A stretch of 64,000 nucleotides of DNA from Escherichia phage vB-Eco-KMB43, in sequence record OR525698.1; one strand, 5' to 3'. Positions 1-64,000 of this stretch are shown here, in pieces. The notes beneath the pieces were generated by a model. It did not search any database, was not told where the DNA came from, and was given only the letters and a program-made list of their open reading frames with translations. Made by a program: the position numbers and the translations under genes. Numbering within the stretch: position 1 is the stretch's first letter; each line of letters begins with the position of its first letter.

Positions 1-91
1 ATTAGCTTATGCAATTATTCGTTCTGATCATGCAATTAATCTGGTAAACAAAGTTAACCGTAGCGTTGATAATGTTTCTAGGAAGAAGTAA
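1..91 (+). CDS. 3' end of upstream late gene, probably major capsid protein gp23 (partial)
   Basis: Frame open from window edge to TAA 89-91; lies directly upstream of gene 24 as in T4; assignment by synteny only. Confidence 0.4.
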   Translation, partial: LAYAIIRSDHAINLVNKVNRSVDNVSRKK

Positions 92-130
92 GTTTATTTT
101 TGGAATCCTTTGGATTCCTTTTTCTTTTTG

Positions 131-138
131 TATAAATA
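131..138 (+). promoter_or_regulatory. T4-type late promoter TATAAATA upstream of gene 24
   Basis: Exact TATAAATA about 38 nt upstream of the gene 24 ATG. Confidence 0.6.
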
Positions 139-175
139 TGATATATCCATTAAGGCAAATACAGGATTCATAAAC

Positions 176-1417
176 ATGACTCATATTTTTACTGAACTGT
201 TGCGGGAATCTACTTCCTCAGTAGCTAACCAGACAGCGCGACCGCAACTATTATCATTAACTCGCGCGGTAAACAACCTGATTTTCTCTGATCTGGTAGC
301 AATCCAGCCAACGGATCAACCAGTATCTGCATTGTACGGCCTACGTTATCTTAATCATGATGGTCAGATGACTTTCCGAACTGCTGCAACCTACGGTGGT
401 GCGGTTGGTGATCGCACAGAGATTGAAGAGTTTTCAAAAGAAAAATCTTATGACGAAGGCGCACTATTCAAATCAGGCGATGTTGTATACGAAGTTGTGA
501 CCGCTGGTACAGTCGGTGAAGATGCCGAAACTCCAGAAGCTGCGATCTTTAAAGGCGTAATGACAAACAAAATTCGTTTCTATAGCGATTGTGCATCGGT
601 AGAATACTTTGAAGATAAAAACACCGAAATTGCGTCTACCTCTATGCAGTTTGACAAGTGGCAAGTTAATGTAGGTTCTCGTAAACTGAAAACCTCGTTC
701 ACCACTGAATTAATGCAGGATCTTGAGGCAAGCCAAATCAACTCTGAAAACTCTGTAATTGATCTTCTGGCTACTGTTGCTTCAGAAGAGATCAACAAAG
801 ATATTATTCAGAAGTTGATCACTGTATCATCTCGCTATAAAATTAAAGGGATCACCCCTGATGGCGTACTTTCTCTCGTTAGCGTTCAGGATGCACCAAC
901 ACAAGCGCGTGAACTTTACCGCTATGCTTGCGAGATGAGCAATCAAATGTTGCGGACTTCCTCCTTTGCTGGTACATACGTTTTGGCGTCTTCTCGCGTG
1001 GTTGGCCTCCTGCAATCTTCCGGTTGGATGGAAGAAACCGACAATGCTCTAAGCGAAGGTCGTCTACGTTGCGGTCTGGAAGTGTACGCAGACACGACAA
1101 CACCTTTCGATTATATGCTCGTTGGTTGTAAGCACATGATCGGTGATATGGAGAGTGTCGGTTCTCTGTTCTACTCCCCATATACAGAAGCCGACGGCGC
1201 TGGCGCGTATAAGAGCGTAATTGACCCTAATAGCTTCCAGCATCATGTAGCTATTATGAATCGTTATTCACTCTCTGTCAACCCATATACATCAAAAGTT
1301 GATCAGGAAGAACACCAGGTCATCAAGGGTGACGATTGGGGTAAAATGGCTGGACGTTCAGAAATGTCCTACATTTTAGGAATCGAACTGCCACCGCTTG
1401 AGATTGACAACGCTTAA
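176..1417 (+). CDS. 24: head vertex protein gp24
   Basis: Translation from ATG 176 (MTHIFTELLRESTSS...) aligns along its length with remembered T4 gp24; AGGA RBS upstream; ORF track start at 110 is an upstream in-frame extension. Confidence 0.9.
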   Translation: MTHIFTELLRESTSSVANQTARPQLLSLTRAVNNLIFSDLVAIQPTDQPVSALYGLRYLNHDGQMTFRTAATYGGAVGDRTEIEEFSKEKSYDEGALFKSGDVVYEVVTAGTVGEDAETPEAAIFKGVMTNKIRFYSDCASVEYFEDKNTEIASTSMQFDKWQVNVGSRKLKTSFTTELMQDLEASQINSENSVIDLLATVASEEINKDIIQKLITVSSRYKIKGITPDGVLSLVSVQDAPTQARELYRYACEMSNQMLRTSSFAGTYVLASSRVVGLLQSSGWMEETDNALSEGRLRCGLEVYADTTTPFDYMLVGCKHMIGDMESVGSLFYSPYTEADGAGAYKSVIDPNSFQHHVAIMNRYSLSVNPYTSKVDQEEHQVIKGDDWGKMAGRSEMSYILGIELPPLEIDNA

Positions 1418-2005
1418 CTAAATATCTAACCAAGACAAGTCAGATCCGCCCAAGATTTTTTCGACGGCGGATCTATTTTCTTGATGATATAAGTTAAAAC
1501 ATGGTATCCCATGTCTACGGGCAACATAAACAGCAATTCTAGTTCCTCCCGAAACGATTCCATTAACTTCTTTCGCCCAAAATATCACACAATCTACCGG
1601 ATCATCAAGTGTCTCACCTAAGACTTGAGCAACATTTCTAGAAAACAGATTTTGCATGTATAACGGTATAGAACGAGGATTATCATAAACATGTTCTAAT
1701 TCATCCATCGCCAGATTTTTTTGTTCTAAGGTTTGCCATGCAATCACATCATGACCGTTATGCTTGTGGTCATAAAACTTCCAATTTGGAATGAAAATTT
1801 TTCTATAATCTGGATCGTAATACTTCATGAAAGCATTGTCCATACCGTAAGCCCCTCCAGAATGCGCTACAACGCGATTTTCTGACAATACCCTCCCAAT
1901 GGTACTAGCCATTATCAAAATGTCGCTAGGCGCTTTTCTAGAGCCGATTAAAGCACATCTACGAAGTGGTTTTACTCCAAATAGATCTTGTAACTGGTCA
2001 AACAT
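1418..2005 (-). CDS. SLOG/DprA(Smf)-like Rossmann-fold protein
   Basis: 195 aa; segment LIGSRKAPSDILIMASTIGRVLSENRVVAHSGGAYGMDNAF resembles the DprA/SLOG GxR...SGGARGID nucleotide-binding signature; GGAGGAA RBS upstream of ATG. Confidence 0.45.
   Translation of the reverse strand: MFDQLQDLFGVKPLRRCALIGSRKAPSDILIMASTIGRVLSENRVVAHSGGAYGMDNAFMKYYDPDYRKIFIPNWKFYDHKHNGHDVIAWQTLEQKNLAMDELEHVYDNPRSIPLYMQNLFSRNVAQVLGETLDDPVDCVIFWAKEVNGIVSGGTRIAVYVARRHGIPCFNLYHQENRSAVEKILGGSDLSWLDI
1442..1479 (+). terminator. candidate rho-independent terminator after gene 24
   Basis: Inverted repeat AGATCCGCC...GGCGGATCT followed by ATTTTCTT; loop is long (15 nt), so moderate confidence. Confidence 0.45.
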
Positions 2006-2157
2006 AATATTTCCTCCATAGAAAGCAATATCATACTACAAGTTAATAACAAATACAAGTATCCGCGTAGCGGAAGCGAGCACAGCGAGCATTAAAAACA
2101 CTTCCAGTAATTGATTAATAAATGTTCGAAACAAATTTTTATTATTTTATAAGATAA

Positions 2158-2327
2158 GTCTTCGTTTTGATCATAATTTAAACATACATGTAAAACTACA
2201 CAAAAGGATATCGCTTCGCGAACTCCTACGGAGTATAACATTTGTGTTACAATATGTAGTGATTAATAATTAACCAAAGATACATTTTCTATGTTCTAAA
2301 GATCTTTCTTCGTTTTGATCATAATTT
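2158..2327. repeat. imperfect direct repeat pair in a 410-bp noncoding region
   Basis: TCTTCGTTTTGATCATAATTTA at 2158-2179 and 2306-2327, each followed by ACATGTAAA(A)CTA. Confidence 0.6.
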
Positions 2328-2390
2328 AATCAAACAGTATTAATATTGTGCACATGTAAACTAAAATTATGTTAATAATAGATACAAAAA

Positions 2391-2410
2391 AGCCGCCCAG
2401 AAGGACGGCT
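2391..2410 (-). terminator. candidate terminator downstream of ORF 2419-2856
   Basis: AGCCGCCCAGAAGGACGGCT hairpin flanked by an A-run on the plus strand (T-run on the transcribed minus strand). Confidence 0.5.
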
Positions 2411-2418
2411 AATGTTAA

Positions 2419-2856
2419 TTATTTGTTGATAACGATCTGATTTCGGCGAATGGTAACATTACTCTTAGAGATGATCAGATCATCCGGCACTACGTTAGTT
2501 TTGTATGGTTGGAATCGAACAAGCATCTGATTGCGTTTAGACCCTTCCTTAATCTTGATTTCCATCTGGATATTGTTGCCTACGTGAGCAACCGCAATTT
2601 CACCTTTATTCTCATAGACCCACTTGCTGGTAACGTCTCCAGCAAAAGCCTTAATAACTTGCAATGCTTCGTCGTATGCGGTAGAGCTGTGAACTTTCAG
2701 AAGGCCAGCCGTAGCAAGACGGGAGCAGGTGATCGCCGGAGATTGCCAAACATCAACATTAATTTGCTCAATCATAGTAACACCGCCCTGATCAACTGCT
2801 TTGAATGCTTCGAACATTGCCTTTTTCATTGCTACGTGGTTTTTACGGAATTTCAT
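2419..2856 (-). CDS. hypothetical protein (145 aa)
   Basis: Intact ORF with AGGTG RBS; no recognisable motif. Confidence 0.6.
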   Translation of the reverse strand: MKFRKNHVAMKKAMFEAFKAVDQGGVTMIEQINVDVWQSPAITCSRLATAGLLKVHSSTAYDEALQVIKAFAGDVTSKWVYENKGEIAVAHVGNNIQMEIKIKEGSKRNQMLVRFQPYKTNVVPDDLIISKSNVTIRRNQIVINK

Positions 2857-2902
2857 AATTATTCACCTCTATTGATTAGTTATTCAGAATATTAATTACA
2901 AA

Positions 2903-3178
2903 TTAGGACATTGCCCGTTTGAATGCGTCCATTATAACAGTGTTATTTGGCTTGTCAACACGTTTTTGAACTTTATTTTTAAATTTTTTGTTGATGTGGT
3001 GTTTACGATAAACAACCTTTTCACGGCTGGCGTAAGCCTCGCGTGCATCTTTTACCATCAACCATTCCTTAGCCGCATCTTGTCCGCTGATCCCGCCAAT
3101 CTTCTTAGCAATATCAACAAAATTAAGACCGTGGTCTTCGCGTAGCATGTAAACCATTAACGCTGTTTTCTTGTCCAT
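2903..3178 (-). CDS. hypothetical protein (about 91 aa)
   Basis: ORF 2903-3286 in track; likely start is the ATG at 3176-3178, which overlaps the stop of the upstream ORF as ATGA (translational coupling). Confidence 0.5.
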   Translation of the reverse strand: MDKKTALMVYMLREDHGLNFVDIAKKIGGISGQDAAKEWLMVKDAREAYASREKVVYRKHHINKKFKNKVQKRVDKPNNTVIMDAFKRAMS

Positions 3179-3375
3179 CACTTCGCCCCATTGACGATTA
3201 ACAGGATAGTGATCAGTACCGGAAACTGGATCATGACAGTACCAAAAAACCGGATAAACGCATTTTCCGACTTCCACACATGACATGCGACTAGCTGATA
3301 GACCATTGTTGCAACCAAAGCCAGAAAATACATCTCGATTGGTGCTTCTTTGATCAATCGTACAACCTCATTCAT
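3178..3375 (-). CDS. small hydrophobic/membrane protein (65 aa)
   Basis: ORF with two hydrophobic stretches (FLALVATMVYQLVA, VMIQFPVLITILLIV). Confidence 0.5.
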   Translation of the reverse strand: MNEVVRLIKEAPIEMYFLALVATMVYQLVACHVWKSENAFIRFFGTVMIQFPVLITILLIVNGAK

Positions 3376-3538
3376 ACTTCACCTCATACATTCATAAACA
3401 CAACAACGAATAGGACAGTAACAGTTATTAAAGCCATTTTCAACCCCATATTCATAATATTTTCCTCATAGGGTAACGCCCTGTCGATGCGTGCCATTAT
3501 AGGCATCTAAATCGCTCTGTCAAGCACAAAAACAAAAA

Positions 3539-3558
3539 AGCCACCCCGAAGGATGGCT
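3539..3558 (-). terminator. candidate terminator downstream of hoc
   Basis: AGCCACCCCGAAGGATGGCT hairpin preceded on the plus strand by an A-run. Confidence 0.55.
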
Positions 3559-3569
3559 GATAGATTTCA

Positions 3570-4784
3570 TTAAGCAGGATGCGTTTCACGAATGCGTAGA
3601 ACTCGCTCTAACGTCTCTCGGTCCAGTTTATGTAACTTTTTGGACTGATACATGAAACCATTGCGAGATTCCATGCAAGTGCAATCACTATATTTTTCTT
3701 CCGCTGCCGCGATTGTCTCCAGATCTTTGGCGTACTTGCTGGTTGAATAAACTTCTCGGTTACGCCACTCTAACCCAGCCTCATTGAATTTAACAATCTC
3801 GTCAAATACCCACCATCCAATGTAGATAAATGAAGTTTTGCGCCACGGGATCGGGTGTACGTAACGAAACATTTTAACAACTTCCATTGAACATTTTCTA
3901 CTTGTACTTGTTGCAACTTCTACTGTTTCATCTTCGATCTGTTGATATAGTTTAGCAACACACCAGAATTTGGCTGTGTCATCGTAAGTAGCACTCTCTT
4001 TGAACAGATGACCGTCTGGCATGATAGAAAATCCTTCCTGTGCTTCGCCGACCTCACTACCGATCAGAGTCGGTGACAGTTGCCCTTCGCGCTGCAAATA
4101 CCAGTTATATTTGATCGTCAATTCAGGCATACCGCTAGAATCGCCTACAATGTTCTCTGACACAACATAATTAAGTAAGATCTCATTACCTAGTGCCACG
4201 GTCTTTGATTCCACCACATCCTGATCTACGTTCATTGTTGCCAGCATGATTTTAGTCGATGCGCTAGCGGCTGAATCTTCCGACTCACCCCACACTTTTA
4301 CAGTATACACGCCGTTTTTATCTGCTGTAAATTTTTGGATCGTAATATCCTGTGTTGTGTCTATAACGTCTTCGCCCTTACTCCAACTATAATGTAGTTC
4401 ATAGTTGTCTGCTGGAGTATTCCCACCAGAAAATTTTACTGTTGCATGTAATTCTACGTCTGTTTGTGATGATACGTAGAAATGCTGCGGTTCGGTGATA
4501 TTTACGATTAATTCAGCTTCTTCCATGAGGAAAACTTCAGATTCTACTGATTCCGTCGTATCGGTATCTTGTACCGTTACTTTATAGCTACCCGCATTTT
4601 CACTTGTTGCACCTACTACAGATAGCGTAGCTGTGCTATTTTCATGTGGTTGGTCGTCTTTTGTCCATGTATATGTCAAATTGCTGGGTAATGGTTCGTC
4701 ACCCGCTACAGTCGCCGTTAAGGTGAAACCATCTCCAGCAAGAAAACATCTTTTGTCAGATTTAATTGATACTGTGAAAGTCAT
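3570..4784 (-). CDS. hoc: Hoc, highly immunogenic outer capsid decoration protein
   Basis: Starts MTFTV as T4 Hoc; C-terminal YVHPIPWRKTSFIYIGWWVFDEIVK...ESRNG matches the T4 Hoc capsid-binding region (YVHPLPHRSSAYIWCGWWVMDEIQK...ESRNG). Confidence 0.85.
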   Translation of the reverse strand: MTFTVSIKSDKRCFLAGDGFTLTATVAGDEPLPSNLTYTWTKDDQPHENSTATLSVVGATSENAGSYKVTVQDTDTTESVESEVFLMEEAELIVNITEPQHFYVSSQTDVELHATVKFSGGNTPADNYELHYSWSKGEDVIDTTQDITIQKFTADKNGVYTVKVWGESEDSAASASTKIMLATMNVDQDVVESKTVALGNEILLNYVVSENIVGDSSGMPELTIKYNWYLQREGQLSPTLIGSEVGEAQEGFSIMPDGHLFKESATYDDTAKFWCVAKLYQQIEDETVEVATSTSRKCSMEVVKMFRYVHPIPWRKTSFIYIGWWVFDEIVKFNEAGLEWRNREVYSTSKYAKDLETIAAAEEKYSDCTCMESRNGFMYQSKKLHKLDRETLERVLRIRETHPA

Positions 4785-4953
4785 ATAAAGCCACTCCCAT
4801 AGAAAATCCGAATTTAATTAATTGAAATAGTTGATTGCCATCAACCAGATAACCATTGCGAGATTCCAATACATGAGTATTAGAATAGTGATGTAACGAG
4901 GCCGAAATAGTATCGATCTCGTCTGGGTATTTGTTCTGTTTGATGTAATACAT
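4762..4953 (-). CDS. small ORF encoding a Hoc C-terminus-like peptide (63 aa)
   Basis: MYYIKQNKYPDEID...HVLESRNGYLVDG parallels the extreme C-terminus of T4 Hoc (KYYLHRY...DYPEVDVQESRNGYIIH); shares an 18-nt identical stretch AACCATTGCGAGATTCCA with the hoc 3' end; may be a gene remnant. Confidence 0.35.
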   Translation of the reverse strand: MYYIKQNKYPDEIDTISASLHHYSNTHVLESRNGYLVDGNQLFQLIKFGFSMGVALYDFHSIN

Positions 4954-5049
4954 TGATTTTGTTAGAAATGTAGTATCCTCTTTTTAATTGCATAACGGAA
5001 CTACAATTAAAATTATAACAAATATTTCACAACTTTTATCACCCAAAAA

Positions 5050-5775
5050 TTACTTGAGTGTGTGGAATTGGCTGTGTTTAGTCTCTCGCACCTTGACAGA
5101 CCCATCGCGTTTGATATAATAGATCAGCGACTTGAGGGTGTCGTGTACATACGCGTGCGGGAAACGTTCTGGATACTTCTTCCAATCTGGAGTATTAACG
5201 ATCCAGTCGAAAATCCACCACGGGCAGGAGTAGTAACCACGACCGCCACCGATCAAGCAAATGGTCGGACGGAAGCCAGTAAGATCGCAAAATGAATCAG
5301 TGTCATGTGCTGGGGAACGATGCTCTGCTTCGTTAGAGAAAATGTTGGCTACCGGAGATTCCACTTTAACTTCCGGTGCTTCTTCAACATCTGACTTAAC
5401 TTCTTCGACCACTGGTTCAACTGCCGGAGATTCTTCTTTTGTTTCTTCAATGACGATCTCAGGTTCTTTCATTGCTTCAACCAGAGACGGATCAACTTCG
5501 TCGAATACCACTTTATCATCTGCGGTGTCTGCTGCCAGAATAAGATCGTTAATACTGGTTCCTTCTGCCGGAGTTTCTTCTTCCATTTCGGAAGCCAGTT
5601 TAGTTAATTCTGTTTCTACGAACTCGATCATGTTCTCTAGCGAGAGCGTCTTTTTGACCTTTATATCAAATTGTTTTGCGTAGTCCGCTAATTCTGTTTT
5701 AGCGGCTTTCTGTGATTCTTTGTCGTCGGACGCCGCAATAGCGCGGAGTTCTTCGAAATATTCTTTATCAAACAT
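5050..5775 (-). CDS. inh: Inh-like head protein with acidic linker and Hoc-like C-terminal module
   Basis: Position between hoc and uvsW as T4 inh; acidic low-complexity centre; C-terminal CPWWIFDWIV resembles the Hoc GWWVFDEIV motif; identity by synteny. Confidence 0.45.
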   Translation of the reverse strand: MFDKEYFEELRAIAASDDKESQKAAKTELADYAKQFDIKVKKTLSLENMIEFVETELTKLASEMEEETPAEGTSINDLILAADTADDKVVFDEVDPSLVEAMKEPEIVIEETKEESPAVEPVVEEVKSDVEEAPEVKVESPVANIFSNEAEHRSPAHDTDSFCDLTGFRPTICLIGGGRGYYSCPWWIFDWIVNTPDWKKYPERFPHAYVHDTLKSLIYYIKRDGSVKVRETKHSQFHTLK

Positions 5776-5801
5776 GTTATTCTCCTGATTGGGGGTGTTT
5801 G

Positions 5802-5809
5802 TATAAATA
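5802..5809 (+). promoter_or_regulatory. T4-type late promoter TATAAATA upstream of uvsW
   Basis: Exact TATAAATA about 37 nt upstream of the uvsW ATG. Confidence 0.55.
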
Positions 5810-5845
5810 TTTGTATACTGTATTTATTGAGTGAGGCTATTCGCT

Positions 5846-7330
5846 ATGCAAGATATTAAAATTCACTTTCTGAACTATTCCCATGTTCAAATTGAATGTA
5901 GCGATTCAATTTTATTAGAAATGCGAGATTATTTTAGTTTTGAAGTCGAGGGAGCGCGGTTTCAAAAAAGATTTAAGTATGGTGGATGGGATGGGCGTAT
6001 TCGTCTTTTAGACTACAACGGAAAGTTGCCTATCGGCCTAACTAAAACCGTGGGAATCTTCGCTAAAAATATGGGCTATAGCGTATGGGTAGATCCTCGC
6101 TTATTCGAAAAAGAACAAGTTACAGAAGAAGAAATTACAAAATGGTGTAATGACTTAGAATTATATTCCGGTGCTAACAGGATCACCCCGCACTGGTATC
6201 AATCAAAGGCTGTCTTTGAAGGTATCCATCATAAACGCCGTATGTTAGTTTTGCCTACGTCCGCTGGTAAATCTGCGATTGCTTGTATGTTGTCTCGCTG
6301 GTACTTAGAGAACTACGAAGGGAAAGTGCTGATCATCGTTCCTACCACGTCGCTAGTGCTGCAAATGCGTGATGACTTTGTTGATTATCGCCAGTTTCCT
6401 TATGAAGCAATTCATACTATCATGAGCGGTACTAGTAAACACGTAGGTGATCGCCTGATCGTTGTTAGTACGTGGCAATCAGCATGTAAACAGCCTCGTG
6501 AGTGGTTCCAACAATTCGGGATGGTTATTGTTGACGAATGTCACAAAGCCACTGCTAAAAACCTGCTAAACATCGTTACTGATATGGATCATTGCCAATT
6601 TAAGATCGGTATGACTGGTTCCCCTCGTGACGGGAAAGCTAACATGATGCAGTATGTCGGGCTTTTCGGTGATATTTCTAAGATCGTGAGTATTGACCGC
6701 CTGATGGAAGAAGGGCAGGTGACAAAACTGAAAATTAACTGTCTTTTCCTTCGTTATACCGATGAGGAATGTAGCGCGGTTAAGGGTAGAGAATATGCGG
6801 AAGAGATCAAGTATATTACGTCTAACCCACGACGAAATAAGTTTGCTTGTAATTTGGCGCTAAAACTCGCTAAGAAGGGCGAAAACGTATTCCTTATGTT
6901 CCGCAATACTAAGCACGGAAAACTTATGTATGACGCGTTACAGAAGGTACACGACAAGGTTTATTATATTGACGGTGGAGTTAAGACAGAAGAACGTGAT
7001 GAATTTAAGAAATTAGCGGAAGGGGAAACCGGGATCATTTGCGTTGCATCCTATGGTGTGTTCTCTACTGGTGTTTCAATTAAGAATTTGCACCATGTTA
7101 TTTTCGGTCATCCAGTGAAGGAATCAACTATCGTTCGTCAGAGTATCGGTCGTGCATTGCGTAAACATGGTTCTAAGGATATTGCAACGGTCTGGGATCT
7201 TATAGATCATCTGGCGGTGAAGACAAAGAGCAAGAATGCTAAGAAACAGTTTAGTCACCTTAATTATGCTCTTAAACACGCGCTTTTGAGGATACAGCTT
7301 TACAATACCGATAAATTTGAGTATGCTTAA
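5846..7330 (+). CDS. uvsW: UvsW DNA/RNA helicase; 3' end altered by a 55-bp tandem duplication
   Basis: MQDIKIHFLNYSHVQIECSDS... aligns with T4 UvsW (MDIKVHFHDFSHVRIDC...) including helicase motifs (PTSAGKS, DECH); ORF stops at TAA 7328-7330 inside the second repeat copy; native C-terminus ...EYVTKTIEI with stop at 7401-7403 lies downstream. Confidence 0.85.
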   Translation: MQDIKIHFLNYSHVQIECSDSILLEMRDYFSFEVEGARFQKRFKYGGWDGRIRLLDYNGKLPIGLTKTVGIFAKNMGYSVWVDPRLFEKEQVTEEEITKWCNDLELYSGANRITPHWYQSKAVFEGIHHKRRMLVLPTSAGKSAIACMLSRWYLENYEGKVLIIVPTTSLVLQMRDDFVDYRQFPYEAIHTIMSGTSKHVGDRLIVVSTWQSACKQPREWFQQFGMVIVDECHKATAKNLLNIVTDMDHCQFKIGMTGSPRDGKANMMQYVGLFGDISKIVSIDRLMEEGQVTKLKINCLFLRYTDEECSAVKGREYAEEIKYITSNPRRNKFACNLALKLAKKGENVFLMFRNTKHGKLMYDALQKVHDKVYYIDGGVKTEERDEFKKLAEGETGIICVASYGVFSTGVSIKNLHHVIFGHPVKESTIVRQSIGRALRKHGSKDIATVWDLIDHLAVKTKSKNAKKQFSHLNYALKHALLRIQLYNTDKFEYA

Positions 7331-7380
7331 ACACGCGCTTTTGAGGATACAGCTTTACAATACCGATAAATTTGAGTATG
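7271..7380. repeat. perfect 55-bp tandem duplication (2 copies) at the uvsW 3' end
   Basis: 7271-7325 and 7326-7380 are identical: CTTAAACACGCGCTTTTGAGGATACAGCTTTACAATACCGATAAATTTGAGTATG. Confidence 0.95.
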
Positions 7381-7409
7381 TCACGAAAACCATCGAGATT
7401 TAATAAATA

Positions 7410-7431
7410 GGGGCTTTAATGCCCCTTTATT
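7410..7431 (+). terminator. candidate rho-independent terminator after uvsW
   Basis: GGGGC-TTTAAT-GCCCC hairpin followed by TTTATTCT, immediately after the native uvsW stop. Confidence 0.6.
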
Positions 7432-7446
7432 CTACGGAGATTAAAA

Positions 7447-7683
7447 ATGATTAGCTTTAAACGTTTTTTGGTTGAGGCCGCTATTGACGGTTTCATGCGT
7501 AAGATTTATTCTTGTAATACTATCGAGGGATTAAATGAACTTGAGGCATATTATGAGAAGCGCAAGAAAGAAACAGAATTGAAACCTGCTGATGATATTT
7601 CGATCCGTGATGCCATCGCTGGACGCCGTAAGCAACTGGAAGCGGACAACGAGCCAGAAGATGAGCCGGAAGAGGATTTTTAA
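7447..7683 (+). CDS. uvsW.1: UvsW.1-like small protein (78 aa)
   Basis: Intact ORF with GGAGA RBS directly downstream of uvsW, as in T4. Confidence 0.6.
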   Translation: MISFKRFLVEAAIDGFMRKIYSCNTIEGLNELEAYYEKRKKETELKPADDISIRDAIAGRRKQLEADNEPEDEPEEDF

Positions 7684-7694
7684 GATATAAAAAA

Positions 7695-7713
7695 GCCCCA
7701 TCATTGATGGGGC
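7695..7713 (-). terminator. candidate terminator between uvsW.1 and the uvsY cluster
   Basis: GCCCC...GGGGC hairpin flanked by A-runs on the plus strand (T-run on the minus strand). Confidence 0.45.
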
Positions 7714-7746
7714 AAAATAAACCAATTAAAATCGGTTATCAACAAA

Positions 7747-7923
7747 TTACATTAACAGCATTGTTTGCTCTACGAGTTGTTCTTGTTCTTCGCCGTTCGC
7801 ATCTTCACTAATCGAACGTTCTGTTACTAGCTGTAAGCAGTAGCCAGTGTGAACAACGCCGTTTTCTGTCTGGACGGATAACGCATCCTCGACAGGTTGT
7901 TTACAACAAATACAGATTTTCAT
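7747..7923 (-). CDS. small Cys-rich protein, UvsY.-2-like (58 aa)
   Basis: Manual translation MKICICCKQPVEDALSVQTENGVVHTGYCLQ...; below the ORF-track length cutoff; position as T4 uvsY.-2. Confidence 0.45.
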   Translation of the reverse strand: MKICICCKQPVEDALSVQTENGVVHTGYCLQLVTERSISEDANGEEQEQLVEQTMLLM

Positions 7924-7944
7924 AAAAATTCCTCCTGCATGTAT

Positions 7945-8352
7945 TTAGCGACCAGATTCCAGCATACGCAATTCTATAGCATTCTTGATCGCAAAGCCAC
8001 GAGATTTAACGATATCAAGTGCGCGACCAGCAAAATCCATTACCATCTGGTAATATGCAATTTTCGTATCAAGTGGTAAGATCTCGTCGTCTGCTGCCAT
8101 GACAACTTTCAATTCTGATTTCTCATATTCAGCACGACACCAGTCATCACTACGGTTAGTGTAAAAATCAAGACGATTTTTCATAGCCTTTTTCTTTTTA
8201 GCCTCAAGAGCAATCGTCTCTCTTTTCGCCTCGCTGTAAATCCTTAACCACTTTGAGTATACTACCGGATTATTCAGCGCCTCCCATTGCAACTTAGTCG
8301 CATCGATCTTCATGTCAGCTTCTAATTGTTCTTTCAAATCGTTTAGGTCCAT
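7945..8352 (-). CDS. uvsY: UvsY recombination mediator
   Basis: 135 aa; ...LQWEALNNPVVYSKWLRIY...KSRGFAIKNAIELRMLESG aligns with T4 UvsY. Confidence 0.85.
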   Translation of the reverse strand: MDLNDLKEQLEADMKIDATKLQWEALNNPVVYSKWLRIYSEAKRETIALEAKKKKAMKNRLDFYTNRSDDWCRAEYEKSELKVVMAADDEILPLDTKIAYYQMVMDFAGRALDIVKSRGFAIKNAIELRMLESGR

Positions 8353-8399
8353 AATATCCCCTTATTCACACTAAGACCTATATCATATCACACACAAAA

Positions 8400-8798
8400 T
8401 CACTTTGCAAGTCTTATGCGTAGTTGTTCAAGATCATCTGGGTTATCTATTACTGAAAAGTAGATTGATACTATGATTGAGTTATCGTCGTACTGCGGAG
8501 TTACTTCTACTGTCAGGTTTCGGACCCGTGGTTCATAGTTTCGGATCGCCTCATTGATGTTTTTTGATAAGGTGTCCACTGTCAGTGGGTTCATGTTCTC
8601 AAACAGTGATTTATTGAGATCGCATCCAAACAGTGGATCAAATGGACGAGATCCCTTGCGAGTAGTCACGATCAGTAGAATAGAATCCTTAACCGCTTTA
8701 ATCCCTATGTTCTTTTTAACGTCGTTATTCCACGATCTGGATATATTGAGATCCAAATCAGTATACATCTGATTAATAGTTGCCATGTTATACCTCAA
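8400..8798 (-). CDS. 25: baseplate wedge protein gp25
   Basis: 132 aa; TTRKGSRPFDPLFGCDL...FSVIDNPDDLEQLRIRL matches T4 gp25 almost motif for motif. Confidence 0.9.
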   Translation of the reverse strand: MRYNMATINQMYTDLDLNISRSWNNDVKKNIGIKAVKDSILLIVTTRKGSRPFDPLFGCDLNKSLFENMNPLTVDTLSKNINEAIRNYEPRVRNLTVEVTPQYDDNSIIVSIYFSVIDNPDDLEQLRIRLAK

Positions 8799-9424
8799 AG
8801 AATTTTAAGGAAACTGGATAGACCTGATAATGAATATACACCAGATTCCCCGCATTCGCACTTGATCGGTACTGCCAGCGTGATTTGATTTCTTGTTAGC
8901 TCGTCGATCACTTCTTCCACTTTATCCGTGGTAAGCATATCCAGCACACGGTCAAAGTCCTGTGCGTTCAGGTCGTCTATATTGAATTGCTGATCGCCGA
9001 TCACGATATATTCGATACATGCAATTACCATCTGCATAATATCAACATCTTCTGTAAATTTAGGTTGACGAAACTTGATTTTTACTTGTCCTAAGTCTAG
9101 AATATATGGTTCAACTTCTGGTATCTGTGTGCGTGAAACATCAAGAGAATATACTTTCTCTTTATTGCATACACCACACACCCAAGTAGCATCAATTTTC
9201 ATCTTATTGAGGCTGTGACACCATAAGAGAAGAAAAATATATTCTGCTTCGCATTTCTCTAGCTCTAATGCATTGATCCCCGTACATTCATGTATGATCT
9301 CTATAACAACCTCTGACAGCTTGCCAGTCTCTTTTGCTGCTACCAGTTTTTGAAATTCGCCGAAGGTGAAAGCACGGGCGTGTATCAACTTTTCGCCTAA
9401 TTGGATCTTGAAAAAGTATTGCAT
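8795..9424 (-). CDS. 26: baseplate hub protein gp26
   Basis: 209 aa ORF upstream of gene 25 and divergent from gene 51 as in T4; contains CGVCNKEK motif shared with the neighbouring gp51. Confidence 0.65.
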   Translation of the reverse strand: MQYFFKIQLGEKLIHARAFTFGEFQKLVAAKETGKLSEVVIEIIHECTGINALELEKCEAEYIFLLLWCHSLNKMKIDATWVCGVCNKEKVYSLDVSRTQIPEVEPYILDLGQVKIKFRQPKFTEDVDIMQMVIACIEYIVIGDQQFNIDDLNAQDFDRVLDMLTTDKVEEVIDELTRNQITLAVPIKCECGESGVYSLSGLSSFLKIL

Positions 9425-9466
9425 AATAAAACACCCTTTATAAACACATAGAATTATTTAGTATTT

Positions 9467-9474
9467 TATAAATA
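9467..9474 (+). promoter_or_regulatory. T4-type late promoter TATAAATA upstream of gene 51
   Basis: Exact TATAAATA 21 nt upstream of the gene 51 ATG. Confidence 0.6.
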
Positions 9475-9494
9475 CCCGAAAGGGGGATTATACC

Positions 9495-10265
9495 ATGAAT
9501 ATTATCCGAATAAAACTACCGGAAGGTGTGCAGAGATTTAAACCCTTCACGGTAAAAGATTATAGAGATTTCCTTCTGGTGTCAACTGAAATTAAGATGA
9601 ATCCAGAAGAAGAACAAACGATTCTGGATGAGCTATTAGAAGAAATATATCCAGAAGTAGATCCGGCATTTCGTGAATATATTTTCCTGAATGTCTTTAC
9701 TAGTTCAATTGGTAAAACTAAGATACCGCTTTGTTTTACTTGCCCGACTTGCAACAAAGAAAGAAAAATGTTGCTTAACTTACAGGTTGAAGCACTAAAA
9801 CCAATCGTTCTAGAGGCCGCAGGGCTTAAAATAACTTTCCGGTATGTTAAACCATCAACCGACTATGCAAAAACGTTTCTGGATGCGATAGAGCGTGTAT
9901 CTGATGGTATTAATGATTATCTATGGACTGAATTACCGGAAGAAGTTAGAGAACAGGTTATCGATTCAATCTCATTTGCTGAATTTGAAGAAGTTGTTAA
10001 GCAGATGCACACAATCAAGATCGAACAAAAGATATCTTGTTGTGAAAGTCATGACCTGAAATACATAGGTCTTCTTCCATTGTTCAAATTGTTGTTGAAT
10101 CCAGATGAGTTATTCATCTTTTATCGAATAAACCATCTATTGGCAAAATCAAATTATTCTATCAGTGATCTTATGGACATGTTACCCGTCGAGAGAAACA
10201 TTGCACTGACACTGGTCGAGAAAGACGTAAAAGAGGCAAACAATGCAAAGAACGGGGTTTCCTAA
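9495..10265 (+). CDS. 51: baseplate hub assembly protein gp51
   Basis: 256 aa ORF at the T4 gene 51 position; GGGGA RBS; CPTCNKERK motif paralogous to gp26. Confidence 0.65.
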   Translation: MNIIRIKLPEGVQRFKPFTVKDYRDFLLVSTEIKMNPEEEQTILDELLEEIYPEVDPAFREYIFLNVFTSSIGKTKIPLCFTCPTCNKERKMLLNLQVEALKPIVLEAAGLKITFRYVKPSTDYAKTFLDAIERVSDGINDYLWTELPEEVREQVIDSISFAEFEEVVKQMHTIKIEQKISCCESHDLKYIGLLPLFKLLLNPDELFIFYRINHLLAKSNYSISDLMDMLPVERNIALTLVEKDVKEANNAKNGVS

Positions 10266-11352
10266 TGTCTCAATAAAACTTTATCAGGATTATGAGGCAT
10301 TTCTAAATCATCGCTTTATAGAATTGGGTGCTACCTTTGTTACAATGACTCTGCGTGATTCGATTCGTGGGGTGAACGAAGGATTGTTGCAATTCTATGA
10401 TAATAAGGCGATGCATACAAAATTAAACGGGAGAGAGATCATTCAGATTTCTCTATCCACTGCTAATACAGATGAAGTGTTTAACCGAATCTATGGGATC
10501 TCTCATAGTAATGTAACAATTGACCAAAAATCAGACAACATTTTAACATTCCAGTTAAAGAGTTATCATGAAACCCTAAACCTTAAATTTTCTAGCTCAT
10601 TGACAAATAACGCTGTTAATAACGTAACTAGTATGATTGATGCCATCTATAAGGAAGTTCCTTTATGGAAACCTACTATAAAGGGTGATAACGTTGTTAT
10701 TCCTCGTTGTCCGTGGGTTAGTACCATAAATGACTATATGGATTTTGTTAGGGCATACGGGCAAAGCGTAGAAACCGAGTCTTTCGTGTATTGCTGGGAA
10801 GATTTTGATGGTATAACGATCGCTGGACACGATACAATATTAAAAAATGAGCCAATACCAGCTATAATCTGTGAGCCTAGACTCATGGGGCAATTTATTG
10901 ATATGTCGCCTAATCTGATGGTTTTTAATTTCGAGTGGCAGACTAAGAGCAATGCTAAAGTTAAAAATTCATTTAGCAATGTGACATACACAACTATTGA
11001 TTTTGTTACTAAGCAGTATAATAAAATTATTGTTGGTAATGGGGATAATATTGCACACTTTGCTCATGGCGGCGCTTATGGCGATTTAACTTATAAGAAT
11101 GCGTTTTTGGAAGGTTCTAAACTTGCCACAATAGAACAATATGATTCATATGCTACCGCCGTGTGTCACGGTAATTTTTCGTTGCGCCCTGGTATGGTTA
11201 TTCGATTCTTTGATGAGAAGCAACAAGCACGCAATGATTTTATTGTTGACGAAGTTGTGCATGAAATTAGCCGAGAGCAATCATTAACTCACCTGTATAT
11301 GATCGGTAACAGCGAAGAATTACAGGAAGTCAAATTTGAAGGTAAGATATAA
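10243..11352 (+). CDS. 27: baseplate hub protein gp27
   Basis: MQRTGFPNVSIKLYQDYEAFLNHRFIELGATFVTMTLRDS... aligns with T4 gp27 ([31 protein letters not shown]...). Confidence 0.9.
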   Translation: MQRTGFPNVSIKLYQDYEAFLNHRFIELGATFVTMTLRDSIRGVNEGLLQFYDNKAMHTKLNGREIIQISLSTANTDEVFNRIYGISHSNVTIDQKSDNILTFQLKSYHETLNLKFSSSLTNNAVNNVTSMIDAIYKEVPLWKPTIKGDNVVIPRCPWVSTINDYMDFVRAYGQSVETESFVYCWEDFDGITIAGHDTILKNEPIPAIICEPRLMGQFIDMSPNLMVFNFEWQTKSNAKVKNSFSNVTYTTIDFVTKQYNKIIVGNGDNIAHFAHGGAYGDLTYKNAFLEGSKLATIEQYDSYATAVCHGNFSLRPGMVIRFFDEKQQARNDFIVDEVVHEISREQSLTHLYMIGNSEELQEVKFEGKI

Positions 11353-13058
11353 TGACAGAAACTAAACCTATGTTAAAATTTGTTGTTCCTGTAAAAAAAT
11401 TAGAGATAAACGGGAAACATATCAAGATCCCAAAAATGGGGATTAAGCAACATCGATTATTAAAAGATGTTCGTAGCTGTGATGAAACATTAAAGATTCT
11501 TCTTGATTCAATCTGTCCTGGGTTAAACGCTGCCGAGTCTGAATTGGTTATGCTTAACCTTTGTGCGTATGAAGAATTGCAAAAACTCAATAATTTCTCT
11601 TCTCAGATGAATGAGAAATTACGTGGTTTTGGTGTTATGATGGAACGTAGATTTGGTGTTGTCAGTAAAATGGCTAGCGGTATTGGTGCGATTGAAGAAG
11701 CACTGAAAAAACCGGAACAACCGCAAACAATGCCATCACCTCAGCCAGTTTTGCCTACTGTACCGGAACAGCCTAATAATGACAACTATCAAGGTCTTCC
11801 AAAGAAAAAACCAGATGTTGAGGAACGGAAGAAAAAGAACGCCGCAGATAAGCGCAATGCGGATTCTATGGAAAATCTTCTTAAAGTTGTTCGTGGAGGA
11901 TTTAAAGAAACCATAGGTATCTCTAATAAGGTCTTAGGGATGTTATTTAAGATCACCTTGACCGCTATGGCAGAAGCCGCAAAATGGGGCGCTATTTTGA
12001 TGGGTATTGTTTTTGCCATTGATACCCTTATGATTCATTTCAGATATTGGAGTGATTTATTCGAAACAAAATTTGATGAATTTATGGATAAAGCCGGAGA
12101 ATGGGCTGGACCCATTAGTGATATTCTAACAACTATTCGTCAAGTTCGAGATTATTGGTCTAAAGGTGAATATGGAGAATTAATTAAATCTCTTGTTATG
12201 GGTATTGGTGATGCATTCTATAAAACCTTTATCCAACTTGATCGAATTATCACTACTGGTATTGCTAAAATTCTTCGCATGATCCCTGGTATGGGTGATT
12301 ATGCCGATAAGTTAGAATATGGTGCTTTAAAATCTGCTGTCGCTCAAGGTTATACGCCAAATGAAAGAGAACTCGAATTAATGGATAAGGTCGAGTCTGA
12401 ACACGAAGAGGACAAATACGGGGAGCGTACTGGTTGGACCGGAAAAGCCCGTGATATTGGTGAGGCTATCGGTGACTCCATTAAAGATAAAGTTAACGAG
12501 GGTCTTGTTAGTCTGGGTTGGAGAGATCAAAAGGATGTTGACGCAGAGAAGCGACAAGAAGAATTAAAGCGCGGAGAATATGAGTCTGTTTCTGCTGAAC
12601 AACGATCTGCTAGTCGTAAACTTAGAATTAAAAGTGAGGGCGCGATCAACAATATTAATGAAGTTATGGAGAATTTGAGCGGTGACTATGACAAAGAAAG
12701 AATGGGAGAGTTGAAAAAGGATATTGATGTTTACCGTGAGCAAGTTCAAGATCCTACATTAGTTGAAAGTGATCGTTCTCAGTTAGAGCGTCTTATTGAA
12801 AAATTTGATGAGATGTATGCTGATAAAACTAAGGGTGTTGTGCAAACACAGCCGGTTCCTGCAACTGAAACGGAAACAGCAAAACAAGCGGAACGTACTG
12901 AACAAATGCAGAAACAAGCTGCAATCCAGAAACAAACGACAAATCAGACCTCAAACGTAAATAATACACAAATTGTAACAAACAATAGAACTATTAAACA
13001 GGGTGCACCAACAACTAGAATTGATGCCCCCGGTACAATTAATATGGGGAACTTTTAA
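11352..13058 (+). CDS. 29: baseplate hub / tail-tube length determinant gp29-like (568 aa), occupying the T4 gene 28 and 29 positions
   Basis: Single ORF starting with ATGA overlap on the gene 27 stop; Pro/Gln-rich and charged low-complexity stretches typical of tape-measure-like proteins; no separate gene 28 ORF found. Confidence 0.6.
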   Translation: MTETKPMLKFVVPVKKLEINGKHIKIPKMGIKQHRLLKDVRSCDETLKILLDSICPGLNAAESELVMLNLCAYEELQKLNNFSSQMNEKLRGFGVMMERRFGVVSKMASGIGAIEEALKKPEQPQTMPSPQPVLPTVPEQPNNDNYQGLPKKKPDVEERKKKNAADKRNADSMENLLKVVRGGFKETIGISNKVLGMLFKITLTAMAEAAKWGAILMGIVFAIDTLMIHFRYWSDLFETKFDEFMDKAGEWAGPISDILTTIRQVRDYWSKGEYGELIKSLVMGIGDAFYKTFIQLDRIITTGIAKILRMIPGMGDYADKLEYGALKSAVAQGYTPNERELELMDKVESEHEEDKYGERTGWTGKARDIGEAIGDSIKDKVNEGLVSLGWRDQKDVDAEKRQEELKRGEYESVSAEQRSASRKLRIKSEGAINNINEVMENLSGDYDKERMGELKKDIDVYREQVQDPTLVESDRSQLERLIEKFDEMYADKTKGVVQTQPVPATETETAKQAERTEQMQKQAAIQKQTTNQTSNVNNTQIVTNNRTIKQGAPTTRIDAPGTINMGNF

Positions 13059-14116
13059 TGAAAATTAGTGTTATCAATGATGCCGTTGATAGCTTTAAAG
13101 CGGGGGTTAAAACCTCCGCTGGTTTTACCTCAAAAAATAAAGGGAAAACATTAACCGCTCAATTCCCCGCTGAACGTGCTAGCGGTAATGATGCTAGCGG
13201 TTATTATATCAACGACTTATATAATAATGGTCTGTTATTCACTGCATACGATTACACCTCTCGTACTACTGGATCGCTGCGTGATTTCAGGAAAAAGAAA
13301 AATGTTGCTAGCGGTTTTGGTGGTAGCGTTAATATCGCTGGTTTTGATTTAAATTTGGGTGGGAGAAATGCTGCATTTGACCGAGAGGCAATTGCTAATA
13401 TTCTTCTTCCTCGTAGTCAATCTGACGTTGACGCTGCCAGCCATAAGTTTAATGATGTTGGTGAATCTGTTATTTCTCGCGGCGGTGGTACTTTAGGCGG
13501 TGCTCTTTCTAATATGGCATCTACTGCCGTTTTTGGTGGTATCGAAAGTATTACTGGTGGATACCTTGCCGATCACGGTGAACAGATTTATAATACTGCG
13601 CGAAGCATGTATGCGGGTGCTGATGCACGAACTAAAAACTACGTATGGCATCTAACCCCACGTAGTATTGAAGACCTTCGCAATATTCTGATCATATACG
13701 AAACGTTTTTAGAATTGTCTTATGGTTCTAGTGGCATTTCCAGCACCGCAAAAGAATTAAAAGCGGAAGTTGATGCGTGGTATAAAAATACACTATTGAG
13801 AAAATCCACCCCAGAGGAAGCGAAGAGAAATGATACTCTGTTTGAAGGGATCACCGATTTTCTATCAAACGTAATTACTGTATCTAACCCGACAATATGG
13901 ATGATCTCTAACTTCGGCAAGCGTACATCGTTTGAAGGGCGTAGCGATGCATTTGGTCCCGCTCAGATCTCAAGTGTACGTCTGGACAAGTCGCCTGATG
14001 GTAAGTTTAATGGCCTTGCTATTTCTCCTAACTTGCCGAGTACCTTTGTTCTGGAAGTATCATTTAGAGAGATCTTGACACTTTCCCGTGGTACTATATT
14101 TGGGAGTGCGGCATAA
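13058..14116 (+). CDS. 48: baseplate tail-tube cap gp48
   Basis: 352 aa ORF (T4 gp48 is 364 aa) in syntenic position; start overlaps the upstream stop. Confidence 0.75.
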   Translation: MKISVINDAVDSFKAGVKTSAGFTSKNKGKTLTAQFPAERASGNDASGYYINDLYNNGLLFTAYDYTSRTTGSLRDFRKKKNVASGFGGSVNIAGFDLNLGGRNAAFDREAIANILLPRSQSDVDAASHKFNDVGESVISRGGGTLGGALSNMASTAVFGGIESITGGYLADHGEQIYNTARSMYAGADARTKNYVWHLTPRSIEDLRNILIIYETFLELSYGSSGISSTAKELKAEVDAWYKNTLLRKSTPEEAKRNDTLFEGITDFLSNVITVSNPTIWMISNFGKRTSFEGRSDAFGPAQISSVRLDKSPDGKFNGLAISPNLPSTFVLEVSFREILTLSRGTIFGSAA

Positions 14117-14568
14117 TGTTTGATTTAAATGACTTTAACGAACAAGCCGCTAACCTTGACTTTCAGCGATCGAACTTATTCAGCGTGGCATTTGCCACCA
14201 CTCCAAGTAATAAGACACAAGCGATCCTAGAAAGTATGGGTGGTGCGGTATATGATATTATACCAAATGCATTAAATGACTATTTCGGGATTACTCGTGG
14301 TGATTATACTGACGCATTAACAAATCTTGCTGTGCAGGGTGTTAGGCGTGCTGTTGATTCATCTGGTGTCAAAAAGTATCTTTTAGGTGCAATGTCATCC
14401 CGCGTAGTTCAATCTCTTCTGGGGCAATTTGATGTTGGTACATATGCGCTTGACTGGTTCAATCTGGCATATAAGACAAGCGGTCTTCTGGTGTATGCTG
14501 TTAAGGTTCCAGAAAACAGATTGAATTATGAAATGGACCGTAACCACAATGCGCCAAACATTCGATTA
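14116..14568 (+). CDS. 54: gp54 baseplate tail-tube initiator, N-terminal segment (gene interrupted)
   Basis: MFDLNDFNEQAANLDFQRSNLFSVAFATTPS...NRLNYEMDRNHNAPNIRL aligns with T4 gp54 residues 1 to about 150; homology ends at about 14568 and the frame then runs into junk and a stop at 14646. Confidence 0.8.
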
Positions 14569-14945
14569 ATGGTAAGTGTCTGGAAGAAAAAGATGGTCTT
14601 AAGCTGTCTGATGTGTATATTTGTACAGAGACTGAATTTACTTTAAATGGTAAAGTCTTTAAATTTAAAAATCCAATGTATACTTCTGACCCCATTATCG
14701 ATGACGCTGATTTCTTGAGTCATCATTATCACGATCCTAGTGTAGACTTCCATGATTTCCCAGCTTTTATTATGGATTGGGCTACAGGATTAAGAAAAAC
14801 TATTGCACTGGATACACCGGAAGGTACTATCTATGGTGGAATTAACATATTGGATCGCCTATCATGAATGACGCATTAACATCATTTCGCGGGATGCGCA
14901 AGGAAGCGGAAGAAAACCCGATTGATAAACTTAACAAATTAGATA
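14569..14945 (+). other. about 375-bp intervening sequence splitting gene 54 (candidate intron or insertion)
   Basis: gp54 homology stops after NIRL and resumes at NGRDFDPLVLSFRMDSS in a different frame; the insert contains in-frame stops; boundaries good to about 3 nt. Confidence 0.7.
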
Positions 14946-15425
14946 AACGGACGTGATTTCGATCCGCTTGTATTGAGCTTTAGAATGGACTCTAGCGCAT
15001 CAAACTATCGAGCAATGCAGGATTGGGTTAACTCAGTAGAAGACCCCGTTACAGGGCTTCGTGCGCTTCCTGTTGACGTTGAAGCAGATATTCAGGTTAA
15101 CTTACATAACCGAATGGGAGTTCCTCACACGATCATGATGTTTAATGGTTGTGTTCCTGTTGGTGTGAGTGCACCGGAATTAACCTATGAAAATAACAAC
15201 GAAATAACAACATTCGATGTTACTTTCGCATATCGTTCTATGCAAACTGGTGCTGTAGGAGAGCAAGCCGCGCGAGAATGGATTGAGGATAAGGCAATAA
15301 ACGCAATAACAAACACTTTCGGCAATAATTTACTTGATAGTGGGTTATCTGCTGCTGGTAATGCTTTATCGCGTCTAAATGGCGTTGGTGGGCGTGTGGT
15401 GAATACTGTCACTAACTGGTTCTGA
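14946..15425 (+). CDS. 54: gp54 baseplate tail-tube initiator, C-terminal segment
   Basis: GRDFDPLVLSFRMDSSASNYRAMQDWVNSVEDPVTGLRALPVDVEADIQVNLH... aligns with T4 gp54 ITGRELDPLVISFRMDSEACNYRAMQDWVNSVQDPVTGLRALP... to the C-terminus. Confidence 0.8.
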   Translation, partial: NGRDFDPLVLSFRMDSSASNYRAMQDWVNSVEDPVTGLRALPVDVEADIQVNLHNRMGVPHTIMMFNGCVPVGVSAPELTYENNNEITTFDVTFAYRSMQTGAVGEQAAREWIEDKAINAITNTFGNNLLDSGLSAAGNALSRLNGVGGRVVNTVTNWF

Positions 15426-15434
15426 TAATCGAAA

Positions 15435-15459
15435 GGCGGGGATTATCCCCGCCTTTTTA
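15435..15459 (+). terminator. rho-independent terminator after gene 54
   Basis: GGCGGGG-ATTAT-CCCCGCC hairpin followed by TTTTTAT. Confidence 0.7.
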
Positions 15460-15942
15460 TTTTGCTAAATCATTGCAATATTTTAGTGCCTTAGTTTGAA
15501 ATTCTGCGCTGTTAAGTTCTTCATAACGGTCATAATCACCGTTTAATGCTGCTTTTCTTGCTTCTTGCTCTATCTGCATGTCAGACATGATAATACAGCG
15601 ATCCCGTGCTTTCATCTTCTCAAGTTGTATAAACTCTTCTTTCTGTTTGCGCAATTCTTCTTGACGCTTCTTTTCTTCTCGTGCTTTCTCTTCCCGCGCT
15701 TCTTTGATTGCATCCTTGAACATCTGCGTTTGTGGTGCTAAACCAACTTTAACGCGACCCACGTCTCGACGTTCCATTTTAGAAATAAAGCATGATTCGA
15801 TCTGATCATCACTTGCATATGCTGCTTTACATTCACGAAGCAAGAAAACCGGATCTGATTTAGCATTCATCATAGCTTCCATGTTAGCACAACCAGTAAG
15901 CATGAATGCAGACGCAAGACCAATTAGTTTAATCATTTTCAT
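15457..15942 (-). CDS. predicted lipoprotein (161 aa)
   Basis: N-terminal signal peptide with lipobox LTGC; charged Lys/Glu-rich repeat region. Confidence 0.6.
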   Translation of the reverse strand: MKMIKLIGLASAFMLTGCANMEAMMNAKSDPVFLLRECKAAYASDDQIESCFISKMERRDVGRVKVGLAPQTQMFKDAIKEAREEKAREEKKRQEELRKQKEEFIQLEKMKARDRCIIMSDMQIEQEARKAALNGDYDRYEELNSAEFQTKALKYCNDLAK

Positions 15943-16763
15943 TTAGTCACCTCACCGAAAATTGTAAATTGTCTACGATTCTCATCGCCGAAAGATTCTA
16001 CTACGTCGTTTACCTTGACGCAAGTCCCGCGCGGTAAAATTACTTCACATTCGCAAGGATTCCATGCAATTGACCCAACAACAAAACCTTTATGATCTTT
16101 TACGTCAATTACCCACGATACATTACAAGAATGTTGCATCTTTCCGGTCATCGATTCATATCGATTCTCACAATAAAGGCTAGTGCTGTTTGATAGCCAT
16201 CCTCCAAAGATGATCGGTGTCATGCTGGTCGATACAAAGTTTTTAAAGGTAAACTCCTTATCTTCAATGATGCGCTCTATTGTCTGAATGTCAAGATGTT
16301 GACCGCGATAAAGAGTACCGTTTAACTTTTCGGTTTTATCCATGACACAATCCATCAAATCGACAATCTCTGATATCTCGTCGGTCATGTCTTCTTCCCC
16401 TAAGAGAGCACCATTTACCCATTCGTATTGTTCAGATACATAATCACAGATTGCATTATATTCTGCTGGGGTTATGTTGTTATGTTTGTAATGTTTGAAT
16501 ACATTATCTCCAAAGTCTTCGGAATGTACTTCATACATCACATTAATGATTTTCTTGACAAATCCATAATCTTGTGTCTCGCGCTCAAGGAAGCGGATAA
16601 CCTTCACATAATCATCAAAGTTAATCTGATCGCTGATCATCTCAGTGATCATGTAACCATTAATCCCCTCAATGTCATATGTTTCAATATAATTGTCCAT
16701 ACGTTCCATCATTGATTCGCGTGATTCTTCCGAAAGACGAAAATCCTGTAATTTCTTGAACAT
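15939..16763 (-). CDS. Alt-like ADP-ribosyltransferase paralogue (274 aa)
   Basis: C-terminal region YRGQ...FVSTSMTPIIFGG...ECEVILPRG parallels the Alt catalytic R-S-E region (YR..., FVSTSL, EILLPRG) seen in the adjacent alt gene. Confidence 0.6.
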   Translation of the reverse strand: MFKKLQDFRLSEESRESMMERMDNYIETYDIEGINGYMITEMISDQINFDDYVKVIRFLERETQDYGFVKKIINVMYEVHSEDFGDNVFKHYKHNNITPAEYNAICDYVSEQYEWVNGALLGEEDMTDEISEIVDLMDCVMDKTEKLNGTLYRGQHLDIQTIERIIEDKEFTFKNFVSTSMTPIIFGGWLSNSTSLYCENRYESMTGKMQHSCNVSWVIDVKDHKGFVVGSIAWNPCECEVILPRGTCVKVNDVVESFGDENRRQFTIFGEVTK

Positions 16764-16842
16764 TTTAAACCTCCCATATAACAGAAAACGGGGCTAGTAT
16801 AAAACTAGTCCCCGTTTGAGTCAACCATTATTTCTTAAAAAA

Positions 16843-18894
16843 TTACATTTTAAATTTATCTGGCATTGCGTCTACAGATACCAGATCAGCGATAAGCTGA
16901 CGTAGAGTTGCCTTATCTGCTTTCTTACGTTCGGTTTTAGCTTCGCTAATGAAGCTGGAGAAAGACAGGTCAGAAGCAGGTTTAATAACACCTTCACGGA
17001 TGAATGCATCACCGTCTGCGATCATCTCGCCAGATTCTTGTAATGCTGCCAGTTCATTTTTGTTCATAATATGTGCCTCAATGTAATAAGTTTCTTGTGA
17101 ATCCGTCGATGCCGTAGCACGAGTTACCGTATCAAAGGATAACACAACACCGCGAGGAAGTAAAATCTCGCATTCTTTGTAAGCAAATGCTTTGTTACCT
17201 ACTGGCAACACAGGGATGTTTTCCGCGCCAGCAATGGAGAAAGCAACATTAGCGCCACCTTCACCGCGAGAGCCAGCCATAGAATCAACACCAGCAACGG
17301 CACTAGCCACGTTTGCATTCCAGCCGCCAAAAATGTTAGGTGCAAGGGAAGTGCTCACATAGTTTTTAAAGTAAAACGCTTTTTGCTTACGTGCAGTTTC
17401 CCACATTTGAGTCCGGAAGTCCATACCACGATACAGAATAGTACCCGGATCAAGTTTAACGCCATAGTTGGAGAAGGCATTATCCAGTGCATCGCACATC
17501 TTGACCAATTCTTCTGGATCTGCGATGCCTTCAAACTCTTCCAGCTTACGATCAGTTAGGAAGTTGTTCATATTGATGTATGCTGCATCGGCATATTCGC
17601 TCAATACAAAACCTTCCGCGCCCGGCAGATCAAGATCAATATCTGCCATCATTTCACCCATGTTGCTAGCAATTGCTTCAAACATACCGGAAGCAACATT
17701 ACGTAGGGCATCGGTTTTAATCTGGGTGATATGACTACGCAGCATTTCAGCTTTTACATCTGCTGGCATAGACTGGTCTACTCGATCCATTGCCAGGGCG
17801 GTGATCTTGTTTTCGAATACTTCCTCGCTCATGATTTCTTTTAAGCGTTTGATTGATGCTGCGATAACTTCCGCAGACAACGGATCATATTGATCCTGAA
17901 CTTTTACCAGTTCGCTTACTGCGTATTTTGCATCTGCTTCGCTTTCAAAAATAGTACGCATGAAACCATAGCGAGTGATAATATCACTTGTCCAGTCATT
18001 CAGAGAACGGGCGGTTGAACGTTCTAATGCTTGACGATCAATCAGAGTATTAAACTGTTTCTTAGGTTCGGCTTCGGTGATATCTTCTTCCGGTTTAAGA
18101 TTAATTTTTTCTGGATGATTCACATAGTCGCTGTTATAGGTCGCTTGAGTTTTCAGCATTTCTTCTTTAGTCAAACGAGATTTAGCCGCTACGCGTTGTT
18201 CTGCTTCCGCGTTTCGTTCTTCTTCTGACACAAGACTAGCCGCATACGCCTCATCTTTAGTCAGAGATTCACCAGTAGCCTTAGATACCCAGCGATCACC
18301 TAAATCACTTTCTACTTTAGTGAACAAGGATTCATCAAGTTTAATCCCTTTAATCTTATCAATCGCCATCCCGCGACGCTTGACAACAACTAAAGCGATC
18401 TTTTTGCTGGTCATTACTTCCTGCTGGAATACTTCAAACTTCGGTGTACGACGCACCAAACGCTCTATAACGCGCTTAACCAGTTCGGTCTTACCTTTCA
18501 TGCGGGATACGTTAAAACGGAACATAACAGCGTCTAATTGCGCTTTACGGGCTGTTTCCATAACCACATCAAAAGCACTTGCCATAACTGCAATCGGGTT
18601 ATCTCCTAGACCATTTTTAAGCTGTACAATACGACCGCTTTTGTTCATTTCGCACAGTACAACATGTGCGGTCTTGTCACCCATACGAATGATTTTAGGT
18701 GTTTTGTTGGTGAAGTTACAAAGACGGACAATCACATCTTTATCGCGTGTCTGTACTGCAAAAAGCTGTTTAGGATTCTGCTTAGGCTTTAAGCACTGTA
18801 CCGGAGCAATACTGCCAAAGTTTTCTTCCTCTTCCGTCAACAGCCATTTCTCGAAAGATTCAATCATTAGATCGTCGATTTCTAAGTTAAACAT
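16843..18894 (-). CDS. alt: Alt ADP-ribosyltransferase (head-packaged)
   Basis: 683 aa (T4 Alt is 682 aa); LFTKVESDLGD and C-terminal FYFKNYVSTSLAPNIFGG...ECEILLPRG match T4 Alt. Confidence 0.85.
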   Translation of the reverse strand: MFNLEIDDLMIESFEKWLLTEEEENFGSIAPVQCLKPKQNPKQLFAVQTRDKDVIVRLCNFTNKTPKIIRMGDKTAHVVLCEMNKSGRIVQLKNGLGDNPIAVMASAFDVVMETARKAQLDAVMFRFNVSRMKGKTELVKRVIERLVRRTPKFEVFQQEVMTSKKIALVVVKRRGMAIDKIKGIKLDESLFTKVESDLGDRWVSKATGESLTKDEAYAASLVSEEERNAEAEQRVAAKSRLTKEEMLKTQATYNSDYVNHPEKINLKPEEDITEAEPKKQFNTLIDRQALERSTARSLNDWTSDIITRYGFMRTIFESEADAKYAVSELVKVQDQYDPLSAEVIAASIKRLKEIMSEEVFENKITALAMDRVDQSMPADVKAEMLRSHITQIKTDALRNVASGMFEAIASNMGEMMADIDLDLPGAEGFVLSEYADAAYINMNNFLTDRKLEEFEGIADPEELVKMCDALDNAFSNYGVKLDPGTILYRGMDFRTQMWETARKQKAFYFKNYVSTSLAPNIFGGWNANVASAVAGVDSMAGSRGEGGANVAFSIAGAENIPVLPVGNKAFAYKECEILLPRGVVLSFDTVTRATASTDSQETYYIEAHIMNKNELAALQESGEMIADGDAFIREGVIKPASDLSFSSFISEAKTERKKADKATLRQLIADLVSVDAMPDKFKM

Positions 18895-18940
18895 TTTATA
18901 TCCTCTAGTTGATAACCTATAAACCTATATTTATGAAAAA

Positions 18941-18955
18941 GGGGCTTAACGCCCC
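18941..18955 (-). terminator. candidate terminator between ORF 18962-19174 and alt
   Basis: GGGGC-TTAAC-GCCCC hairpin preceded on the plus strand by AAAAA. Confidence 0.55.
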
Positions 18956-18961
18956 CATTTA

Positions 18962-19174
18962 TTATAATGCACCATCGAGCAATTGCTCTAAGGTGTATCC
19001 TGAATAGTCTTTTTCAATCAGGATATATTTTCCTACTCGTTTAATACAACCGCGCATTTCAACGTATTCTGCGTAGTTGATGGTGCGAGTTGTTCCATCT
19101 TCCAGTAATGCAGTACCGATTTCGTTAATGCGGTCATAAGTTACGTCGGTAATGATGATTTCGATGTTAGCCAT
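18962..19174 (-). CDS. hypothetical protein (70 aa)
   Basis: ORF with AGGAG RBS downstream of a promoter cassette. Confidence 0.55.
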   Translation of the reverse strand: MANIEIIITDVTYDRINEIGTALLEDGTTRTINYAEYVEMRGCIKRVGKYILIEKDYSGYTLEQLLDGAL

Positions 19175-19204
19175 TTGATACTCCTTAGTAGTTCGTTTCG
19201 GTAT

Positions 19205-19245
19205 GGGTGTATTATGATATACACCCTCTGTTATGTCAACAACTT
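19205..19245 (-). promoter_or_regulatory. early promoter cassette (sigma70-like, PeSL-type)
   Basis: Reverse complement reads TTGACA, 17-nt spacer, CATAAT, then conserved leader ACACCCATACCGAAACG. Confidence 0.6.
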
Positions 19246-19425
19246 TTAGAACATTTTTGAAATCAATTCTGCTTTGATTTCGCAGAGAACATCTAAAGAT
19301 TTCTCGTCACCTGCTTTTGCTGCTTCTGCTTGCATTTTTGAAATGGCTTCAATGTCGGTGCAATTATAAGCCGCTTGAACTTTAGCGATTGCGATGATTG
19401 CCGATTCGATGGTTAAGTGTTTCAT
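19246..19425 (-). CDS. small hypothetical protein (59 aa)
   Basis: Manual translation MKHLTIESAIIAIAKVQAAYN...; preceded by promoter cassette and GGGGAATCAAAC RBS. Confidence 0.45.
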   Translation of the reverse strand: MKHLTIESAIIAIAKVQAAYNCTDIEAISKMQAEAAKAGDEKSLDVLCEIKAELISKMF

Positions 19426-19454
19426 GTTTGATTCCCCTTTCGTTTCGGTATGTG

Positions 19455-19490
19455 TGTATTATAGGGGATCACCGATCCCCCTGTCAACAA
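19455..19490 (-). promoter_or_regulatory. early promoter cassette with palindromic spacer
   Basis: Reverse complement TTGACA-GGGGGATCGGTGATCCCC-TATAAT; spacer is a perfect GGGGATC/GATCCCC palindrome. Confidence 0.65.
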
Positions 19491-19498
19491 CTTTTTAG

Positions 19499-20050
19499 TT
19501 ATTTTTTTAATTGCTCATCTTGCAATAGGGCAATCACATGCTGGCGATGTTCTTCCGATTGAGGCACACCGAAAAAGTTTGTTTTGTAGAAATACTCTAA
19601 TCGGTCTTCTCGTGTGCTCTCTTCCATCATGATCGCGGGTAGTCCGAGATTTCGGAAACGTCGCTTTTCTGCTGGCGTAAAATCACTGTAATACAACATA
19701 GAATCATCATTACCAGCAATGCTAAACTCATCCTTCATAAAGGAGAATATTGCGTTTAAACGCTGTTTACCGTCCACGATTTCGATCTCATAGCGAGAGC
19801 CATCATCAATCTTAGCCATTGCGATAGCACCGACCGGAAAATCATTAATCAGGTTTTCGATAAACATACGTTTGTTTTCGGTGTCCCATACCAAAGGACG
19901 CTGATAATCTGGGTTCATGTTGATATAGCCATCTTCTAACCATGCTTCGTAAACAGAGATGACAAAGTTTTTAGTATTGGTATAGTAACGGCGTTTAGGC
20001 GTTAAACGGTTCATGTTATAGTCTCCTGAATGGATCATCACGTAAATCAA
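19499..20050 (-). CDS. DUF262 (ParB-like nuclease domain) protein
   Basis: 183 aa; DYQRPLVW...FPVGAIAMAK...EIVDGKQRLNAI matches the DUF262 DGQQR signature region. Confidence 0.55.
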   Translation of the reverse strand: MIYVMIHSGDYNMNRLTPKRRYYTNTKNFVISVYEAWLEDGYINMNPDYQRPLVWDTENKRMFIENLINDFPVGAIAMAKIDDGSRYEIEIVDGKQRLNAIFSFMKDEFSIAGNDDSMLYYSDFTPAEKRRFRNLGLPAIMMEESTREDRLEYFYKTNFFGVPQSEEHRQHVIALLQDEQLKK

Positions 20051-20348
20051 TATCTTTTAAGAACTCATCCCATGAATGGCGGATATTGTTCTTAATTCTC
20101 CAGATAAGCGCAGGGATTGAACGCTCTCCCATCTGGAAGTATGGATCATATGATCCGTATGCCCAATATGCTACTACAATTCCACAATCAGCGCAATAGT
20201 ATTCTATTTCACTTGCTGGCGACCAAAGTCCATCAATATGATCGGTGATCTTGCTTTCGATGTTATGGCTATGACAATCAGGGCAACGGATGCAATGACC
20301 TTGTTTATCGTAATTTGACGTTAGCGAATACTTAAACAATCTCATCAT
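20016..20348 (-). CDS. small zinc-ribbon-like protein (110 aa)
   Basis: CxxC...CxxC arrangement (CIRCPDC, CADCG); start overlaps the upstream stop. Confidence 0.5.
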   Translation of the reverse strand: MMRLFKYSLTSNYDKQGHCIRCPDCHSHNIESKITDHIDGLWSPASEIEYYCADCGIVVAYWAYGSYDPYFQMGERSIPALIWRIKNNIRHSWDEFLKDIDLRDDPFRRL

Positions 20349-21061
20349 AGATCCTTATTTGCTTCAAATACTGCCTTTGCGAATCCTCGCGGGGTAAGTG
20401 ACCTGATAGTCTTTGTTTTCGTTCCTTTCCCGCCTAGCTTAGAATGCTGTTTACTGTACCCTTTATTAATCTGCAAAGGTTTCTTTTCTGGCATTATAAA
20501 GCCTTGTCCGGTCCATAAGCAAGTCTTTTTCGGGTACATATCACGGGCGGCGATATACTCAGGAAAAGTAGGATGTTTATCATCTTCCGGCAAATAACCG
20601 CCATATTCCCACGGATGGAACATATAATCAGGCTTACGCCACATGCTAGAGATAACGCTTACAGGATTCTCTATCATGTAGGGAACTCCTAGCCATTCAC
20701 CCAAATAAGCGGTTATTTTAGCTGCCCGTACATCATGAACTTGAATCAATGGTCCTTGCTCTCGTTTCTTTCGTTCAAAGTGTGCAGCGCCACTAACAGC
20801 TAAATTGGTGCACGGTGGGAATGCAAAGATAATATCCGGTTTCCCCCATTCAAGGTCCATTGCTCTTTCCAGCCAGTTCAAATCAATCCAGGTGTTTACA
20901 TAGGTAATGTTTGGATGTTCAAATCTGGTATTATACTTTTTGTATGTACCGTGGTCGGCGTCATCCGCATTAAAGCAGACTACCTTATGACCTGCTTTAG
21001 CCCATTCTAGCCCCATTATCCCCGATCCGTCAAAGTTACAGAATATTAATTTTTGTTTCAT
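20345..21061 (-). CDS. C5-cytosine methyltransferase-like protein (divergent, 238 aa)
   Basis: FCNFDGSG (motif I-like), IIFAFPPCTNLAVSG (motif IV-like Pro-Cys), MIENP (ENV-like); no clear motif VIII or X, so family assignment is tentative. Confidence 0.45.
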   Translation of the reverse strand: MKQKLIFCNFDGSGIMGLEWAKAGHKVVCFNADDADHGTYKKYNTRFEHPNITYVNTWIDLNWLERAMDLEWGKPDIIFAFPPCTNLAVSGAAHFERKKREQGPLIQVHDVRAAKITAYLGEWLGVPYMIENPVSVISSMWRKPDYMFHPWEYGGYLPEDDKHPTFPEYIAARDMYPKKTCLWTGQGFIMPEKKPLQINKGYSKQHSKLGGKGTKTKTIRSLTPRGFAKAVFEANKDL

Positions 21062-21303
21062 ATACGCCCCTTTAATCCAACACAGATTTTAGAAGGTTCT
21101 TTGCCGTGCCACATTAAGTAAAGTCCATTAATGCGGCCTTGTTTTGTATATGATTCTTTTCTGATCTTCTTATAGTGTCGTGCTTCCTCAGCCGATTGTT
21201 TAGAATACCAATCATAAAGGAAGAGGCACAAAGGCCAACCATTAGCGGCCTTAATGCAGTTATTAAGAAATTCCTTATTGCGTTTAATTAATTTTCTTTT
21301 CAC
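21058..21303 (-). CDS. hypothetical protein (81 aa)
   Basis: Intact ORF, start overlapping the upstream stop. Confidence 0.5.
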   Translation of the reverse strand: MKRKLIKRNKEFLNNCIKAANGWPLCLFLYDWYSKQSAEEARHYKKIRKESYTKQGRINGLYLMWHGKEPSKICVGLKGRI

Positions 21304-21551
21304 GCTGCCCCCATTGGTTTGATAGTAACAGAATCTAAAAGACCTTTGTTAGCCAGTTCGCGGCAAGTTTTCAGATCCGCAACTTCCCAGCCAGCCGCAA
21401 TCAGGTTATCGATGAGGCTGTTAGCAACTTCTTCGCTCATGAAAGAGCACTGTTTGCCGATGGTGTAGCGTACACGCTGTAATTTCAGTTTACGGAAGCC
21501 TTTAACGTTCAGGTCTTTAGCGATTTTCTTTGCGGTTTCGATGTTAGCCAT
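21300..21551 (-). CDS. hypothetical protein (83 aa)
   Basis: Intact ORF with GGAGAATCAAAC RBS downstream of a promoter cassette. Confidence 0.55.
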   Translation of the reverse strand: MANIETAKKIAKDLNVKGFRKLKLQRVRYTIGKQCSFMSEEVANSLIDNLIAAGWEVADLKTCRELANKGLLDSVTIKPMGAA

Positions 21552-21587
21552 TGTTTGATTCTCCTAAGTGGTATCTAGTCTTGATGG

Positions 21588-21622
21588 TTGTATTGTAGGG
21601 GAGTTATCCTCCCCTGTCAACA
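21588..21622 (-). promoter_or_regulatory. early promoter cassette with palindromic spacer
   Basis: Reverse complement TTGACA-GGGGAGGATAACTCCCC-TACAAT. Confidence 0.6.
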
Positions 21623-21634
21623 CTTTTTATAAAA

Positions 21635-21802
21635 TTATTTGTTAATTTCCGGTGCGTTGCTAGGATAGTAACCTTCTTTAACTCCGAGGTATTTCGCAAC
21701 CATCCCTACAATCTTCTGTGCTACTACAATGTCAAATTTCAGATAATCTTCGCCGTGGGTTTCAATGATATATGCTTCACATGCTGCTTTAGTCTCGAAC
21801 AT
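21635..21802 (-). CDS. small hypothetical protein, paralogue A (55 aa)
   Basis: MFETKAACEAYIIETHGEDYLKFDIVVAQKIVGMVAKYLGVKEGYYPSNAPEINK; near-identical second copy at 25256-25423. Confidence 0.55.
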   Translation of the reverse strand: MFETKAACEAYIIETHGEDYLKFDIVVAQKIVGMVAKYLGVKEGYYPSNAPEINK

Positions 21803-21832
21803 TTTGATTCTCCTATTTCGTTTCGGTATGTG

Positions 21833-21868
21833 TGTATTATAGGGGATCTCCCGATCCCCGTCAACAAC
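21833..21868 (-). promoter_or_regulatory. early promoter cassette with palindromic spacer
   Basis: Reverse complement TTGACG-GGGATCGGGAGATCCCC-TATAAT then conserved leader and GGAGAATCAAAATG. Confidence 0.65.
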
Positions 21869-21880
21869 TTTTTTTTAAAA

Positions 21881-22162
21881 TTATTCGTGATTAGTTTCGA
21901 TGTTGTGCATTTTGCACCAGTTCAGCCAATCACCCAGATCCTGATAGTTAATGCTTTTATCTGCTGCCATCGTTTTTGTCTTGATACCCATATGTGCGTT
22001 ATGAGTAAGCATTTTTACAGTGAACTCAATTTTATCACCTTTAGCTTTAACATCAACCAGTTTGGTCCACTGGCTACCAGCGCCGCGAATGTTCATACCA
22101 ACGATGTTTCCGATGTATGCTTCTTTGTTTTTCAGGATTTCGGTTGCTTTGATGAATTTCAT
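21881..22162 (-). CDS. hypothetical protein (93 aa)
   Basis: Intact ORF with GGAGAATCAAAAATG initiation context. Confidence 0.55.
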   Translation of the reverse strand: MKFIKATEILKNKEAYIGNIVGMNIRGAGSQWTKLVDVKAKGDKIEFTVKMLTHNAHMGIKTKTMAADKSINYQDLGDWLNWCKMHNIETNHE

Positions 22163-22192
22163 TTTTGATTCTCCAGTTCGTTTCGGTATGTG

Positions 22193-22226
22193 TGTATTAT
22201 GCTATTTTCTTACTTTGGTGTCAACA
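22193..22226 (-). promoter_or_regulatory. early promoter cassette
   Basis: Reverse complement TTGACA-N17-CATAAT with conserved leader. Confidence 0.6.
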
Positions 22227-22233
22227 ACTTTTT

Positions 22234-22503
22234 TTAGATATTTTCAGAAATAAATTTTAAAACTTGACGTAAATGTTTCTCATCTTTGATAGTCGCCGGA
22301 AGTTCTTCTTTTACTTCCTGTGCAAGATAGATATTTCCGTTCCAAGTGAAAGATCCGTCTTCGTTTACGCGATAGCTGAACATCCACTCGCAATCATTTT
22401 CGATTTCATATACACACAGAAGAGTGTAATCTTCAAAGCTATTGATTTCAAGGTCGAAGCCGTGACGTTTTGCAAAGTTGGTAGTGGTTTTAGTCAGTGC
22501 CAT
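22234..22503 (-). CDS. hypothetical protein (89 aa)
   Basis: Intact ORF with GGAGAATCAAACAATG initiation context. Confidence 0.55.
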   Translation of the reverse strand: MALTKTTTNFAKRHGFDLEINSFEDYTLLCVYEIENDCEWMFSYRVNEDGSFTWNGNIYLAQEVKEELPATIKDEKHLRQVLKFISENI

Positions 22504-22540
22504 TGTTTGATTCTCCTAAGTGGTATCTCGTCTTGATGGG

Positions 22541-22575
22541 TGTATTATGCTATAGGCGTGATCTGGTGTCAATGC
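22541..22575 (-). promoter_or_regulatory. early promoter cassette
   Basis: Reverse complement TTGACA-N17-CATAAT. Confidence 0.55.
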
Positions 22576-22820
22576 TTTTTTTAATTTTATGCAATAAAAA
22601 GACGACACTAAGGTCGGCACATTTTAAAAATTCTTGCCATATATGCAAGCCTCATAATCTAGAGGATGACCGCCAATCCTACCCGGCTTAATATTCCAAC
22701 CGCATCGATATTTGCTGACCATGCTAACAGTTTCGGTTCTTAGAGCATTTTCTTTGCAAATCATACCCCATAAATTCTTTTCTATAAGGACAGTCCGCTT
22801 TGCAAGTTGGCGGTTCTACG

Positions 22821-23012
22821 TCATTTAGCGGGTCGGAAGCAGTTGGCTTTATTATCAATTCTTTGTTTGCAATAATCATAAGCACATCCCATTGAAGACA
22901 ATTTAACATCTTCGCAATAAGTGTTGAATCCGTCAAACACGGTCACTTCGTATTTGACTCCATCAGCGATAGCTTTTACTTTATACCATCCATGCTTGTA
23001 TAAAATCTTCAT
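22821..23012 (-). CDS. small Cys-rich hypothetical protein (63 aa)
   Basis: ORF with promoter cassette and RBS upstream; overlapped in another frame by ORF 22724-22936, which may hold a second small gene from an internal ATG. Confidence 0.5.
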   Translation of the reverse strand: MKILYKHGWYKVKAIADGVKYEVTVFDGFNTYCEDVKLSSMGCAYDYCKQRIDNKANCFRPAK

Positions 23013-23041
23013 CTTTATTTCCTCAATCTCGTTTCGATGGG

Positions 23042-23077
23042 TGTATTATGCTATAGGCTAGACCAGGTTGTCAACAA
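23042..23077 (-). promoter_or_regulatory. early promoter cassette
   Basis: Reverse complement TTGACA-N18-CATAAT. Confidence 0.55.
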
Positions 23078-23104
23078 CTTTTTTAATTTTTTGGAAATAA
23101 AAAA

Positions 23105-23122
23105 GCCGACGCTAAGGTCGGC
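23105..23122 (-). terminator. candidate terminator downstream of ORF 23131-23439
   Basis: GCCGAC-GCTAAG-GTCGGC hairpin flanked by A-runs on the plus strand. Confidence 0.6.
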
Positions 23123-23130
23123 TAATAAAA

Positions 23131-23439
23131 TCATTTAGACAAATAATCATTCTGTGCAATCCGGTCGGCGTATGCTGGTGTTACGTCAATCGCCAACACT
23201 TTAACGCGTGCTTTCTTGCGACCTGGGTTTTCTCGTAACCAGTGCTCATGACCGTGCACATTTTTATATTTTGATGCGGTTTCGAAGGTACGGATCGGAC
23301 CTGGATAATCTGCGTAAAGGATCTCTAGGTCTTCGGTGATGTAAAAATATACATCATAATTACTGTTCTCTAGTTTAAGCAGAGAATTGCGAAATTGTGG
23401 TAAATTCTCGCGGGTAAATTCAACTACAAGATTTTTCAT
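23131..23439 (-). CDS. member 1 of a tandem paralogue family (HxHW...V.P..AD motif)
   Basis: Start taken at ATG 23437-23439 with GAGGA RBS (track ORF extends further upstream in frame); ...YFYITEDLEILYADY...HGHEHWL...KVLAIDVTPAYAD. Confidence 0.55.
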   Translation of the reverse strand: MKNLVVEFTRENLPQFRNSLLKLENSNYDVYFYITEDLEILYADYPGPIRTFETASKYKNVHGHEHWLRENPGRKKARVKVLAIDVTPAYADRIAQNDYLSK

Positions 23440-23488
23440 AGTGATATCCTCATTCAGATAGATTAAAAGGGGCTTAACGCCCCGTATA

Positions 23489-23776
23489 TTAAAACAGTCC
23501 TTCCTGTACACCGTAGTAGAGTTCGTCACTGATAATTTCATTAATGCGACGGTGTGCATATTCCTGATTTGCGAAGTTGTCAGCAAGTTCTACTTTAGTT
23601 TCGCCGTCATGAGTCCATTTAGTGATAACTTTACCATCTGCAAATTTGAAGTTGAACTCTTTAGCTACTGCATCGCGTACCAGACGTGCGAACTTGTTGT
23701 TACGGATTGCATTATCGGTTTCGTGTGCAGCGTGAGCAAATTTGTTAACTTTCAGAGTGATAGTAATGTATGCCAT
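23489..23776 (-). CDS. hypothetical protein (95 aa), paralogous to ORF 26658-26969
   Basis: Shares ...RLVRDAVAKEFNFK... with ...IREVRKALAKEFNTK... of ORF 26658-26969. Confidence 0.55.
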   Translation of the reverse strand: MAYITITLKVNKFAHAAHETDNAIRNNKFARLVRDAVAKEFNFKFADGKVITKWTHDGETKVELADNFANQEYAHRRINEIISDELYYGVQEGLF

Positions 23777-23819
23777 AATTTGATTCTCCTAGTTAGAAAG
23801 TGTATCTCGTTTCGATGGG

Positions 23820-23853
23820 TGTATTATGCTATACACCCGATCCATTGTCAACG
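23820..23853 (-). promoter_or_regulatory. early promoter cassette with palindrome over the -10 region
   Basis: Reverse complement TTGACA-N17-CATAAT; GGGTGTA...TACACCC inverted repeat. Confidence 0.55.
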
Positions 23854-24183
23854 CCTTTTTATAAAATAATTTTCGATATCTTTATGATGTTTTTCTCGTG
23901 CTTGGTCTGCCTCGGCTGGCGATACGTTGGAAGCGATAATCTTCACTACTGTTGCACCTTTTTCGGTGTCCGACACCCAATGATTATGGAAACCGCTATT
24001 ATTAAACACTTGATAAGAAAATGATTTAATGCTAGGGAAATTATATGTGTAATAGCGTACCTTTAATTCTGAATCTATGTATAGATAGATCACCGCACCT
24101 AGATAGACCGTCTCACTCGTTCCATCAACTAACAGTAGAGTATTTCGCAATTCTTCTAAATTGTCTTTTGTAAGAAAAATCAT
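23848..24183 (-). CDS. member 2 of the tandem paralogue family
   Basis: ...YLYIDSELKVRYYTYNF...GFHNHWVSDTEKGATVVKIIASNVSPAEADQAREKHH. Confidence 0.6.
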   Translation of the reverse strand: MIFLTKDNLEELRNTLLLVDGTSETVYLGAVIYLYIDSELKVRYYTYNFPSIKSFSYQVFNNSGFHNHWVSDTEKGATVVKIIASNVSPAEADQAREKHHKDIENYFIKRR

Positions 24184-24197
24184 AGTATAATCCTCAA

Positions 24198-24533
24198 TTA
24201 AACCAAATTAACTTTGGTGTTGTGGTGTTTTTCTCGTGCTTCGTCCGCTTCTTCCGGTGTCACGTTACGAGCGACTACAATAACACTTGCTGCCTCTCCG
24301 TGATGAGAGATCTCTACCCAATGGTTATGATTTGTGAATCCGTGTTTTATTGCGTAAGCGAACGGCTTGGACGTCCAGTAGTTACTATAATATCGTACAT
24401 TTAGATCGCTATCAATGTACAAATATGTGCTGTCGTTTACATTGCCACTAACAACAAAAACAAGACAATTGCGAAGATCTGGCAATATTTTGTCTGTCAA
24501 TTTTATAATGTGACTGTTCATAATTAACACCAC
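24198..24533 (-). CDS. member 3 of the tandem paralogue family
   Basis: ...YLYIDSDLNVRYYSNYW...HNHNHWVEISHHGEAASVIVVARNVTPEEADEAREKHH. Confidence 0.6.
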   Translation of the reverse strand: MVLIMNSHIIKLTDKILPDLRNCLVFVVSGNVNDSTYLYIDSDLNVRYYSNYWTSKPFAYAIKHGFTNHNHWVEISHHGEAASVIVVARNVTPEEADEAREKHHNTKVNLV

Positions 24534-24733
24534 TCAAGAGTTTTTGAAAACACATCTATCCATTGTTGAGTATATGCAGTTTCTTTCCACGAGACAATAC
24601 CAGTAGAATAATGATTCTTGTTTCCAGAAAAGGACGGGCATTTTGATGCATCTTCCATCATCTTTTCGGCGAACTCTGGTTCGTATACTCGCAAGATCTG
24701 TTGATATGCTTTGTAGTCTTTAAATTTGCTCAT
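24524..24733 (-). CDS. hypothetical protein (69 aa)
   Basis: Intact ORF between paralogue-family members. Confidence 0.45.
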   Translation of the reverse strand: MSKFKDYKAYQQILRVYEPEFAEKMMEDASKCPSFSGNKNHYSTGIVSWKETAYTQQWIDVFSKTLEWC

Positions 24734-24998
24734 AATCGTTAACTACCTTATCAGCTTCTTTTATTGTTTTTACATCAACTGCGATAACCCGTAAAGGTTC
24801 GTCGTGGTTCCACCAATGATCGTGAATATCAGCTTGTGATTTATCACCAAAGGAATCACGAATATCATTTTTACATTTATAGCTAATGTGACCGTCATAG
24901 TCAACATAAAGGTAATTATCGAAAATCGGCGTTTTTAAGATCATGCCGAAAAATCTTTCTTTGTGTGTCTTATCCAGTGTTGCAGTAATTCGCATCAT
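24720..24998 (-). CDS. member 4 of the tandem paralogue family
   Basis: ...YLYVDYDGHISYKC...DIHDHWWNHDEPLRVIAVDVKTIKEADK. Confidence 0.55.
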   Translation of the reverse strand: MMRITATLDKTHKERFFGMILKTPIFDNYLYVDYDGHISYKCKNDIRDSFGDKSQADIHDHWWNHDEPLRVIAVDVKTIKEADKVVNDYEQI

Positions 24999-25010
24999 AA
25001 TATATTCCTC

Positions 25011-25190
25011 TTAGAAAGGGATGGTCATTTCTTGAGCTTGTACATTCTCGTTAGGATTAAACTTCATCCAACCGATATTGTCTACCAGCATATGCACATT
25101 TTTATCATATCCTACGTGAGTAGTCAATACTAAATGTGCTTTACCTTCAACGATGATTTCCATGTACTTCTGAACTTCGATAGCTTTCAT
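25011..25190 (-). CDS. small hypothetical protein (59 aa)
   Basis: Manual translation MKAIEVQKYMEIIVEGKAHLVL...; GGAGAATCAAAAATG initiation context. Confidence 0.45.
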   Translation of the reverse strand: MKAIEVQKYMEIIVEGKAHLVLTTHVGYDKNVHMLVDNIGWMKFNPNENVQAQEMTIPF

Positions 25191-25214
25191 TTTTGATTCT
25201 CCGTTTGTTGTCTT

Positions 25215-25255
25215 GATGGGAGTATATTACTACTCCCTTTAATCATTGTCAACTA
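25215..25255 (-). promoter_or_regulatory. early promoter cassette, class with palindrome spanning the -10
   Basis: Reverse complement TTGACA-N17-TAATAT within GGGAGTAGTAATATACTCCC palindrome. Confidence 0.55.
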
Positions 25256-25423
25256 TTATTTGTTAATTTCCGGTGCGTTGCTCGGATAGTAACCTTCTTT
25301 AACACCCAGATATTTTGCGACCATTCCGGTGATCTTCTGTGCTACTACAATGTCAAATTTCAGGTAGTCTTCACCGTGGTTTGCTACAATGTATGCTTCG
25401 CATTCTGCTTTAGTCTGGAACAT
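25256..25423 (-). CDS. small hypothetical protein, paralogue B (55 aa)
   Basis: MFQTKAECEAYIVANHGEDYLKFDIVVAQKITGMVAKYLGVKEGYYPSNAPEINK; about 90 percent identical to ORF 21635-21802. Confidence 0.55.
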   Translation of the reverse strand: MFQTKAECEAYIVANHGEDYLKFDIVVAQKITGMVAKYLGVKEGYYPSNAPEINK

Positions 25424-25454
25424 TTTTGATTCTCCTATATCTCGTTGGTATGTG

Positions 25455-25488
25455 TGTAGTATAGGGGATCACCGATCCCCTGTCAACA
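25455..25488 (-). promoter_or_regulatory. early promoter cassette with palindromic spacer
   Basis: Reverse complement TTGACA-GGGGATCGGTGATCCCC-TATACT. Confidence 0.6.
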
Positions 25489-25493
25489 ACTTT

Positions 25494-25844
25494 TTATTCT
25501 TCATCTTCATCTTTATCTTGATATGCGTACGTCATAAATTTGTCTGCTACTTTGTCCGCGTTTTCAGGTTCTACGTCTGACGCTAGGACAACAGCTAGTT
25601 CTGTTTTGTCGTTTCCATCATACCAATGATTATGAGTGTCGTTTTCTTCGATATAAAACGAATCATTTGGAGTTGTGCGACAATATACGTCTAAATTCCC
25701 ATCGATATAAAAGATCCAATCCGAATACAAAATGATTGTTTTAGCAAGATTTTTATTGCCTTCAACGAAAGGTTCGGCTACAAACAAATTAGTATGTTCC
25801 ATAGTATTTTTCCTCAAAATTATACAGCTTCGTAAACTTCCCAA
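25494..25844 (-). CDS. member 5 of the tandem paralogue family
   Basis: ...IFYIDGNLDVYCR...DTHNHWYDGNDKTELAVVLASDVEPENADK. Confidence 0.55.
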   Translation of the reverse strand: MGSLRSCIILRKNTMEHTNLFVAEPFVEGNKNLAKTIILYSDWIFYIDGNLDVYCRTTPNDSFYIEENDTHNHWYDGNDKTELAVVLASDVEPENADKVADKFMTYAYQDKDEDEE

Positions 25845-26011
25845 TGTCCAACACCAGCACGCTTAACGAAAAGGTTTTCTTTTATGTTATTCATAAACGT
25901 CTGGATGGATTTAATTCGTTTGGAAGGTTTCCAGTCTTCGTTGGTATTGCGTCGATACATCATAACATTACCAGACCGCTTATATTCAGCAACCATTTTA
26001 AGACCACACAT
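25820..26011 (-). CDS. hypothetical protein (63 aa)
   Basis: Intact ORF; start overlaps the upstream stop. Confidence 0.45.
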   Translation of the reverse strand: MCGLKMVAEYKRSGNVMMYRRNTNEDWKPSKRIKSIQTFMNNIKENLFVKRAGVGHWEVYEAV

Positions 26012-26067
26012 AATATTATCCTCAATTTGTGGGAGAGTATTACCCTCCCGATTATTGTTATACTACA

Positions 26068-26388
26068 TTACGCAAAATGGCGTGTCAATGCTTCTTTTGC
26101 TGTTCCGCTAAGATTCTCTATCTCTCCTGGCATAACATCAACCGCCAGAACTTCTACAACATCCTCTGATCCTAACCAGTGAGTATGACCTTTGTAGAAC
26201 TTGATAATCAGACTACCTTCCTCATCCCATTTAACGCTATCGCTAGCCCACCACACATCACCGTCGATAAAGTTGATGTAAAGCACACTACGCCACATTG
26301 AATTAATTACTTTCAATACTGCGCCTTTCATATCTTCCACGGTGTGGTCTTCCATTTTGAAGACCTCGCCTACCTGAACTTTTGCCAT
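26068..26388 (-). CDS. member 6 of the tandem paralogue family (most divergent)
   Basis: ...YINFIDGDVWWASD...KGHTHWLGSEDVVEVLAVDVMPGEIE. Confidence 0.5.
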   Translation of the reverse strand: MAKVQVGEVFKMEDHTVEDMKGAVLKVINSMWRSVLYINFIDGDVWWASDSVKWDEEGSLIIKFYKGHTHWLGSEDVVEVLAVDVMPGEIENLSGTAKEALTRHFA

Positions 26389-26405
26389 TTAGTCACCTCT
26401 CTTTA

Positions 26406-26585
26406 TTACATAACAATTACGCCAGCCGTTGAAAGTTGATGTTTCAACTGAGCATTTTCTGCTACTGTCAAATCAATGATTTCTTGTGACGCTGCAATCA
26501 TATAGCCATTGGTGATATTGTTTTGCATCAGTTCAATGGTTTCTTCGTTGTAGCGGATTTTAGCGATGATTTCGTTGAAGTTCAT
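26406..26585 (-). CDS. small hypothetical protein (59 aa)
   Basis: Manual translation MNFNEIIAKIRYNEETIELMQNN...; GGAGAATCAATTATG context. Confidence 0.45.
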   Translation of the reverse strand: MNFNEIIAKIRYNEETIELMQNNITNGYMIAASQEIIDLTVAENAQLKHQLSTAGVIVM

Positions 26586-26617
26586 AATTGATTCTCCTAG
26601 TTCGTTTCGGTATGTGT

Positions 26618-26651
26618 GTATTATAGGGGAGTTTAACCTCCCCTGTCAACA
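26618..26651 (-). promoter_or_regulatory. early promoter cassette with palindromic spacer
   Basis: Reverse complement TTGACA-GGGGAGGTTAAACTCCCC-TATAAT. Confidence 0.65.
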
Positions 26652-26657
26652 ACTTTT

Positions 26658-26969
26658 TTAAAGTTTTTCCATGATAACGGTCATAATTACATCTTCTGCG
26701 CGAGCGGTCAGATTATCAGCGTCAGCATGTGGGCGGTTGGTTGTTACAGAGATAACACCGTTGCGCACTGGTTTGATATTGATATCAAGATGATCCGCGA
26801 AACGTTCGCCAGTTACAGAATGAATTTTGGTGTTAAATTCTTTTGCCAGTGCCTTGCGAACTTCACGAATCAGGATAGCGTTTTTCAGTTGGTTCTCCGC
26901 GCTCATGGTCTTCTGAGTGTTCATGGTTCCGTCGAAGTCAATCATTGGCAGCGTTACGATGTATTTCAT
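26658..26969 (-). CDS. hypothetical protein (103 aa), paralogous to ORF 23489-23776
   Basis: Shared ...VRKALAKEFNTK... block; GGAGAATCAAAAATG context. Confidence 0.55.
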   Translation of the reverse strand: MKYIVTLPMIDFDGTMNTQKTMSAENQLKNAILIREVRKALAKEFNTKIHSVTGERFADHLDINIKPVRNGVISVTTNRPHADADNLTARAEDVIMTVIMEKL

Positions 26970-27011
26970 TTTTGATTCTCCGTTTAAGAAAGTGTGTTTC
27001 GTTTTGATGTG

Positions 27012-27045
27012 TGTAGTATAGGGGATACGTGATCCCCTGTCAACA
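27012..27045 (-). promoter_or_regulatory. early promoter cassette with palindromic spacer
   Basis: Reverse complement TTGACA-GGGGATCACGTATCCCC-TATACT. Confidence 0.6.
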
Positions 27046-27056
27046 ACTTTTTTGAA

Positions 27057-27401
27057 TTATTTTTTCATGAGCTTAATGGCTTCTTCCATAGCCAGCACAT
27101 TTCGATAGTTAGGGTATCGTGTTAGATCGTCATACATTCGCTTAAGGGTGGAAACTTCCTCAAACTCTGGGTTTTCTAGATACAGTTGAACAAATTGTTT
27201 CTCTACCATCTCGGCTTTTAGCTTGTCTGCTTGTTCCTGTTCATATGATTTCGTTGGACCCAACACCAACAAAATGATAAAGGTGATCAACGGGCTAATG
27301 ATCAATGATAGGATAACATAACCAATAACGCTACGGTTTAAACGGCTTGCGTACATGCCTACAAGGAAAACAAAAAGGATATAGATAAACAGAAAGAACA
27401 T
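27057..27401 (-). CDS. small membrane protein (114 aa, two predicted TM segments)
   Basis: Hydrophobic stretches FFLFIYILFVFLVGMYA and VILSLIISPLITFIILLVLG. Confidence 0.55.
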   Translation of the reverse strand: MFFLFIYILFVFLVGMYASRLNRSVIGYVILSLIISPLITFIILLVLGPTKSYEQEQADKLKAEMVEKQFVQLYLENPEFEEVSTLKRMYDDLTRYPNYRNVLAMEEAIKLMKK

Positions 27402-27408
27402 ATAATGG

Positions 27409-27882
27409 TTACTCCTTATTTTCGCGCTCGTACTTTTCGAAATAAAATTCTACTGGCTGGTCGTGGATTGACAGCAAGCCAAAGCGTTTAGCCGCTCGCA
27501 ATCCCATATTGCGCTGAATGTACTTCTGGAAGTTCTCGCGTATACACTTACGCCAGGATTCTAAGCCCATGCAGCTTTTATAAAGATTGCATTGCACACA
27601 TGCCGGATTCATGTTATCAAGTATATCATGCTCCGGTTTATGCATTCCTACAACCTTATACTTCCACGATCCATCATCATTACGGACAATTCGTCCATTT
27701 TCATCATAGACTACCTTTGAGCGTCGCAATACTGGTTTGATGTGGTCTGCGTGCCAGCGATCCCCTAGTTCCTCGCCACAATAGGCACAACGTCCACCAT
27801 ATTTCATTTTCAGGATCTGGCGTTGCTCTTTCTTTGACAATTTTTTAGGTTTAGGGGCTTTCGCCCCTTCATTATCACACAT
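27409..27882 (-). CDS. HNH endonuclease (freestanding, homing-endonuclease-like)
   Basis: CAYCGEEL...HADHIKPV...NMNPACVQCN: canonical CxxC-HxxH-N-CxxC HNH motif; start overlaps the end of the ligase gene. Confidence 0.75.
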   Translation of the reverse strand: MCDNEGAKAPKPKKLSKKEQRQILKMKYGGRCAYCGEELGDRWHADHIKPVLRRSKVVYDENGRIVRNDDGSWKYKVVGMHKPEHDILDNMNPACVQCNLYKSCMGLESWRKCIRENFQKYIQRNMGLRAAKRFGLLSIHDQPVEFYFEKYERENKE

Positions 27883-29377
27883 CGAATACCTCTTTTACTG
27901 TATTTGCAGTGGTCTTGTCGTAGCGAATACGTTTGATGATTGGGAGAAATAAAGAGAACTCCGGTTCATCTTCTTTACGTGATTTGCTGCGAATGTACCC
28001 GTTGCATGTCATCTCAATGACTTTTCCAATCAGGTTATGACGGTCAGCCCATAACATTTCTCGGTCGAGTTCATTTCGACGATCGAACGGAATTACACGT
28101 TCAGTACCATCATCACCTTTTTCGGTTGTAGTGTCGGTTAATCCCGATCCGGTGTTAGTCATCATTCGTCCGCACGCACTACGGACAGTAAAACCGCCTA
28201 CCTTATTGGGGTCTTTACTATGCGGATATACATCAACAATTTCCGCGTCGAAGTCAATCACTTCTTTAAATTTAACCTGATCTTTACTACGGCGATCTTC
28301 AAATACACCATGTAAATTTTTAAGGATAATACCTTCTAAGCCCATGTTGACATAACGATGATATACTTCGCGAGCTTCATCGATATTGTTAACTACAGTG
28401 TTTTCTATGATCTGAACACGAGGATCGTTAAGTTCTTCAACAATCTGTTTTAGTTCTTCGAATCGATCTTTATATTGCTTCGTTGCTTTCTCGTTTCCGT
28501 AATACACATCACGGTCGATAACATCCCAGACAGTGTAAACAATACATTGGGCTTCTTCTTTTGGAATAGTTCCTTTAAGTGATTTGTTGAGGATACCATT
28601 TCCGGTCTGACGATCTGCAACAACGGATTCTTTCACTGCTTCCGCTACTGGCGTTAATGGCATTTCCTCTTCTTCAAATATCCATGACAGAGTACCATCA
28701 TAAACGCTTTCAACGAAGTTCTGCGCTGGTGTTTGCGAAAGGGTAGGCATATATACCAATTCGCCATCTAGAACAATTCCACGGCCTCGTAGACGCTCTA
28801 AAACCGCAAACAAATCATCAAGCCCTTGATAGGTATTACCTGAGCGGGTATAGATTGCTAATGTTTCCCCGTCAATATCAGCCATACCACGAGCGCCATC
28901 GCTTTTAAGTTGTGCATACGCCGGATACTTGATATTAGCAATAGTCTTATCAGAACATGACGATGCAAGGTGGCACGGTTGCTGGGGGATCAGTTTCTTC
29001 CATACCTTGTTTGCAGTGGTAGCGGAACAGCCGCATTCCAGATCACGATTCAGGACCATCATTGCAACTTTAGCATCATCCTCTGACAAGCAAGTCAGAG
29101 TATCGGTAACTAGCTGTAATGCTGCATTACCAGTTACTTGACGCGTGGCAAGTTTATTTTTAAAGACCTGTAATGCACCGGATAAAGACAATACAGACGA
29201 ATAGCGAGACGGTTTATCGTATTTCTTTACGCCAAACGTAACCTGTTTGCAATATGCCAGATAAAAGCATTCTTTCAGCGTTTCATTGCTCGCGGATTCT
29301 TTCAGAATCTTTTCTTTCAGCGATGTTTTGTCTGTTGCTGCAAGCTGATTAATGATATTAAGAATTGACATTTTCAC
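27875..29377 (-). CDS. 30: ATP-dependent DNA ligase gp30
   Basis: 500 aa; FAQLKSDGARG (KxDG adenylation site), LDGELVY, EGIILKN, and overall collinearity with T4 DNA ligase. Confidence 0.9.
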   Translation of the reverse strand: MKMSILNIINQLAATDKTSLKEKILKESASNETLKECFYLAYCKQVTFGVKKYDKPSRYSSVLSLSGALQVFKNKLATRQVTGNAALQLVTDTLTCLSEDDAKVAMMVLNRDLECGCSATTANKVWKKLIPQQPCHLASSCSDKTIANIKYPAYAQLKSDGARGMADIDGETLAIYTRSGNTYQGLDDLFAVLERLRGRGIVLDGELVYMPTLSQTPAQNFVESVYDGTLSWIFEEEEMPLTPVAEAVKESVVADRQTGNGILNKSLKGTIPKEEAQCIVYTVWDVIDRDVYYGNEKATKQYKDRFEELKQIVEELNDPRVQIIENTVVNNIDEAREVYHRYVNMGLEGIILKNLHGVFEDRRSKDQVKFKEVIDFDAEIVDVYPHSKDPNKVGGFTVRSACGRMMTNTGSGLTDTTTEKGDDGTERVIPFDRRNELDREMLWADRHNLIGKVIEMTCNGYIRSKSRKEDEPEFSLFLPIIKRIRYDKTTANTVKEVFDV

Positions 29378-29837
29378 CTCGTTTTGTTAAACGTTCACGA
29401 ATATCATTGAGGATACTACAAAATTCCGATTCAGTCAATATAGTCTTTAACGGATCAGTTCCACCTATGCTATGACGTAATTTCTTATTTCCGGTAGCAA
29501 GTAATGCTTTACAAAATTCTGGGTTATTCCGTGCCATCGTAACAAATGCCAGATGTACCAGTCTGTAATAATGCTCACTCATTCGATGAATCGGGCGACC
29601 CTGAAAATATAACATGTGATTCTCAATCTTTTCAGTTCTTCCGGTTCTTTTTGCTTTGCCACCGTGCATCAAAAAGATTTCTCTTTGTCTCTGAGGGTTC
29701 TTAAATCTTAGCCCCTGTAAAAATCCTTCTGTGCTGTTAATATCGCAGCCAAATAAACGGAATGGTCTTTTATTGAAATTACTCAATTCACCCGATGGAT
29801 AAGGTCCACCCGCATAGATATCAATTTCAGAAGTCAT
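29358..29837 (-). CDS. NADAR (DUF1768, YbiA-like) family protein
   Basis: IYAGGPYPSGELSNFNKRPFRLFGCDINSTEGFLQGLRF aligns with the E. coli YbiA core (INFYSTSDDYGDFSNFAAWPIKVDGKTWPTSEHYFQAQKF). Confidence 0.6.
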   Translation of the reverse strand: MTSEIDIYAGGPYPSGELSNFNKRPFRLFGCDINSTEGFLQGLRFKNPQRQREIFLMHGGKAKRTGRTEKIENHMLYFQGRPIHRMSEHYYRLVHLAFVTMARNNPEFCKALLATGNKKLRHSIGGTDPLKTILTESEFCSILNDIRERLTKRGENVNS

Positions 29838-29991
29838 TGAAACTAATCTCGCTAATCAGAGAGAACGGATCATAATCGTCATTAGGAATATCGATAGTAA
29901 TCGAATGAGGATTTACCCATACACCAAACTGGTCTTCTTCGGTGAATACTTCGGTATGGATTTCGTGGATGTTTACATTCATAGTTTTCAT
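29827..29991 (-). CDS. small hypothetical protein (54 aa)
   Basis: Manual translation MKTMNVNIHEIHTEVFTEEDQFGVWVNPHS...; overlaps the NADAR start by 11 nt. Confidence 0.35.
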   Translation of the reverse strand: MKTMNVNIHEIHTEVFTEEDQFGVWVNPHSITIDIPNDDYDPFSLISEISFNDF

Positions 29992-30044
29992 AATAAAATT
30001 TCCTTAATAATCAATAACTTACAAAATCATATAGCCAAAATATA

Positions 30045-30063
30045 GGCGGGATTATTTCCCGCC
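30045..30063 (-). terminator. candidate terminator downstream of gene 31
   Basis: GGCGGGA-TTATTT-CCCGCC hairpin. Confidence 0.45.
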
Positions 30064-30074
30064 GTTTAAAATCA

Positions 30075-30398
30075 TTAACCGTAAACTACCACAATATTCT
30101 GTTTGTGTGTTACAGTCCATTTCAGGTCGATCTCTTCTTCCTTCTTAACGCCGTTAATAACGTCTGGATGAGGAACTTTATTCATCTTGCCATGTGGCAG
30201 TAAAACAGTTTTACCCAGCAATTCTTTATCTACCGTTTCACCGATATCAATAATCTTACCTACCAGCGGAATCTCGCCCATAGTGCGCTTTTGCTCAATA
30301 ATGATCCCCATAGAGCTTTTTACTTCTGTCCCTGCGCTTTCTGCTTTAGCTTCAATGATCACATAGTCACCAAGTGCTTTAGGAGTTTTAACGGTCAT
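30075..30398 (-). CDS. 31: gp31 GroES-like co-chaperonin for capsid folding
   Basis: 107 aa; position between ligase and cd; GroES-like pattern ...GDYVIIEAKAESAG...GIIIE... comparable to T4 gp31. Confidence 0.75.
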   Translation of the reverse strand: MTVKTPKALGDYVIIEAKAESAGTEVKSSMGIIIEQKRTMGEIPLVGKIIDIGETVDKELLGKTVLLPHGKMNKVPHPDVINGVKKEEEIDLKWTVTHKQNIVVVYG

Positions 30399-30439
30399 AA
30401 TTTTATTACCTCTTCAAATCAATACAGTTTAATGATGAA

Positions 30440-30760
30440 TTATTTATAAATTTCGACGATCTGCGCTGGAGTCAGCCCGTCTACATTAATCAGACTATCA
30501 AGCCCAAAACTACGGAAACCTTCAACTGCAATTTCATATACTGGCAAAGATGTTTCTGATTCTTTACGCGGTTTTTCAACATTCGGAACTAACCACTTTT
30601 CGTATGTTTCAAACGGCATCAGTGCCGGATCTCGCGTGGCGATCATCTCACGGACAGTACCATCTTTCTTAGTAAACTGCAAAGAGTGAGTACCGACCGA
30701 AAACATTTTCTTTAGTGCTTCACGAAGTGCGATATTATCAACTTGTTCAGTCATTATCAA
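30440..30760 (-). CDS. hypothetical protein (106 aa), 31.1-like by position
   Basis: Intact ORF between gene 31 and cd. Confidence 0.5.
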   Translation of the reverse strand: MIMTEQVDNIALREALKKMFSVGTHSLQFTKKDGTVREMIATRDPALMPFETYEKWLVPNVEKPRKESETSLPVYEIAVEGFRSFGLDSLINVDGLTPAQIVEIYK

Positions 30761-31253
30761 TACCCTTCAAATCAGTCAATAATGCTTTTGGAATACGCGT
30801 GATTGTAATATCTGCATTATTCAGAATATCAGCCCAATCACGCCCACCATTTCGATCATATGTGTCGCAATAGTATAGATGTTTAATACCACTGTTTGCA
30901 ATTGCTTTAGCGCAATCTGGACACGGTGAAGCAGTACACCACATACTAGCGCCTTCAATCGATACACCGCTACGGGCAGCAAACAAAATAGCATTTAATT
31001 CAGCATGGATCTCGTTTTTCTGTGACCATGCACTATGCTCTGGTCGTTTTTCTGGGATCATTTTGCCGTCATCATCCAGCCAACCGTTTTTATGTGCATG
31101 ACAGCTACAATTTACTTGCCCTGCTGGAGTTCCGTTAAATCCAGTAGAAATGATTCGCCCGTCTTTTTCGATCAGTGCGCCTACCTTCCACGAAACGCAT
31201 TTAGAGTTCTTTGCGATTAGATAGGCGATCTGCATGTAAGTTTGTGACAACAT
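30747..31253 (-). CDS. cd: dCMP deaminase
   Basis: 168 aa; SWKVGALIEKDGRIISTGFNGTPAG, HAELNAILFAARSG and SPCPDCAKAIANSGIK zinc-binding motifs match T4 Cd. Confidence 0.9.
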   Translation of the reverse strand: MLSQTYMQIAYLIAKNSKCVSWKVGALIEKDGRIISTGFNGTPAGQVNCSCHAHKNGWLDDDGKMIPEKRPEHSAWSQKNEIHAELNAILFAARSGVSIEGASMWCTASPCPDCAKAIANSGIKHLYYCDTYDRNGGRDWADILNNADITITRIPKALLTDLKGIDND

Positions 31254-31274
31254 AATATAATCCTCACATAGTAA

Positions 31275-31478
31275 TTAACCGTATACGCGAAAGTATTCTA
31301 CTGATCCGTCGCTATACTGTTTTACATTGAATGTATTCACACCATGATTATTTCTCATGATGACATATACACTGCGACGTTCATCGCTAAACGGCATAAC
31401 TGGCGCTGGTTCAATATCAACACTAAAACCACGTTTAGCAAGTGCTTCGCCTAATTGCTTGAGTTTATCGGTAAACAT
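31275..31478 (-). CDS. hypothetical protein (67 aa)
   Basis: Intact ORF between cd and pseT. Confidence 0.45.
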   Translation of the reverse strand: MFTDKLKQLGEALAKRGFSVDIEPAPVMPFSDERRSVYVIMRNNHGVNTFNVKQYSDGSVEYFRVYG

Positions 31479-32377
31479 TAAAAGTCTCCGTAGTTAACCT
31501 GAAAACATTCTACACCAATTGAGCGGTACATGTCAACCACTTGATCACGGTCATCTACCGCCAAAACAACATGATAACGCGGTGCAATTTCAGAGAAGAA
31601 GATCTCTTTCTTCACTTCATGATCAGGACGACGATCATTAGTTTCACGTTGAAAGTGATCACTCGGTTCAATACCCTGTTCACGCAACCATTGCAGAGTA
31701 TCTTCTTCGCAAACATCCTCACGCCCTGAGCATGTAATGATACGATAACCATTATCACGATACAGTTTAAGCATTTCGACCACTTGCGGACGAGGTTTAT
31801 CTTCTTTGACCTTTGTCCAGTCAAACGGATGACGACCGCCCTTATCCGCTAATGTCCCATCAATATCAAAGATCACTGCCTTTGGCAGCATGGTATTCGG
31901 TTTGTATACTTCTTGACCCATATATTCCTGCATCAGATAAAATTGGTTGCGCAAATGAGAAAGTGGAATTGCTTTCTCACCGCGATATAAATTACGTTTC
32001 TTTAGTGTCTCAAATGATTCATTGAACACTTGTTCAGTATACACCGCGTTAAATTCTTTTGCAAGTTCTTTGTAGAATACACGATGTTTTTCTTTCAGGT
32101 TGGTATCGGAGATAATGATACTCAATCCGCGTGATAGAGTCTCACGAGCAATCATTCTCTGAATAGACTCTACCAGCTTTTCTTTTTCCTTAGTATACTT
32201 GTATTTCAAATGTGAGTCAACACCAAACAACATAAGACGAAGATCATCACGATTCACATTACGATAATTACTAAACCGTTTACATGTTTCCATCGCCCAT
32301 GTAGTTTTACCGGACCCAGAACAACCAACGGTTAAAATCACTTCACATTTCGGCATTATTTCTCCTTCGGTTTGCAC
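31478..32377 (-). CDS. pseT: polynucleotide 5'-kinase/3'-phosphatase
   Basis: ILTVGCSGSGKTT (P-loop), NRDD, and phosphatase IFDIDGTL...VDDR...VECWQV...GDF match T4 Pnk; true start may be the internal MPKC Met at 32354-32356. Confidence 0.9.
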   Translation of the reverse strand: MQTEGEIMPKCEVILTVGCSGSGKTTWAMETCKRFSNYRNVNRDDLRLMLFGVDSHLKYKYTKEKEKLVESIQRMIARETLSRGLSIIISDTNLKEKHRVFYKELAKEFNAVYTEQVFNESFETLKKRNLYRGEKAIPLSHLRNQFYLMQEYMGQEVYKPNTMLPKAVIFDIDGTLADKGGRHPFDWTKVKEDKPRPQVVEMLKLYRDNGYRIITCSGREDVCEEDTLQWLREQGIEPSDHFQRETNDRRPDHEVKKEIFFSEIAPRYHVVLAVDDRDQVVDMYRSIGVECFQVNYGDF

Positions 32378-32808
32378 CGTTCCTCATTAAGTTCTTTTCG
32401 ATAATAACACATGATCAACTTACTTTCAAGTGTATATCTCTTAATATCCGCAAGCCAGACTCTGAATTTTTGGGAGTCCTCCCACGACATAGAAACTCTA
32501 GGTTTACCGTCTATTGTATCCACTTTCAGGTCAATGTCAACTTTTTCTATTGGTGCTGGTAGTGGAGGATGTAATTTCGGTTCCTGTGAATAATGGTCCA
32601 TTGTACACGAAGAAAGCGCAAATACAATAGGCAAAGCGAAGACATGGATTATGGAGGTCTGAAAATTCTTATGTGCTTTCTTAAACATCCAGTGTATCAC
32701 GAAAATTGAAAACACCATCAGGATAATAATGCTTGCACCTATCCACAGATAATCAACCAGATTAAAATTGCTTATCTGCTCTTGTGTAGGCAATATTTCT
32801 ATGCTCAT
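32356..32808 (-). CDS. hypothetical membrane-associated protein (150 aa)
   Basis: N-terminal hydrophobic segment WIGASIIILMVFSIFVIHWMF and a second segment IIHVFALPIVFALSSC. Confidence 0.5.
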   Translation of the reverse strand: MSIEILPTQEQISNFNLVDYLWIGASIIILMVFSIFVIHWMFKKAHKNFQTSIIHVFALPIVFALSSCTMDHYSQEPKLHPPLPAPIEKVDIDLKVDTIDGKPRVSMSWEDSQKFRVWLADIKRYTLESKLIMCYYRKELNEERCKPKEK

Positions 32809-33179
32809 TTAGTAGCCTCCTTTAATTCTTCGGTAAACTCCTTAAATGAATCATTAAGCTGTTTCTCTACCAACTTTGGTTTTTGTGCTACTACATAGCC
32901 TCGTGTAGCGTCTTTCATTGCTTTGTTTTGTTCTTCTGCAAACTTAGTTCTTATTCCGTACATCTCCTTTTGTAGTGAGTCTACGACCTTCATCTTTTCA
33001 TCTGTCTTTTTCTTATACTCTGTAAATTCCTGATTCAGTCGATCTACCTCCTTTTTATTTTCCCACCACATATTACCACCTACCCCTAGCAACACAGAGA
33101 TGATAACAATGTATATCAGCTTTGACATATTACCCCCAACGACAAAAGGCGGGGAACTAGCCCCGCTTATTATTACCAA
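32805..33179 (-). CDS. hypothetical protein with N-terminal TM helix and coiled-coil region
   Basis: KLIYIVIISVLLGVGGNMWW followed by a charged helical region. Confidence 0.5.
   Translation of the reverse strand: MVIISGASSPPFVVGGNMSKLIYIVIISVLLGVGGNMWWENKKEVDRLNQEFTEYKKKTDEKMKVVDSLQKEMYGIRTKFAEEQNKAMKDATRGYVVAQKPKLVEKQLNDSFKEFTEELKEATK
33149..33166 (-). terminator. candidate terminator downstream of rnlA
   Basis: GCGGGG-AACTAG-CCCCGC hairpin with flanking A/T runs. Confidence 0.55.
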
Positions 33180-34342
33180 TCAATCTTATCAGCCGGAATA
33201 AGTTTCTTATAATTCCGTAGATAGTAAGTTTTCATTGAATCCAGAATACGGTCATAATCAAGACCATCAAATGCAATCATCAGACACATGAAAATATATG
33301 CTTGTGCATCACCATGTTTACGTGATTCGATAGTCGCATTTGATGCATATGTCTTTCTGTCTTCTCCCGCGTGTGCGTTATAAAATTCTGTTGCTGTCGT
33401 GAAGGCATTGCGAAGAATAGACCTGAATGCTTCCTCGAATAGCTCGATTCGTTCCAGTGCTTCCGGTTCGCCTTCATATGCAGCACGCAAATCATCGGTT
33501 TCGCTTTCTACGACATAGTAGATCAGGTTATTAGGAAACATCGATGTGTTTTTAATGTTATGCACACCAATATACCATTCACTCTTCACTTTGAACATTT
33601 GACCGTCTTTAGTGCGTGCAACAATTCCTTCGATACCTTCTGCGGTCCGAACTTCATCAAGAATATTGCTAAAACGCGCTGAATCAACCTGTAACGCATT
33701 TACCAGATGAGGACGTAGGATTGCGTCAGAAAATAGCATTTGATGCGGTACGTACTCTCCTGTGACGTTATGGCGTACATTCAGAAGTGTTAGCGACGGT
33801 TCAGAATATTCTACAACAATTCGGTTGCTGGGCGCTGTATATTCAAAGTTGAAAGTATAATCAGACCCAATATCAGCAATCTTAGCGCGTAGATCCGCAT
33901 ACTTCTCTGAATACAGAAGACCGTTTGCTCTCTCTGCCTGGCTTGAGTACAAGGCCGCTTTAGACTTCAACTGAACATAGCCGTTATCAATGTATGTGCT
34001 TACTAGACTACCGTCCATTTTGTCCATGACCATTTCCACATCTTCCGGCTTAAAGCGAGCGCGATCATTCTCACCCAAATTAAAAAACTTCTCCATAGGA
34101 CGAGATGCGATGCGGACCGGACGACCTTTATCGTCAATTTCAAACATGATCCCGCGACACTCTAACGCATCTGGTTTATTCCACATTTCCGGTTTGCTCA
34201 AGTACAGATAACTAAAAATGCGCATACGGGTTTGCATCGCCGTAATTTCATCTTTGTAATAGAACGTATCAGATCCGTCACATAGTGCCATCAGATTTTT
34301 GAACAATGCTAAAACTTTTTTGTTGTTTTCTTTTGTTGACAT
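33173..34342 (-). CDS. rnlA: RNA ligase 1
   Basis: LFKNLMALC..., IFSYLYLSKPEMWNKPDALECRGIMFE, RIASRPMEKFFNLGEN, DGSLVSTY, EGIVARTKDGQMFKVKSEWY align with T4 Rnl1; track start overlaps denA by 65 nt, so the true start may be an internal Met. Confidence 0.9.
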   Translation of the reverse strand: MSTKENNKKVLALFKNLMALCDGSDTFYYKDEITAMQTRMRIFSYLYLSKPEMWNKPDALECRGIMFEIDDKGRPVRIASRPMEKFFNLGENDRARFKPEDVEMVMDKMDGSLVSTYIDNGYVQLKSKAALYSSQAERANGLLYSEKYADLRAKIADIGSDYTFNFEYTAPSNRIVVEYSEPSLTLLNVRHNVTGEYVPHQMLFSDAILRPHLVNALQVDSARFSNILDEVRTAEGIEGIVARTKDGQMFKVKSEWYIGVHNIKNTSMFPNNLIYYVVESETDDLRAAYEGEPEALERIELFEEAFRSILRNAFTTATEFYNAHAGEDRKTYASNATIESRKHGDAQAYIFMCLMIAFDGLDYDRILDSMKTYYLRNYKKLIPADKIDW

Positions 34343-34739
34343 AATTTGTGTTCCATTCTGGTTTAAATTTGGTGATCAAAACAGGTTCTTCGATATCGGC
34401 AGTGCTTATAATATCCTTACCCGTTGGATTCTCGATGTACAACTCAAAGCACTGTCGGTAATAGAATGTTACTGTCTTACCTTCCTCTAGCGCCTTATGA
34501 ATATTCTTACTCTTGCGAGTATCCGCTGTTGGTGTTTGTCTGTTAATGCTAGTCCGGTAATAATTGATCCGCTTTCTGAGATTGACAGTCTGACCAATAT
34601 ATACCAGTTCATCATCAACAACAATAGCGTAAAGAACATTTAAACGGTTCTTCTGAGGCGGCAGAATCACATCACCATCTTTACACTCTAAACATGAATA
34701 TTTAACGAATCCATAGTTTTCTATTAGCTCATTAATCAT
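34278..34739 (-). CDS. denA: endonuclease II (GIY-YIG family)
   Basis: NRLNVLYAIVVDDELVYIGQTVNLRKRINYYRTSINRQ matches T4 DenA NKYNVIYAIAINDELVYIGKTKNLRKRINYYRTAINRK. Confidence 0.9.
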   Translation of the reverse strand: MINELIENYGFVKYSCLECKDGDVILPPQKNRLNVLYAIVVDDELVYIGQTVNLRKRINYYRTSINRQTPTADTRKSKNIHKALEEGKTVTFYYRQCFELYIENPTGKDIISTADIEEPVLITKFKPEWNTNYVNKRKQQKSFSIVQKSDGTM

Positions 34740-34764
34740 TATCCTTTCCTCACGTCACAACAAA

Positions 34765-34782
34765 GGCGGGATTTCTCCCGCC
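34765..34782 (-). terminator. candidate terminator downstream of ORF 34790-35188
   Basis: GGCGGGA-TTTC-TCCCGCC hairpin. Confidence 0.5.
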
Positions 34783-34789
34783 CGCCTTA

Positions 34790-35188
34790 TTAACTTTCCA
34801 GAATATCGCGAGCTTCGTTACGCTCCTTGATGATTTTCAGGACAAATTCCAGTTTTTCTTTGTTCAGTGTTCCGTTTTCCATTGCTTCTTTGACGGTAAA
34901 CACTCCGCCACCTTGCCCGTATACAGTGACAGTGATTTCACCTAACATCGTGGTATGAAAACCGCCAATTTTCGGTGATTCGAAAGAAACAATTACCTCG
35001 CGAACAGTATTACCGTCGTTGATTTCTGAGAGGGTAATGTCGTTTTTGTAGGCGGTTGCTTTAACCATACGGATCAACATAGTCTGATCTGGTGAGATGG
35101 TCATTTTGTCCATTGCATGTTGCAATGCAGCGTAACCGAAAACTTTAACGAAGTCCAGAACATCTTTGCGAGTTTGAAATTTAATCAT
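34790..35188 (-). CDS. hypothetical protein (132 aa)
   Basis: Intact ORF downstream of a promoter cassette. Confidence 0.55.
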   Translation of the reverse strand: MIKFQTRKDVLDFVKVFGYAALQHAMDKMTISPDQTMLIRMVKATAYKNDITLSEINDGNTVREVIVSFESPKIGGFHTTMLGEITVTVYGQGGGVFTVKEAMENGTLNKEKLEFVLKIIKERNEARDILES

Positions 35189-35212
35189 CTTGATACTCCT
35201 TAGTTGTTTTGG

Positions 35213-35252
35213 TATGGGAGTATCTTACTACTCCCGTGATATGCTGTCAACT
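35213..35252 (-). promoter_or_regulatory. early promoter cassette, class with palindrome spanning the -10
   Basis: Reverse complement TTGACA-N17-TAAGAT within GGGAGTAGTAAGATACTCCC palindrome. Confidence 0.55.
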
Positions 35253-35258
35253 GCTTTT

Positions 35259-35408
35259 TTATGCAACCGCAAACATCAACATTTGAACATTCTTGGCTGT
35301 CTGGCTTTCAAAGTTCTGACATTCTTTGATAATGTCCTCTACTTTCTCGCCGGAGATCTCCGCGTAAGTTTCGATTGCCATTTTCAGTACCGCGTCAAAG
35401 TTGTTCAT
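35259..35408 (-). CDS. small hypothetical protein (49 aa)
   Basis: Manual translation MNNFDAVLKMAIETYAEISGEKVED...; GGAGAATCAAATG context. Confidence 0.4.
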   Translation of the reverse strand: MNNFDAVLKMAIETYAEISGEKVEDIIKECQNFESQTAKNVQMLMFAVA

Positions 35409-35437
35409 TTGATTCTCCTTAAAGTTTATTTCGTTTC

Positions 35438-35478
35438 GATGGGGGTATATTAATACCCCCGTTATTCAGTGTCAACTA
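35438..35478 (-). promoter_or_regulatory. early promoter cassette
   Basis: GGGGGTATATTAATACCCCC palindrome; shares an identical 27-nt stretch CGTTATTCAGTGTCAACTACTTTTTAA with the cassette at 35720-35758. Confidence 0.55.
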
Positions 35479-35694
35479 CTTTTTAATGACAATTTCGAAT
35501 TTTGCTACCTTGCGTCCTCGTTTATTGAAAGCAACCCACGGACGGTTTTCAATATAGAACAATTCTTCGCCAATAATGAATACTGGCTGATTGTAAAGGC
35601 GACCCATCAGGTCACGCTGGCGAATGGTAGTAGATTCGTATACTTCGCCTACTACAAAGTGTTTGCTGATAGAGTCGGTGCAAGTAAATTTCAT
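35476..35694 (-). CDS. hypothetical protein (72 aa)
   Basis: Intact ORF flanked by promoter cassettes. Confidence 0.5.
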   Translation of the reverse strand: MKFTCTDSISKHFVVGEVYESTTIRQRDLMGRLYNQPVFIIGEELFYIENRPWVAFNKRGRKVAKFEIVIKK

Positions 35695-35719
35695 TTTGAT
35701 TCTCCTTTGTTTCGTTTCG

Positions 35720-35758
35720 ATGGGAGTATCTTACTACCCCCGTTATTCAGTGTCAACT
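35720..35758 (-). promoter_or_regulatory. early promoter cassette
   Basis: Near-duplicate of the cassette at 35438-35478. Confidence 0.55.
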
Positions 35759-35763
35759 ACTTT

Positions 35764-35982
35764 TTACTTGTTGTATTCATTCCACCATTGGGTGAGCTTA
35801 TCAATTATTTTTGTGTTTCTATCCAACTTATCCCACCGTTTTCGAGGGTTTATCAACCGTAATAGGTAAGGTGTACTTGTTAAGTGAACTCGGTCAATAT
35901 AGTGATTGATGTACTGCTTTTCGATTCTAAGTTTCATCTTTTTACGATGAAAATATGCAATGACTTGTTCTTCTGTTTCCAT
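35764..35982 (-). CDS. hypothetical protein (72 aa)
   Basis: Intact ORF with GGAGGAACATATG context. Confidence 0.5.
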   Translation of the reverse strand: METEEQVIAYFHRKKMKLRIEKQYINHYIDRVHLTSTPYLLRLINPRKRWDKLDRNTKIIDKLTQWWNEYNK

Positions 35983-36003
35983 ATGTTCCTCCGTTTCGAT
36001 GTG

Positions 36004-36038
36004 CGTATTATGCTATGGCAAGATCAGATTGTCAACAC
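36004..36038 (-). promoter_or_regulatory. early promoter cassette
   Basis: Reverse complement TTGACA-N17-CATAAT. Confidence 0.55.
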
Positions 36039-36082
36039 CCAATAACAAAAAAGTCGCCACTATGGGCGACTTTGAACAAACA

Positions 36083-36559
36083 TTAATCATGACCGTGATT
36101 TGCAATATCCGCTCGCGTCTTATCTTTGTGATTTCCTACGTCAAAGACACGATAACCATTTTCACGCAAAACTTTAATCACTTCTGGGTTATCCTCAAAG
36201 ACTCCGACAACTTCATCTTTATCAAAGGATTTAATTACCTCTAATTTGATGTGATAGTCTTTACGGGAATCGGTACGGCCTCTCATAAAGATTTTATCAA
36301 AACACACCCCGTTAGAAATTAACCAATCAATTGTTTCCATGTAAGCATGTGAACTTCGTCCTGTGAGGATGTAAATCAAATGCCCGTTGTCGGAAAGAGC
36401 ATTAATAACACGAATTACATCGTAAATGGGGGAATCTCCCCCACATGCTTTGTTATATTCGATCCATGACTCGACTTTATCAAGATTTTCGGTTGGCATC
36501 TTTGCTAGTCGATGCGTTGGATCTGTGATCGTAAAATCTAAATCGACAAAATATATCAT
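36083..36559 (-). CDS. HAD-superfamily phosphatase
   Basis: FVDLDFTIT (DxDxT motif I), LTGR (motif II), GVFEDNP (motif IV). Confidence 0.65.
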   Translation of the reverse strand: MIYFVDLDFTITDPTHRLAKMPTENLDKVESWIEYNKACGGDSPIYDVIRVINALSDNGHLIYILTGRSSHAYMETIDWLISNGVCFDKIFMRGRTDSRKDYHIKLEVIKSFDKDEVVGVFEDNPEVIKVLRENGYRVFDVGNHKDKTRADIANHGHD

Positions 36560-37719
36560 AGATATTTCCCGAATCGGTTGTAGTCATCGTCTGTTAAATC
36601 GGTATTAACCTGAGATACCAGATACATAATCTCTACTTCTTGCGCTGCATTCTGTACTTCGTCAGAGTTTAACCACTTACGCATCCACGGTAAAGGATGA
36701 CGACGAACACTAAACGGGCTTTTCAGTCCGACAGCACGCATACGGGAATCTGCCAGGTATTCTACATAAGTTTTCAGAATTTCCGGTGACAATCCAGGAA
36801 TTGACCCCATTGCGAATAGGTGGTCTACCCATTCTTTTTCTTGCTCGACAACATCCAGAAAGATTTTCGTTGCTTCGCCTTCAAGTTCTTCCGCAATCTG
36901 TTTCCACTCATCACCATCAGCCCCCGTTTGCCATTGACGAATAATGTATTGTGTGCCTTTTAAGTGAAGTTGTTCATCACGCGCAATAAATTTCATGATC
37001 TTCGCGTTACCTTCCAGTAAACCACGTTCGGCAAAGCTGAAAGTACATGCAAAGGACACATAAAAACGGATTGCCTCCAGTGCATTAACGCAATGCATAC
37101 ACAGATAGAGTGATTCCATCAGATTGCGTTTAGTTTCTTCCACGTACGAAATGCTATCAGAATATGCATCAAGGTCAAATTCATTTTCAGAAGAACGACT
37201 AAAACTTTCTTTAGCGTCCTCGTATTCACGGATTTTCACCAGAACATCATCATAATATTTCCCGATAGATTCCGCTCGCTTCATGATAGCAGGGTTATCG
37301 ATGATCTGGTCGAACTCACTAGCCGGATCAATGAAACAGTTACGCATAATGTGTGTATAGCTTCGGCTATGAATCGTTTCGCTGAATGTCCATGTTTGCA
37401 ACCATGTATCGAGAGTTGGATCAGATACAATTGGACCAAATGCTGCGGACGGTGCGCGACCTTGAATAGAATCAAGTAATGTCTGATACTTCAAGTTTTC
37501 GGTAAAGAAACGCTTTTCAACGTCACCCATATTAAGATATTGAATGCGGTCGGTTGCAAGTGAAATCTCTTCTGGACGCCAGAAAAATGACAATTGCTTT
37601 TCGATCAGTTCTTCAAATACTTGATGACGCTGAATATCATAGCGAGCGATACCCAACCCACTACCCAGAAACATCGGTTCGTTCATAATATCAACATGTT
37701 CGCGGTTAAATACGCTCAT
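36556..37719 (-). CDS. nrdB: ribonucleotide reductase small subunit
   Basis: 387 aa; di-iron/tyrosyl radical region ...CVNALEAIRFYVSFACTFSFAERGLLEGNAKIMKFIARDEQLHL...; continuous ORF with no intron. Confidence 0.9.
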   Translation of the reverse strand: MSVFNREHVDIMNEPMFLGSGLGIARYDIQRHQVFEELIEKQLSFFWRPEEISLATDRIQYLNMGDVEKRFFTENLKYQTLLDSIQGRAPSAAFGPIVSDPTLDTWLQTWTFSETIHSRSYTHIMRNCFIDPASEFDQIIDNPAIMKRAESIGKYYDDVLVKIREYEDAKESFSRSSENEFDLDAYSDSISYVEETKRNLMESLYLCMHCVNALEAIRFYVSFACTFSFAERGLLEGNAKIMKFIARDEQLHLKGTQYIIRQWQTGADGDEWKQIAEELEGEATKIFLDVVEQEKEWVDHLFAMGSIPGLSPEILKTYVEYLADSRMRAVGLKSPFSVRRHPLPWMRKWLNSDEVQNAAQEVEIMYLVSQVNTDLTDDDYNRFGKYL

Positions 37720-37734
37720 TAATTCACCTCACTA

Positions 37735-37902
37735 TCACTTTTTAACACAAAAGAACTTAGTATTTCTGTTTATTTCGCTATCCTGCTGCAATTCCTGCAC
37801 AGCTTCAAAACAATTTTGATATGATGAAAACTCTACGCTGGTAACAGTTCCTTTATTATATACGCCTACGCTAACGGAAAGCAATAACCATAATGTAGCC
37901 AT
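37735..37902 (-). CDS. small hydrophobic protein, paralogue 1 (55 aa)
   Basis: MATLWLLLSVSVGVYNKGTVTSVEFSSYQNCFEAVQEL...; TAATG overlap with the upstream paralogue. Confidence 0.45.
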   Translation of the reverse strand: MATLWLLLSVSVGVYNKGTVTSVEFSSYQNCFEAVQELQQDSEINRNTKFFCVKK

Positions 37903-38075
37903 TAGTTCACCTTTTGTTTTTCAACGCAATATAGATTCATAAAGCGTTTATTGTCTTCGCGGATAATCTCGCGAGCTTTAACGCAATCCTGCTTTGTTGC
38001 AAACTCAATGCTTGACATATTTCCGTAATTATACATTGAATTGCTTATTGCAATCAATAACCATACAGTAGCCAT
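37902..38075 (-). CDS. small hydrophobic protein, paralogue 2 (57 aa)
   Basis: MATVWLLIAISNSMYNYGNMSSIEFATKQDCVKAREII... Confidence 0.45.
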   Translation of the reverse strand: MATVWLLIAISNSMYNYGNMSSIEFATKQDCVKAREIIREDNKRFMNLYCVEKQKVN

Positions 38076-38242
38076 TATCCGACAACCTCAAAACATTTAT
38101 CATCAGGAAGAATCGCCCATTCTACACCGTATTCATCCTCAACGTAGTAGCAAGTCCCATCATGTCGAGCATCATATTCATCACCAACAACAAAGCTATC
38201 AGCTAGTTCAAAATCTACAGCAACACATTTTAATTTGGTCAT
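38075..38242 (-). CDS. small hypothetical protein (55 aa)
   Basis: Start taken at ATG 38240-38242 with GTGAGGA RBS (track ORF extends upstream in frame to 38302). Confidence 0.45.
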   Translation of the reverse strand: MTKLKCVAVDFELADSFVVGDEYDARHDGTCYYVEDEYGVEWAILPDDKCFEVVG

Positions 38243-38271
38243 AATAAAATCCTCACTTGTTTTTGATGGTT

Positions 38272-38305
38272 GTATTATAGCGGGGATTTCTCCCCGCGTC
38301 AACAG
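38272..38305 (-). promoter_or_regulatory. early promoter cassette, copy flanking the methyltransferase gene (downstream side)
   Basis: ATTATAGCGGGGATTTCTCCCCGCGTCAACAG, identical over 32 nt to the copy at 39169-39202. Confidence 0.65.
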
Positions 38306-39150
38306 CTATTTGACAATCCATCGCAAGCATCAATGTAAGCACCTACAAAACTTTCTATAAAAAGTGCTCCGACTTGAGGAACTATCGCATTGCCATAACC
38401 GCGCAATCGTCCCATTGTTGAGGATACCCCATCAGCCAACAAGGGAATCGTGGGTTCAACAATTCGTTTTTTCCCGTCTCTGCATAGATACTCTGTTCCA
38501 CTGTCCCAAAACCGTAATACATCTTCACTTGTTCTGATAAATTTCCCGGCGCTAGTGATTTCCTCCCCGTTGCAAGTCTCGCTTCCATTCTCCGTTGCAT
38601 TGCTTCCGGCGATCTTGCTGATATATTCGTTACAGTAGGTGTTTGCCAACTCGTTAATAGCCCCGAAGAAAAGTCTGTCCCGCTTGTGCGGCGCACCGAC
38701 GATATCACATGATAATACCGCAGCCCCGACACTGTAACCTTCTCTTTCCAATTCCTCGTGAAGATCATCCAACCACCCCGTTTCGATAGCTTTTGCAACC
38801 TGTTCCCCAAAGAGCATTGGAGGTTTGCACGCTGACACGAGTTTAAGAAATGTCGGTGCAAGGTGTCTTTCGTCGAACTTTCCTTTTTGCTTTCCGGCTC
38901 TTGAAAATGGTTGACATGGTGGCGATCCGGTCCATAGCCTTGTTGTTTCTGGTACTCCAGCGAGTTGCAATGCTCTTGACCACCCCCCAATCCCCGCGAA
39001 GAAGTGACATTGTGTAAATCCTTCCAGATCTCTAGGGGTGACTTCTGTAATTGATCTTTCATCGACATACCCATAAGGAATTAATTTGTTTGCTATAAGT
39101 TCACGTAACCAGTTAGCCGCGCCTTTATCCCACTCATTGTAATAATTCAT
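38299..39150 (-). CDS. DNA (cytosine-5)-methyltransferase
   Basis: 283 aa; FFAGIGGWS (motif I), GSPPCQPFS (motif IV, catalytic Pro-Cys), GEQV (ENV-like), KRDRLFF (motif VIII), GNAIVPQV (motif X) in canonical order. Confidence 0.8.
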   Translation of the reverse strand: MNYYNEWDKGAANWLRELIANKLIPYGYVDERSITEVTPRDLEGFTQCHFFAGIGGWSRALQLAGVPETTRLWTGSPPCQPFSRAGKQKGKFDERHLAPTFLKLVSACKPPMLFGEQVAKAIETGWLDDLHEELEREGYSVGAAVLSCDIVGAPHKRDRLFFGAINELANTYCNEYISKIAGSNATENGSETCNGEEITSAGKFIRTSEDVLRFWDSGTEYLCRDGKKRIVEPTIPLLADGVSSTMGRLRGYGNAIVPQVGALFIESFVGAYIDACDGLSNSC

Positions 39151-39168
39151 TCTTACAATTCACCTCAC

Positions 39169-39202
39169 ATTATTATAGCGGGGATTTCTCCCCGCGTCAA
39201 CA
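39169..39202 (-). promoter_or_regulatory. early promoter cassette, copy flanking the methyltransferase gene (upstream side)
   Basis: Reverse complement TTGACG-CGGGGAGAAATCCCCGC-TATAAT. Confidence 0.65.
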
Positions 39203-39208
39203 GTTATT

Positions 39209-41452
39209 TTACAGCTTACAGGATGAACACTCGCTAGCGTCTTCCGTACCATCTGCACCGTCGCGAACGTTCGCATAATACAGGGTTTTCAGACCGTAAT
39301 ATTGAGCAAACAACATATCATCTAACACATCAGCAATATCGACTTTACCAGTCTTATAAGTGCTTGGATCGTATGATGTATTGGAACTAATCGCCTGATC
39401 CACAAACTTCTGCATGATCGCTGCCAGTGTCAGATAAGGCTTGTTACCTTTCTTGATCAGTGTCCAAAGCAGGTCAATAACATCAGCATTATTCTCTACG
39501 TTCGGAATAACCTGATTAAATTGCCCTTCTTTCGATCCTTTAACCGATACAATCCCGCGAGGCGGTTCAATACCATTTGTGCTGTTAGACACCTGAGAAG
39601 ATGACTCACAAGGCATCAGCGCCGAAAGCGTACTGTTACGAATGCCATATTTTTTCAGGTCTTCGCGCAGTTCTTCCCAATCCATCTCATACACCGGATC
39701 AACCAGTTCATCTACTGTCTTTTTGTACCAGTCGATAGGAAGTTCACCGCGACCGTAGCGTGTTTCGTGCATCAGTTCGCAAGCACCCTTCTCTTTTGCG
39801 AGTTGCACACTAGCCTTAATCAGAGCATATTGCAAGCGTTCAAACGTTTTATGCGTAAACTCGTTAGCGTCTTCATATGTGAAGAAATTATCTGCTAGAT
39901 ATGATGCAAAGTTAGTAACACCAACGCCCAGAGAGCGACGTTTTTTGGCTGTCAGAGCTTGTTCTACAGGATAATCCTGATAATCTAACAGGTTGTCAAG
40001 TGCACGCACCATAACCATAGCAATGCGTTCTACTTCTTTCATGTTTTCGATATCGAAATTACCTAAAACATATGCTGCCAAAGTGCATAGGCTGATCTCT
40101 GAATCATCACGACCCATCGGTTTAGTAGGCAGTGCAATTTCACAACACAGGTTAGATTGTTTAATCGGTGCTACATTACGAATAAACGCCCCGTGATTGT
40201 TCATGTTGTCTGTGAACGTTGGGTAGATTCGACCAGTGTTAAAACGTTCAATTGCCACCGCTAAAAACAGGTCTTCGGCTTTAACACGAGTTTTACGAAC
40301 ACTCGGATCTTTTTCCAGTTTTTCGTAAAGCTGGCGGAAACCTTCCTCATCTCGGAAGTACAGATCCCACAACAAGCCACCTGCAACATCTGGACTAAAC
40401 AGAGTAATGTAATCCCGTTTAAGGAATCGCTCTACCATCAGGTTATTAATCTGTACGCCGTAGTCAAGATGGCGAATGCGGTTATCTTCCACGCCCTTAT
40501 TGTTCTTTAACACAATCAGACTTTCAAACTCTAAATGCCACATTGGGTAATAGAGTGTCGCTGCCCCGCCACGAATACCGCCTTGTGAGCATGACTTAAC
40601 GGCAGTCTGAAAATGTTTCCAGAATGGGATAACGCCAGTATGACGAACTTCACCATGCCCGATCTTAGATCCTTCCGCGCGAATCATACCAGCATTGATA
40701 CCGATACCAGCACGCTTGCTAATATACTTGATGATTGCATTTGCTGTTTCGTTGATGCCCTGCAATGAATCATCAGATTCGATCACCACACACGAACTAA
40801 ATTGGCGTGTTGGGGTACGCACACCTGCCATAATCGGAGTAGGCAGAGAGATTTGCTTATTCGCAACAGCATTATAAAAATCAATCACATGTTCAAGTCG
40901 ATTTTCTGTCTCTTCTTGATGCAAGCACATACCGATCAGCATATACGCAAATTGCGGTGTTTCGATGATTTTCTTAGTGCTGCGATCCTGAACAAGATAT
41001 TTCTCTTTTAACTGCATCGCACCAGCATAGGTCATTTTAAAATCAAGTTTATGGTCGATGAATTTCTCCAGATATTCCACTTCTTCACGGGAATATTTTT
41101 GCAGAATTTCGCGATCATATTTTCCGGTTGCAATATTACGCTCAATATGGCTATAAAAATCAATAGGTTGGAATTGACCGTATACTGATTTACGAAGCGC
41201 GAACATTGCAAGGTTACTTGCTACATATTGATAATCAGGTGTTTCTACAGTAATGTTATCTGCGGCGACCTTAATCAATACTTTCTGGATATCATTGGTA
41301 GACATACCTTCTGTCAGAAGTGGTTCAACCATATCAAACAATTCATATGGATCAACGTTATGACCTTCGGCTGCCGCTTCCAGAATTTTCATTACTTTTT
41401 CTTTTTCAAACGGAACAGTCAGACCGGAAGACTTAACAACATTTTTAATCAT
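39209..41452 (-). CDS. nrdA: ribonucleotide reductase large subunit
   Basis: 747 aa; N-terminal ATP-cone, catalytic-site motifs (NLCCEIALP, CESSSQ) and C-terminal redox cysteines (CSSCKL). Confidence 0.9.
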   Translation of the reverse strand: MIKNVVKSSGLTVPFEKEKVMKILEAAAEGHNVDPYELFDMVEPLLTEGMSTNDIQKVLIKVAADNITVETPDYQYVASNLAMFALRKSVYGQFQPIDFYSHIERNIATGKYDREILQKYSREEVEYLEKFIDHKLDFKMTYAGAMQLKEKYLVQDRSTKKIIETPQFAYMLIGMCLHQEETENRLEHVIDFYNAVANKQISLPTPIMAGVRTPTRQFSSCVVIESDDSLQGINETANAIIKYISKRAGIGINAGMIRAEGSKIGHGEVRHTGVIPFWKHFQTAVKSCSQGGIRGGAATLYYPMWHLEFESLIVLKNNKGVEDNRIRHLDYGVQINNLMVERFLKRDYITLFSPDVAGGLLWDLYFRDEEGFRQLYEKLEKDPSVRKTRVKAEDLFLAVAIERFNTGRIYPTFTDNMNNHGAFIRNVAPIKQSNLCCEIALPTKPMGRDDSEISLCTLAAYVLGNFDIENMKEVERIAMVMVRALDNLLDYQDYPVEQALTAKKRRSLGVGVTNFASYLADNFFTYEDANEFTHKTFERLQYALIKASVQLAKEKGACELMHETRYGRGELPIDWYKKTVDELVDPVYEMDWEELREDLKKYGIRNSTLSALMPCESSSQVSNSTNGIEPPRGIVSVKGSKEGQFNQVIPNVENNADVIDLLWTLIKKGNKPYLTLAAIMQKFVDQAISSNTSYDPSTYKTGKVDIADVLDDMLFAQYYGLKTLYYANVRDGADGTEDASECSSCKL

Positions 41453-41500
41453 ATTACCTCACTTCATATTTTAGCAGGAACAAGTTTTATCCTCCATATT

Positions 41501-41516
41501 GGGGGCTTTCGCCCCC
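41501..41516. other. GC-rich hairpin in the td-nrdA intergenic region
   Basis: GGGGGC-TTTC-GCCCCC; similar hairpins at 52008-52023 and 57737-57752. Confidence 0.4.
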
Positions 41517-41521
41517 TTTGT

Positions 41522-42754
41522 TTATACTGCCATTTGAGCGGTGATCGCTGGATGGCTTTGATAGTTGTGAATTTTAAAATCTTTCGGAGTCTTTGTCAAT
41601 ACCTCATCTAAAGATTTAAATTCCGGCAACTCAATTGTTGGTTTATCAAACGGAACACGGCTTAACTGTTCCATAACTTGATCAAAATGGTTTTTGTAAA
41701 TGTGAGTATCTCCACCAGAGAAAATCAGTTCTCCTACCTCAAGATCACACATTTTCGCTATGATGTGAGTTAACAGCGCATAGCTGGCGACGTTAAAGGG
41801 CAAGCCCAAAAAGCTGTCTACGCTTCGCTGAAACCACATACAAGACAGTTTACCTTCATTGACGTAGAATTGTACGAACGGATGACATACACCCAATACA
41901 GCATTATGTGTTCCTTGTACGTTCCATGAGTCAATGATGATACGTCGATCCGTTGGATTGTTTTTAATTTGTTCAATCACGTTTTGTAACTGGTCTTCCC
42001 AAATCTTCGGGCGATAGACATATTCTTCATCGTCTTTAGTGCTTGATGTGTCTACGTCCATACTAACAAACATCGTGGTATCCGGTGCTATAATATCCCC
42101 ACCCAGATAATCACTATCAAGCAGATAACCGAAATAACCATCATCTACCCATTCCTGGAATCCCCACAAGCAATATGCATCATTAACAAAATTAGATTGA
42201 GTCTTCCAGTGGTCTGCTACTAAGAATTGATTATATTCAGAATCAAACTCTTCATAACGCATACCACGCCAGATAGCACATAAACGGTCTTCTGTGTCAT
42301 TAGTTGGCGTAAAGTCTTCTACCCACGGGTGCTTAAATGTATGTGTATATTTGCTCTTAACGCGCTTAATTTTGATTTCACCATGTGGATGAATCGGTTT
42401 GCGTCGCCACGCCATACCATACATATTTCCGACATTATAACCATTGAATCGCAATGGATTCTTTTCTTTCATATCAAGACAGTTGCCGCGCCAAATATCA
42501 AAGGCTTCCTCGTCAAACTTGCCGCGTGTAATTTCCTGTAAGCGACGGCGGTCAAGTGATCCCTCCATAAACCATAGCAATTCGCCAATTACAGAGGCTG
42601 TAGCCATCTTTTTAGTGGTCAGTAATGGGAAACCCTTGCTTAAATCAATTCGCATCTCTGCGCCGAATTTAGAGAGCGTACCTACCCCCGTGCGGTCTTC
42701 ACGAGGACAGCCATTATCAAGAACATCACGCAATAGTTTCAAATATTCTTTCAT
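41522..42754 (-). CDS. td: thymidylate synthase with a large internal insertion
   Basis: 410 aa; N-terminal DRTGVGT and FPLLTTKK, catalytic CHPFVQFYV, DSFLGLPFNVASYALL and TS-like C-terminus ...AQMAV; extra segment between the YGMAWR and DRRIIIDSWN blocks; continuous ORF. Confidence 0.8.
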   Translation of the reverse strand: MKEYLKLLRDVLDNGCPREDRTGVGTLSKFGAEMRIDLSKGFPLLTTKKMATASVIGELLWFMEGSLDRRRLQEITRGKFDEEAFDIWRGNCLDMKEKNPLRFNGYNVGNMYGMAWRRKPIHPHGEIKIKRVKSKYTHTFKHPWVEDFTPTNDTEDRLCAIWRGMRYEEFDSEYNQFLVADHWKTQSNFVNDAYCLWGFQEWVDDGYFGYLLDSDYLGGDIIAPDTTMFVSMDVDTSSTKDDEEYVYRPKIWEDQLQNVIEQIKNNPTDRRIIIDSWNVQGTHNAVLGVCHPFVQFYVNEGKLSCMWFQRSVDSFLGLPFNVASYALLTHIIAKMCDLEVGELIFSGGDTHIYKNHFDQVMEQLSRVPFDKPTIELPEFKSLDEVLTKTPKDFKIHNYQSHPAITAQMAV

Positions 42755-43022
42755 CCCACATCACCTTTTTCTTATTGATTGCTTTCTTACGCAGTTTTGC
42801 TACTGTCTCGTCAATGTCTATAAAGATAACACCACGGTCGAATATAGTAGCAGGTCTTGATATATCGCTATTTTCTTGCACAGGAAGCCATGATGCGCTC
42901 GCTTCATCATAGAGATATTGTAAACCGTAATAATCTACGGCTACTGCGTAGTTTTCACTGGTAGCTGACCATAATTGAATAATACCGACTTTCATTATTG
43001 TTCCCGTCCACAATGTAAACAC
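42726..43022 (-). CDS. hypothetical protein (98 aa or shorter)
   Basis: ORF between frd and td; true start may be an internal Met. Confidence 0.45.
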   Translation of the reverse strand: MFTLWTGTIMKVGIIQLWSATSENYAVAVDYYGLQYLYDEASASWLPVQENSDISRPATIFDRGVIFIDIDETVAKLRKKAINKKKVMWDERIFETIA

Positions 43023-43088
43023 CGACTACCAGCAAACATCAAAGATTCACCACAATGTTTGCACTCATAATCTGTCAGAATTTTCATG

Positions 43089-43670
43089 TTACGCCTTCTT
43101 ACGTTCTAAAATTTGTTCGCTGATCAGGTAATCATCAAGGAAGTAATTATGTTCTTCTTTTGTTGCAAAGTCAAAATATAATTCCTGAATCATTTCCTTA
43201 GAGATGCCAACATCATATTCAAACGGATCATTAATTCCTGATCGTTGAACATACGTTAACACAATACGGTCCGCAAAGTCAACTGCTTTTTCAATCAGGG
43301 AAGGTCCGCCAATAACGCTTACCAAACCTTGCAATTTCTCTATGACTTCTAATAATTCCTTCAATCCACCATCATTAGTAATCGCGGTATACACATCTGG
43401 TTGGTCGCCGTTTTTTGCTTTCGGTGCTGGCTTACTGGTATCGGTGCTAACAACCACATTCACACGGCCTTCCAGTGCTTTAGGTAGACTTTCAAAGGTA
43501 TTACGTCCCATTACAACCGCCGCAAGATCAACATCTCCCATAGTGCGCATTTTAAAGTTTTCCATGTCCTTTTTGATTGGACGTCCCCACGGTAAACCGC
43601 CTTTAAAACCAAAAGCCCAATTTTCATCTGACATTTTAGTATCACCAATCGCAAATACACATTGAATCAT
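43089..43670 (-). CDS. frd: dihydrofolate reductase
   Basis: 193 aa; IQCVFAIGDTKM, GGLPWG, and overall DHFR pattern; position upstream of td as in T4. Confidence 0.85.
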   Translation of the reverse strand: MIQCVFAIGDTKMSDENWAFGFKGGLPWGRPIKKDMENFKMRTMGDVDLAAVVMGRNTFESLPKALEGRVNVVVSTDTSKPAPKAKNGDQPDVYTAITNDGGLKELLEVIEKLQGLVSVIGGPSLIEKAVDFADRIVLTYVQRSGINDPFEYDVGISKEMIQELYFDFATKEEHNYFLDDYLISEQILERKKA

Positions 43671-43685
43671 AATATAAATCTCCTA

Positions 43686-44015
43686 TCAAACCAGCTTGAG
43701 ATAGTTTTCGTTAACGTTTTCTTCTGTGATCTCGGTTTTAAACTCATTACCAACATCAGGAGAAACATAATAGCGTTCGGAATAATCACGCCACATTTTC
43801 AGTAGGCTGACACCAACATTAACACCATTTTCCCAGAAACGGAAGATAATTTTATTTGCGGTGTAGCGGTAATCGCTTTGAATCAAGCTGCCATCACCGC
43901 GACGTGATTCATAAACCGTAATACATTCACGGTTAGCGGCTTTAAGACATTCTTCAATAGTGCCGCATGAGATAATTTCGGTTGAGTCGTTTACGATTTG
44001 TTCTACAGTCCACAT
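43686..44015 (-). CDS. hypothetical protein (109 aa)
   Basis: Intact ORF downstream of a promoter cassette. Confidence 0.5.
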   Translation of the reverse strand: MWTVEQIVNDSTEIISCGTIEECLKAANRECITVYESRRGDGSLIQSDYRYTANKIIFRFWENGVNVGVSLLKMWRDYSERYYVSPDVGNEFKTEITEENVNENYLKLV

Positions 44016-44037
44016 AATATAATCCTCTCTTTGTTTC

Positions 44038-44070
44038 GATGTGTGTATTATACATTACCACATCAGCATG
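44038..44070 (-). promoter_or_regulatory. early promoter cassette
   Basis: Reverse complement TTGACA-N16/17-TATAAT with conserved leader. Confidence 0.55.
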
Positions 44071-44103
44071 TCAACACCTTTTTCATAAAATTTTAGGCAA
44101 TAA

Positions 44104-44124
44104 AAAGCCTCCCCGAAGGAAGGC
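44104..44124 (-). terminator. candidate terminator downstream of gene 32
   Basis: GCCTCC-CCGAAG-GAAGGC hairpin flanked by A-runs on the plus strand. Confidence 0.55.
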
Positions 44125-44136
44125 TTTAAAAATTCA

Positions 44137-45160
44137 TTACAGATTCAGAAGTGAGTCCAGGTCATCCAGATCAGAAGCGGAGGAAGTACCGCCACCCAGA
44201 TCCAGCGATGCCATCAGGTCATCAGCGGAAGAATCTAACGCCGTGCTAGCTGCGTTAATACCAACTACAGTGCTAGCTGCGGTAATACCAGAATCGAATG
44301 CATTCATCTGTGCGTCAAAATCGTCAAGCTGGCTGTTAATCGCTGCCGCAGCACTGGAAGCCGCAGCGCCAGCTACCATAGAAACGCCCATAGTTTTCTT
44401 AAATTTGGTTTCCAGTTCATCGAACGGTTTAAACTGGCTAGGCGCTACAATCTCACCCAGATCAACCATGTTTTCCATCAGATATTTCTGATATGCTTCG
44501 TCTTCAATTTTCGGAAGCTGTGATTGCTGCATGAAACGAGAATCATCATAGTTCTGGTGTTTATCAACCTTCTTAGCTTTCAGGAGGAAGTTAGCACCGG
44601 AGAACACACAAGTTACATCTACCGGAACTTCGCCCATGTCGGTATTCACGTTCACCATTGCAACGATCTTATCATAAATTTTCTGACCGAAGCGGAATTT
44701 GAATACCTTACCTTCATTTTCTGGTGCTTGAGGATCTTTCAGTACCAGAATATTTGCGTAGTAAGACGCTTTACGCTTAATCAGTTGCCATTCGGTTTTA
44801 TCGGTATTGTACAGGTCTTTTTCGTTAATATATTTGCACACAGGGCAAGAATCAAAATCACCGTGGGTGCTGGAGCAGTTTTCCCAATACCATTTGCCAT
44901 TAACTTTGAAGGAATGGTTTACCAGTTTCACAATCGGCAGACCGTCTTCTGTCTTAGACGGCAGGAAGCGAATCAGGGCTTCACCGTTACCTGCTGCATC
45001 AGTCTTAATCTTCCACTCTTTCGGATCTTCTTTGGAGAAACCGTTGCCACCTTTCAGTGTTAATCTTCCACTCTTTCGGATCTTCTTTGGAGAAACCGTT
45101 GCCACCTTTCAGTGAGGCCAGTTGAGCTTGCAGTTTGGAAGAATCTTGGCGTTTAAACAT
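44137..45160 (-). CDS. 32: gp32 single-stranded DNA-binding protein; reading frame broken near the 5' end by a 55-bp tandem duplication
   Basis: From ATG 45158-45160: [33 protein letters not shown] (T4: [33 protein letters not shown]), then frameshift and stop at 45005-45007; main frame (44137-45105) carries the rest of gp32 including zinc-site residues [10 protein letters not shown]. Confidence 0.85.
45005..45114. repeat. perfect 55-bp tandem duplication (2 copies) inside the gene 32 N-terminal coding region
   Basis: 45005-45059 and 45060-45114 identical: TTAATCTTCCACTCTTTCGGATCTTCTTTGGAGAAACCGTTGCCACCTTTCAGTG. Confidence 0.95.
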
Positions 45161-45193
45161 ATTCACTATTCCTTCTTTTGATTAATTTACTAG

Positions 45194-45226
45194 ACTATTA
45201 TACAGATTTAAATTTACTTGTCAACT
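45194..45226 (-). promoter_or_regulatory. sigma70-like promoter upstream of gene 32
   Basis: Reverse complement TTGACA-N16/17-TATAAT about 35 nt upstream of the gene 32 ATG; overlaps the 3' end of gene 59. Confidence 0.55.
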
Positions 45227-45901
45227 ATTTGTTTCGGCTTTTAATTGAGATATTTCTTTACACTCTTTAACTACTTTAACAAATAATGCTCTTGCTTTTG
45301 CGGCGTCAATAACAAGTAGTTTCTTGTACGCCTTCATTTTAACACTATAAGTTTGCCAAATCAAGTCTTTGGCTACCTTGTCGTGTTCGTCGATTATATT
45401 TAGAAAGCTATCTAACAACATAAACGACTCAAACGATATAATCCGATTTTGCAGTAGTTTAAAGATACCGCTTGTTTCGGTTGTGGGATTGTATGTAATT
45501 AGCTCTTTAAGAGTAACCCCGCGTTTCTCGGAGAAGTATACCAGACTTTTAATGTCATCGTCAAATCGTGTTGCTGCATCGGTTATCTTTCCTATGTATT
45601 CCATATAAAAGCCGTATGCGTCAACATCAGTGATTTCACCTACCCATGCATCGGTATTAGCTACCAGATTGCTTAGGAATAGGAAGTATAATTCTCTTAG
45701 ATTGTACTTTTCCGCTAATTTTGCGAAATAATACTTATCTCTGCGTTTATTGAATGCGGCATCAGACAACCGCATCCTCCAATTGTATTTTACGCAATCA
45801 TAACGCCCGTTCATGTGAGCTTTCATCATGCAATATAACATATACACAGATTTAGCATTAATTCGCATATCTGGATCTGGAGGAAGACGGTTTCTGATCA
45901 T
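45221..45901 (-). CDS. 59: gp59 helicase loader
   Basis: GKSVYMLYCMMKAHMNGRYDCVKYNWRMRLSDAAFNKRRDKYYF...IISFESFMLLDSFLNIIDEHD matches T4 gp59. Confidence 0.9.
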   Translation of the reverse strand: MIRNRLPPDPDMRINAKSVYMLYCMMKAHMNGRYDCVKYNWRMRLSDAAFNKRRDKYYFAKLAEKYNLRELYFLFLSNLVANTDAWVGEITDVDAYGFYMEYIGKITDAATRFDDDIKSLVYFSEKRGVTLKELITYNPTTETSGIFKLLQNRIISFESFMLLDSFLNIIDEHDKVAKDLIWQTYSVKMKAYKKLLVIDAAKARALFVKVVKECKEISQLKAETNS

Positions 45902-45910
45902 ACATACCCC

Positions 45911-46180
45911 TTAAATATCGAGAGTGTTGGTCGGTTCGTCGATCACTCCCTTCCTGAGCGTTCTATTTACTATACATTCTTGTGTGATCTTGTCAATAAT
46001 GGACACCGGAATATATTTCTGATAGTGACCATATTCGATAGAGTTTTCCTCTACAAACTGAGTGGTCGCTTCAAGATAAGTCAATCCCTCTTCAACAACC
46101 AGTTTTTCGATTGCAAGACCGTTTGCTGTTTTATTCGCGGCTTTTACCGCATGTTCATTAAGCATTGAACACCCGATCAT
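45911..46180 (-). CDS. 33: gp33 late-transcription co-activator
   Basis: ...EEGLTYLEATTQFVEENSIE...YIPVSIIDKI... matches T4 gp33 (...EEFGMSYLEATTAFLEENSIPE...FIPSGIIEKI...). Confidence 0.8.
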   Translation of the reverse strand: MIGCSMLNEHAVKAANKTANGLAIEKLVVEEGLTYLEATTQFVEENSIEYGHYQKYIPVSIIDKITQECIVNRTLRKGVIDEPTNTLDI

Positions 46181-46433
46181 AGAGTTCTACCGCTTCATCG
46201 CGTTCTGCTTCGAAGGTTTCGCGCTGTTGCTGGTGATACAGTTTAAACAGAATGCCCCACATTTTACCGTCTACGCCTAATTCTTCTTTAGCACGCTGTT
46301 TGATCTCTTTGATCTTATCGCCGTATGCTTCTTGAATGGTTTTCTGATCGCTGGCTTCTTTAATCAGTTGTGCCAGGGTATTTCCGTGTACATTTTCGTC
46401 AAATACTACTTTTTCTTTTTTCTGTTCAGTCAT
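46158..46433 (-). CDS. dsbA: DsbA dsDNA-binding late-transcription enhancer
   Basis: ...VVFDENVHGNTLAQLIKEASD...RAKEELGVDGKMW...ELYDRVF matches T4 DsbA. Confidence 0.8.
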   Translation of the reverse strand: MTEQKKEKVVFDENVHGNTLAQLIKEASDQKTIQEAYGDKIKEIKQRAKEELGVDGKMWGILFKLYHQQQRETFEAERDEAVELYDRVFNA

Positions 46434-46437
46434 AATA

Positions 46438-47037
46438 TTAACCCTCTTTCGTCATTAATTGAAAACCACGTTCAGCTTTTGAGATTTCGCTAGGACGTAA
46501 ATCGTCACCCACATATTCTAGCATCATTTCTCGGATAATGTCAAGTGCTTTTTCATCACCTGATTTTAACTCGAACTCAAGTTCATAATGAGCAGTGTCG
46601 CCCAATCCTTCGCCTACTTTGCCATAATAGAAAGTGTCTTTGCACATTTCCACTATACCACAACCCATATCTAGAGTCAATGACTTGCGATATGTCATTA
46701 CTTGCATTGTTGTAGTGATATAGTCTGAGTTTACCCCTATACTATCAATAAAATGGACAAACTCATCCCAATTTGAAAATGTAATTTCCTCGCGGTTGAA
46801 TAGTCCAGATTCATTATCACCCATTTTGACCATGATCTCTGATTTTCGACAGTCAAGTCGTGCATAAATTCCTTTTTGACGTAGCGCATGATCTTCGGTA
46901 TCATAATAAAATTCGTGTTTTAGAATGTTATCTCGGTCTAAGAGATTGTATCCGTCATACATTGCCACCCACAAATCACAGATGGTTTCGACGCCAATTT
47001 GTGAGTGTGCATAGTATTTTAATTCAAGTTCTTTCAT
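46438..47037 (-). CDS. CYTH-domain (triphosphate tunnel metalloenzyme-like) protein
   Basis: N-terminal ELELKYY (ExExK-like) and C-terminal HYELEFEL (acidic ExExE-like) bracketing a ~190-aa domain with conserved Arg/Lys positions. Confidence 0.5.
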   Translation of the reverse strand: MKELELKYYAHSQIGVETICDLWVAMYDGYNLLDRDNILKHEFYYDTEDHALRQKGIYARLDCRKSEIMVKMGDNESGLFNREEITFSNWDEFVHFIDSIGVNSDYITTTMQVMTYRKSLTLDMGCGIVEMCKDTFYYGKVGEGLGDTAHYELEFELKSGDEKALDIIREMMLEYVGDDLRPSEISKAERGFQLMTKEG

Positions 47038-47047
47038 ATGTCAACCC

Positions 47048-47995
47048 TTAGAACTCACCAATTTTCTGCAACATTTTAACTAACGCATTTGTTACAAAAT
47101 AGTTATAAATTTTACCGCGTGGTGCTGGTTTAGATTTTTCCCATGACTCCAGAATCTGATTCTGAATATCATCTGGGATGTAATCGAAATCAATAAGTTC
47201 GCGGTTTTCGTCAAATCGTCGTGCTTCTTCCTCTGTCATCAAAGACTTTGGATCTTCGGCATCGAAAATTTGCTCCAACCATTTGGTTGGAACTGGTTTA
47301 GCTCGTTCCCCTTCCAGTCGAGAGATAATGAAATCACTACGACACTTGACAGAAGCCACACCGTCTTTTGCGTCACCCTTAACACATTTTACCATAAGGT
47401 CTTTGTAAGGGCTACCATATTTGCATTTCTTCCATGCTTTCTGTACTGGCGCCCACTGTTTCACATTTTTGTATTTGTGCAACTGTGTGTAGTCACCATC
47501 GCCGGAGTTGATTAGCACCTGACGACCTTCTACAGAAAACTTTTTAGTTAACACAGCGATTATATCATCTGCTTCAACTTTGTCAACCTTAATAACGTGA
47601 TAAGGCATGTTCTCTTTAAACTCTTCGGTGATCTTATTGATCGCAGCAAAGATCATCTCCCAATCACGCGGATCTGCGTCTCGTTTTTCCTTACGGTTGC
47701 GTTTATAGTAAGGTGCGATATCACGTCGCCAGTAACCTTTGCTTGAATCAAAAGCAAGTACCGTGATTGGGTATTGATCTTTGAATTTTGTCATATTATA
47801 ACGCATGGTGTCAAGAATAAGATGACGGATCATGCCTTCATTAATAGGATCTTCCGGTTTAAAGGTATGCGAGATAGTAGCAATCATAAGCTGCGACATA
47901 TCAATCAAATGCACACCTTCCGGCAGTTTATCTTCTGGATCATCAAAGAAATCATTAAGTGTAGCGGTAGTTTTTGTAAACGGGTTATACGTCAT
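47048..47995 (-). CDS. rnh: RNase H (FEN-family 5'-3' exonuclease)
   Basis: VRHLILDTMRYN, KGYWRRDIAPYYKRNR, EADDIIAVLTKKFS, DGDYTQLHKYKNVKQW, DFDYIPD match T4 RNase H. Confidence 0.9.
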   Translation of the reverse strand: MTYNPFTKTTATLNDFFDDPEDKLPEGVHLIDMSQLMIATISHTFKPEDPINEGMIRHLILDTMRYNMTKFKDQYPITVLAFDSSKGYWRRDIAPYYKRNRKEKRDADPRDWEMIFAAINKITEEFKENMPYHVIKVDKVEADDIIAVLTKKFSVEGRQVLINSGDGDYTQLHKYKNVKQWAPVQKAWKKCKYGSPYKDLMVKCVKGDAKDGVASVKCRSDFIISRLEGERAKPVPTKWLEQIFDAEDPKSLMTEEEARRFDENRELIDFDYIPDDIQNQILESWEKSKPAPRGKIYNYFVTNALVKMLQKIGEF

Positions 47996-47997
47996 AA

Positions 47998-48183
47998 TTA
48001 AGTTCTCTCCACTCTCACAACAACAGACTCATCAAACGAGCTAGATACTTCACGATCATACCCGTATTTCTCCATAACTCGCAGAATTGCATTGTTTAGT
48101 TCTGCGCGAAAATAATTGTAATCCTTATCAGGGATTCGGTCAACTACCCATTTTGCACCGTCTGACAAATCAACTTTAACCAT
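47998..48183 (-). CDS. hypothetical protein (61 aa)
   Basis: Intact small ORF abutting rnh. Confidence 0.4.
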   Translation of the reverse strand: MVKVDLSDGAKWVVDRIPDKDYNYFRAELNNAILRVMEKYGYDREVSSSFDESVVVRVERT

Positions 48184-48221
48184 AATATATCATCCTCTTT
48201 TGTTTCTATCAAGCCTTATTT

Positions 48222-48229
48222 TATAAATA
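48222..48229 (+). promoter_or_regulatory. T4-type late promoter TATAAATA upstream of gene 34
   Basis: Exact TATAAATA 29 nt upstream of the gene 34 ATG. Confidence 0.6.
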
Positions 48230-48257
48230 TGAACATACTATAAAAGGAGACCCAATA

Positions 48258-51200
48258 ATGGCAGATTTTTCTCAACATTTCAAGGCCACATTTGGCTTTG
48301 ACGCTGGTAATGAAAAGGTCGTCAATGTAGCATACGCAGATAAAAACACATCAACGGATGCGGTCAACGTTGAATTTTTCAATTACCATAATGGTATTAC
48401 TCAGTATGACACAACTCGCGGTTATGATCAATACGGAACTACAATCTATCAAAACCGTCCGTATTATGCAAAAGAAGATATCGCAAAACCAGCAGGTGAC
48501 TTTGACCCGACTAAATGGCAAGCACTGCGCACGGACCCACGTTGGGATTATGTTGCAGCAACTTCCGGCGATACTCCTTTAAAGTCCGGTGATTATATCG
48601 CAGCGGACTGTCAGTTTGCAAACTTGACATTCTCAATGCCTACTAATCCGGCAGAGGGCGACACTATAACAGTAAAAGATATCGGTGGCAAGTGCGGTGT
48701 TAATGAGTTATCGTTCCTTGCGGCTGGTCATGAGTTCTATCATAACGGTGTGGTAAACAACCGCAAATGGTATTGTACTACCCCTTATGCAATGAACTAC
48801 TTCATTTTTGTTCGCAATCGCTGGCACGTTTACCAGACGGGAACGGAGCCGCGCGGGGTATATGCACAGCCATCTATTGATCCGATTCAGATGCAAAACG
48901 GTGATCAGGTATTCCGTCGTAGTTCTTTAGGTAACATTGTTTTGATGCTTCCTAAGTTTGCTAATAACGGTGATATGATCCAGACTACCGATCTTGACGG
49001 ATTGACTGCAACCAACCATGTTACAGTAAAAGTACATGAAGGTGCGCAAGAACAATCGATCGGTACTTTCGGGGTAAAAGAAATTGTTGGTAAGCGTAGC
49101 GGTCATGGTGTATTCATCTTTGACAAACCGGAAAACTTATGGCGTTTGTGGGATGGCGATCAGTCTGTTCGCTTGAATCCTATCATTAGTGATACTCGCT
49201 TATCCCCTAATAGCTATGTTGCAGTATTTGGTGATCGTGATGTTACCTTGACTTTACCGACCAATGTCGAGCCGGGTGATCGTATCCAAGTTTCTATGCA
49301 GTATATGCACGGAAACCAGACTTGCCGAATCGTTACCTCAGAAGAGGATACAAAAATCCTTATGCAGAAAAACATGGTTCAGTTTCCTAAGCGTAGCGAG
49401 TACCCATTCAATGGGACCGATACATGGACGGGAGTGTCTGAATTGTCTTTCAACGCTGCAAATGATTATGTACCTTATCTGGAGTTCTCTTATTCAGAAG
49501 GTGATGATGGTAAGAAATACTGGTTGGTTGCACATGCTCACCCGATTGTAGAACGAGTAGATCCTACACGTAAAGATCGTGTTGGTGTAATTGCACTGGC
49601 TACCCAGGATGAAACAAACAAAAACCATGAAGATAATCCTAGCGACGAAGTTGCGGTGACCCCAAAGGTTCTGGCTAATAAAACAGCCAACGAAACTCGA
49701 CGCGGTATTGCTCGCATTGCAACTCAAGCGGAAACGCATCAAGATACTGGTTCCAGCTTCCTGGATGATGTTATCGTTACACCTAAAAAGTTAAATAACT
49801 GTGTTGCTACCGAAGACCGTCGTGGTGTGGTGGAAATTGCAACTCAACATGAAACAAACGAAGGTTTAGACGATACCCGCGCAATCACTCCTAAGAAGTT
49901 AGAAGAACGTCGCGCGTCCGAGGATCTTGCTGGTATCGCTGAAATTGTTCAGGTAGGCGGTAATGCTGCCGCTCTAAGGGGTGAAGCTGGTACGGGGATC
50001 TATAACATCAACGACCACGCTAAAATAGTTACTCCGCAAAACATCAACGAAGTTAAGGCGACCGAAACTTCCCGTGGTGTTGGCTATCTGGCAACTGATG
50101 CGGAAGTGCAAGGGGCTACAGAATCAACCCCGCAAGATGCTTTACTAATCACGACTCGCACGCTAACGAAACGTACTGCTACCGAATCGCGTACTGGTAT
50201 CGCTGAAATTGCAACGCAGGAAGAAACAAACTTAGGTCAAAGTGATAACCATATCATCACGCCTAAAAAGCTGCATACTCGCCGCGCAACGGAAACTTTA
50301 CACGGTTTAGCAGAAATTGCAACTCAACCGGAATTTGACGCAGGTCGTGACGATTCTCGCATTTCTACCCCATTGAAGATTAAAACCTTCTTTGAGAATG
50401 CACAGCGTTTGAAAGTAGATCCGACTCAGGGGCTTAACCTTACTGGTGATTTGTGGCAAGGTATCATGATCAGCGGTCTGGATGCAACCGAAGACACAAA
50501 AGGTGTCGCTAAAGTTGCTACTACTCAGCTTACTGACGCTGGTCAAGATGATACTACAATCATCACGCCTAAAAAGCTGCAAGGCAAAAAGGCCACCGAA
50601 GGTAAAGAAGGTATTATCCGAGTTGGTACTCAAGCCGAAACCGTGGCTGGTACACTGGCTAATGTAGCAATTTCTCCGAAGAACTTCAAATATGTTGTTC
50701 AGACAGAGGATACATGGAAAGCAACCGAAGCGCGTCGTGGATTCTTGAAAGTTGCTACTCAGGAAAACTGTTTTGTTGGTGATAATCTGCAAGGTTCTAC
50801 TCAAGAACTAGGAAACTACCAGCATGACGGAATTGCTGTTACCCCGAAAGGATTAAACTACGCACTTGCTAATTTCTTACCTAAGATGGCAACCGCTCAG
50901 AATAGTTTGAAATTAGGTAACGTAGAGGCCGCTAAATGGGCGCGTAGAGACATTGACCAGACCATAGAGAGCAATTACACGTTTAATAAAAACGTTAACG
51001 TGAAGGGCGATTTAGAGTGCTTAAAATCTGGTTCCTTTGAAACTCTGTCTGTGACTAAGAACTCGACCGATGATCCGAGTAATGGTCATCTGGTGTTGGG
51101 TGAGCGTGGAGTTGACGGTCACACCGGAATTACTCTGCATGGCACAACCGCATCGGAAGGCATGGAAAACTCATGGTCTATTATCGTTGGTGGCACGGGA

Positions 51201-51998
51201 ACAGCGCAAGTTGTTGATAGTAATGCTATCGCTTTCGGTAAAATCAATGATGGTGGATTAGTCGAGCATTACGCCTTTGCTATGGAACACAATGGCGACG
51301 CGACAGCATATAGAGACTTTATTGCAGGTCGTAACCTGTATGCGAAACAAGGCGGTTTATACATTGTTGACCAGTCTAATCCGGCAATGACTCGTTCCCC
51401 AGATGGTATGCTGAATATCGGTCACGGTGGAAGTGTTAACATCAAGGCAGGTCATCAAACGTTAACTACAGAGATCGCCGGACAGAAATATCAGATCGTA
51501 CACGCAGGAAACGCTGACGAAGTTCTTAACCGTCAGTTTGTTAAGAATGCTGGCGATACAATGGTCGGTAAGCTGACTATGGATAATGCGCCTATTGTTT
51601 CTGTTAAGCATGAAGCTAGCGCGGCAACCGCTCCGGCAATCGGTAACATCGGTTTCTGGAATATGCGAGTTACTACCCAGAACATCAAAGAAACTTATCC
51701 AGAGAAGAAAAACGGTACTCTGATGCAATGGGGTACTGACGCGGACGGGCTTACCCAGCTTTGGTCCCCTGATGGTACTCATAAACATTATATCCGTTCC
51801 GGTACTGGTGGTCAATGGACCGCATGGGGCGAAATTTACACCAAACAGAACAAGCCTACCGCTCAGGAAATCGGGGCAGTTGTTGCCGAAGGTGGTTTAA
51901 TGAACTCTATGACGGTTCGTGACTGGATCAAGGTTGGTAATGTTAAAATCATCGCCAATAATCTGACTCGTACCGTAGATTTTATCTGGGAAGACTAA
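48258..51998 (+). CDS. 34: long tail fibre proximal subunit gp34
   Basis: 1246 aa; N-terminus, internal repeats (RRGIARIATQAET..., RRGVVEIATQHETN..., TPKKL...) and C-terminus RDWIKVGNVKIIAN...FIWED match T4 gp34. Confidence 0.9.
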   Translation: MADFSQHFKATFGFDAGNEKVVNVAYADKNTSTDAVNVEFFNYHNGITQYDTTRGYDQYGTTIYQNRPYYAKEDIAKPAGDFDPTKWQALRTDPRWDYVAATSGDTPLKSGDYIAADCQFANLTFSMPTNPAEGDTITVKDIGGKCGVNELSFLAAGHEFYHNGVVNNRKWYCTTPYAMNYFIFVRNRWHVYQTGTEPRGVYAQPSIDPIQMQNGDQVFRRSSLGNIVLMLPKFANNGDMIQTTDLDGLTATNHVTVKVHEGAQEQSIGTFGVKEIVGKRSGHGVFIFDKPENLWRLWDGDQSVRLNPIISDTRLSPNSYVAVFGDRDVTLTLPTNVEPGDRIQVSMQYMHGNQTCRIVTSEEDTKILMQKNMVQFPKRSEYPFNGTDTWTGVSELSFNAANDYVPYLEFSYSEGDDGKKYWLVAHAHPIVERVDPTRKDRVGVIALATQDETNKNHEDNPSDEVAVTPKVLANKTANETRRGIARIATQAETHQDTGSSFLDDVIVTPKKLNNCVATEDRRGVVEIATQHETNEGLDDTRAITPKKLEERRASEDLAGIAEIVQVGGNAAALRGEAGTGIYNINDHAKIVTPQNINEVKATETSRGVGYLATDAEVQGATESTPQDALLITTRTLTKRTATESRTGIAEIATQEETNLGQSDNHIITPKKLHTRRATETLHGLAEIATQPEFDAGRDDSRISTPLKIKTFFENAQRLKVDPTQGLNLTGDLWQGIMISGLDATEDTKGVAKVATTQLTDAGQDDTTIITPKKLQGKKATEGKEGIIRVGTQAETVAGTLANVAISPKNFKYVVQTEDTWKATEARRGFLKVATQENCFVGDNLQGSTQELGNYQHDGIAVTPKGLNYALANFLPKMATAQNSLKLGNVEAAKWARRDIDQTIESNYTFNKNVNVKGDLECLKSGSFETLSVTKNSTDDPSNGHLVLGERGVDGHTGITLHGTTASEGMENSWSIIVGGTGTAQVVDSNAIAFGKINDGGLVEHYAFAMEHNGDATAYRDFIAGRNLYAKQGGLYIVDQSNPAMTRSPDGMLNIGHGGSVNIKAGHQTLTTEIAGQKYQIVHAGNADEVLNRQFVKNAGDTMVGKLTMDNAPIVSVKHEASAATAPAIGNIGFWNMRVTTQNIKETYPEKKNGTLMQWGTDADGLTQLWSPDGTHKHYIRSGTGGQWTAWGEIYTKQNKPTAQEIGAVVAEGGLMNSMTVRDWIKVGNVKIIANNLTRTVDFIWED

Positions 51999-52031
51999 TT
52001 AAAGGGGGCGAAAGCCCCCTATGGGGTTATT

Positions 52032-53171
52032 ATGACACAAGATATAGAATTACGCAACACCGGAATTAAGTTTGCGCATTTCGACGAAGACTCCGCGACA
52101 TTTACAAGCATTTCAGAAAATAACTCTGTGATGTATAAGCTGGAAGTGCGCGGATCTAATGCGGATTCTACCAAACCAGCAAGGATTAGATTTAATGGAG
52201 TGGAGATAGTTGGCACTGGCTATGAAAATGGCCTAAATTTTAAAGTTCTTACTCCAACTGGACAACTACACGAAGAAAAGGTATTCTATGGTCGCGGTGC
52301 TGTTTTGGCAATGCGTGATTATCTCTCTTTGCTGAAAGGTGACTATATCATTGCGATGGCAACGCATGGAGAATTGTTTGCAGATCCGATAAGTGATGTT
52401 GTATTCTCTAAGATGGGATCTGTATCATTCCCGAATCACATTTTGCTACAGCAAATGCCTCGTGTATCCTATGCAGCAATTTATTCTACTAAAATGGGCA
52501 AAATTGTGTGCGAAGGGATGCAAGCAACGAACGGGGAAGGTCAAGATTCGTCTATACAGATCGAGAAAGTTTATGATACTATAGACGATCTTGCAATAAC
52601 AGGAACACCACAACGATTTTTAGATTATCCGGTTGAATATGTTAGCGAAGATGCCGAACATTTCGAGCTAATACAATGGCCTCATGATGAGATCAGCTCA
52701 CCACTTGAAGATTTTAACATAAAGGCAGGTGACAAACTATCAATATCCTTTGAATTGTTCCGTGATAGTGCCGCAGCCGCAGCCAACGTAACAGCGCGTT
52801 TCTATCACAACTACTTCACTGATGGACAATATCAAACTGGCGTTCGTTATAATGCCAGCCAGAAAGATCAATGGGAAAAGTTTGAAGCCGTCTATACCGT
52901 ACCGGAAGGAGTTGATAGTGTTACCACTGGTTGTATCAGATATCCAACCAACTCAAATGAAGGTATTGTTAAAATTAGAAACATACTAATAACGCCGATC
53001 AGTGGAGTCGTCAAAACTACTGGTCCTACTTCATTTGGTGTTAACGGTATTAGAACAACTCACATTCAGGATAACGGCAATTTCGATAACCCTGTTATGA
53101 GTCTTCTTAAATTACCTAGAGACAATAAACATATCACATCCAACAACTTTAAAGAGTTCGATGTTGATTAA
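52032..53171 (+). CDS. 35: long tail fibre hinge protein gp35
   Basis: 379 aa (T4 gp35 is 372 aa) in syntenic position between 34 and 36. Confidence 0.75.
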   Translation: MTQDIELRNTGIKFAHFDEDSATFTSISENNSVMYKLEVRGSNADSTKPARIRFNGVEIVGTGYENGLNFKVLTPTGQLHEEKVFYGRGAVLAMRDYLSLLKGDYIIAMATHGELFADPISDVVFSKMGSVSFPNHILLQQMPRVSYAAIYSTKMGKIVCEGMQATNGEGQDSSIQIEKVYDTIDDLAITGTPQRFLDYPVEYVSEDAEHFELIQWPHDEISSPLEDFNIKAGDKLSISFELFRDSAAAAANVTARFYHNYFTDGQYQTGVRYNASQKDQWEKFEAVYTVPEGVDSVTTGCIRYPTNSNEGIVKIRNILITPISGVVKTTGPTSFGVNGIRTTHIQDNGNFDNPVMSLLKLPRDNKHITSNNFKEFDVD

Positions 53172-53182
53172 CATTTTTAACA

Positions 53183-53210
53183 AGCCGATCCTCGTGGTCG
53201 GCTTTATTTT
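53183..53210 (+). terminator. rho-independent terminator after gene 35
   Basis: AGCCGA-TCCTCGTGG-TCGGCT hairpin followed by TTATTTTTAT. Confidence 0.65.
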
Positions 53211-53332
53211 TATACAGTTGGTTAAAACATAACCAAAACGAAGAAAGATCTTTAGAATAATAGAAAATTTGTTTCGGTTAAAAAGTAGTCAGTGCCTACG
53301 GCACGTCGCGAAGCGATATTTTGTTAACATTC

Positions 53333-53340
53333 TATAAATA
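53333..53340 (+). promoter_or_regulatory. T4-type late promoter TATAAATA upstream of gene 36
   Basis: Exact TATAAATA 34 nt upstream of the gene 36 ATG. Confidence 0.6.
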
Positions 53341-53373
53341 CTCGGAACTATAACTAATTTTTGAGGTTACTTT

Positions 53374-54864
53374 ATGGCAGATTTGAAACATGGATCTACT
53401 GTAGGCGGATCTCCCATTTGGACGCAAGGAAACTTGACGATCCAGCCAGCGGGTGATCAGCTTTTCTATAAAGGTCATAAAATCTATACCGCTTTTGATA
53501 AACCTTCGGCTGCCGATTTTGATGCTGTTAGTGCATCTGAGGGTGGTACATTTCAGAAACTGGTCCATTTTGAGGAAGGTTTAAGCGTAGGTAGCGCATC
53601 CGGTGGAGAAACCAAAAAGAACGGGATCTTTAAAGGAAAGAGCGATGCGGCTAACTTTGATGGTGTAAGTTGGGGTTTGCATTCGTGGAAATCTATTGGT
53701 TTTGTTAATGCTCGTGATGATGTTATCATGGCTTATATTGACACTACCACAGGTGATTTTAAAACTAAAGGGACCATCGAAGGGACAACCATTAAAGACA
53801 CTGGTCAACGCGTCTATAGTCCTGTTAATAAGCCGACAAACAATGATTTGGATTTGGTGTCTCGTCGCGGTGATACTCTCACGGGAACGTATAATTTAAA
53901 CACGGCTACATTTAAACTTGATGTTAATTCGAAAATACTTGCGCGGGATCGTGGTTTCATTGCTTTCGATTCTAATGCCATTTATTTTGGAAATAGTCTT
54001 GATACTTTGGCATTCAGTAGCAAAAACGAGCCGACAATTTCTGTTAATGGCAAGGCAGGTAGATTCTACCACACCAACAATAAACCGACTAAAGCCGATG
54101 TTGGACTAGGTAATGTCACCAATGATGCACAGGTTAAACGTGCTGGTGATATTATGGAAGGTAACTTGCAAGCGCCTAGAATGTTGGCGACAAACGATCC
54201 TGCTGGTCCTAATGAATTGGTTCGTTTGAGCTACTTTGAGAAAAAATCAATGGTAGCAAATCCAACAATCATTGGAAACGTTGATTGGAACACTCTTATT
54301 AATCGCGGTATCTATCGTGTGGAAAATGCTGGATCAGGTACTAATAAACCGTCTGATAGCTATTATAACGGCGTTTTGATGGTATATCGCCCAGAAGATG
54401 CGGTCGGTACTCGTCGAATTGTTCAGGTATACTATCCTGAATCTATTGATCATCCGATGTGCTGGCGTTCTTGTTCTAATGAATCATGGACCGCATGGAA
54501 CTATGTAGATCACCGTAAATTGGCTGATGCTCGCTATGTTAATGTGACTGGCGATACCATGAGAGGTGCTTTGACAGTTCCCGCTGCAAACGGCGTTCGT
54601 ACCGCAAAAGCTAACTATAATGGTGATAATTGCTACGCTGGACTTAATAGCTTAGATGGCACAGCAATGATTCATCGTGTTAGTGATATTAAAGCGCACG
54701 AGAAACTAGGCATCACACATGATTCTAAAATTATTTTCGTTAAATCACGCAACAATACTCAGGACACCGATACATTTGAATTATACCACGAAGGACACAA
54801 ACCAACTCCTGATGATGTTGGCGCTGTTCCGCTTAATGCGGTAATTGATTTTGGTACTTTCTAA
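53374..54864 (+). CDS. 36: long tail fibre distal connector gp36 (extended, 496 aa)
   Basis: MADLKHGSTVGGSPIWTQGNLTIQPAGDQLFYKGHKIY matches T4 gp36 MADLKVGSTTGGSVIWHQGNFPLNPAGDDVLYKSFKIY; more than twice the T4 length. Confidence 0.85.
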   Translation: MADLKHGSTVGGSPIWTQGNLTIQPAGDQLFYKGHKIYTAFDKPSAADFDAVSASEGGTFQKLVHFEEGLSVGSASGGETKKNGIFKGKSDAANFDGVSWGLHSWKSIGFVNARDDVIMAYIDTTTGDFKTKGTIEGTTIKDTGQRVYSPVNKPTNNDLDLVSRRGDTLTGTYNLNTATFKLDVNSKILARDRGFIAFDSNAIYFGNSLDTLAFSSKNEPTISVNGKAGRFYHTNNKPTKADVGLGNVTNDAQVKRAGDIMEGNLQAPRMLATNDPAGPNELVRLSYFEKKSMVANPTIIGNVDWNTLINRGIYRVENAGSGTNKPSDSYYNGVLMVYRPEDAVGTRRIVQVYYPESIDHPMCWRSCSNESWTAWNYVDHRKLADARYVNVTGDTMRGALTVPAANGVRTAKANYNGDNCYAGLNSLDGTAMIHRVSDIKAHEKLGITHDSKIIFVKSRNNTQDTDTFELYHEGHKPTPDDVGAVPLNAVIDFGTF

Positions 54865-54868
54865 TTCT

Positions 54869-54890
54869 AGCGGGGATTATCCCCGCTTTT
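54869..54890 (+). terminator. rho-independent terminator after gene 36
   Basis: AGCGGGGA-TTAT-CCCCGCT hairpin followed by TTTT. Confidence 0.65.
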
Positions 54891-54931
54891 CTAAATAATA
54901 TTATTCTAACAACCGTTAAGGATTTTATAAA

Positions 54932-57730
54932 ATGGCAGATTTACAGAGAATCCAATTTAAAAGAACAAGTACGGCAGGTCGCAAGCCGGATGCGAATATT
55001 CTAACTCCGGGTGAACTTGCTATTAACCTAGCGGATCGAGAACTATATACAAAAGATGACAGCAATAATGTAATTACTTTGGGACACTTTCGCGGTGAGT
55101 TGCCATCTGATGCAAATTTAGATAATTATGGACCTACTGGTAAATTTACTGGCGTTTGGTCTAAATCAACTTCAACAAATGCGCAGCCAGCAAATAAATT
55201 CCCAGAAGAGAATGCTGTAGGTGTATTAGAAGTATTTGTGGCTGGTCAATTTGCTGGCACTCAGCGTTATACTGTTCGGTCTGGTAACGTTTATATCCGT
55301 TCTTTGTCTGCGAAATGGAATGGCGTAGATGGTCCATGGGGTCCGTGGCGCAATATTCAAACTGGCACACGTCCACTATCAACTACACTAGACTTGAATA
55401 CTTTAGGTGATGCTTCTCATTTTGGGTTATGGCGAAATAGTTTAAGTTCCATTGCATCATTTTCTCGAAATTACCCAGAAGAAGGTGGTCTCGCGCAAGG
55501 TCTTTTAGAAATTTATGAAGGTGGTAACTATTCTCGCACGCAACGTTATACTACCCGAATGGGTGTTGTATATGTTCGTTGTCTTGCTGGTGCATGGGAT
55601 CCAGAAGCTCCGAATTGGGGACCGTGGCAACAAGTAGGTATGGTTACTCCAAACACATTCTATGACGGGGATCTTAATAATTTTCGTTCTCCTGGCTTGT
55701 ATAACATTTTAGGGACTGATGCCGTTATTAACCGTCCAGTTGCAGAAGGTGTTCCGGTTGAGATGACCGGATTGCTTGAGGTTAAACAGCGTGCTTCCGG
55801 TGCCGCTATTTTCCAACGTTTCACTACCGCAGGAACGGGTGCAACTACGCGATCTCGCGTGTTTGAACGTGCGATGACAAATAACATCTGGGGAAATTGG
55901 TACGAAGTATATACGTCCTATTCTATGCCGATCACTCTGGGTATGGGTGGTGTTAAATCTCAATTAGCGGAGCTAGACTGGCAAACCTTTGATTTTGTCC
56001 CTGGTAGTATGTTTAGTGTTCCTTTGAACAAAATAAAGAATATGCCAGCAAATATGGATTGGGGGACGATTGACGGAAACTTGGTTATGTTTTCTGTCGG
56101 TCCTAGCGAACATACCGGAACGGGTCGAACTGTTCAAGTGTGGCGCGGTACTGTATCTCAGGCGAACTATCGTTATTTCGTTGTTCGTATCGCTGGTAAT
56201 CCAGGAAGTAGGACTAATACTTGTCGTCGTGTTGTTGTGGAAGATGGTCGCCACACATGGACAGCGCAACAAGATTTTAATGGTGCAGTTAACTTCGGTG
56301 CTCCTACCAATTTTAACTCTACTGTTAACCTTAATAACACTACCACATTTAAAACAGAAGTTAAATTCCGCTCATCTAATGCATTCCGTATGTATGGCGG
56401 TAATTTTGGCACAATTTTCCGTAATGATGGTGAAAGTCTTTATATTCTTTCCACCGACGAAAATGATCAAGATGGAAACTTTAATACAAATAGACCTTTC
56501 CGCTATCAATTAAAAACTGGCGATGTTACTTTGGGTGGCACTAGCGGTGCTAACGCTTTAGTATTAAAAGGCGGTTCTCTTGCTGCTACCTTTAGCGGTG
56601 ATGTTAATTTAAGTAAAGGTACGCTGACGTTTGAAGCGGGTGGTAAGCAATCACGCGATTATTTCCGGTTTAATCATTGGGGTGATAGCAATAACGCTCG
56701 TGATAACATTATTCAGTTAGAAGATAGTAAAGGCGCTCATTTTTCCACTGAACGTACTTTAGCGACGGGCGCAATTAAAACTAAGTTCTTTGGTGAAGTT
56801 GAATCCGATGGTCGATTGACTATTAAACGTCCTGGTGATGCTATTGTATTATCAACAACTGCTGGTAATGCTTTGCATATTCGCGGTGATATAGACGGGA
56901 GTGGTAACTGGTATATTGGCAAGGGTGGTGCTGATAATTCGCTAGCATTTTATAGCTATGCTACTCAGGCGGCAGTACATATAACAAACAATGGTGAGAT
57001 TGCGTTAAACCCGCAAAATACCGCAATGGTTAACGTTAACCGCGACCGTGTACACATTAACGGTTCTGGATGGATTGCTAGACAACCGGGTGATTGGGGC
57101 AACCAATGGCGAGTAGAAGCTCCATTATTCGTTGATCATGGTTATGTTGGTCAAGATAGTTATTATCCTATTCTTAAAGCAAGAAGCGTTATAACCAATC
57201 AAGGATATAGCACCGCTGTTGACTTTGGTATGCGTCGTATTCCATCACAGTGGGGGCAAGCAATCATTCGCGTCGGATCCACGGAGGCTTCTCCTGATGC
57301 TGGACACCCACAAGCTATATTTGAATTCCATCATGATGGATTCTTTTATACACCAGGAAATGGTAGCTTTAGCGATGTGTATATTCGTTCTGACTCCCGT
57401 CTCAAGATTAATAAAGAAGAATTAGAATATGGAGCGGTCGAAAAAGTTTGCCGACTGAAAGTTTATACATACGATAAGGTTAAGTCTATTAAAGATCGTA
57501 GTGTTATTAAACGTGAAGTTGGTATTATTGCTCAGGATCTTGAAAAAGAATTACCGGAAGCTGTGTCTAAAGTTGAAGTTGATGGTTCTGATGTTCTGAC
57601 AATTTCTAACTCGGCAGTGAATGCTCTTTTAATTAAGGCTATTCAGGAAATGAGTGAAGAAATTAAAGAATTGAAAACGCCTCTCTTTACTAAAATTGCT
57701 CGCAAAATTAGTAAATATTTTAAATTCTAA
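54932..57730 (+). CDS. 37: long tail fibre distal subunit gp37 with C-terminal intramolecular chaperone (peptidase S74-like) domain
   Basis: MADLQRIQFKRTSTAGRKPDANILTPGELAINLADRELYTKDDSNNVITLG matches the T4 gp37 N-terminus; C-terminal ...IRSDSRLKINKEELEYG...VGIIAQDLEKELPEAV... matches the endosialidase-chaperone signature. Confidence 0.85.
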   Translation: MADLQRIQFKRTSTAGRKPDANILTPGELAINLADRELYTKDDSNNVITLGHFRGELPSDANLDNYGPTGKFTGVWSKSTSTNAQPANKFPEENAVGVLEVFVAGQFAGTQRYTVRSGNVYIRSLSAKWNGVDGPWGPWRNIQTGTRPLSTTLDLNTLGDASHFGLWRNSLSSIASFSRNYPEEGGLAQGLLEIYEGGNYSRTQRYTTRMGVVYVRCLAGAWDPEAPNWGPWQQVGMVTPNTFYDGDLNNFRSPGLYNILGTDAVINRPVAEGVPVEMTGLLEVKQRASGAAIFQRFTTAGTGATTRSRVFERAMTNNIWGNWYEVYTSYSMPITLGMGGVKSQLAELDWQTFDFVPGSMFSVPLNKIKNMPANMDWGTIDGNLVMFSVGPSEHTGTGRTVQVWRGTVSQANYRYFVVRIAGNPGSRTNTCRRVVVEDGRHTWTAQQDFNGAVNFGAPTNFNSTVNLNNTTTFKTEVKFRSSNAFRMYGGNFGTIFRNDGESLYILSTDENDQDGNFNTNRPFRYQLKTGDVTLGGTSGANALVLKGGSLAATFSGDVNLSKGTLTFEAGGKQSRDYFRFNHWGDSNNARDNIIQLEDSKGAHFSTERTLATGAIKTKFFGEVESDGRLTIKRPGDAIVLSTTAGNALHIRGDIDGSGNWYIGKGGADNSLAFYSYATQAAVHITNNGEIALNPQNTAMVNVNRDRVHINGSGWIARQPGDWGNQWRVEAPLFVDHGYVGQDSYYPILKARSVITNQGYSTAVDFGMRRIPSQWGQAIIRVGSTEASPDAGHPQAIFEFHHDGFFYTPGNGSFSDVYIRSDSRLKINKEELEYGAVEKVCRLKVYTYDKVKSIKDRSVIKREVGIIAQDLEKELPEAVSKVEVDGSDVLTISNSAVNALLIKAIQEMSEEIKELKTPLFTKIARKISKYFKF

Positions 57731-57766
57731 CAACAAGGGGGCATTGCCCCCTTTGGAGTATAAATT

Positions 57767-58549
57767 ATGGCAGTAGTTGGTGTTCCTGGTTGGATTGGAA
57801 GTTCAGCCGCAAATGAAACAGGACAAAGATGGATGAGTCAAGCGGCTGGTCAATTAAGATTGGGTGTTCCTTGCTGGATGATTCAATTTGCAGGTCGCTC
57901 GCGAGAAATTATTCATACACTTGGTGCAGACCATAACTTCAACGGTCAGTGGTTCCGTGATAGATGCTTTGAAGCAGGTAGTACACCTATAGTGTTTAAT
58001 ATCACTGGAGATTTAGTATCATATTCTAAAGATGTTCCTTTATTCTTTATGTACGGAGATACACCGAATGAATATGTTCAGTTGAATATACATGGCGTAA
58101 CGATGTATGGTCGTGGCGGGAATGGCGGTAGCAATGGTCCTGGATCAGCCGGGGGGCATTGTATTCAAAATGATATTGGTGGGAGACTAAGAATTAATAA
58201 TGGTGGAGCTATTGCAGGTGGCGGTGGCGGTGGCGGTGGTGGGTATTATTCTCCTTTTTCACAAATGAGATTAACCTTTGGCGGTGGCGGTGGGCGTCCG
58301 TTTGGTGCGCCGGGCGGATCTATTGATATGCAATCAGGCGCAACTGCTGGTACTCTTTATGCGCCCGGTTCGGGGTCCGTGAACGGTATCTATAATGGTG
58401 GAAGCGGTGGTGAGGTAGGCGCCGCAGGAGGTAGATGTAATATTCGTGGTCAAGGATCTGAATATAATGGCGGCGATTCTGGATATGCTGTTATAGGGTC
58501 TTCTCCAACGTGGCAAAATCGCGGAGCTATTTACGGACCGGCTGTTTAG
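57767..58549 (+). CDS. 38: gp38-type tail fibre adhesin with glycine-rich motifs
   Basis: 260 aa; poly-Gly islands ([37 protein letters not shown]) typical of T2/T6-type gp38 adhesins; position after gene 37. Confidence 0.75.
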
Positions 58550-58612
58550 ACGCAATTATAAAAAGAATTAAGGAAAACTCCCACGGAAGGGAACTACTAA
58601 GGAGAAACGGCT

Positions 58613-58852
58613 ATGGTCTATAATATCGTCATTGGTGCTTTGTCTAATTTCGGAATGAAACTATTGTCAAAGTTAATTAGTGAAAAGATGCTCACTAAAA
58701 TTTTCTTCTATTGCGCTCGTCGTCTTGCGGCTTATACCAATACGCCAATTGATGATCGTTTTGTGGAAGAACTTTATAAGGAGTTTAATAAAGATCAGTC
58801 AGAAGATAGTAACGAGCAAGATAAACCTAATGATAGTCAACTACCTAAATAA
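58613..58852 (+). CDS. hypothetical protein (79 aa) between gene 38 and holin
   Basis: Intact ORF with hydrophobic N-terminal segment and acidic C-terminus. Confidence 0.45.
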   Translation: MVYNIVIGALSNFGMKLLSKLISEKMLTKIFFYCARRLAAYTNTPIDDRFVEELYKEFNKDQSEDSNEQDKPNDSQLPK

Positions 58853-58885
58853 GAGTACACTGTCATAGTTATCTTAGGGCATTAT

Positions 58886-59542
58886 ATGCAAGTTTCTGAA
58901 AAAGGGAAAGACTTTGCTATCTCAAATGTCCTGCGCGCTATTTTCACAACTAAAAGCACGGAGTTGCTCGTACTTCGTGTTTTTGCTGCCGTCGTGTTGT
59001 CCATATTAGCATTTGTCGTTTATAGTAAAAACGAGTTATTTGCGCTTTATAAAGAGACTCGTTATGAGACTTATGCTCACATTCTCCAGGTAGAGAAAGA
59101 CCGCAATTTTGATAATGCAGCACAGGAGCAGTTACAGATAGTTCATGTGTCGGCTGATGCCGATTTTTCTGCTGTTTTTAGTTTTCGTCCGAAAAACCTA
59201 AACTATTTTGTTGATTTGGTGGCATATGAAGGAAAGTTACCGCATACAATCGATGAAAAAAATTTAGGCGGATTCCCTATCAATAAAACGAGTGAAGAAT
59301 ATCGTAGGCATCTTTTAGGTAAATCATATTTTACCGATAAAGATTTCCAGTATATTCCATCAAGAGAAAAGAAATTAGAGAGTATCGATATAGGGTTTAT
59401 GTATTCTTGCCCTATATTCAATCTCGATAATGTCTATTCTGGTAGTATCTCCATTGCATGGAAGAATAAACCGGATATTGACATTGAGAATTTAGATACT
59501 CTTTGCAATCAATCTGCCAGAATCCTCGGTAGGATTAGATAA
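58886..59542 (+). CDS. t: holin T
   Basis: 218 aa; ...EQLQIVHVSADADFSAVFSFRPKNLNYFVDLVAYEGKLP...YSCPIFNLDNVYSGSI...ARILGR matches T4 holin. Confidence 0.9.
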   Translation: MQVSEKGKDFAISNVLRAIFTTKSTELLVLRVFAAVVLSILAFVVYSKNELFALYKETRYETYAHILQVEKDRNFDNAAQEQLQIVHVSADADFSAVFSFRPKNLNYFVDLVAYEGKLPHTIDEKNLGGFPINKTSEEYRRHLLGKSYFTDKDFQYIPSREKKLESIDIGFMYSCPIFNLDNVYSGSISIAWKNKPDIDIENLDTLCNQSARILGRIR

Positions 59543-59550
59543 CTTAAAGG

Positions 59551-59580
59551 GGGAAGCCTTTCGGCCTCCCCTTCTTTTTT
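59551..59580 (+). terminator. rho-independent terminator after t
   Basis: Imperfect GGGGGAAGCC...GGCCTCCCC hairpin followed by TTCTTTTTT. Confidence 0.6.
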
Positions 59581-59827
59581 ATTGACGCATAGACGCGCCT
59601 GAATCGCATTTTGACGCTGTATGATGAAAACATGTAGCGTACCAGTCATCGGCTTGTTTGTCTTCGTCAGAAAACGCGTAATTTCGTTGTATGCCGTTTT
59701 CTACTTTGACCAGTGCAATAGCTGTTTCTGGAAGATCAATCAATCGGACAAAATCACCATCTTCCCACTCTACACGAGCAATATCATAGCCCATCTCAAA
59801 GTATACAATCGCTTGTTCTAATTTCAT
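59579..59827 (-). CDS. hypothetical protein (82 aa)
   Basis: Intact ORF; start overlaps the upstream stop. Confidence 0.5.
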   Translation of the reverse strand: MKLEQAIVYFEMGYDIARVEWEDGDFVRLIDLPETAIALVKVENGIQRNYAFSDEDKQADDWYATCFHHTASKCDSGASMRQ

Positions 59828-60153
59828 TCTGGAAACTTCCCGTAAACATTCTCTGCCAACTTACGTGCATCGTTTACAATATCTTTCATGTAATGACTAT
59901 AATTTTTAGCTAGATCAATGATGCAATCAACAAAGAAGTAATAGCGTCGCAGTGCTACCAGCTCAACATCTTCAAGATGACCATTTTCTCCAATCGCTGA
60001 AATATGTTTAAATTCCTTTCGGATCGCGTCCATCGCTACATTAACTTCTTTTATAATATCTTTCGTATTATATGCACCTCGACTAATCAAAATTTTGGTT
60101 AGGTCTTCTGCTTTTTCGTGAAAGTTGTCAATTTCAAACTCGATCATAATCAC
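59824..60153 (-). CDS. hypothetical protein (109 aa), paralogous to ORF 60262-60594
   Basis: C-termini ...DARKLAENVYGKFPE and ...DEARIMTENIFGKF align between the two ORFs. Confidence 0.55.
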   Translation of the reverse strand: MIMIEFEIDNFHEKAEDLTKILISRGAYNTKDIIKEVNVAMDAIRKEFKHISAIGENGHLEDVELVALRRYYFFVDCIIDLAKNYSHYMKDIVNDARKLAENVYGKFPE

Positions 60154-60261
60154 CTCTCATAATTTCACGCTGTTGTGTCAACATTTTTTCGTGGTTTGCT
60201 AATTCTATACCTTGTAATAGCATAACCAGTGCAATTTTCAATGATTCATCATCTTTCATAA

Positions 60262-60594
60262 TCAAAATTTACCGAAAATATTCTCTGTCATAATTCTTGC
60301 TTCGTCGATTATTTTCGTCATGTTCATGGTGTAGTTATGATCATTTAGTGCTTTAATGACAACGAGCAAGGAATCTAAAAACACTCGATACCGGGTATAT
60401 TCTACGCTATTTGTGAATACCGATGTTTTCTCTACTTTATCGATCAGATAGCCTAAAACCGATAGAGCCTCGTTTACTTCCCTTGTTACTTTATCGGCGC
60501 TAAACAACACCGGATAAAGACGCGGTGTGATTAACCGCGCTGCCTCTTTCAATTCGGTCGCTTTCCATGATTCATATTTGTCATAGTTAAACAT
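60262..60594 (-). CDS. hypothetical protein (110 aa), paralogous to ORF 59824-60153
   Basis: See paralogue; intact ORF. Confidence 0.55.
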   Translation of the reverse strand: MFNYDKYESWKATELKEAARLITPRLYPVLFSADKVTREVNEALSVLGYLIDKVEKTSVFTNSVEYTRYRVFLDSLLVVIKALNDHNYTMNMTKIIDEARIMTENIFGKF

Positions 60595-60606
60595 TGTATA
60601 ATGTCC

Positions 60607-60939
60607 TTACAGATGAAAACCTGTTACAATCACCGCATCGATCATACCGCTAGGAATAAACGGTTCACCCTCTTTTATTTCAACTTTGAATTGATGCCAT
60701 TTCGCTAATACTTCTTCCAGTACACCCAGCGATTCGGCGTCTGCTTTGGTGTCATCTGTCACCCATTCCGGATTCATGAGAGCATAGTTTACATAGTCCA
60801 TTTCTGGGGTCATGTCATCAATGTTAATATATTTGTAGTTGACGCGTTTCAGAATTTCAAATTCTTTATTATCAACCTGTACCATGTATAATTCAGTAGT
60901 TTCTGGAATCAGTTCCCACACAATCAGTACATTTTTCAT
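60607..60939 (-). CDS. hypothetical protein (110 aa)
   Basis: Intact ORF. Confidence 0.5.
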   Translation of the reverse strand: MKNVLIVWELIPETTELYMVQVDNKEFEILKRVNYKYINIDDMTPEMDYVNYALMNPEWVTDDTKADAESLGVLEEVLAKWHQFKVEIKEGEPFIPSGMIDAVIVTGFHL

Positions 60940-60947
60940 AGTTCACC

Positions 60948-61316
60948 TCACTTAACAAAGATTTTCTTTAATGCTTTCAGGATCGTTGCTTCCGGTGCTT
61001 CCTCCGGTGGAGGAAGCAATTCTACCACTTCCTCTTCCAACTCGATATAGTCTACCAGATATTCTACATAGAATGCAAGTGCTTCCATGAAATTAAATGC
61101 TACATCCGATTCACCACAAGCGCCTACATGCATTGTATAAACATCACTGCGATCAAGTTTGTGGATGCTTCCCAGATAGTTCCGGTTATACCAGACTTCC
61201 CACACTTTCAGCTTTCCGGTTTTGGTTGCTGTTTTATAATCGGTTTCGTAATGATGCAATTGACGTTGCAGATCATTGATAATAACACATTTTTCGTAAT
61301 TGTTTTGAATTTCCAT
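60948..61316 (-). CDS. hypothetical protein (122 aa)
   Basis: Intact ORF. Confidence 0.5.
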   Translation of the reverse strand: MEIQNNYEKCVIINDLQRQLHHYETDYKTATKTGKLKVWEVWYNRNYLGSIHKLDRSDVYTMHVGACGESDVAFNFMEALAFYVEYLVDYIELEEEVVELLPPPEEAPEATILKALKKIFVK

Positions 61317-61326
61317 GATGTAATCC

Positions 61327-61518
61327 TCACTTATCGTTAAGAAGTTCTAAAACTTTCTGTCGTACTTTGTCAATATTAGTTGATTCAAAAACTGTATGGT
61401 ATCCCCAACTTTGACCGTATGATCGCGAGCAATCCCCATATCCCCATTGTTCAACCTGATAGTATTCAAGGAATGGGTGCTGCCGAACTATGATACCATC
61501 GCGATTAAAAATTACCAT
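61327..61518 (-). CDS. hypothetical protein (63 aa)
   Basis: Intact small ORF. Confidence 0.4.
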   Translation of the reverse strand: MVIFNRDGIIVRQHPFLEYYQVEQWGYGDCSRSYGQSWGYHTVFESTNIDKVRQKVLELLNDK

Positions 61519-61541
61519 AATATAATCCTCACGTCAACAAC

Positions 61542-61829
61542 TTATTTTCGGTTGTGGTCACGATATGTTTTAAAATATCCCTCGTACCACGGTAAAATAT
61601 CTGGATTTTTACCACTATACAGACCTTTAACCATCATGTCAATAAGACCGTCCGGTGTTTGATAATTACCAGCTTTTATAAGCTCTCTGATTAAAATCTC
61701 TCTGTATATGTCTTTCGGATCTTCGTAATCAACTTGTATTGTTGTTGTGGTCTCATTCAATTTGGTTTCTGGAGTATCTCGCATCGCATCCCACCAATCT
61801 TTTGTGATCTTCATGTTATTGAATTTCAT
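61542..61829 (-). CDS. hypothetical protein (95 aa)
   Basis: Intact ORF. Confidence 0.5.
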   Translation of the reverse strand: MKFNNMKITKDWWDAMRDTPETKLNETTTTIQVDYEDPKDIYREILIRELIKAGNYQTPDGLIDMMVKGLYSGKNPDILPWYEGYFKTYRDHNRK

Positions 61830-61840
61830 AATTTAACCTC

Positions 61841-62599
61841 TTACTTGCAAACGTATTGATCTACATCAATTGCGCCACCGAATGTAGGATGACGTTTTTC
61901 GAATCGAATAGTTCCGTCGTTTGGTTCGAAAACGGAGTATTCATATAGATCTTTCTTGCCAACATTCTTATAAAACCCGCCTTTAGTCATAAGGGTTTCT
62001 TGTACGTTTGCTTTGTGTACGTTGTATTCATCAATGTATACAAAATCAACCATCTTCCCATTTTTAATGGTTACTTTAAGATCTCCTGGTTGATTTCCAT
62101 ATTTGGCATACAGTGGCGCTTCTTTAATTTTTGTGGAAATTCCATCTTTCATACTCCACTCATAACGAACGGTGCATTGATAGGTAAAAGTTTCGACCTT
62201 CGGTTCTTCTACCACTTTTGCTTCCTGTTTCGGTTGTTCTTCTTCAACCTTCGCAGAAGTCTCTGAATCGCTTTCTGACGCGGTTTCTTCTTTAGGTAAT
62301 ACATTCATCAAGTTTTGGATTTGAGCGTTGTATACAGCCTCCAGTGGCTGAATCTGCCCGATATTGATCATTGTATCACGAACAGTTTTATTCCAGTTAC
62401 GTTGCTCTTGTTTCAGAGACGGATCAATCTTAACAGCCTTAACATACACCTCATGAAGTTTAGAGTCCAGTGCGGAGATAGACTCATTAGCACAAATAAA
62501 CTTCTCTGATTTGGTAGTAGCTTTAGCGCAATCAAAGGACGCAGCGTTAGCACCGAAAGCAGTAGCAGAAAGAACGATAGCAGCGATAATGTTTTTCAT
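61841..62599 (-). CDS. secreted protein with LprI/DUF1311-like N-terminal domain
   Basis: Signal peptide MKNIIAAIVLSATAFGANA; CAKATTKSEKFICANESISALDSKL...EQRNWNKTVRD resembles the DUF1311 Cys-x-Cys helical domain. Confidence 0.55.
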   Translation of the reverse strand: MKNIIAAIVLSATAFGANAASFDCAKATTKSEKFICANESISALDSKLHEVYVKAVKIDPSLKQEQRNWNKTVRDTMINIGQIQPLEAVYNAQIQNLMNVLPKEETASESDSETSAKVEEEQPKQEAKVVEEPKVETFTYQCTVRYEWSMKDGISTKIKEAPLYAKYGNQPGDLKVTIKNGKMVDFVYIDEYNVHKANVQETLMTKGGFYKNVGKKDLYEYSVFEPNDGTIRFEKRHPTFGGAIDVDQYVCK

Positions 62600-62612
62600 A
62601 ATATATTCCTCA

Positions 62613-62653
62613 GTGTTTTGTCTTGATGGGAGTATCTTACTACTCCCTTAATC
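62613..62653 (-). promoter_or_regulatory. early promoter cassette, class with palindrome spanning the -10
   Basis: GGGAGTATCTTACTACTCCC palindrome and TGTCAA (reverse complement TTGACA). Confidence 0.55.
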
Positions 62654-62674
62654 CTGTGTCAACAACTATTTTTT

Positions 62675-62887
62675 TTAATTTTTACCCGCTCGTGCATTAA
62701 TACGCATTTTCTGCATAGCCATGATCTGGCTTACTACTTCTTCTTTACGTTCTTGCGTGATAACGTGACCAGATTCCGCAAACTCTCCCGCAACTTCTTC
62801 TACGATCTCGCGAACTTGAGAACGTCCAAAGATGCGGTTTCCTTCGTAGCTCATAAATTCAGTCACTACTTGCTCAATAGATTTCAT
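62675..62887 (-). CDS. hypothetical protein (70 aa)
   Basis: Intact ORF with GGAGAATCACATG context. Confidence 0.5.
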   Translation of the reverse strand: MKSIEQVVTEFMSYEGNRIFGRSQVREIVEEVAGEFAESGHVITQERKEEVVSQIMAMQKMRINARAGKN

Positions 62888-62907
62888 GTGATTCTCCTTT
62901 CGTTTGG

Positions 62908-62947
62908 TATGGGAGTATATTACTACTCCCTTATCTTTACGTCAACT
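62908..62947 (-). promoter_or_regulatory. early promoter cassette
   Basis: Reverse complement TTGACG-N17-TAATAT within GGGAGTAGTAATATACTCCC. Confidence 0.55.
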
Positions 62948-62952
62948 AGTTT

Positions 62953-63195
62953 TTAGAAATTTTTCGCTTCTTCTTCGGTCATCATAACCGCGCATTCGTG
63001 CATAACTTTGAAAACCGGATCAATCATGTCGAATGCTTCGCGGGACAGTTTACGAGAAGCGATTTTGATTGCTTCATCGTCTTCGACTACAGGAACAAAA
63101 ACAGTTTTCAGTTCATCGAGCACGGCAGCTTCTTTTTCATTCAGGAAGATCCCAGCGTCGTACAGTGCAACTTCGATAACATTCACTTTAACCAT
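62953..63195 (-). CDS. hypothetical protein (about 80 aa)
   Basis: Start taken at ATG 63193-63195 with GGAGG RBS; track ORF extends upstream in frame to 63258. Confidence 0.45.
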   Translation of the reverse strand: MVKVNVIEVALYDAGIFLNEKEAAVLDELKTVFVPVVEDDEAIKIASRKLSREAFDMIDPVFKVMHECAVMMTEEEAKNF

Positions 63196-63220
63196 TTTTA
63201 TTTCCTCCAGTTCGTTTCGG

Positions 63221-63260
63221 TATGGGAGTATAATACTACCGATGACCTTTGGCGTCAACT
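63221..63260 (-). promoter_or_regulatory. early promoter cassette
   Basis: GGGAGTATAATACTACC with CGTCAA (reverse complement TTGACG). Confidence 0.5.
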
Positions 63261-63460
63261 AGTTTTTTGTTATTTTCGTGAAAATTTTTCGTCGCCTCAA
63301 GTGCTTTTCGCTGGGCTTCTTGTTGTGCTTGCTGGCGTGCTGCCTCTTGCGATGCCATAACGGAAGCATTTGCGGCAGTTACAGCCGCGACCATCGCTGC
63401 GGTGTTAGCATTTACAGTACATGCGCTCGCCAACAAAGCAATCGCAATCATTTTCTTCAT
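63236..63460 (-). CDS. small secreted or lipoprotein-like protein (74 aa)
   Basis: N-terminal MKKMIAIALLASACTVNA signal-like segment followed by Ala/Gln-rich helix. Confidence 0.45.
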   Translation of the reverse strand: MKKMIAIALLASACTVNANTAAMVAAVTAANASVMASQEAARQQAQQEAQRKALEATKNFHENNKKLVDAKGHR

Positions 63461-63696
63461 AGTTTCCTCTTTAGGTTATCTTCGACCTTCACCCATTCCG
63501 CGTATTCTTGCGCGGCTACTTTCGGATTTAGTCCGTCTTCATACATTGCATCAAGTAATTCTTTGTCGGTGGGCTTATACCCTAGATAAGCCTCCACCTG
63601 ATTTTTCCAAATTTTATACCAGTTCATATTATCACCAATCAAGAGCGCGTGTCTCTGCGTCTTCCCATGCTTGATCCATAACAGCCTTGAAAACAT
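63457..63696 (-). CDS. hypothetical protein (79 aa)
   Basis: Intact ORF; start overlaps the upstream stop. Confidence 0.45.
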   Translation of the reverse strand: MFSRLLWIKHGKTQRHALLIGDNMNWYKIWKNQVEAYLGYKPTDKELLDAMYEDGLNPKVAAQEYAEWVKVEDNLKRKL

Positions 63697-63904
63697 ATTC
63701 TAGAGTATCATCTTTAGAGAATCCGAAGACCTTAGACGGGATATCTTCAATTGCTACTCCAGCAACTTCTGCATTACGCGCTTGGCAATAATGCAACTCT
63801 AAGTTATCGAGATAGCGACCGCCTAATTTCTCCATATCATCCCAGCATTTCCAGTAACCTACTTTATTTGCAATTGCTAACACTTTGCTGTTTTCGTTGC
63901 TCAT
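63632..63904 (-). CDS. hypothetical protein (about 90 aa)
   Basis: Start taken at ATG 63902-63904 (MSNENSK...) with GGAGAATCAAAGATG context; track ORF extends upstream in frame to 63964. Confidence 0.45.
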   Translation of the reverse strand: MSNENSKVLAIANKVGYWKCWDDMEKLGGRYLDNLELHYCQARNAEVAGVAIEDIPSKVFGFSKDDTLEYVFKAVMDQAWEDAETRALDW

Positions 63905-63926
63905 CTTTGATTCTCCTTTTGTTTGG

Positions 63927-63965
63927 AATGGGAGTATATTACTACTCCCATTATTCAGTGTCAAT
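63927..63965 (-). promoter_or_regulatory. early promoter cassette
   Basis: GGGAGTATATTACTACTCCC palindrome and TGTCAA. Confidence 0.5.
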
Positions 63966-64000
63966 AGATTTTATTCGATTATTTCAAATTTTGCTACCGG

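Follow-up and report, generated by a model that had tools for sequence, protein, structure and literature searches.

A T6-type gp37 tip and gp38 adhesin cassette in the long-tail-fibre locus of a Krischvirus genome

Which protein forms the receptor-binding tip of a long tail fibre when its distal subunit, gp37, ends in a self-cleaving chaperone domain and the next gene encodes a glycine-rich gp38 adhesin? An earlier note on this locus took the two for competing strategies that left the identity of the tip in question. Its domain assignments stand, but the puzzle dissolves, as the Peptidase_S74 domain and gp38 represent successive steps of one known pathway, in which gp38 is the predicted tip. 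The T2/T6-type arrangement, a self-cleaving domain on gp37 followed by docking of gp38, has been described since 1986.

The locus and its genomic background

Between positions 20000 and 44000, the window (the whole stretch of 64,000 nt that was analysed) has 95–98% nucleotide identity to many Krischvirus genomes, and the fibre locus has 94–96% identity to Krischvirus genomes. On these identities we assign the window to a Krischvirus genome (RB49-like Straboviridae, a T4-type E. coli phage). Positions 54932–58549 are the distal end of the Krischvirus long-tail-fibre locus, with a T6-type gp37 tip and gp38 cassette. The features of the region are as follows.

53333..53340, + strand: T4-type late-promoter motif TATAAATA, exact match, 34 nt upstream of gp36
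53374..54864, + strand: gp36, proximal part of the distal half-fibre, 496 aa (phrog_16472 over the full length; phrog_1425, E 1.4e-52)
54932-57730, + strand: gp37 precursor, ORF of 932 aa matching long-tail-fibre distal subunit families
54932..57388, + strand: gp37 aa 1-819, predicted virion-retained part ending in strand DVYIR (from the motif and the published S16/fPS alignment)
57389..57730, + strand: C-terminal intramolecular chaperone / Peptidase_S74 domain of gp37, aa 820-932 plus stop codon
57735..57753, + strand: GC-rich hairpin AAGGGGGC-ATT-GCCCCCTT, -14.3 kcal/mol, just past the gp37 stop
57767-58549, + strand: gp38, whole ORF, 260 aa
57767..57889, + strand: gp38 N-terminal attachment domain, aa 1-41 (PF21721, E 3.7e-18)
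57905..58549, + strand: gp38 adhesin body, aa 47-260 (PF05268, E 4.4e-71)
58613..58852, + strand: 79-aa ORF, function unassigned, between the fibre genes and the holin gene (phrog_402, E 5e-20)
58886..59542, + strand: holin t (PF11031, E 3.8e-61)

The gap between gp37 and gp38 is 36 nt, and the tail-fibre locus ends, as it does in T4, at holin t. The 79-aa ORF is also present in Krischvirus G2494, G2248 and ECD7, where it is annotated as 'Dc5'. We also searched the window for a second copy, either a gp38 relocated as in RB49 or another chaperone domain, and found none.

At the proximal end, gp36 is indeed more than twice as long as its T4 counterpart, as had been remarked before (496 aa vs 221 aa, and 216 aa in T6). 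Homology to T4 gp36 covers the first ~180 aa (38% identity over aa 1–180), after which comes an extension of ~300 aa with repeated GD(T/I)M.G.L motifs. The protein also has 496 aa in Krischvirus G2494 and G2248, and a long gp36 is typical of the genus.

The motif at 53333..53340 probably starts a gp36-gp37-gp38 late transcription unit, a reading based on its position and not on enrichment, since its six matches in the window are not above chance expectation. A second match, at 48222, lies ahead of gp34, and a terminator-like hairpin (53182–53204) follows gp35. The gp38 ribosome-binding site, GGAG, comes after the hairpin at 57735..57753. Comparable hairpins also follow gene 37 in T6, T4, G2248, ACG-C40 and Lutter, and only weak ones do so in ECD7 and KPN-12i. 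We considered and rejected a role of this hairpin as an attenuator that matches gp38 output to one adhesin per gp37 trimer. The hairpin is not tied to the adhesin, because it is also found after T4 gene 37, ahead of the gene for an unrelated chaperone, and in G2248, whose gene 37 is not followed by a gp38.

The C-terminal domain of gp37

The gp37 protein opens with the gp36-joining domain (aa 1–55), continues with three tandem repeats of ~88 aa (aa ~58–330; 26–38% identity by direct alignment) and, past a Gp34_trimer-like domain (aa 459–524), runs into the T6-type tip. A self-BLASTP search of gp37 (E<=1e-3) detected no internal repeats. Near the C-terminus, Peptidase_S74 (PF13884) significantly matches aa 820–878 (E 1.1e-10) over profile positions 1–57 of 58, scoring 42.1 bits where the curated cut-off is 22 bits. 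The earlier note had recognized an S74 chaperone in the last ~115 residues of gp37, and the profile search agrees: from Ser820 to the C-terminus there are 113 residues, and position 57380, where the note had the region begin, is aa 817 (YIRSDSRLK...).

In work on endosialidase chaperones, the catalytic dyad is the Ser of an S-D-x-x-x-K motif and the Lys at +5. The gp37 motif S820-D-S-R-L-K825, in the context DVYIR^SDSRLK, aligns to SDRRIK of S16 gp37 (PDB 6F45), and Ser820 and Lys825 are the putative nucleophile and base, respectively. A MAFFT alignment placed the S-D-V-A-L-K of distant homologs six residues upstream, on S814-D-V-Y-I-R. We rejected S814 as the cleavage serine because the residue at +5 from it is Arg and not Lys, the Pfam match starts at 820 and the S16 alignment sets the motif at 820.

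An AF2 model of aa 779–932 is of moderate confidence, with a mean pLDDT of 70.8 and values of 76–88 in the domain core and below 50 around the cleavage site. The best 12 PDB matches of this model in Foldseek are all IMC/ICA domains; matches include the MyRF ICA (7DC3; E 2.8e-5, TM 0.57–0.63), endosialidase (3GW6), GA-1 (3GUD) and T5 pb1 (4UW8). As modelled, aa 820–932 have the IMC fold, composed of a short helix, beta-hairpins and a long C-terminal helix. The homologs retrieved with the C-terminal 154-aa query were mostly short or partial proteins, which are adequate for modelling and uninformative on gene context. Profile and model together identify aa 820–932, the very end of a trimeric fibre protein, as a Peptidase_S74 intramolecular chaperone.

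In T2 and T6, gp38 is reported to cap gp37 once the C-terminus of the latter has been cleaved (PMC3157838). For S16, autocleavage of the last 113 residues of gp37 is described, which exposes the gp38 docking surface (PMC7917993), and cleavage in the fPS phages is predicted at DVYIR^SDGRLKI (PMC7917993). For T6-type gp37 the site is likewise predicted from alignment, and we infer self-cleavage of the window gp37 from the 98% identity that its domain has to the T6 one. Alternatively, the domain could stay uncleaved on the fibre, which would make gp37 the receptor-binding tip and place gp38 elsewhere or in an accessory role. The low model confidence around the cleavage site is compatible with this, and nothing speaks for it positively; with the catalytic Ser and Lys intact, near-identity to a T6 domain reported to be cleaved off before capping, and autocleavage of the homologous S16 residues, we judge retention of the domain very unlikely.

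The gp38 adhesin and the predicted tip

The gp38 protein has two Pfam matches, Gp38_N (PF21721; aa 1–41, E 3.7e-18) and GP38 (PF05268; aa 47–259, E 4.4e-71), and it also matches phrog_2056 (E 1e-109) and, among solved structures, PDB 9V85 (E 1.3e-76) and S16 gp38 (6F45_D; E 1.9e-46, over the full length). The matches of gp37 and gp38 alike lie well outside what chance would give. Glycine makes up 24% of its residues, with runs G9 and G5, which upholds the earlier description of a T2-type gp38 with poly-glycine islands just downstream of gp37. An alignment with T6 and G2494 gp38 shows conserved glycine motifs and variation in the intervening segments. From these features gp38 is classed as a glycine-rich T2/T6-type adhesin, whose body, with its glycine-rich motifs and variable loops, is predicted to form a beta-helix and polyglycine sandwich. 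The conserved tryptophans W9, W22 and W37 align with those of S16 gp38 (6F45_D), in which three N-terminal tryptophans plug into the gp37 tip (PMC7917993).

That gp38 is instead a T4-like assembly chaperone outside the virion, in a locus with redundant folding helpers, is suggested by the gene name and the genomic position that it has in common with T4 gene 38. Yet T4 gp38 is unrelated and PF05268 does not match it; the T2-type 'gp38' is called unrelated in the T4 record as well. A T4-type chaperone would be expected to resemble T4 gp38 and to accompany an IMC-less gp37; the window gp38 lacks that resemblance, matches the adhesin profiles and the full-length S16 adhesin, and follows a gp37 with an IMC. 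A protein 99.6% identical to it, moreover, determines Tsx dependence in FL04. We consider a chaperone role extremely improbable and continue with gp38 as an adhesin.

The identity of gp38 is 99.6% to FL04 and LF73P4, 95.4% to Yersinia phage fPS-65, 89% to T6 and 73% to G2494. The receptor of Krischvirus FL04 is Tsx (PMC12032242), and because FL04 is Tsx-dependent and its gp38 almost the same, the outer-membrane protein Tsx is most likely the receptor of the window gp38 too. According to the title of the paper on the fPS-65 phage set, LPS and OmpF are used in Yersinia; given the 95.4% identical gp38, the Tsx prediction is therefore specific to E. coli.

Taken together, the tip would assemble in the following way. 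The gp37 protein would be made as the 932-aa precursor, and its last 113 residues, the intramolecular chaperone, would drive trimerization of the fibre tip. The chaperone would then cut itself off between Arg819 and Ser820, by means of Ser820 and Lys825, leaving a new C-terminus at which three copies of strand DVYIR form a platform for gp38. One gp38 per trimer would dock by its N-terminal domain through W9, W22 and W37, and the receptor-binding tip would be gp38, not gp37, with variable loops on a polyglycine scaffold as the most likely binders of Tsx. The analysis itself shows which domains are present, along with the motif, the fold and the nearly identical sequences in T6 and FL04. Cleavage, docking, the ratio of one gp38 per trimer and the receptor are predicted from homologs and the literature. 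As a whole, S74 trimerization, self-cleavage and docking of gp38 as the tip are very probably the right explanation of the locus. Pfam finds the same S74 domain in T6 and G2494 gp37, upstream of a gp38 adhesin, and none in T4 gp37; phages with a gp38 adhesin have it paired, as a rule, with an S74-containing gp37.

Nucleotide identity to T6 ranges from 57% to 100% across 150-nt blocks, and a patchwork of this kind might be read as a recent and perhaps functionally unmatched chimera, in which the gp37 tip and gp38 belong to different lock-and-key subtypes. However, the gp37 tip and chaperone, with 98% identity to T6, and the N-terminal domain of gp38, which hardly differs from that of T6, are both T6-type, which makes them a matched pair. 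Several Krischvirus isolates have this cassette, among them FL04, a phage reported to infect E. coli. A mismatch thus has hardly any credibility, and we retain the reading of a matched gp37-gp38 pair.

T-even phages are well known to exchange tail-fibre segments. Within the 57–97% patchwork, 300 nt (57143–57442) are identical to T6, which would fit transfer of a cassette by recent recombination. It is nevertheless improbable that one co-adapted unit, made up of the chaperone domain together with the gp37 tip and the attachment domain of gp38, moves between Tequatrovirus and Krischvirus by very recent recombination, or that the released chaperone trimer has a further role after cleavage; either of these, if true, would leave the known mechanism unaltered.

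Comparison with known systems

The S74-gp37 and gp38 tip module is the standard T2/T6 type and was already known; the locus is one more T6-type adhesin cassette in a Krischvirus backbone, of little import beyond correct annotation. The use of the result lies in annotating gp37 as a precursor with a self-cleaving chaperone and gp38 as a T6-type adhesin that probably binds Tsx; this helps host-range prediction.

T4 has the same locus order, a gp37 N-terminus homologous to that of the window (58% identity, aa 1–55) and partly similar shaft sequences, but its gp37 ends in a receptor-binding needle domain of its own (Collar and Phage_fiber repeats) and relies on the chaperones gp38 and gp57A. Endosialidase, T5 pb1, GA-1 and MyRF share with the window gp37 the profile family, the predicted fold and the C-terminal position on a trimeric fibre or spike. 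In those proteins the cleaved product is itself the functional tip, whereas the cleaved end of the window gp37 is the predicted docking platform for a separate adhesin.

For S16 (PDB 6F45), the crystallized gp37 construct aligns to the window S74 domain, including S-D-x-x-x-K, and the gp38 alignment spans the whole protein and takes in the three tryptophans and the polyglycine motifs. The likeness is distant (gp37 region, E 1e-4); the loop sequences differ, and DLNVS stands before the cleavage site in place of DVYIR. The Yersinia fPS phages, from another genus and with other hosts, have 88% nucleotide identity to the window over gp37-gp38 and essentially the same DVYIR^SD motif.

T6 has a Tequatrovirus rather than a Krischvirus backbone, and the gp37 shafts of the two phages form a patchwork of blocks with 57–97% nucleotide identity, but gp37 identity reaches 98% over the last 176 aa. 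T6 and T2 share the gene order gp37-gp38-t, which in the window is joined by the extra 79-aa ORF between gp38 and t, and their gp37 ends in the same S74 domain. T6 gp38 has the same N-terminal domain and glycine-rich motifs, and the window protein differs from it at scattered variable-loop residues. The Krischvirus phages FL04, LF73P4 and G2494 have 94–96% nucleotide identity to the window across the stretch from gp36 to holin; the gp38 loops of G2494 have diverged from those of the window, which is a distinct isolate of the same kind.

Layout and ancestry of the fibre locus

A complete T4-type long-tail-fibre locus occupies positions 48258–59542 of the window on the + strand, with gene identities assigned from PHROG and Pfam scans.

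Genes of the long-tail-fibre locus (coordinates, strand, product)
48258–51998, +, gp34, 1246 aa
52032–53171, +, gp35, 379 aa
53374–54864, +, gp36, 496 aa
54932–57730, +, gp37 (distal fibre protein), 932 aa
57767–58549, +, gp38 (adhesin), 260 aa
58613–58852, +, unnamed ORF, 79 aa
58886–59542, +, holin t, 218 aa

The T4 late-promoter motif TATAAATA lies directly 5' of gp34 (48222) and gp36 (53333), and gp35 is followed by a terminator-like hairpin. A weak Pfam match to the ILEI domain, below the cut-off, falls within gp35 (E 5e-4, aa 66–133). The 79-aa ORF that separates the fibre genes from holin t belongs to phrog_402 and is conserved across Krischvirus with or without an adjacent gp38 gene (G2494, G2248, and ECD7, where it is called 'Dc5'). 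It probably corresponds to the 'small ORF of unknown function' described in RB49 at the position of g38. Past holin t, the - strand of 59579–63964 carries a series of small ORFs (63–252 aa) common to other genomes of Krischvirus, whose annotation lists them as hypothetical proteins. The window, over its full 64,000 nt, yielded no tRNA genes.

The DNA of the fibre locus is 95.9, 93.8, and 95.5 per cent identical to Krischvirus LF73P4, FL04, and G2494, respectively, and positions 20000–44000 share 95–98 per cent identity with many Krischvirus genomes. By these identities, the source of the window is classified as an RB49-like (Krischvirus) Escherichia coli phage. For members of Tequatrovirus (T6 and fPS-65, for example), matches are limited to approximately 55094–58539, which corresponds to gp38 and to gp37 beyond its conserved N-terminal 55 residues. 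Compared with T6 in 150-nt blocks, the window ranges from 57 to 100 per cent identity, and positions 57143–57442, which encode the tip of gp37 and the first part of its chaperone domain, are identical. Tail-fibre genes of T-even phages typically show a patchwork of this kind. The fine scale here, together with the identical stretch, points to recent and repeated recombination between Krischvirus and Tequatrovirus.

At 496 aa, gp36 is 2.2 times as long as its T4 counterpart (221 aa), bearing out the earlier note, which gave it more than twice the T4 length. Its first ~180 residues are 38 per cent identical to T4 gp36, and the remaining ~300 form an extension with more copies of the GD(T/I)M.G.L motif. 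A 496-aa gp36 is also encoded by Krischvirus G2494 and G2248, and this form makes up a full-length PHROG family of its own; the long gp36 is a trait of the genus and no oddity of this locus.

The C-terminal domain of gp37

The feature singled out in the earlier note begins at position 57380, which is gp37 residue 817 (reading YIRSDSRLK...). That note had assigned the last ~115 residues of gp37 to a peptidase S74 intramolecular chaperone and proposed a profile search as a check. The search matched Pfam Peptidase_S74 ("chaperone of endosialidase") at aa 820–878 with E 1.1e-10 and 42.1 bits (curated cut-off, 22 bits), and 113 residues run from Ser820 to the end of the protein. A sequence search of solved structures with the C-terminal 154 aa matched the gp37 chain in the crystal structure of the gp37-gp38 complex of Salmonella phage S16 (6F45_A, E 1e-4), placing S-D-S-R-L-K of the window opposite S-D-R-R-I-K. 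A structure model of aa 779–932, for which 55 homologs were gathered and 49 aligned with the query, has a mean pLDDT of 70.8 (76–88 in the domain core) and folds as a short helix with two beta-hairpins and a long helix at the C-terminus. In a Foldseek comparison with the PDB, the best 12 matches are all intramolecular-chaperone or autoprocessing domains. They come from MyRF (ICA domain, 7DC3; E 2.8e-5, TM 0.57–0.63), endosialidase (chaperone, 3GW6), the GA-1 neck appendage (chaperone, 3GUD), and the T5 L-shaped fibre (4UW8); hits ranked lower are noise. Sequence profile, motif, position, and fold thus agree that the gp37 C-terminus is a chaperone domain.

The predicted cleavage site reads DVYIR^SDSRLKI. 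The stretch ahead of it itself looks like the catalytic motif, as aa 814–825 (57371–57406) comprise two tandem S-D hexapeptides, S814-D-V-Y-I-R and S820-D-S-R-L-K; because of this resemblance, a MAFFT alignment with distant homologs was off by six residues.

Near its N-terminus (aa ~58–330; ~55103–55921), gp37 contains three tandem ~88-aa repeats (26–38 per cent identity) that share the motif GLLEV...QRYT.R...W..W and were missed by a BLASTP self-comparison of the protein. Among PHROG families, one named 'tail collar fiber protein' matches this part of gp37. Directly 3' of the gp37 stop codon lies a strong GC-rich hairpin (57735–57753, -14.3 kcal/mol), whose stem and that of T6 differ in a single G on one arm and a single C on the opposite arm. 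Comparable hairpins of other sequence follow gene 37 in T6, G2494, ACG-C40, Lutter, T4, and G2248, regardless of the next gene; ECD7 and KPN-12i have weak hairpins only.

The gp38 adhesin and its probable receptor

The description of the downstream gene as a glycine-rich T2-type gp38 also holds: the protein matches PF05268, the adhesin profile, with E 4.4e-71 and PF21721, which describes the N-terminal attachment domain, with E 3.7e-18, and contains 24 per cent glycine, with runs of G9 and G5. It is 99.6 per cent identical to gp38 of Krischvirus FL04, which has been experimentally shown to depend on Tsx, and T6-like gp38 proteins cluster with Tsx binders in the same study (PMC12032242). This makes Tsx the most likely receptor, judging from sequence. 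The gp38 of fPS-65 is 95.4 per cent identical to that of the window; fPS-65 falls within a set of phages that, according to the title of their paper, use LPS and OmpF in Yersinia.

Pairing of the two proteins in known phages

C-terminal processing of gp37, after which gp38 caps the protein, has been reported for T2 and T6 (Trojet et al., citing Drexler et al. 1986 for T2; PMC3157838). According to the same authors, a given gp37 C-terminal subtype invariably goes with a single gp38 N-terminal subtype (PMC3157838). Salem et al. (2021), who summarize the structural work on S16, describe how the last 113 residues of its gp37 are removed by autocleavage, which uncovers the surface for gp38 docking, and give the cleavage site as DLNVS^SDRRIKK. 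For the Yersinia fPS phages, they predict that cleavage falls at DVYIR^SDGRLKI and that the DVYIR strands build a triangular tip to take up the gp38 tryptophans (PMC7917993). All three tryptophans (W9, W22, and W37) are present in gp38 of the window. We propose that gp37 is produced as the 932-aa precursor encoded by its ORF and that its C-terminal domain, as in other family members, would nucleate trimer folding. Ser820 and Lys825 would then cut the Arg819–Ser820 bond, freeing the 113-residue fragment, as suggested by the motif, the 98 per cent identity to T6, the processing reported for T2 and T6, and the S16 structure. By homology to 6F45, the gp38 N-terminal domain would dock onto the DVYIR platform, and the loops of gp38 would probably bind Tsx, as the FL04 result suggests. 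By this analogy, gp38 is expected to be the receptor-binding tip, and the chaperone domain to be absent from the mature fibre. The earlier note thus named both domains correctly, but its puzzle over which of them forms the tip had already been answered in the literature.

The combination of an S74-bearing gp37 with gp38 is not unusual. The chaperone domain occurs in 1283 phage records (tblastn). Among these, in ACG-C40 and Klebsiella phage KPN-12i, the gene after the S74 fibre gene is annotated as an adhesin or as a host-specificity tail-fibre protein, and in Lutter an unannotated, gp38-sized ORF comes next. The RB49-type Krischvirus G2248 and ECD7, in contrast, carry S74 on gp37 without a gp38 gene after it; in RB49, the gp38 gene is located elsewhere in the genome (PMC3157838). 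Beyond ~57331, the G2248 gp37 departs from its counterpart in the window; at 1014 aa it is the longer of the two, with the S74 domain still at its end, and three small ORFs of 98, 101, and 100 aa, none with a Pfam match, take the place of gp38 (6142–7048 of the G2248 locus, L004). T4 also differs from the window, as its gp37 lacks an S74 domain and the protein called gp38 there is an unrelated chaperone that matches no Pfam family. As in the window, an S74-bearing gp37 is followed by a PF05268 gp38 in both Krischvirus G2494 and T6 (S74, E 6.6e-10); T6 gp37 is 98 per cent identical to the window over its last 176 residues (tip and chaperone domain), and T6 gp38 is 89 per cent identical. The feature is an adhesin module of the T2/T6 type, already known and of textbook character, within the genome of a Krischvirus.
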